This document shows positions 1 to 47,168 of a stretch of DNA of 47,168 bases, one piece after another. A program made the position numbers and the translations under genes. Each line of letters opens with the position of its first letter. The stretch's first letter is position 1. Source of the DNA: Rhizaria sp. SCN 62-66 (Eukaryota); NCBI GenBank assembly GCA_001724265.1, contig MEDY01000089.1:124001-171168 (forward strand), in the 5' to 3' direction. Under the pieces are notes generated by a model, which worked only from the letters and a program-made list of their open reading frames with translations, was not told the DNA's origin and did not search any database.

Positions 1-2583
1 ACTTTCGTCCGGGGCGCTGGCGCTGCCATCGGCAACGCGGCTGTAGTGCGAGTGAGAGTAGCCGACGAGGGCGGTCGCAACTGTGAGCGCAAGCTCCGGC
101 AGCGCCAGCCGGGACGCCAGCGCGGATCGTTCAAGCCAGTGCCGGCGCTGCCCACAGTCGCTCTTGGAACCACCTGGAGTCTCGCCCTCGCTCTGAGTCT
201 GGCTCAGAAAGCGGTCGAGTGCCTGCTGCTCCCGGCGACGCCTCGCTGCCGCGGCGGCCGCGTTGGCGGTGTAAGTGTCCAGCAGCTCGGGCGTTGCGTG
301 GGCTATGTAGATCAGCAGCGCGATCATGTCCGCAGCGTACAGATCGGTCAGCGTTTGCTCCAAAGTCAGGGTCTTGCTAGGAGCAAGAGCAGCAGCAGTA
401 GACACTCCTGCTAAAGCGGGTAGTCTAGCCGCTAATGTTACTGCGGCAGAAGTTCGCGCGGCCTTCGAGTAAAGCACGCGGGGACAAGGGTGTGAGCCTC
501 CGATAAAGCTAAGCACGAATGATAGCATCAATCGCGAGTGCCCACGGTCGGGCGAACCGAAGAGGTACAGCTGAGAAGGGTCTTCTTTGCAGCCGTTATT
601 GAGAAGCTGCGCAACGATTGACGTCAAGCACTCTTGGTGACAAGTAGTTTGGGATTGTGACTGTGCCAATTCTTGGGCCAGAGAAAGAACCCCGAGCGTA
701 TCCCACTTGCAAATCGACAACGCAGCGCTACAGGCACTAAAATTTGCGTTCTTAGAGCCGTTCTTGGAAACACTCGTGTCAACGTTTGCAATCACAAGTG
801 TTGGTAGCAATAACGCGTGATACAGCAAAAATCCCGCCTCGGTCACAGCACGACTAATGTGAGTGTTTGTGATTGTGTTGTCGGTAGGGCTGTTGCGGGT
901 CGGAGTGAACACGCACAGCACGCTTGGCGGCAGCGGCCGCTCACTGAGCAGCGCTCCTGCCATTGTCTCCGCAGCACTCCTCATCGCGCTCAGGCGAGGC
1001 TGGCGACTTAGACGTGTCAGGGCGCTCACGCTGTAGAGAGCGCTGACCCGCGCGCGGGCGCTCTGATAGCCCTTAGTAACCGTGAGCAGCAGTGTCAGCA
1101 GCGGCAACACGATTGACGGCGGCGGTGACGGCGACGGTGACGACGTCGACGACGATGATGACGAGTGAGACGATGACAGCGCCAGCAACCGATCAGCAGC
1201 GGCGACAGGCGGCAATACAGGAATCTGTGCCAACGGCTGCTGCTGCTGAAAAGCATATGACTGCGCGCAGAGCGAGTCGGTGAGGAGTGAGCTGAACAGG
1301 GGTAGATATGCCGCGTAAAGAGGATCTAAGTACCTCGTAACCACGTCATGTAAGTACCCTTGATCTAGATAGGGCTGGATAAAGTCCCCGCCCTTCGCCA
1401 CAAGCGTCTCTGGGAGTGTGAAGATGAACGGGACAACGCGCAGCAGCAACGGTAGAAACACGGCAAACACGTTGACATTCATAGCAGAACGACTGTTCCC
1501 GCTTTGCGTCGACGTGATCGTAGTTGTTGTTGCTGTGAGCAGTGTTGTGAACACAATATGCGCCGCGTCAGCGGGCGCAAGGGGGGCGACTCCGCCCACA
1601 ACAGCACTTGATAGAGCGCGTGTCGTAGAGGCGCGGGCTGCGGCAGCGGCGGCCGCCGTCGTGACTGCGGCGAAGGAGTGGGTCGGGGCCGGCGGCATGA
1701 ACGGCTGAGGAGCGACGAACCCAGTGACGGCAACGGCGGCGGCGGCGGCAGCTGCCTCAGCCTCGGCGTCGATCTCCGACTCAAGGTTATCAGTCATGTT
1801 AAACTGAGAACCACCACGACTGCTGGCCAAGGGGGTAAGCAGGGCGCTGAAGGGAGCCGGCAACGCAGCAGCCGCTGCTCCCGCCACTGAATCGTTTGCG
1901 AAGCGACTGGCGTCGTCAGGCCCCGCGTTGCCACCGCTGCAGTGCAACGCCGTTGGCATAAACAGTGCCAAGTCTGTGAAGATACGCTCCAGCAGCCGCG
2001 CCGCCGCGTTAGCGGCCACGAAGAGCGGGGCCGTTACGTCCACCGGCGCAGACCGACCCCAGTACGCTGCGCCGAGCGCCGCGCCAAGCGCTGCGGCCGC
2101 AGTCGGCTAGCTCTAGGGCCCTGCAACGCAGGATGACTGTGTGCGTGACTGTGACTGCGCTTGCGAGCAGCAGGCGGCGGTGAGAGCGGCGACGGTGGCC
2201 AGTGCAGCCAGCGCCTGGGGCTGCTCGAGCGCGACCGCAGCGGGGTAGTTGTCAAGGACGGCAAGGGAAAACGCGTGGCAGGCCTCGGTAAACGCAGGCA
2301 CGTAGACCGAGGCAAGGTGCGCAGAGTCGCCGGCGCGCGGGGGCGAGGCGGCGCCGAGCTCGGTGCTGCGGCAGCGGAAGGAACGAAGCGGGGCTGCAGC
2401 TGAGACGAGCCTCGCGGTCGCGGTTGCAAGTATAACGTCATCAGCCGGAGTGCGTAAAAAAGACGGCAATGTGTGGCTCAGGGATACAAAGTCAACACGC
2501 GGGAACGCAGCCGAAAATTGGGTGCATTGTCCCGGGGAAGGCGCCGGCGGGGGCGAAGGAAACATGAGGCAGGGCGCTCCTGT
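1..2583 (-). CDS. Large unknown protein, 3'-partial (runs off the window), with in-frame TAG codons at 2113-2115 and 2107-2109; 5' exon(s) unresolved
   Basis: Codon-by-codon reading shows the frame of ORF 2113..2565 continues through GP-TAG-S-TAG-PTAAAA and has no further stop down to base 1 (~700 codons). The AT-rich stretch above ~2585 looks intronic. Confidence 0.75.
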
Positions 2584-2997
2584 CTAAAGCTGCCCACAGC
2601 AACAAATACAACAACCCAAAAAGTATAATTAAAGGGATAGAAATAAAACTACTTGAGAAAATGACATACACCTTTTTGTTAGGCTTGACAGATGAATGAC
2701 GAAGATTTTCAAATCCGTTAAGTCGAATCGCCAGACCCCATCTTGGCGCCACTCTCCATGTGCAGGCTGACCCCAACCCAACCAAAGCAAATGTGTTATC
2801 ATCAGTGTATTGAGAAAGAAAATGTACTTCAACACTACTGTGTATGCGGTGTTCTGTTTGAATATATTATGATATCCTTTCGAAGTGCGCAATTGCGTCG
2901 AATCACCCCTTCCTCACTCACGTCATGCAACGGCATATCTTCTTTGTCTCCACCTCATGGTTGTGGCTGTTAGAGAGACTGTCGCGCCCACGCACAC

Positions 2998-4557
2998 ATG
3001 AGCTGGACCCAGTTAGAGATACTTCGGGAGAAGAAGACACTTCGTCAGTTATACGCCGCAGTGGGCTACACCTCTTCGCTGCGGCCTGATGTCGCTCCCT
3101 TGGTGGAGCTTTGGAACGCGTTTTACGCCCGGCCCGACACCAGCGTGCTCCGCGACAGCGGCATCGTGCCTCTGCTGCTGCAGTCGCTCGTGTTGAACGG
3201 CGACTCCTAGGCCGAGGTCACGGAGCGCGCTAAGCTCGTCATCAGGGTGCTCGACAAGGCGGCAAGGACCGCAGACGGCGCTGCGCTGCTCGCGGAGTGC
3301 GGCGCTGTGGAGAAGCTCACTGCTCTGCTGCCACACTTCCTCGAGGCGCGAGACGTTAACACCATCGTCCTGCTCCTTCAAGTTGTTGCCGCCGTTGCAG
3401 GCATGTCCGTTGTCCCCACACCCGCCAGGCGCGAGGCGCTGACGAACCTGTTGCGCTACATGCTAGAGGTCGAGAAGCAGAAGCCGGTCCGATCGAAATC
3501 GCTCAAATTGACCTACGACGATGTCTACTTTACCGCTCTGAGCGGTTCAGTAAGCGCGCTCTACGCCGGCGTTTCCGTCGGCGCCGTTACCGCGCCCAAG
3601 CTACAGTACTCCGCGGTCGCCGCCCTGGTCCCGCTGCTGCGCCGAATCATCTGGCTCCACTCCTCGCCCCACAAGCTCTACGAACCCATCCGCTTGGCCG
3701 TGTACGCTGCGCTGCTCAGCGCGCTTCAGCCCGACAGCTGTGACAGCGACAGCGGCAGTGAGAGTGGCGGCGCGGGCGCTGACGATGCGAAGCGCCGCCG
3801 CGACATTGCGGACTTCGCGGCCAGTGGTGACTTTGAGCCGCTGCTGCTACAACTGGGCGACGCCAAGGTTGCGCAGCAACTGCAGCGCTTTCTCGCCCTC
3901 TTCGACGAGAGCGCGTTTGCGGGAGCGCTCTCGAACGAGCGGATCGGACGCCTCCTTGCGTATGTTGACGCCAAAAGCACGTTCAACTTGGCAGAGCAGA
4001 CGGTCTTCATGGGGCTGTTAGCTTCCATGACGGCGCACTCCGTTGAGTTTGCCCAGCGTCTCGCCAGCGCGCGCGGCTTCGCACGGATTCTCGACAACAT
4101 TAACAGCGCGTTCGGGGACCGGAGCCCGCCGCACTTTGCGGTGCTGTCGCATCACACGATGACTGTGTTCGACAACTCGCTCAGGTTGGCCCCAGACGCG
4201 GCGCGCGCGACGCAGCAGCTGCTGTCCGCGGGCGCCGTCGACACCTGCTGCACCCTGCTGATGCACTTCCTGCAGCCGAGCCGCGAGCACAAGAAGGCCG
4301 TGCTCGCCGGCGCGCGGCCCGGCGCGGACACCACGGCGGGGCTGCTCCGCGTGCTCCGCGCGATGATCAGCGCCGGCGGCAGCAACACAAACCCCTGCGC
4401 GACGCGGTTCCTTGCCTGCTACGGGCTGCAGGCGCTTGAGCTGCTGCAGAAAGAGGCGGCCGTGCCGGAGGGCGACGATGGGCCCGTGCTGCGCGAGCTG
4501 GCGCAGCTGCGTGGTATGCTCGTGCGCATGGCCCTCATCGCACCGGACACGGCCTAA
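2998..4557 (+). CDS. ARM/HEAT-repeat helical protein, divergent importin-alpha-like, ~519 aa, one in-frame TAG at 3208-3210
   Basis: ORFs 2998..3210 and 3247..4557 share a frame and are joined by GDS-TAG-AEVTERAKLVIR. ARM-like units: LRDSGIVPLLLQSL, LAECGAVEKLTALL, LLSAGAVDTCCTLL. The C-terminal NPCATRFLACYGLQALELLQ resembles the importin-alpha C-terminus. Ends in TAA at a drop in GC. Confidence 0.7.
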
Positions 4558-5093
4558 ACTCGAAATCAGGTTGCTGTGCCTTTTTGCGAATGTGACTCTT
4601 GGTCCATGACAGTGACTACGGTGGCACGGCAACATCATGGTTTCGCCTTGAAACAACGTGTTAAGAATATGTTATATTTGGTGAGATGCCCGTTGTATGT
4701 CATTTTGTTGTTGTGACCGCAGCAGTCTGAACTTTTCCTTGTGACACAACTCGCTACAAGTACTCGAATGATATGATCATATGTACTCTAGGTGATTACT
4801 TCCTACTATGCAGATATAATGTGCTAACTTTATTGAAATACCTTTGTTATTGTCACTGTTCCTTTCTTTTTCATCCTATTGTTACCTGTAATTCATGTTA
4901 ATATCTACGTCTTTCGCAAATACTACGCTGACGAATACAGCAACCATTATACCTATTACTCAAAGCTCACAAAGATTCGTAAAATTTCATTGTGACACCT
5001 CTTGATTGATATATTATCGTCCTTCATGCAGGTGTGATTGCCATGGTCACCCGCGTCACATGAACGTCCGTGACACAATAAATAACGCAGTGC

Positions 5094-5669
5094 TTATGAA
5101 TCGTACTCTTTGTACGCCCACCAGCTGGCGCGCGGGGACGACCGACTCGCAGTGCGAATATCGTGCAAGGCCTTGTGGATGGGGTTCTTAAAGAACAACA
5201 CTTGGGAGACGAGATCCCTCTGGCTCAAAGTAAAGTTGCTGCGCTCCCTCAGAAGCCTGTAGAGAAACTCGTTGAGCTCAGCGCGGAACTCCGGCTCCTT
5301 GTGCCGCGCGATCTCAAACAAGACGTCAAGAATCCGCGGCGATGTAAAGCGGTACCACCGGCGGTGCCAAACGTAGCGGCCGTCGAGCCCTACCCCGTCA
5401 TCGTCATGGGGCTCGAAGCTGGCGGAACTGGGCTGCACAAAGACGTTCGAGTGAATTTCCACACAGCCGCCGTTTTCAAACGTAGCTTGAACGCCGTCAG
5501 GAAGCTTGAAAGTGAAGAGGCAGGACTCGCGGTTGCCGTTGATGATGTCTTCTCGGTTGTGCAAGTGCCCCGTCGTCATGTTACGCGACGCGTACGCCAA
5601 CCCGTGCAGACGAGAAGGGTCGAGGGTGTACGCGTCAGCCGTGTCATCGCCTCCCGTGTTGTGAGCCAT
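5094..5669 (-). CDS. Unknown ~191-aa globular-looking ORF; either a separate gene or the C-terminal part of the upstream gene beyond a TAA
   Basis: ATG at 5669, TAA at 5094-5096. It lies in the same frame as the 5682..6941 gene, 12 nt after that gene's TAA. Confidence 0.5.
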   Translation of the reverse strand: MAHNTGGDDTADAYTLDPSRLHGLAYASRNMTTGHLHNREDIINGNRESCLFTFKLPDGVQATFENGGCVEIHSNVFVQPSSASFEPHDDDGVGLDGRYVWHRRWYRFTSPRILDVLFEIARHKEPEFRAELNEFLYRLLRERSNFTLSQRDLVSQVLFFKNPIHKALHDIRTASRSSPRASWWAYKEYDS

Positions 5670-5681
5670 CACGAAAGTCGA

Positions 5682-6941
5682 TTAGGGCACAGCGCTACCA
5701 CACGCCCCCATAAACTCATTCTCAGCGTGTCTTTTGGTTGCCTGAGCCACAGCCAGCTGCTTCTCAACGTTAGCGACTTCCTTAGCCACAGTGTCGTCGT
5801 TCGCCGCCGCCACACTGCTCTCTGTCTGAAGGCCTGCGCGCCGAGTCGTCGCAATGCGAGCCTTGCACCGCGCAATCAAGTGCAGATACCAGGCTTTGAT
5901 GAGCCGAGCCTCGTTGCCCTCAGCGCTGTTGGTCTGCAGCAACTCAACATCAGCCTTTGCCGCCGACAGACGCTTCTCACCGCCCGCGCGTCCTTCAGCC
6001 ACCGCGGCCTTAGCGTCAGCCAACGCCTTGTGGGCCTTCGCAAGCATTATATCGGTCTCGGCCTTAAAGAGCGCGGATGCGGCCAGTGCGAGCTCGTTTG
6101 CAAGCTATTTGGTTGACGGGCTCGACTGCCCAGACTGCTCGGAAAGCTCCATAAGACGTGTGTTAGCAGCGAATAGACTGCTAATCGCTGCCTCATCCTC
6201 AACGCCCAACGTAACGGGCTTTGTCTTGTTGTTGCTGGACGGAGCAGTGGTCATTGCCGCGACGTGAGAAACCGGGTTGTCTGATGTCATAGCAGTGACT
6301 TCCTCGTCAGAGGACGTTGTGACCTCTTCCTCGGAGGAGGTTGCAAGTTCTTTGTCAGAAGAGGTCGCGAGTTCCTCGTCAGAGGTCGTGACTTCACTGT
6401 TGGAGTGTGTAGACTCGACGTGTGTTGTCGAAGTCAATGTGGCAAAGGCGCGCGCTGCGACGCACACTAGCGCAGTTCCCTGTAACAGCAATCTGCTTGG
6501 CCGCAGAGGCTGGAGCTCAGCACGCTGCTTTGGCAGCGCAACATGGTGCGTCAAGATCAGTGTGTGTGATAGCTGCGACGGTGACTAAGACTGGGACTGA
6601 GAGTGAAACAAAGCTGGCGTTGGAAAGAGCCTTGCAGATGTGGCAGCGCTGACGTTATTGTTCCATTTCCATCCCACGTCAGCGCTGGCAGTGAAGGCTT
6701 GAGCAGAAACGGTCCTAGCATTTGCAAACGTGTTGGCAGGACTGTGACCGACACTGTGATTCACTGAGCGCGGACTGTAGCTAGGGTTGGGACTGCGGCC
6801 GAGGCCCGCAACGCCGCCGCCGATGAATGCCAATCCGAAGTACTGGCGGGGGGTACTGCTGCGGCGGGTAAGCTTAGATGGTACGTGGATGTGTGGTGCG
6901 AGATAGCGGGGCGCATGAAAGGAAATGTGGCGCGAAATCAT
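5682..6941 (-). CDS. Unknown Ser/Thr-rich and coiled-coil protein, ~419 aa, in-frame TAG at 6585-6587 and 6105-6107
   Basis: ORFs 6585..6962, 6105..6554 and 5682..6047 share one frame, joined as HSQSQS-TAG-SPSQ and PSTK-TAG-LANELALA. First ATG is at 6941; ends at TAA 5682-5684. Confidence 0.65.
6296..6395 (-). repeat. Coding tandem repeat, ~24-nt unit (TSSDEE[LV][AT]), about 4 copies
   Basis: Translation reads VTTSDEELATSSDKELATSSEEEVTTSSDEEVT. Confidence 0.7.
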
Positions 6942-7390
6942 TGAGCAAGCGTTGTCTGTCACTCAAGTTCGAAGATCGCAGACAGGAATGGCACAATATA
7001 TGTGTTATAAAGATAACCAAGTCAGCGTTGTTGATTAAAGGTTGCAATCAGAACATTGTAAAAGGAGTAGCAGTGAATGCTTTGGTGTTAAGCAGTGGGT
7101 AAGACAAATGGAAGTTGTGGGGTGCATGTGACTAGCGGTTTAACTGTGGGAGATATAGAGAGCAAAATAATCGTCATTAAGACCGTGCGTAACGTTGAAT
7201 AATACGGTAACGTGACGGAATTAATTTATTCACTGTTTTCAAGCGCTTAATTGGCTATATGTGTGACTATTGGTACCTTTTTATCGCCCGTACCGAGATC
7301 GTGAATCAAACTACGCTATCGCAGGGCAACCTGAGCGGCAAGTTAGAACAGAAATCCACAAGGCAGAGAAACCGAAGAAACAACGGGACA

Positions 7391-7620
7391 AGCAATCTAA
7401 GTGAGCGGAGTTCGACGAAGAATCGATGAAACTGTCAATAAGATGAAGTTTGTATTCTGACCCGAAGTCAGAACACCTAGCTGAGCAGCCGAGAGTGAAA
7501 GGTGCGACGGAAACGCGTAGCGCTGCCAGTTTTGTACATGCCTGAAGAAGTAACAATAAAAGCAATTTAAACGTGCGGAAGTCCACGAACAGTCGATGAA
7601 GCTGTCGATAAGATGCAGGA
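7391..7620 (+). repeat. Imperfect 60-bp direct repeat (7391-7450 and 7561-7620)
   Basis: Ungapped manual alignment at offset 170 gives 46/60 identities (core TCGATGAARCTGTCRATAAGATG). Confidence 0.7.
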
Positions 7621-8039
7621 TTGGTTGACGTATGTCGACCTCATCTGACCCTTGGTTTCTTTGCTGCTCACGGTCACTCGTTCATGCGATGACTGTGAGC
7701 ATTTACATGTTTAGAAATATGGAGGATCCAAACATTAAAAAAACGTACATCCATCTATGTTGAATGGTGATTTTGAGATGTATTGATCAACTTTGCCGTT
7801 GAATGAACAAAAAGATATGATCAAGAAATTTGTCGAAAAGCTTCGTAAAGAGTACAGGAAGGCACAGTATGTAATTCAGGCACAAAACACAACACAATAA
7901 AAACAGAAATAAAATAAAATAAATACATAGCACGTCCAAAGAAAAACACAATATTAGCAAAAATATGAACGACTAGTAATAATATCGACTGTTTGAGAAC
8001 GTCTGAGTGTCCCTTATCGTCACGGTGACAATGGGTTAC

Positions 8040-11000
8040 TCACCGGTCACGATAAGATGGTGGTGCGTCCCGTAGGTTAGTGAGCTCGACCTCTGGCGGC
8101 GCCGAGGACGGGTACGACTAAGAGTTTGAGGCAACAAGTGCCGAGCCAGCACCAGTCTGCTCAGGCTGATGCGGATACGTGTGCGCTGCGTAGGGTCGCT
8201 GGCCAGGAATGTTGAGGAGTGGCGCGCCGTAGCTTGATGAGGGTGTGACAGGTGAGGCCAGTGACCGGTTGTGTGCCGATGGAGTGGAGCTGAAGGAGAG
8301 TGTCGGGAGGTTCTGCATCTTGCCCTCCGCAGACGGTTTGTGATACTCAAGTGTCTTTGTACGGAGAACGGGCAGTGCGTCGCAGACGCCGACACGGTCG
8401 ATCTCGTAGCTGGGGAAGAGAAAAATAAAGTTGGGAATATTGAAGGTTGCAACTAAAAACCAGGGCTCCAAGTGCACAAGTTTCCGCTGTCCAGGACAAC
8501 ATAACCAGTATGGGAACGGGCGTCCGTAAGACGAAACATCGCGGAATGCAGAGGTGATTGCCGTGGCAATGCGTTCGCACTCGGCGTCGCTGAGATCAGC
8601 GAACAGCCTCATCTCAGCAACACTATGCAAGTATGTTGGCAGCAGCGCCCTCGCGTCGTTGTCATCTGCCTCTGCTGCATCCCCATCGGCCGCGCTTGAA
8701 GACACGTCTGGATTGCTCTTCTGCATCTCTTCGGGAGACTTGAGTTCCGTTGGATGCGCAGCCAACACTGCGCGCACAAGATCGTTTACAATCGGGATAA
8801 ACTGCACCGCGGCGTCACCGGCCTGACTCACGTTCTCAACGCGCAGGGACAACGCGCGCCGCACTTGGTTGTGAATGCGCAACGCTGGTTCACGCTTCCA
8901 TGTCTGGTCGTTGCGCCAACGCTCGAGCAAGATCAGGAAAACTTTCAACGCTAGAGAGCCAAGGATGGACAAGAAACTGATCGTGATCTGACCAAGCGCT
9001 GTATCAAGGAAAGGCTTTGCGGGAACATAACACTGTTCCGCGGATGTGGCGCCTGCCGGGCTTGTGTACCCAGCACCACACGACACGCATGTCTCAGATC
9101 CTTCCAACTCTGCAAAGTAGCCGGGCGTGCAAGAAGTACAGCCGCGCGCCATCGGGCTGTCGGCCGCACGCCCCGGCTCACACGCAGTGCACGTTTCCTC
9201 GGTCGTCTGTGCTGCGTACGAGCCGGGAGAACAGGGCGTCGGCGCCGCAGAGCCCAGGGGACACATGTGGCCGTAACCGCAAGACGTGCTTGCGAGAGTC
9301 ACAGTGGCGCCGGGGCAGTAGAACCCGCTCGGGCATGGTGTCGCTGACGTGGCGTCGCGGGAGCACAGGCTGCCGCGCGGGCACGGCGCAGTCGCAGTTG
9401 AACCAGCGGGACAGTACTGGCCCTCCTCACATTGCACGCGCGTGAGTGCATCAGTGTTTGGGCAGAAATAACCCGCAGTGCAGTTGTAGCTAGAGGCCTG
9501 TGCGGGGCAGTAAACGCCGGGTCCAGGCGGGCACGCGCGCTCAGTAAAACTACCTGCGAGACAGTAGTATCCCTCACGGCAAGGCGCAGGGACAGATGCC
9601 GGAGTTGTGCACACAAAGCCTGCTGCACACAGGGTTTGCTCCAAACTGCGCTCGGGACAAGTTGAGCCATCGTCACAGGCAATTGGCGCCGTGGAGCGCT
9701 GCGGGCAGTACGTGCCCGCTTGACACGGGATCGCAGTCATCACATCCGGGCAATAGTAGCCGCCAGCGCATGGCAGCTCCGCTGTGGCGTCTGCAGGGCA
9801 GTACGAGCCATCAGAACAGGGCACGGACTCGGACACGCCCGACGGACAGGCGTGACCAATGGGGCATGGGCGCACCTGCGTCGGGTCTGGGCAGAAGCTG
9901 CCGGCCGGGCACGCAGCGGGCACTGTGGAGTTCTCGACGCACAGGCGACCCAACGCACAGGGTGTCTGGACAGTTGGCGACGAGCACGCGTAGCCAGCGG
10001 GACACGCCTGCTGTTCAAGGCTACCCGGCGGGCAGTACGTGCCGGCAACGCATGCAATGCGCTACGAAGGATTAGGGCAGTAGTAGCCCGCGGGACACGG
10101 CAGCGCCGCGGCCGAGGACGTGGGACACCATGCGCCCGCGGCGACTTCCGCTGATGTGCACGACACAGGTGAGTTGCTATTCTGCGGGCAGTAGAACCCA
10201 ACTGGACACGCAATAGACTGTGTCGGGGACGGGCAGTAGTGACCGGCGGTGCAGTCGTAAAGCACGGCACGTAGCGAGACTAAGAACGTGTCACCGGGGC
10301 CGCGGTCATTGGAAGGCGTGACCATGTAACTGCGCGTGGTGAACAGCTCCTGCACAGTACCGTACACGGCACCAGTGACGGGGTCAAGTGAGAGACCGAG
10401 CGGTAGCGTGGGTGAGATTGAGAAGTAAACCGGTGATGGAGAGTCACAGTTTTCTGGTGAAGCGGAGAAGTACTTTGCTACAGTGACCATGTGCTCTGCA
10501 AGCGGGAAAGTGCAGCTTTTCACCTTAGCACCAATGCACGAGTTGAGGTAGCCGTCTCCACGCATTGCGGAAGGCGCAAACGACTGGCCCTTGCACTGCA
10601 CGGAGCCGCCGCCGCGGATCGCTGCGGGCTGATCTAGCAGTAGCGTAGATGGCGTTGTAATTGCAAGCAGACCGTCAATCACAAGCTCAGCGCCTACACT
10701 GATGTTAAACGCCGCAGGCGCCGGGTTAGCTGACGACGAGGCCGGCGGGGTGAGCGTGAGCGCGCGGGTCGCAGTGACTTCAACACGAGCTGTCGCCAAC
10801 ACCTCGGTGCGCGCAGTGAGCAACACGTCACCTCCAATGCGGCTCGTCGTTAACGTGCCTTCCACGGTCACCAGCCCTGCGCCGAGCACCGTCAACGCGG
10901 GGACACCTTGCGCAGCGGGCGGTGCGTCCTCAGCAGGCGCGAGCGAGCCTGTGCGCAGCACTGCGCCAGAGGCTACAAACATCACCCAGCCCACGGGAAG

Positions 11001-14000
11001 CGCCTGTTGAGTCGTGGGTGCAGACGAAGACGCAGTGGGGTCACGCGTATAAAGTGTCGTGCCAGTGGCAATCTCGAGTATGCCAGAACCTTCAAGAATA
11101 AGACCCGCAGCGGGCAGCATCACTGTGGGCGTTGCGTCGGTGCCGCGGAGCACAAGGCGCGCACCGGCGCTGCTTGAGACAAAGCGTGGTGAAAGCGTTG
11201 ATGTTAATGCGCTAATCACAATCGCGGAGTGTGGCTGTGTAAGCAATACACGCGGCGCAGAGGATGTGGGCGTCTCGAGCGTTGTCACAAAAAGTACGGT
11301 AGACTCGGGATCGGCTTCCTCGGCGGCCCAGTCAACGGATGCTGGGACTGCTGTCAGAGTTGCAGTGGTAAAAAAAGCAGCAGCAATAGCATGTGCGGGG
11401 TCTGAACTTGCATAGATGCTCGGTTGCTCATCTATTATTGACAGCAAAGCGGCGGAACCTTGAACGTCAACGCTGAGAGCTGCTGATGATGCGAGCTGAA
11501 GACGACCAATAGCCCGGCCCGCGCGAGCAACACGCAGCGTGCCTGCAAGAACCGAGAGCATCGGAAGCGAGTTTTTAAGCTGCGCTTTCAAAAGCCCACC
11601 GTTGCGCAGCACAATACCAGTCGACTCTAATGTAGAGTCAACGTAAATAGAGCCGGAAATTGTAATTGCTGCATTGGTGGCTGAGCCGGCATCGGCGCCA
11701 GACGCAAGTGCAAGATCAAGTGTGGCTCCTGCCTCAAGCTCTACTGTTGACGACTCTGAAAAGAGCACGTTGGAGGCGGAGATGGCAAGCGCCGTGTCTG
11801 CCAAGAGATGGATCTTGCCGAGGACGGTAAGTGTGGCGGAGGAATGTGAGAGTGAAAAGTTATGTGACATCCCGGAAACTGGATCAGCGGATGCTGGAGA
11901 CACAACAAGCGTTGCCCCCTCTTCGATCTGCAGCCGCACAGCGCGTGTGAGCGGTCCCAAGAACACAGCGGTTGACGATGCTGGATATGACAAAATGCCG
12001 GTGCCTTGAACGCCGCACTGGGAAAGTGGGCGCAACTCGCCGGAGACAAACTCAACTGGTACAGTCGAGGAATCAACCTGCACAGTGCCACTGTTAAGAC
12101 AGCCTCGGTAGAGGAAGCGCGGGGACGCCGCTTTAGTCAGTGCGACGGTCAGTGTAGACGCCTCTGTGCCAGTGGCAGCCGTGTCGAAGACGATGGGCAA
12201 CAGCAGCGAAAACGACGTGTTGCCGGATACGGTTACAGTGGCGCGATAGAGCTCAAGTGACCCAAGCGTGGAGTAAGCTGGCGGTGGCGTGCCGTCGTCC
12301 TCAGCGTCCGTGACAATCACGAGCGATGTCGACTCAACACGGAGAATACCCAACGAGGCCGCACCACCAGCAGCGGCCGCAGCAGCGGCAACGCCAGTGC
12401 CATCCTCCTGCTTACCGACATCAATGCGGCCACGAATGCTGCCGCCACCGCCACGGAGTGTGCACGTGGCGCCCGGTTCAATGCGCAGTGTAGCCGTCGG
12501 CAGCAGTATGAGCGTAGCCGTCAGCACTGGCGCATAGCCGGCGGGCACGACAAGTGTGCCAGCGACTGTGAGCGCTGGCGACACAGTGCCTGCCATCCGC
12601 AGCACTAGCGTGGCAGTTGCGGGAATTGTGAGGGTGGCGAGTTGCGCTGGGTTTGAAACAATCTCTGTCGTAACACCAGCGGGCACGAGCACGGAGCCGG
12701 AGCCAGAGGTGCGGCAGCCCGCGGCAATTGTGCCAATGAACAACAGCTGTGCCGCTGCACCAGGACCCGGGAAGGCAACTAGACGGTCACAGTGTTCGAC
12801 TATCAGCGTACCAGGTGTGGTGGAGCCAGCCACGGAGAGCGCTGTAGCTGACGCAATGCCGGTTGTTGTCGGCAGCACAACGGGCATGGCGCCGCGGATG
12901 ATGATGGACGCCGTGGTGGTGTTTACAGTCGATGCGAATGCAGGAATGCGCATTTGTGATGCGGTCGCAGCGACCGCAGCTGAGGGGTCAATGACAACGT
13001 CGCAGTACGTTGTACAGGCAAAGGTTGGCGAAACAAAAGCTGGTGAAGAGTCATACTGCACCCAACCAAGCATGTCAATGCGAGCAAACGAAAACATGGA
13101 GTTAGGACCAAGGAGCAGCGTTGACGATGGAGAGAAGGACACGCGGGACTGCGTGCCGCTGTGAGGAGTCAGTAACGTAGCTCCTTCTGCAATCTCAACA
13201 GTGCCGTTGTTAATCACGTATGCATTGTTGCTAATGGAGATCGTTATCTGGCTCTGCTCTGGGATTACAAGACGGCCTCCCTCTTGCACAATCACAGCTC
13301 CACCTGAGGACATGACGAGGCTCTTCGTCATTGAGATGCGAGTGCCGGAATTTACAACAATGGGCACCCACAGTGTGGTTGCTGTAAGAGTGGGGAATTC
13401 GCCGTCCTGCCAAAGTTCGATTGTTGGGGAAGAGCTTGTCAGGTATAGACCTCCTTTAACGGGCGGCTGATAGACGTTACTGGGTACGAATGTAGGTACG
13501 TTAAACGACGAGGAACACGTACTGGCAGAGCAGGCAAGAGCGCCAACGCGGAGCACCGAGTTTGCACCGATGTAATTTATACTAGACAGCGAATCCGTTT
13601 CAGCGTAGTGGATGAAGCTTCGCACTTCGCCTTCAATGCGCAAGTGCACATGAACTTTGTAGTGCACATGCGCAATCTCAAGGAAACCTGACGGCGAAGT
13701 TGTGTCAGTGACGTTGGGCCCATACTCTGCAAGAGTTTTAGGGGAGTCACCATAAGCCGCAAGCGTTACCCTTGGTGAATTACTCGTCACGACGTACGGC
13801 AGCGGCTCCGTGAGCCGCTTTCCAATCTCGATCTGTGCAGATGCCGGCAGATTGATTGTGGCAGGACCCAGCTCCCGCTGCGGCCCAAGCCAGCGCACCA
13901 TGCTGGAGATCGTGAGCGTGCCGGGTCCTGTAACGCGAGCGTGGAACTCAGGAATGGTGCCCGTGGCCTGCGAGTTGTACAGCGACGCGAATGCGCCTTC

Positions 14001-15704
14001 GCCAATGTGCACTAGCGCAGCTGGCGACAAAAACGTCGTCGAGGCAGGCGCGTGTGGTACCGGAAGCTGTGCGGTAATTGTACCAACGACTTCGACGCGG
14101 CCCAGAAACTGCATCCGGCCAGAACCCTGCAGATATAGCTCGCGCGCGCTTGCGAGGCGATGGTTAAGCGACTGTGACGCCGCCTCGCTGGATTCCTCCG
14201 TGCCGGTGTACAGCGTGCTTCCATAGGGCAGTGTAAAGGTCCAACCAGTAAACTCGAGACGCATGCGCACAGTGGTTGTAGCCGTGTTCGAGGGTGGGTA
14301 GACGTCCATGGTCAGTGTTTCACCCTCCGGCACTGCCGCGGCACCTGAGCCTGAGAAGGCAAGAATACACCGGCAAGCGATTGTACCGTGCAGAAACACA
14401 CGCGCTGTGGCGTCGGCGCCAGTGACCGGGATGGTGATGTCGGTCGACTCCCAAACGCGCCGCGGCATGTCGCCCAGCCACAGCGTGCTCCGCGCAGAGA
14501 GTGCGAAAGATCCGCGCGTGGCGTTGACCCAGCCCGCGCGCAGCGTCGAGTCTTCCAACGCTGCCAGCGCGCTGACAACAATTGTGGTCGGCGAGACCGA
14601 GTCGAGCACGAGCCTCTCGGTCTGCACCTCCGCGCCGGGACCGACTTGAACCGCGGAGGAGCGCGCGTCGACGCTGCCGATTGCGAGCAGCGGATGTGCG
14701 TTCGCAGCAGCCCCACGCAGGAGACCAAGTCCTGAGCTAGACCCGCTGCCCGCGCTGGAGTGCGCGAGCGTCCCCGCAAAGGCGAAAGGTGAGACTGCGC
14801 GCAGTGGCGTGGCTAAGTCGGCTTCGATGCGGCCGCCGCCGGAGACGAGGCCTGAGAGCGTGATGCTGGTGATTGAGCCGGCACCGGTGAAGGTCAGCGT
14901 ATCGCCCAGCTCAACTGAGAACGTGACTGCGGTTGGTGGTTCGACCACGGGCGAGGCGGTTGTGGAGAGCACGCCCCATGATGTGGTGGCTGTTGTGGAA
15001 GGGAAGCGCACGCGGCCCGAGGTGCCGCGGCCAGCAGGGTCGTGACGCAGCGTGTACTCAAGGATGCACGGCGCTGTTGCCGTAGTGCCGATAGCGAGCA
15101 AGACCAAGCCGCGAGTGAAACCAGTGCGCAACGCAGCGCTTGCACCGCTACTGGCAGTGTTGCCGCACTGCACGGTCGCCTCGGTCGTGCCGTTTGCGAC
15201 GACGCCGGCGACAATGACGTCAGAGTCAACAGTGACGACGCCGCCGTTGAACAGAACAACGTCATCTGCAGAGGGCAGTGAACCACCGTCCCAGTTACTT
15301 GATACGCCCCAGAAACCGCCCGACGCGCCGATAAACCGCTTAGGCGCGCGCGGGGCGAGCTGTGCGAAGTACGCCTTCTCGCTGGGGCCAGAGAGGAAGA
15401 TGGCTTGGATGGACACGTCGTAGACTTGGCCGTTGGTCAGGCCCGTGAAGGTGTAAGACGTCGCAGTGTAGAACTGATTCACATTGGCAATGACGGTGCT
15501 GCTTTTAACACATTCGAGTGCGTACGAGGTTGGTGAGATTGAATCGAGTGGCGCGTTCCACTTTACTGTAAGCGAGCTGTCCCCAAAGGAGATTCGCAAG
15601 TCGCGAGGTGGGGAGAGAGCGCTAGCGAGAACCGCAAAGGTGAGCACAAGCAAGCATTGCCACGCCAGTAACCATGAGGCGGCATGCCAACGCTCTGATG
15701 GCAT
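8040..15704 (-). CDS. Giant type I membrane/surface protein, ~2554 aa: signal peptide, FN3, G8-like/beta-rich region, putative Ig (He_PIG-like), Cys-rich CPAGxYCP (GCC2/GCC3, ephrin-receptor-like) repeats, TM helix, cytoplasmic tail; in-frame TAG at 10062-10064 and 8118-8120
   Basis: ORFs 10062..15704 and 8118..9953 share a frame, and the Cys repeats run straight through the TAG (CPNPS-TAG-RIACVAGTYCPPGSLEQQACPAG). After the second TAG the frame reads SYPSSAPPEVELTNLRDAPPSYRDR then TGA (8040-8042). Motifs: PPRDLRI..LTVKWNAP..YTFTGLTNGQVYDVSIQA (FN3), WGVSSNWDGGSLPSADDVV, LPLGLSLDPVTGAVYGT, TM GQITISFLSILGSLALKVFLILL. Confidence 0.85.
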
Positions 15705-16220
15705 GTTTGTCTCACAATGACAAGCTACAACGAACGAATGAACTTCAAATACAGGTGGGGCTGAAGATAGCAGACGGGCGACAGACTGAAGTGAGTTGGT
15801 CGAGGAAAATGCGAACAGAGATGTATGTCGATGCTCGATGATAACCTAGTTTGGTGACGTATGTCAAATAATTAATGGCAATACGGGATAATGTTTTGAC
15901 TCCAGTGGGACGACAGAGACATTTAATTGAGTTGGTTTGGGGAGACCCTCCACAGAGAGGCTACAAGCGAGGGCGAAGTCTCCCGGGAGTAATCCTTTTA
16001 GTCAGAAAATCTCAGAGACTCGTCATTGTGTTGACGATGACGTGGTGACGGTATGCGCTCCCCTTATCGTTAATATAATTGATGCATCATTCACGGGTTT
16101 TTCCTTGCATAACTCACCGCCAATCCATAATTGTAACTCCCGAAATCTTCATTAGACTCCAGCAGAAGCCAGCGTCCGTTTTCGCACTCGAGGGCGAATT
16201 CAGCCATCCCGAACAGGCTT

Positions 16221-19200
16221 ATGTATCCGGGCTCCACCTCGTGTACGTACAACTTTTACCTCCAACACGTGATGATACATTGGGTATGCCAGTGTGGATA
16301 CTGTATAGGTACTATATCTTTGTAGTGACATTAAATCACGACATGATTGCCAAAAACTCACTTCATCCTCTGCCTTCATCTCGTCACGTCGCTCAGACTA
16401 CGGGCCGTCATCGCCTCCCACGGCGTATAACCAAGGCAACAACAGGACTGCGCCTTATAGCTCAAGTAGCTTCTCGCACAGCTCCTCCAGTGCTGCAGAC
16501 TCGAGGTCCCGCAGTGCCGGCTCTGTCCGGCCGCTCACCGCAATCGACGGTTTCATCGACCTCGCCTCTGACTCCTCCAGCTCCGCCTCAGGTTCCGAAT
16601 CCGACAGCAGTGAGGCTTCGCAGCGCGCCAAGCGCCGACGCCTTGCGCGTCAAGGTGACCGCGACCGCAACAACCGTGACCGCGACCGTGAGCGTCGCAG
16701 TCGCCGGAAGGAGGACAAACACAAAGACAAGAAGCGCAGTAAGAAAGGCAAGCGTGACAAGCGTGACAGCAAAGCCGGTGGCGATGGCGATGGCAAGAAG
16801 GACCGCAAAGATAAGCGCCACTCGCTCTCTTGCAGCAGTCGTAACGGCGGCAACGAAGGCTCTCGCCTCGTCTTTGACGACTCGAACGACGAGGTCGCAC
16901 TGGCCCGCCCTACGATGACGGCCAGCAGTAGCAGTGGTGGAAACAACAACAGCAGCAGCAGCGGCGGCAACATTAGTTACAATGTGGCTAGCCATGGCCC
17001 CTTAGGTGCGTGTGTCTCGCCATTCAACCGTAGCACCTCCACCGCATCAGCCGGGACAAGTCCAGTAAAGGCGGCAGCAGCCATGGCGGCAGCAACAGCA
17101 GCGGCCGCGGCGGCGACAGCGGCCGCGACGTCTGCGGCCCCCGTGACTCGGCCCCCCACTACTATCGACGGCGAAGTCATGATCGCGCTGACTCTGGAGC
17201 AGCTGCGTTCGATTTCCATGGCGATGAAGCTTGCGCCCGCAATGGGCCGCGTGGCCGCCGTGCACAAGTTCCCCGGCTCCGTGCCGCCGTACCACCTCGC
17301 CGCGGGCTCGACGGCGCTGCTGCCGTTGCCGCGATGGCTCACCAACAACTACCCCACGATCCACGACGACACGGCGCGGCTGCGCGACCTGTGGTCCATG
17401 TCGCTCCACGTCAAAGCGCTCGCGGGGTCGCTGGAACGCACCACGGACGTGTCGCTCTCCTTCTTGCGCAGCCGCGGGTTCCTGTGCGCGCTTGGCCTTC
17501 GTTCGGACGGCACGCCTGACCCGCTTGCGGCTACGAGCAACAGCTCTGGACTAGCAACAACTGCTCCGACTGCTGCCGCCGCTGCTGCCGCTGCGGCTGC
17601 GGCTACTTATGCGCCAACGAGCCCAGCCTCCGCTACGAGCTCGTTCTCGAGTGTAAACTCTGGCGCAGGTGCTGCCTCTAGCAGCGGGCTGTATGCCGTG
17701 AACCAGACAGCGCGCGCGCAGCTCGCGACGACGAGCTCGCCGCTGTCGTTCGACTTCCCCGTCTCCATACTATCGCGCTTTCCGGCGCGCGTGGTTGCGC
17801 TCGTCCGCGCGGCAGCCGCGACGGGCGTGGCGCTGTATGTCTCGCGCAACCCTCCGTCGCGCATCCCGCCGTACTTTTTCGCGCACGTCACGGATGCGTC
17901 GTCACCGCTGCGGTCCACAGCGACTGCGCCGCTGCCGTGTGCGGTCACAGCGCGCTACATCGGCGCGTGCTCGGAGGCGGAGCTGCGCGCGGTGTGGGCG
18001 CTGCTGGCGTATCACGCCGCGATCTCAGATGCCGCGGCGGACTACCGCGCAGGGCTGCCGCGCGGCGTGCGAAAGTGCAACGAGCATGGGCGCCAGTACG
18101 GCATCGTGCTGCCCGAAGTTGCTGGCAGCGAGAGCAACAACAACAGCAACAACAACAACAACGACAACAACAACGGCGCCGATGACAATCACTCTGACAG
18201 TTACGAGCATATGAACATGAACGAGAACAACGACGACCTGCGCAGCCGCGACCGCGGCCATATCAGCAGGGGATTCCGCAGTATTAGTAGCAGGACGACT
18301 GGTTCTGCGGACCGGAGTGGCGCTTCGGTCAGTGCTAAACACAGCGATAAGCGCAGCAGTCACAGGCGGTCCAAGTCATCGACGTCGTTGTCGTCATCGT
18401 CGTCAAGCTCCTCGTCTTCGTCATCCTCGTCATCGTCCTCTTCATCATCTTCGTCATCCTCGTCTTCATCGTCATCGTCATCATCGTCGTCATCGTCGTC
18501 GTCGATGAGCGAGAGTAGCGGCAGTGACCACAGCGACGCCGCCGCCCCAGACTACTCGTTCCCGCGCACTGTCAGCGACCAGCTCCGCTACCTGGAGGAT
18601 GTCGAGGCCCGCTGCTCGCCCAGCCGCACGCTTATGCGCGCTCTGCGCAGCGCCACCAAGCGCGGCGTCTCCGCCTTTGTGCTGGCGCACCCAGACGCGA
18701 TGCCGGCCTTCCTGGACGACGGGACGGACTCGCGCGAATCCCCGCTGCCTCCGGACTGGGCCGCCGCGCACCCGCTGCTCGCGCACAGCGATGCGTTGCT
18801 GCGGCAGGCGTGGGCGTTCAAGCTGCACCGCGCCGCGCTTATCGCAGAGTACCAGGCCCGCTGCGCGCGCTCGGGCATCGGCAAGAAGGCCCGTCGCGAC
18901 AAGGACAAGCGTGACAAGAGGGGCCGGGACCGGCGCGAGAAGAAAGATAAGCGCGACAAGAAGGGCAGACGTTTGCGCCGCCGCAAGCGCGACGAGCGCC
19001 GCCGCAAGAAGCGTCACGAGCGGCGCGCGCAGCGCAGGCTGGAGCACGAGCGGCACCGTGAGCAGCGCCGTGAACAGCGTCGGGCCGAGAAGTTGCAGCA
19101 GCGCCGCGCACGCGAACAGGAGCGCGAGCAGGAGCAACTGTGGGAGCAGGAGCAGGAGTTCGAGCAGCACCATCAAGAACAGCACCACCAGCAGCAGTTT

Positions 19201-22200
19201 CTACAGGAGCAACAAGTGCAGCAACGTGAACGCGAACGTGAGAGCGAGAATGAACGTGATAATTAGCGCGAGCCTGACCATGGGCGTGAGCGTGAGAATG
19301 AACGCCCTGAGCCACCACGTACGCGCGCATCGGGAAACAATAACAACATTGACAAGAATGACAGTAACAAGAACGACCATAACAGCAAGCCTGCGGCTCA
19401 GCTGACTATGATTGATGAAAAGGCCGACTTCCGCGACTCAACGCTGGACGCAAATGGTTGTCACAGCTTTGCGCACCTGAAGTACCTGCAGGGTGACGAG
19501 CCAGCGCGTGACTTCGTCTCGCGTATGCTGCCACGGGTACCTGCCTACGTGTCCCTGCGCACCAACACGGTGACGGACCGTGTACCTGCGCGAATTACTC
19601 GCCTCTTTGGCGGCGAGCCCGCTCCGTTGCAGCGCGCGCTCTGGGCCTTCCTTCTATTTTCGGAGATAGAAGCGGGCGTGAATATTGCCCGTGCTGTGGC
19701 CGCAGCGCGCAAGGCCGAGCGCATGGCCGCTGGCGCCAACGACGGCGTGGAAGCTAGTGACAGCGCGCACGGTGGTGACATGAACGACAACGCCGACGAA
19801 GCGAACTCGGACTCGCACAATCGAAGCCGCTTGCGTGCATCTCGTCGCGGCAACAATCGCGGTCAGAATGCAAGTGACGCTAACACTCGCAGTGGTGACA
19901 GCAACAACAGCAGCAGCAGTGATGCTCGCAGCCGTAGCGCCAGCGGCAGCGACAGTGGCGATGAGAGCTTTGACGACGAGATGATCGCATTTGTGCCCGT
20001 TTCTCGCTTCAGTCGTCAAGACGCCGTCGCGGCGCTTCGTGTGATGCTTAAGTACGGCCACATGTCGCCCGCAGCCTTCATCAAGGAAGTGCGTGAGCGC
20101 GATGCACCGCTGCCGCCGTTCAAGTTTGCGGATGGGTCCACCAGTGAAACGAGTCCGATTCCATTCAATATGCGTGAATTGACGTCCAGGAGTTCGGCTG
20201 CGGCTCAGCGCCGCTTCTGGACCTACTCGTCCTTCCGCGCTTGCTATCGCACCATGATGCGCGTCCGTGAGGGCGAAACCTGGTTGAAATAGAACAGTGC
20301 TAAAACTGGCTTAAAGGTGCTGAATAAGAGCGCAGCAACTGACCGCCGTTCGACACAGTCGCGTTCGCGCGCGCGGTCGCCATCGAAGTCACGTTCACGG
20401 CCACGCTCACACTCCCGGTCGGGAGCTAGCTCAGACTTGGAGTCTGGCTCTGGGGTAAGCTCTGACTTGGGCTCGGGCTCTGACAACCTGCGTGCGGCCG
20501 TGCTTGCTCGCCTTAAGTACCCGGACTCGCCTGCGGGCAAGCTTGTCCGGCGCCACTGGCGTATCCTAAACGGGCTGCGCGTTGATCCCACGTCGGACCC
20601 TATTCCGAAGAGCGTTAAGCGTAGCCGCGCTCCCTCTTCCGAGGACATGTACCGCTGCTTCTGGATCCATCGCTTGATATTTGACCGTAAAAAATCGCTC
20701 AGCCGTGGTGGTAATCAGAATCCATCTGGTCCGCAGAGTAACAATCGGGTCAGCACAGCGTCGGGATCGAACTCAGACTCGGGCTCTGGCGGCTCCGGCG
20801 GCGACAAGCACGGCAAGGGCAGTGGCACTGACGCCGGCAGCGACAGTGACGATAATGGCAACAGCAACCGCGGCAGCGGCAGCAACCGCGGCAGCGACAG
20901 CGACAGTGGCAGCGGCAGTGGCAGCGGCGGCGGCAGCCCGGGCGGCACAGTCCGCGAAGGCGACGCGCTCGGGGGCTTGCCTGACACCGAGGGCCGCGAG
21001 TGGCTACGCAAAAGCACGCCCGTGGCGCGCTTTATGCGCCAGAACCGCGAGTACTTCCTGCGCGCGCGCGTGGACCCGTCGCGGCACACTGTGCCCGACG
21101 TTCTGGTGCGCGAGGGCAACGGCTGCGACGAACCGACGCTGCGGCTGCGGTGGGCGCGCCGGCTTTACAGGCAAGACTGCAGCCGCCGGCGCAAACGTGA
21201 CGAAGCCGCGAATAAGGATAACAGCGGCAGTGACAGCGGCAGTAACAGTGATAAAGCCAATCGTCCTTCTTCCCACCCGCGCCGTGAAAGTCGCAAGTGT
21301 GACGGCGGTATCAACGACAGCGAGCACAGTCAGAAGGACACCAATAGCGTTTCGTCGCGCACCACCACCACCTCAGCTTCCGCGGCCAGACCGTGGAAGG
21401 AGCCCGCGCCACCGCGCGTGGTGCGCTCGCTGCCCGACGACACGGTCCCGCTGCTCGTGCGCACGCGGCGCGACCCCGAGGCCGTGGCGCAGTCGGTCGA
21501 CTTCGAGCATGCGTTCCGCGAGGAAGAGACGCGCCAGTGGCTGCGTCGCAAGGAGATTGCGCGTCTGAAACGTGATGCGAAGAAGGAACTCGAGACGCAG
21601 GTCAAGCTCGAGCAGCAGCAGCCCCCTGGCTACCAACAGCAACAACAAGAGCAACAGTCTTTGTTGCAAGCTGCGCTACTGCCTGCTGGCGCGCAGTCTG
21701 TGCCCGAGCCTCAGTCCGCACAGGCACAGGCGCCGGCACAGGCACAGTCTGAGTCCACGGAATCACCGTCGCAGCGCAACCGTGCTGGTGAAGAGGAGGA
21801 GGAAGAAGACGGTGATACGAGCAAGAAATCCGCAAGCGCGCAGACTCGCTCGTAGCAAAACTGCAATGACGGTGCCGCCAGCGGCAACACCGGCGTTGGC
21901 GCTGGTGCTGCCAACGCGGCGGGCCACGCTGTGGGCGCCGCCGTGGCTGCCGCGCTGGCGGCGGTTGACTCGTGGGCCGCCAAGTCAAACACCCGGGGGC
22001 TCGTCACGACTGCTCACGATCACACTCGCACTTCCGTCTCCGCCACCGCCACCGCCACCGCCGCCTACGCCGCCTCCCTCACGGCCGCGCCGACTGCAGA
22101 GCCGGTTGTGACTGTGACCGCAGACTCAGCTGATGTAACGGCGGCAGTGACGCCTGGTGCTGCGACAAAAGAGTCGGTTGTTGGCGATGTTGTGAGTGAG

Positions 22201-22791
22201 CATGCGGTTGCCATGACTGACATCGATGCCGCGGACGCTTCTTCTTCTGCGATCAACGATGCTAGGAGCGAGAAACTTACTGACTCTTCGGAGCCCGCTG
22301 TGGCGGCCGATACCAGTGCTATTGCAGCAGAAGCTGTGGATGCGCCGCCGATTCTCATGGAGCCAGTTATTGAGCCTGCTAACGCCGAGGTTGAGGCGAC
22401 TGACGATGCCTCCGCTGCCGCGGCTGACATGGAAGATGACAGTACAGGTGTTGATGCTGCAAGTACTGAGGTTGAAGCCTCTGTCGAGAGCTCAACGATG
22501 ATGGAGGCGACTGCAGCGGATGCAGTCGCTGAGACCAAGGCTTGCAGCGCGACTGGCGGTGTGGACGCGACTGCAGTTGATGCTGCTGCAGTGAATGACG
22601 ACGCATCCAGTTCCGATGCCTCTTCTGTGACCGGCGAGAATGATGCTGCTGCATGCGGTAGTGTTAATGGTGTGAGTGGCGATGGTGGTGTTGCCGGTGG
22701 TGCGGTTGCAGACGGCGATGCTATTGAGAGCGAAAACAAGGATAATGAAAGCGCAGCAACACGAGTGACAATATCATATCATGATCACTGA
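16221..22791 (+). CDS. ~2138-aa low-complexity protein with Arg/Asp/Lys-rich tracts and seven copies of an unrecognised repeat; join(16221..16242,16397..22791); in-frame TAG at 19264, 20290, 21853
   Basis: ORFs 16915..19266, 19408..20292, 20317..21855 and 21931..22791 all lie in one frame and are separated only by TAG plus sense codons. The frame is open back to 16397. A GTACGT..CTCAG intron (16243-16396) links it in phase to ATG 16221 (MYPGSTSYYGPSSPP). Ends in TGA. Confidence 0.8.
18376..18504 (+). repeat. Coding poly-Ser tract (TCN trinucleotide run, ~40 codons)
   Basis: tcgtcatcgtcgtca... run translating to SSSS within the 16221 gene. Confidence 0.85.
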
Positions 22792-23282
22792 TGTTCCCGT
22801 TGCTGATGTCAATGGTGCGAGCCAGGCTCCGCCGGCGTGTGTCCCCGTGACTGGCGCGTAAGTGTGAGCTAGCGGAAGTATCATTTGTTGACCAAAGAAA
22901 CATATTCTCACGATAAACCTACTATTACGTCAAATAAAATACTATAAAGACGGCGTTCTTGTATGTTGCGACTATAGTGCTAAGTTTTCGTGACCATGAT
23001 GTGAATGTTCTGTCATCCGTTAATGTATTTATGTTGTCATGGACGTGCGCACAGTACTTTTTGTAACGTTACTAGGAGACATATTTAACGTAAGCTTTAA
23101 TCTGCATCATTGGGTTAAATTTTTTGTTTTGCCTTCATTTCTCACATACAGTCGAAGGTAGAGATAATGGTCGAAAATACTAAGATAATGGTTTGTTTTT
23201 ACAGTGTTTTAAACGTCACCGGACTATTCTTTGAATACATTTTGTATGTACATGTACATGTATTTGATTATTCGCTGTTCAT

Positions 23283-35074: not shown

Positions 35075-35489
35075 CGAGGGAGGAAATTAATTTACGAAGA
35101 GTTGTAAATTACAGAATAGCCTTTGAATTTATTTCCTAGTCGTGGCCTGACGGACCTTCGACGGATTTCTCAACACTTTTCTTACTCTCGCTTGTCGACT
35201 GACTCGAGGCGAGACGAGCCTAACGGCTCTTTCATGTTTCATTGTCTACAGCTTTATGTCTTGCGTTTTACATCATATATATGCATTTTTCTTATATTAC
35301 GCGGGATATTAGTTCACTTTCATAAGTTAAATTACGCTGTGCGCTTTTCTAGTTCAAATGGTACCTTGATTTTGACGTTGCTCACCTCCAACCTCCCAAC
35401 GTCATTCATTTCCTTATCTAGTCAATTCTACTTCCAGACAAATCGCAGACCCGCACACAACCGTGGCATTGATTTGTTAATCCAGTAAA

Positions 35490-38400
35490 ATGTACCGCCC
35501 CGGTCAGCTGGGCGGCATCGTAGCCTCCCAGACCGCTGGCCCGGCCGCGTTGGCCGCTGCCGCGACCCATGCCGCCGCGCTCGCCGCTGCCGCGCCGCTC
35601 GCGTCCGCCGGCGAGTGGCACCAGCCCGCGGGCCCACAGCGGCCGCTGCTGCGCGACGGGCCCTTCTTCGGCCCGCTTTTCCCGCCGCAGCTAGCTGTTG
35701 CTGCGGCTGATGCTGGGGTCGCCGCCCCAGTTGACGTGGCCGATTCTGTTGCCTCGTCCTCCTTCGCGACTCCCGCTGTGCCGGTGACTGACACGGCTGT
35801 TGCTGTGTCTTCCGCACGGCCTCTGGTGTCGGCACCGCGCGCAGATACCGTGCACGCTGTGGCCACGCCCCACGGCCTCGCCACAGTCCCCCGCCGCAGC
35901 TCACAGACACTCTCGACATCGCTTTCGCAGTCGCAGTCAGTGCCGCTGTCGCAGCGGGAGCTGTTCCTCGCATCTGCGCGCGCTGCCGCGCTCACGGTCA
36001 CAATCGTCGCCGCGGACAGGCACTGCACTCCGTTACCGCCCGCCGTCGCCGCTTCTATCGCGGCCAATGCAGCCACCGCGCGCAGTCAAAGTGTCCCCTT
36101 CGACGCCGCAGCCGCCGCCACGACTGACGCCGCCGCTGACTCTGATGTGGTGGCCGTGGGTGCGGGCGCCTGCGTCGCTTGCTCGCCCCTCACGTGCCCG
36201 CTCGCCCGCGCCATGTCCGCCGCGGCCGCCCGCCTCGCCAGCGCGGACGGTCTGGCGGAGAGTGCGGCGGAACAACGGCACACTCGGTCACAGGTTCCGC
36301 TGGCCGGCAGTGCGCACAGTGCGGCGCTGGCACAAACGCAGTCTGTGGCGGGCGCGGGACCGGCGGCGCCGCAGGCTCTGGCGCGCCTGGCGTCGCTGTC
36401 GTCCGCTGCGCTGATGCTGCCGCAGGCACAGAGTACCACAGTGACCGTGAGCAGCATCAGCAGCAGCAACAGCAGCAGCAGCAACATTGGTGTGGCTGAG
36501 AATGCTAGTGAGTGCGCACGCAACGAGACGGTGACTGCGCGTGCGAGTGCAACCACGGTGCCGGCGCCGTGCGGGCCCTATTGCAGTGGCCTCCTGGCGA
36601 TCGCGCCTGCGAAGGGTGGCCATAACAAGACTGCGACGACTCAAACTGTGCCACCTGCAGCTGTCGCGTCATCCGTCCTCATTGCTTCTTGCCGTAGCAG
36701 TGACGACTCTAACTCCGTTGAGTGGTCTGCGCAACCCCTGATTGCTCACAGTCACTCTGCTGCTGCATCGAGCATAGCCAGCACAGTCACCGTGCCCACG
36801 GTCACTTGGCTCTCACAGGCGCCTTCTCGCGCATCTGCCATCGCAGCCGCTGCTATCGCCGATGTCTTAACCGCGCCCCGGCACACGCGGCTCTACTTAA
36901 TCGCTGCCCGCGCTCACAGTCACTTACCCTTTGCTCTCGCACACGCAAATGCACCCCGTCATTCTTCCTTGGAGAATTCAACCACCGCGTCCTCTTTGAG
37001 TAGCAACAGTGGTGGCGGCGGCGGCGTGTTGCCCCGCGCGGTCGCCACAGTTGCCGCCGCCGTCGCCTCCATCCGCGCCGCTCTTGAGACCGAGGCCCGC
37101 GCACGCGCAGTGACCCGTTTCCGCGCCCACATGCGACACTACGCTACGGCGGCGCAAGACTTCCCCAGTCGGGCGGAGCGCGCCCTGCGGGCCGCGCGCG
37201 CCGCGGTTGCCGAGGCTGACGCCGCTGCCACCGAGGCCGCTGCGGCGGAGGCGAAGGGACCCTGGGGCAGCGCGTGCGTGCCGGTCGGGTTTGCGCTGTC
37301 GGTTGCGGGCGTAGTTGACTCTGCCGAACATGCAAATAATGCTTACATTGAGCAGGATGCATCGATTGTGACTGATATCCTCTCCGAGGCGCTTGGATTG
37401 CCCACCGAGTCAAACATTCGCATTTGCGATACGATCACAGTTGCACGCGTCCCTGTACCAGGCGCTTCACTGTCTCAGGCGTACGCTATGTTATCTCTCG
37501 CCACTGCGCGCGCCGCCCTGCCAGTCAACATCCGCACTCAGCCTCACAGGCAAAGTCACACTCGGACCGGCGAGACCGGCGATGACAGCGTCAGCGTCGG
37601 CGACAGCGCTGCCACGGCGCAGACCACGGTGTTCTCTGTTCATGTGGCATTCGCGCCGCGGGCCGCAGTGCTTGCGCGGTTGCAGCGGCATTACGATGCG
37701 CTGCTGGTCGCTCACTTGGACCCAGCTAACGGCTTACCTTTGAACGCACACGACCTCGGAAGCGTCAGTGACAGCAACGATCATGAAGACGTGTCTGCTG
37801 ACGTTGACCGCGACTCTAAGCGTCGTTTTGCTGATGACGAGAGTGACAGCGCGAGCTCATACCGTTCTGATAGTGGTGATGACTGCGACGACAGTTCCTT
37901 TGGTATCGGTGGCGTTGACATCAGCGGCATCGCCGTCAATGCCAACGATTCCGCCTCCGTAATCACTGCAGCGTTGCCCCGCCAGACTCTGCCCTGCACT
38001 CCCGCTTACGGCCACTCTGCTCACAGTCGCTCCCACAGTCACTATACGCAGCAGAAGCACCGCAGTCACCGCTCCGCGGACCCGATTGTCGCCGCGCTCT
38101 CGGTCGCCGCAGCCCGCGCCGCCGCCGGCGCCTCTGCGGCCGCGCTCTGGGGCGACATCACGCGCCTTGCACTTACACCATCTCCGGCCCTCAGCCCCAG
38201 TCACGGGCACGGTCACCGCCCGGAGCTTGTGTCGAGCTTTGCGCTGGCGGTCACGACAACGCCACTGCACTCGCAGCGGCCGCTGCTGACAGCGGAGCTC
38301 GCAGCCGCACTGGCTGCCGCGGCCGAAAGCTCGCCAGCCGGCCAGCCCTCACCGGCCGCGGCCGCAGCAGCTGCGGCGGTCGCTGCTGCGGGTCCCTGCG

Positions 38401-38938
38401 CCGGCGTCGCCAGTGTTGCTGAGAACGCAGTCAGTGATGTTTACGCCAACGCCGCCGCTGCTTCTGCTGCTGCAAGTACCGGCACTGGCAAGTCGAGTCG
38501 GCGCAAGAACAAGCGCGTCGAAAAGCTCAACAAAGATGCTGCTTCTCCTTTTGTTGCGTTTGCCCCGTTCCCCAGTCCCGCGGCGCAGTCTGTCGTGGTG
38601 CGTGGCGCTGCTGCCGCTGCTGCGGCGGCGACAGTGGGGGGCGTGCGCAAGAGTGACGCGCGCAGTGCTGCCGTTGCAGTCGCGCCTGGTCAGCCCCCGT
38701 CCCGCACTGTCACCGAGGCGGTGCGCGCGTCTAAGTGTTCTCTTACACGGCTCCTGGCTCCATATATTGTTCCCGCAGCGCTTTACCCGCGCGACGCTCA
38801 TAGTTCAACCGCTTTCTCGAACAATGACAGTGTGCACGTTAGCAAGCCCGTGCAGTCATTGAACGCCACGGTGACGGACGCTGTGTTGTTCGCTGAAGAT
38901 TGCGATGACAGAGATGGCTCTGATGCTGACAGCGATAG

Positions 38939-38970
<32 letters not shown>

Positions 38971-41900
38971 ATAGTGACTGTGGGAAAACAGTTGACAATG
39001 GCGATGCTCCTGTCTACGGTACGGCTGCGGTTGATGTTTGTCTCATTGCGCCCTCTGCCGCGGACCGCCGTGACTTTATTCGAGCCGCATGTGGCGGCCT
39101 AGCGACTGGAGAAGCAGAGACTGTGGCTGCTAGTGCAGAGCTCGAAGCGTTGCGTGCGACCGTTGCACTGCTCGCTCGTACCCCGCCTGAGCCGCCGCAA
39201 ACTCAGCTTGTCGTTTGCGATAGCGCCAAAGTTCCTGCTGCTCGTGGCACCAACAATGTTGTGCTTGCGATTGAACACAAACCTAATGCAGCGAACGCGG
39301 CTGACAGCGATGACTGCGCCAAGAGCACTCTCGCTGCCCGGCCTCGTGGCGTTGATGGCAGCGGCGACTGCGCTACTCTACACCGCCGCCGGGGCCCCTC
39401 GCACTTCGCTTCCCAGTCGCAATCGGGTGTATCGTTTGATGCAGCAAGTGTGCCGCGTGGGTTGGACGCCAGCAAGCCTGTCTCTACTGCACCGCTGTCA
39501 CTCCAGCCGCCCGCGCGCTCGCGTCATCAGCAGACACAGTCACTCTCACAGCCTGACTCGTACAGGCACACCGTGACTGCTCCAGCTTCGGGTCCCATCA
39601 GTGTAAATGCGGCGAATCTAAGTACCCCCGTTCTAGGTGTAAGTGCGCCTGCGGGCCATGTGCCAATGCAGATGCCGCTGTCTGTGTCCGCAATCTCCCC
39701 ATTGCCGCACTCTAGCACGACTACTGCCACTACAGTTGCTTTCGCGGTAAGTAACCAACAAACTGAGAGCAACAAAGTACCTGTGAGCATGAACGGTGGT
39801 TTCCACCGTTATATTCCCGACGCTTCATTGACGTCGACAACACTGCAGTCGCGCACAAACAACGTCAACGCGTCGATCTACCACGCCGACACCGCTGCCG
39901 CACTGGCGCTGGCCCGCAGCGGCCGCCCCTCGCTGCTGCCCCAACACCAACAGCAGCTCGCTCTCATCGCACTTGCTCTCGCGCCCCCAAACGGCCACAA
40001 CAGCAACGGCAACGCTTTGGGCGCTGGTCCCGCACTGCCAGGATTCAGCCTCGCGGACACCGTGCGCTTGGCTGCCGTGCGCGGGGGGCTCGCTGCGGCT
40101 GCGAAGACCGGCGCTGCGCTCGCTGCCGCGGCGCCGATGGCCGCAGCCGTGCCCGCGCTTGCCACGGGCGCGTACGGCCTCGCGCGGTCACTGCAATTGC
40201 AGGCGCAGCTGCAGTCGCACCAACCAGCACCAACATCGTTTGACGCGTCGCTGCATACGTCTTATGTTGCCGCCGCTCCAGCAGCAGTGCCCATGCAGGT
40301 TCCTGGTGCGTTTCACGGCTTCGACCCTGCGACTGGCACTGCAGTGTTTGCGATCCCTCCGGTTGCTGCGAGCTACAGCGGAACCGCGAGCCAATACGCC
40401 ACTCCAGCAGGCCCTTACATGACTATGAGTAGTGCGTTTGCGCCTGCATCGGGACATGGTCATTATATTCCTGCGCAAGGCCCTTACACAGCCTCTGTCG
40501 AAGGCGCGTTTGGCGTGTACGACCCCGGTCATGGCCTCATTTTTGCCCACGCTCTTAGTCAAGGCCAAGCCCACGGTCACGGTCACGGTTACAGCCATGG
40601 CAACGAAGCCGCGACGGGCTGGCTGCCGGAGCCCGCGATTACGCGTGCCGCGCGCGCCCGCGCTGACGCTATGGCGCGCGCTGTTGCCACCAAGGCCAAG
40701 GCGGCCTTGCGCACGCGGAAGAAGTCTATGTCGGCTGCTTCAGAGAACAAGGACGCGCTCGGTGGACTGATTGACGGCGGGCTGAGGAAGCATTACCGTG
40801 ACATCGGTCCTGGTCCAGAGGCGAATACGAATAACAATGGTGAGCTTGTGGGCTCCGACGACGACGGACCCGATGGCTCGTTTGTGATCCTTCCAGTCAG
40901 TGAGCATGAGACGGCCGCCGTTGTCACCGAGAGCCCAGTCACTAGCACCGCAGCAAGGGCAATGACTGACTCGGCATCTGCCAACACGAGTGCCTTGTCC
41001 GTCTCAGCTACGGACAGCAACGCTGCACAGACTTCGTTCGCGGTCCCCAGTGGCGCCGCGACGCCTGTGCTTGCTCCCGCTGCGGCTGCTGCATTCACGG
41101 CGCCTTCCGCTGTGCCTGCGCCGCTGCCCAAGCTATCGCTACCCTCACGCACACGCGCCACTCAAACTCGCCCTGAGCCCGACACTGCGCGCACTGTCTC
41201 CGCAGCACAGCAGCGTGTGCAGCCGACAGCTGTGGAGACGGTAGCGAGTGTTGATGTACCTGCCGATGCGCCGCTGTTTTTGTCATTGCGTGCCCGTGTG
41301 CACCGTGTTGATCTTACAAAAGCACCGACAGACGCTCTTGCAAACGCTCGCAGTTCTTCGCTCACAGTTAGTGGCTATTCACGCTCGAGTTTGAGCGCAC
41401 TTCCCCATGATAGCAAAGAACTTGCTGCTGGCCACCGCATCACGGTTGCGCTCCCGCGTAGCGTCGCGTTTGATGACGACGCGCTTTGCGACAAGGGCAG
41501 CCACGGTAATGCAACGGTCTCTGCTGCTGCTAGAAGTGCTGAGCAGGGTGGATACCTGGTGCATGCGACTCTACTGCCTAACTCACCAGCCAACCCAGGA
41601 GCTACTGGTAACGGCAGTAGCACTGCTGCGCACAGTAACCACGCCCACGCGCACGACCGGTACGGACCGTTGTTCTTCACGCAGGCGCCCTCAACGCACA
41701 GTGCAGTTAGCCCGGCTCCCCCCGGTCAGACGGCCGCTGCGCCTGCCTATGTGGCATTGAGTCCCCCGCGGGCCATTGGCAATGCAGAGCCGCAGTTTGC
41801 GTCCCCATTTGCGCCTTCGTCCGGTGCGCTCAGCAACACCGTACAGACGCAGACGCAGACACAACTGCTTCGTACTCCTGTGTCACCATTTGCGGCTGCA

Positions 41901-42830
41901 CTTGCACTCGCAGCCGCCAACGGCAACGGCAACGGCAGTACCGACGCTGACAGTAGTGCTATGTCTCGCCTACTGTCCCCCGCTAGCTCTAGTTTGACCA
42001 TGAACCGCACTGACGGTCTGAGCGCCAGTCTGGGCGGCAGTCTCGCGATCCGCTCCCCGCACCGCTCGCCACACATGTCGCCCATGCTGCGTGCACTGGA
42101 CGCTGCCGTCTCCGTGGTCGCCGGGGCGGACCCCGCTACGGCCGCAGCGGCCTCGGCCGTCGCTGCTGCGGCCGTCGCGGCGATGGACGGTGAGAACGCG
42201 CACAGCCACTATTCATCAACTGTTGCTGCTGATGATCAGCTCCTAGTGCTCGGTGACGTGGCAAGCACAGCGCACATGTTGCGCGCGCAGTCGCCCATCC
42301 GCGCCACCGCCGGCTCTGGACACAGTGCGAAACCGCTGCCCGTCAGCCCCGCGCCCGCGCCGTCCCCGGCGGTGCAGCGACTGTTAGCGCGCTCGCCCGC
42401 GGCAGTAGCCACGGCGGCTCTTTCTAGTGCTATGAGCAATAGGACGAGTGAGAACGAGTGGGCTGTGGCGCGGACGCTGTTTCCGCCTAACTCTAACAGC
42501 AATGACGCGAACGCGCACAACACCAGCGCAACATACACTTCAAGCAGCGCTGCCAATCAGCAACCGCGTCCGTCGCCGCATTTGCTGTCGGCGCTGCGCC
42601 GCGCTGCCTCCCCCGCTTCCAGCCCCTATCAGCCCGCCAGCCACAGCAGGAGCAGCACCGCGGTGACCGAGGCTGTGACGGCGGGGACGGATGAGGGACT
42701 CGCCGTGGCCGCCGCGTTGGCGCGCGCCCGCTGCAAGGCCCGGCTGCCGGCCGCGCAGTTGTTGCGTGACTCGCGAACACGCTCGCGCTCGCGGTCGCAG
42801 TCTGCCACCGACCGCGGCACTAGCGACGAT

Positions 42831-42865
<35 letters not shown>

Positions 42866-43718
42866 GTTATCGCAGGTGCCTCTGCCGCCGCCGCTGCCGC
42901 TGCCCACCGTCGCGGTTGTCTCTGCGTACGGCACGCCCTCACTCACGCCCATCCCACAGCAGCAGCAACAGCAGCAGCAGCAGTTGTATGGCGCAGGGCC
43001 CAACGCTGGTCACGGCAACGGGAATGGGAACTACTCGTTCACGCACGGCATGGGCGCCGACAACACTGCGCCTCGCAGCACAGCGATCTCAGGGAGCACT
43101 GGCGTTACTGCAGTTGGCGCCGGGGCTGCGGGCGGGGGCGCTGGTCTCAACGTGTCGCTGCCTGCGTGGTCGTCGGCGGCTCCTGCGTACGTCGCGGTGA
43201 GCGCTGCGGCTGGCGGCCCTGTGCCCGCTGGCTATCCCGCGCCCCGTGCTGCTACGGCGCTGCCGTAGTCGCAGTCTGCGGTGCACGCACCTGCCTACGG
43301 TCTCCGGCCCACGGTCACAGGCGCTCAAACCAACGGCGGCGATAGTGCAAGTGGCGACAGTGTGCACGCGGTGATTGCGCGGCTGACGGCAAAGAACAAC
43401 GCGCTCAAGCTGCAGCACCAGCAGCAGTCCCCGATGCGCGCCGCCAAGCCCGTCAGTAACCACGTTATCAGTGTTGGGGCGAACGCAAGTGTCGATGCGA
43501 AGGCAGCACCTTAGTCCGTGCGCCCGTTTCTGTTGAGTCAAGGCCGAGTTGACAGCAGTCTTAACAGCTCCGCCACCGTTGACTCGCGTCGCGCGAGCGT
43601 TGGATTTGGGAGAGAGTGGGCCCCCGATGTCGAGGCATCCGGCTCCGGCCGGTCTCCGGGCGCGGTGCGCACCATGCAGCGCGTCGCCACGGTGACCGAC
43701 GATGATGAGGGCATCTAA
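35490..43718 (+). CDS. Giant Ala/Ser/Pro-rich, largely low-complexity protein of unknown function, ~2742 aa; in-frame TAG at 43266-43268 and 43512-43514
   Basis: The 2592-codon ORF continues in frame as TALP-TAG-SQSAVH and KAAP-TAG-SVRPF to TAA 43716-43718, where GC content falls. Confidence 0.8.
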
Positions 43719-44862
43719 CGGGAATGTGCGATTAGTGCAGCGTGGTGTGCTCAGGCGCCGGAAATTACGAAGAAAGATATAAGTTTACATTTTCGATCAT
43801 AACACACACAACAACAAGTAAATACAGTTGATTGTTAGACATACGCGGTCATTTCATCAGAGAAAAATAAAAACTAATTTTGAACGAGCCGCAACTGATA
43901 AAAAACAGATGACCGTGAGGGCGGGCCGGAACCAGGTTCGGCATCGTCACATTCTGGACATTCCAATCCGAAATAAAGAGATCGATCAATATGTTTGTAT
44001 TTTATGTCGGCGGACATATATTCCTATTTAATGACACACTCTTCTTTTACTCGTTTCGCGTTTGCCATGGTGCTTACAGTGTTTCTTCAGGCTTTGGCTT
44101 AGCATGAAACCGCCGCGATGAAGGAAAGCGGTCGCGAAAAGTTTCCGGAGAAGCGACACGCCAACACCTGTGTCAGGCATAAATTGGCAAAGACCAAGGC
44201 TACTACAACGGCCGAAGATCAGCTAAAGATAATGTTAGCAACTGCTGATCTACGATTGAAGATAGCTTAGCATGGTGTGGCTGAGGCGTCCCTTGACGTT
44301 CGGAACGCGAGTGCTTCATGCAAAATGTTACAGTCGCGTATCGATTCTGATCCTGAGACTCTAACCGGGCAAAAACATACATATTTGAACGACCAAGACA
44401 CTGGGCAGCAACAGGAAAAGGCCCCCAAGACAACCGCACAATAGCGGAAATGTCCATCATCATGTATGCAAATGAACAAGCGGATTCAATCGTAAAATTG
44501 CAATTTTATAGCTCATTCATCATGTAGATGACCATTATCTTGCATCAATTATGTACACGACGCCCTGACCATCTACATAACGCCCCTTAATGGAATGTTA
44601 ATGGCCAAATATGTACGGTTATGTGCGGTTTCAGAGACCAATTGCTATCAGCAGCTAAAATATGTAAGATCACAAGACTGACATGACATACGTAAACAAA
44701 CTCGGGGTTTCAAGATGCACTTTAGGAAGTTGGCGCTTGCAAAACAGATTTGGCTGCAAAGGAACTCCCACATTTCAGGTCCTTGTGGGTTTCCTGAACG
44801 ACTTCAACTTAGTCTCCAATACGCAGGCGTTAGACAAGCACTTGGTACAGTGTTATTCATTC

Positions 44863-44903
44863 TACATGTACATGTACATGTACAGTACATGTATGTACTA
44901 CAT
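44863..44903. repeat. (TACATG)n short tandem repeat; similar run at ~23243-23262
   Basis: tacatgtacatgtacatgtacagtacatgtatgtactacat seen directly. Confidence 0.6.
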
Positions 44904-45529
44904 ACTTTTTTACTACGATGCTGTTTCCTGTCGAGCGTGTGGAGTTCGCCCGCAAAACATACAGGCAACAAGTTACATGGCATTCACAATGCAGCAGCAA
45001 AAACTTTGTTCTAGCAGAAAGGCAAACGCAGCAACTTCTGCAACGCAAACTGATGTTGTGCATACAGTTTCAGCTCATTTTGTGCTCAGTCCCGTCGAGT
45101 ACCCAGGGGGGAGTGTTTTCACCGGCTACGTTTGCCGTGAAAAGCGGCACGGATATGGTGAGCTGCGTGGTGAAATTGGTACATCTATCTTATGAAATAT
45201 ACGGATGTGAAATTAGGAAATATATAAGAAAAACAAGATTTATGAAGTTAGCGTTTATAAAGGGATATATTCCGTCTGAGATATACCGTCATAGTTAGGT
45301 TGCCGATTTCGCACTAGTGACCACCAAGCGTTGGTAGTCTTCTGATCAAGGGATTTCTCTGAGTAACATAAATCTCCATTGTACGGTAGTACTCATCTTG
45401 ACATTTCAATAAAGGTGCAAATCGTAAGAACTGAGTATCATTACGAGTCTGTGGATAGCATTCAATGAGGTGGATTCACCGATCGCGGACCCTCTAAAGA
45501 CCAAGGCTGAGCGGGGCAAGCCATAATTT

Positions 45530-45700
45530 GTTCGCGGATGTACTGTCACCAACGTCATCAACGAGTTCAAGCAGACTGGCACTGTGAGTGCACCCGTGAA
45601 GACCGGCCGCAAGCTTTACGGAAACACGCATCCAGCGTATATGGGCGCCTCAGTGCTCTTTACGCTGAAAAGCCCGACGCCACAAACGACGTCACGTGCC
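45530..45700 (+). mobile_element. Probable degenerate Tc1/mariner/IS630 transposase N-terminal (HTH) fragment
   Basis: TVTNVINEFKQTGTVSAPVKTGRK resembles the Tc1 pattern TVxxIIxxFxETGSV..GRP. In a shifted frame, LSALYAEKPDAT resembles the IS630 LxxLVxxxPDxTL pattern. Upstream in-frame TAA; no DDE domain or TIRs seen. Confidence 0.35.
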
Positions 45701-46063
45701 TCGTGCGCGATGCCCAACACTCGCATGGCAGCAAGCAACTGCAGCTCTTCTTAAAGCTGCAGATGGGGAGGCATAGGACGCCGCAGAGGCTGCGGCGGTC
45801 GAGGAGTGAGTCTGAGAGCTCATATGTCAAATCTAATAGGACGAGAACCAGGGTATATCGACCGCTTCATGCAATGTAATTTCAGTATCACGCCAAAATA
45901 GTGTCGGCGAAAGTAACTCGCGCACTCAAGGGTTCATCACATGTCGCAGGCGTTTAAAATTAGGTCGTAGCGTCGGTCAAAATTTTGTCTCCAGTGACGA
46001 GCAACAGCATGCATTTGCAACATCACCCGATCACAAGTACGAGCTTCAGCAAACCAACTGCAA

Positions 46064-47092
46064 TTACTTCACGTTGGGGCGGCCCTCCCGCCTCACGACA
46101 GGTTTCACAGTCTTGTTCATGTTAATGTAGAAAAACGGCACTTTCTTGCCTTCATCGATATCACTCTGGGAGACCGCGTCAATGTCACTCTCGTCAAGCA
46201 CTTTAGGGGGGTCAGCCACTGTCTCAGCTTTAGCATGGACCTTGACATAGTCAACGAGTGAGACAACAACAGGCATGACGACAATTCGATCCGGAGGCAA
46301 GTTTAGTTTCTTCTCCAACATGCGCTTGAGCTTATTGATCATTTTGTACAGGCGCCCAGGGCGATAGGGGTGACTCTAACTCGCTGTAATTTGAAGCAGC
46401 AGAACACGAACCTCTTCGTCCAGTCCACCGGGATAATCGCCCACGTACAAGTCAAAATCTTTGTGCTGCTTAGAAAGTGGGTCGAAACGCCGTACTAGAT
46501 GCGCGAAATCAGACTTCTCGACTTCATTGCCGCCATGAAGTGTGAACAAAGAGTTCACAATCAACTCAAAGGGTGGGGAACCCGTTTCGCGAAACACTGT
46601 CACGTTTTTGCAATCTGTTTTGTCGTCTTGGGAGCGAAACGCCTGCGACAAATTGAGCGTCATCTTTGTCCAGGCGCCCTTACTGTCCAAAATGAGGTAC
46701 GGGTTAGGATGAAGTATATAACTGAACGTAGCCTCAAACATCTGTCCTATGGCGTTAGCCGACACGATTTCGAACAGTCCGCGAAGAGCACCAACCATCC
46801 CACGTTCGATAGCCGTCTCAAAAAGGAGCTCTTTGGCACAACTGTTTGCCCACTGGAAGGAATACCTCCTGTGATACATAAGAGAGGATGCGAGACTCTG
46901 TACCATCTCAGTGACCTTACCCAACAAATCTTTCGTCGAGGTAGCTTCCTCCTTAACCTTCTTGAACTTCTTGATCAACTCCGGAATGCCATCCAACTCA
47001 GGCGCATTGGGTCGGGGTGCCTTTTGCGGTACCATTGAGCCATCCAATTCGGGTGCATCAGGCTCGGAATCGGACTCTGGCTCGGGTGCCAT
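46064..47092 (-). CDS. Putative PD-(D/E)XK restriction-endonuclease-fold protein of Crinkler/RHS type, >=342 aa; in-frame TAG at 46376-46378; may have upstream exons outside the window
   Basis: ORFs 46376..47092 and 46064..46342 are joined in frame. Motif order GQMFE ... HKDFD ... LLLQITAS-TAG-SH matches the GxxFE...D...QxTxSxxH pattern. TAA stop. A possible acceptor CTATAG lies just upstream of the ATG. Confidence 0.55.
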
Positions 47093-47168
47093 TTGCGTTA
47101 CTATAGAGTGAGATAATTGAAATTTGTCTTTCGCGTTGGAAGAAAAGAGAATTTCTGTGAGATTGTTG

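Follow-up and report, generated by a model that had tools for sequence, protein, structure and literature searches.

Apparent reassignment of UAG alone, probably to glutamate, in the nuclear genetic code of a protist

Introduction

The 47,168-nucleotide stretch of DNA analysed here (the window) encodes on its minus strand a long membrane protein whose reading frame meets a TAG codon in the middle of a cysteine repeat, and the question it raises is whether UAG is a sense codon in this organism and, if so, for which amino acid. The initial annotation proposed glutamine. Nuclear codes rarely uncouple UAG from UAA, and in the cases described UAG specifies leucine, glutamine or serine, or glutamate only together with a change of UAA. 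UAG alone is assigned to glutamine in Iotanema spirale, Hartmannula sinica, Trochilia petrani and Protocruzia tuzeti, to leucine in the rhizarian exLh and three phyllopharyngean ciliate MAGs, and to serine in Scotinosphaera (PMC5304391, PMC11687900). UAG specifies glutamate in peritrich ciliates, in which UAA is changed too (PMC10553269, PMC10089648), and both UAR codons do so in Campanella umbellaria as well as Carchesium polypinum (as cited in PMC10553269) and in Blastocrithidia (PMC12153298). Our literature search, which covered largely open-access main texts, found no description of a nuclear code in which UAG specifies glutamate and UAA is a stop.

The genome assembly surveyed (34.9 Mb, 714 contigs) is that of a eukaryote, has introns of the GT-AG type and contains about 11 dynein heavy-chain loci, and the organism is therefore probably flagellate. 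Judged from window positions 2000-21999, several studies have runs that contain it, from bioreactors, wastewater and fuel cells, and over the same interval the strain in run X4 is about 1-2% different.

Results

The window protein and its TAG codons

With TAG read through, the gene encodes a protein with a probable signal peptide (suggested by the hydropathy of residues 8-31), a fibronectin type III domain, a long ectodomain, Cys repeats, a membrane anchor and a cytoplasmic tail (Table 1). The repeats are of the same type as those of GCC2/GCC3- or ephrin-receptor-like Cys-repeat surface proteins (PF07699), to which the window protein adds a fibronectin domain and a single anchor, and the family is an ordinary one; there are 538 homologs at E<=1e-10, and the PF07699 match at residues 2189-2225 of the window protein itself scores under the cut-off.

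Table 1. Positions of the features discussed, in the window unless another locus is given
Feature	Position	Strand	Remark
In-frame TAG, coding-like sequence on either side	3208..3210	+	Markov test
In-frame TAG, coding-like sequence on either side	6105..6107	-	Markov test
Open reading frame, intron-free, 2554 residues with TAG read through	8040..15704	-	type I membrane protein; ends with TGA at 8040-8042
Second in-frame TAG, codon 2529	8118..8120	-	alignment with ortholog P0187 extends past it
Transmembrane anchor, hydrophobic, residues 2240-2261	8922..8987	-	kept in ortholog P0187
CxxGxxCP repeat array (19 counted, residues 1818-2160), then ephrin-receptor-like Cys repeats	9030..10253	-	
In-frame TAG, codon 1881, read through	10062..10064	-	column uninformative on residue
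Fibronectin type III domain, residues 31-102	15399..15614	-	PF00041, E 6.6e-9
N-terminal hydrophobic stretch, residues 8-31	15612..15683	-	hydropathy
In-frame TAG in 2165-residue frame 16294-22791	19264..19266	+	others at 20290-20292 and 21853-21855
Adenylate kinase, mitochondrial AK3-like	27713-28441	-	
Torsin-like ATPase	29070-30890	-	
In-frame TAG within torsin-like domain	30465..30467	-	Pfam gain over X: Q +1.4, K +1.2, E +0.9 bits; weak, leans Q
TRIP13-like AAA ATPase	32581-34020	+	in-frame TAG looks like a splice acceptor
DnaJ protein	34367-35074	-	
In-frame TAG near end of 2742-residue frame 35490-43718	43266..43268	+	another at 43512-43514; frame ends with TAA
tRNA gene, anticodon CUA, tRNA-Glu body	G000:C84, L035:1489-1561	-	Rfam 58.0 bits

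The three repeats on which the glutamine proposal was built do lie in one minus-strand frame, starting at residues 1818, 1870 and 1932 (positions 10253, 10097 and 9911), the first two inside the interval to which they had been assigned and the third just outside it. The TAG is indeed in the middle one, at 10062-10064 (codon 1881), and the truncation foreseen in the initial annotation follows from the standard reading: under translation table 11 the open reading frame is 10062-15704, with a product of 1880 residues that lacks the anchor, which lies downstream of the TAG. That TAG fills exactly one residue within a 15-residue repeat, so that no intron is needed, and a contig from a separate study (run X3) spans positions 9878-14614 with no differences to the window, so that the TAG at codon 1881 is not an assembly error. 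The ortholog P0187 from a relative, 2551 residues long and 50% identical in global alignment, aligns without a gap over the first TAG, through the anchor and beyond the second TAG at codon 2529, and read-through is therefore required.

TAG as a sense codon across the genome

Stop codons preceded by coding-like sequence were put to a six-frame Markov test of whether coding goes on past them; the test was used in place of a simple codon-score model, which was confused by antisense frames. In the main set of 537 kb (49 stretches of 10 kb, 490 kb in all, plus the window) coding continues past 17 of 25 TAG codons, one of 63 TAA codons and none of 35 TGA codons. The model was trained on the loci on which it was tested, and a separate 80 kb was hence held out, in which coding continues past one of three TAGs, none of 12 TAAs and none of nine TGAs; the two TAG drops there look intronic by translation. 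With both sets combined, coding continues past one of 75 TAA and none of 44 TGA codons, and TAA is the commonest stop. These counts and the alignment with P0187 bear out the suggestion of the initial annotation that TAG is a sense codon and that TAA and TGA remain stops, and we regard a reassignment of UAG alone, with UAA and UGA retained for termination, as very likely.

The eight TAGs of the main set at which coding drops are mostly accounted for. Four follow a GT donor and look intronic, two look like shadow frames, and the others are the second TAG of the window protein, through which the ortholog reads, and a TAG at L145, a locus with tandem genes of the group XII secretory phospholipase A2 family. 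One of these genes has a TAG 19 codons upstream of a TAA, the PLA2G12 Pfam match ends upstream of that TAG, and it may be a true gene end, the sole candidate noticed. In Condylostoma-type codes with context-dependent codons the same codon both ends and codes; the one possible TAG end seen here is that at L145.

TAG is very rare, at 28 of 116,960 codons (0.024%), and there is none in the 27,808 codons of 10 dynein heavy-chain frames. Such rarity, together with a CUA tRNA gene of one copy (see below), an eRF1 that keeps E55, NIKS and YxCxxxF, and the possible gene end at L145, would fit a UAG that is still a stop but a leaky one, in which case the in-frame TAGs would be nonsense alleles that the organism tolerates, with partial rescue from an amber suppressor. 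We consider this improbable: TAG is nearly absent where coding stretches end, its eight largely explained drops standing against 62 for TAA and 35 for TGA (numbers that include intronic stops and so are not all gene ends); the zero in dyneins is no lower than general codon bias predicts, TTA being 8-fold rarer in dyneins too; and the essential gene for eRF1 itself carries a TAG.

Removal of TAG from the mRNA by editing or splicing, or its origin in assembly errors or pseudogene lesions, is more improbable still. TAG is often an intron acceptor: among 142 kinase matches nine have TAG only, five of them exonic and four splice acceptors, four of five further domain matches with TAG are likewise acceptors (one is exonic), and the single match with TAG among 43 of the DEAD-box family is an acceptor. 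The RNA run X7 is sparse, with no contig over a TAG among those listed. Against these points, TAG aligns as one residue and without a gap at seven sites (the window site, eRF1, L160, L096, L097, L101 and L102), the same TAG recurs in the X3 contig for the window protein and in the JGI contig L159 for eRF1, TAA and TGA do not have the read-through pattern, and a CUA tRNA is present.

Which residue UAG specifies

The argument for glutamine had been that TAG stands in a glutamine column of the repeats, which is not what the column contains. Elsewhere in the window protein it occurs in 18 repeats, with Q twice, T six times and E not once; P0187 has T where the TAG is and V and L in place of the two Qs, with Q or E at none of the 19 aligned positions; and 123 equal-length repeats from 120 homologs have T 25, E 12, A 12, V 11 and Q 10 times. 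The two Q repeats quoted in the initial annotation were a selection. The column is uninformative about the residue at codon 1881.

Nine exonic TAGs lie within Pfam domains and were scored as the gain of each residue over X. The summed gains are +13.1 bits for E, +10.0 for Q, +7.9 for K and -8.8 for L; by site, E is ahead of Q at four, Q ahead of E at four (by 0.1-0.5 bits) and one is a tie. Only two of the nine sites are decisive, and both are near-invariant glutamate columns. At the first, in the L160 kinase (C18), TAG is the hinge residue directly after the gatekeeper, where 12 of 12 paralogs from the same genome have E (with the codon GAG in the three closest) and the homologs have E 145 times and Q once (146 aligned of 149). 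The column does tolerate other residues, as KSR carries S there and RAF kinases have Q. At the second, in eRF1 (L002), TAG corresponds to human position 107, for which the homologs have E 106, D 11, V 1 and Q 0 (n=118, from 120 matches after two double-length records were dropped). A TAG in an invariant glutamine column was found at none of the nine domain sites, a small sample. Among other residues, leucine is rejected by its -8.8 bits over the nine sites and by the lack of a long-arm CUA tRNA, and tyrosine and tryptophan are rejected by their Pfam scores, with Tyr, Trp and Ser scored at three of the nine sites only. The public predicted protein of the L160 gene, P0122, ends exactly at the TAG, so that standard-code annotation truncates this kinase, and public gene calls for the organism halt at TAG.

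Evidence from sites of less constraint points the other way. In a context classifier with an AUC of 0.76, for which 8,462 Glu and Gln positions served as training data, P(Glu) averages 0.42 +/- 0.05 over 21 TAG sites, similar to the 0.41 of Gln sites and unlike the 0.64 of Glu sites, an outcome that leans towards glutamine. By substitution counts between strains, TAGs arise from CAG about three times as often as from GAG, and a mutation-supply estimate for a glutamate codon at unconstrained sites predicts a mean P(Glu) of 0.47. In a diverged ubiquitin-like copy TAG stands where the paralogs have CAG, and NEK1 has Q at the TAG column of L097. A Pfam domain covers the TAG at one of 13 bulk sites and at neither of two later sites, and a local paralog search was informative at two of 23 TAG sites, with E or Q at neither.

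The glutamine-like contexts of the 21 sites, the CAG of the ubiquitin-like paralogs, the Q of NEK1, the presence of Q in two of the window protein's four other short repeats and the slight lead of Q at four of nine Pfam sites would all be expected if UAG specified glutamine, in a table-15-like code of the Iotanema type, by way of an unassembled tRNA-Gln(CUA), a near-cognate tRNA-Gln(CUG) or a Glu-derived CUA tRNA charged with glutamine. This reading would have to accept glutamate-to-glutamine replacement at the two decisive domain sites, in columns with Q once in 146 and never in 118, and no TAG in an invariant glutamine column was seen; it also has the tRNA genes to account for.

A candidate decoding tRNA

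Searched genome-wide, a short-arm CUA tRNA pattern, which would equally have fitted a Gln-derived CUA tRNA, gave six matches of which one is a tRNA, and a long-arm or intron-bearing pattern gave eight candidates with no CUA tRNA among them. The one tRNA is a single-copy gene followed 3' by a T-run, and it is identical to the organism's own tRNA-Glu(CUC) at 47 of 73 positions, to tRNA-Gln(CUG) at 33 and to tRNA-Gln(UUG) at 29; the next-best tRNA after Glu(CUC) has 40 of 73, among 19 tRNAs compared that do not include the organism's tRNA-Glu(UUC) and tRNA-Asp. The CUA tRNA matches tRNA-Glu(CUC) in acceptor pairs one to five and over most of the T arm, and a single change converts the anticodon CUC to CUA. 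Minimum free energy folding missed the cloverleaf for the CUA tRNA and for tRNA-Gln alike and was not used. The ORF flanking the gene fits the genome's coding model, which makes a viral origin unlikely, and the pattern has no matches in JGI metagenomes and IMG/VR. As a separate observation, a tRNA with anticodon UUG at L023:1501-1573 (minus strand) is unlike the genome's tRNA-Gln(CUG) in its acceptor stem and arms.

None of the 14 pattern matches is a Gln-type CUA tRNA (the assembly may be incomplete), and a well-formed Glu-type one is present. Weighing this one CUA tRNA and the two near-invariant glutamate columns above the results that lean towards glutamine, we conclude from sequence comparisons that UAG probably specifies glutamate, and consider glutamine unlikely. 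The TAG=Gln proposal is probably wrong: the repeat column lends it no support, the Glu-type tRNA and the two constrained columns contradict it, and glutamate at constrained TAG columns, as found in eRF1 and at the L160 hinge, is one of the outcomes that the initial annotation had itself named beforehand as speaking against glutamine, with the glutamine-like contexts of unconstrained sites pointing in the opposite direction.

The release factor eRF1

A single eRF1 gene was found, and its reading frame contains a TAG; the JGI contig L159, with the same TAG, is 100% identical to L002 over 1626 bases and may not be independent data. A scan for eRF1 sequences gave four loci, one from the same organism and three distant. 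In human numbering the N-domain, which recognises stop codons, has the lineage-specific changes T32S, M34V, G57S, T58K, F114V, L124M, L126M and K130Q. T32S and G57S occur in none of the 118 homologs and T58K in one, the relative P0004. This JGI protein is the closest eRF1 relative, 84% identical, and shares T58K, M34V, F114V and L126M while keeping T32; its organism may share or precede the code change. It has V at position 107, which is therefore relaxed in this lineage. In Iotanema Gly replaces Thr32, the residue that bonds with the G of UAG (PMC5304391); T32S is a conservative change, and its effect on UAG recognition is a hypothesis.

The TAG of eRF1 is followed by the exon's only AAA codon (the two codons at L002:1591-1596, minus strand; one AAA and 15 AAG; GC3 0.90), and true stops in this genome mostly have a purine after them. 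It is conceivable, if rather doubtful, that the reassignment has been caught early, with UAG gone from gene ends, barely used for glutamate, read by one tRNA and still partly recognised by eRF1, and that the UAG in the stop-recognition domain of eRF1 acts as a feedback sensor through which excess eRF1 would halt its own synthesis. The Val at position 107 of the 84%-identical P0004 argues against such a role, and a single TAG in a gene of this length can be chance.

Discussion

We propose that in this uncultured, probably flagellated protist nuclear UAG would be a rare glutamate codon, with termination left to UAA and UGA. The anticodon CUA may have arisen by a change of C36 to A in a duplicate of tRNA-Glu(CUC); the resulting tRNA would be charged by glutamyl-tRNA synthetase and would pair with UAG and not with UAA, and the altered eRF1 would recognise UAG poorly. 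Most TAGs would have come from CAG by C-to-T change at unconstrained sites that tolerate Gln-to-Glu, and for this reason many TAGs, the window's site included, would lie in glutamine-like contexts; at constrained sites TAG would replace GAG. Some residual termination at UAG, or insertion of glutamine through near-cognate tRNA-Gln(CUG), is possible. Work in human cells describes GluRS charging of a CUA-anticodon tRNA-Glu at the efficiency of the native tRNA; with an engineered CUA tRNA-Glu, about 95% of UAG sites received glutamate (PMC12204705). We note the trap that this origin sets: glutamine-like neighbours can mirror where a TAG came from and not what it means.

The proposed code has with the described UAG-only codes in common that UAG is sense, that UAA and UGA are stops and that a CUA tRNA cannot read UAA. 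Thr32 of eRF1 is changed both in Iotanema (T32G, PMC5304391) and here (T32S). The proposed code departs from the described ones in its amino acid, apparently glutamate in place of glutamine, leucine or serine, and in its sparing use of UAG, with 0.024% of codons here as against occurrence in 78-91% of genes in phyllopharyngeans (PMC11687900); in the published accounts of Iotanema and exLh the decoding tRNA is predicted but not seen, whereas here a gene was found. Like table 15 (the Iotanema type), the genome has in-frame UAGs in intact conserved genes (the window protein, kinases, eRF1) and retains UAA and UGA; no invariant glutamine column at UAG was found in the small sample of nine sites, and no tRNA-Gln(CUA) among 14 pattern matches in a possibly incomplete assembly. 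The features of UAG=Leu codes were likewise not found, namely leucine columns (-8.8 bits over nine sites) and a long-arm CUA tRNA.

The closest parallel in amino acid is Oligohymenophorea sp. PL0344, in which UAG is glutamate, UAA is lysine, UGA is the sole stop and there are 10 CUA tRNA genes, whereas this genome has TAA as its main stop and a single gene; in both the tRNA-Sup(CUA) is nearest to tRNA-Glu, at 69-93% in PL0344 and 64% here (PMC10553269). As in UAG=Glu codes, conserved glutamate columns (two decisive sites, the other seven non-discriminating) and a CUA tRNA nearest to tRNA-Glu are present, but UAA is not reassigned and TAA is the commonest stop. In the described UAR=Glu codes UAA and UAG change jointly; here they appear uncoupled, glutamate at the amber codon being common to both. 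In its workings (UAG alone, a CUA tRNA) the system resembles the Iotanema type and in its amino acid PL0344, and it departs from each in one defining feature. Rosculus vilicus differs in GC content (37.7%), and the portion of its description available to us mentions no nuclear code change (PMC10770858).

If UAG alone has indeed become glutamate, the tRNA and the altered eRF1 are testable parts for the loss of one stop codon, and the very low usage of UAG offers a natural test of codon capture versus an ambiguous intermediate. If glutamine is correct after all, the organism would add a further independent instance of a known but rare code, and its Glu-type CUA tRNA would be left to explain.

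Two further features of the genome are of note. The ubiquitin genes at L082, L083 and L085-L087 have two extra residues ahead of the usual start; no polyubiquitin junction was found, and the monomers end a few residues past GG. The SSU rRNA gene (L001:1501-5945) is very divergent and contains four group I introns, with about 500 extra bases before the first matched intron core that might encode a homing endonuclease.
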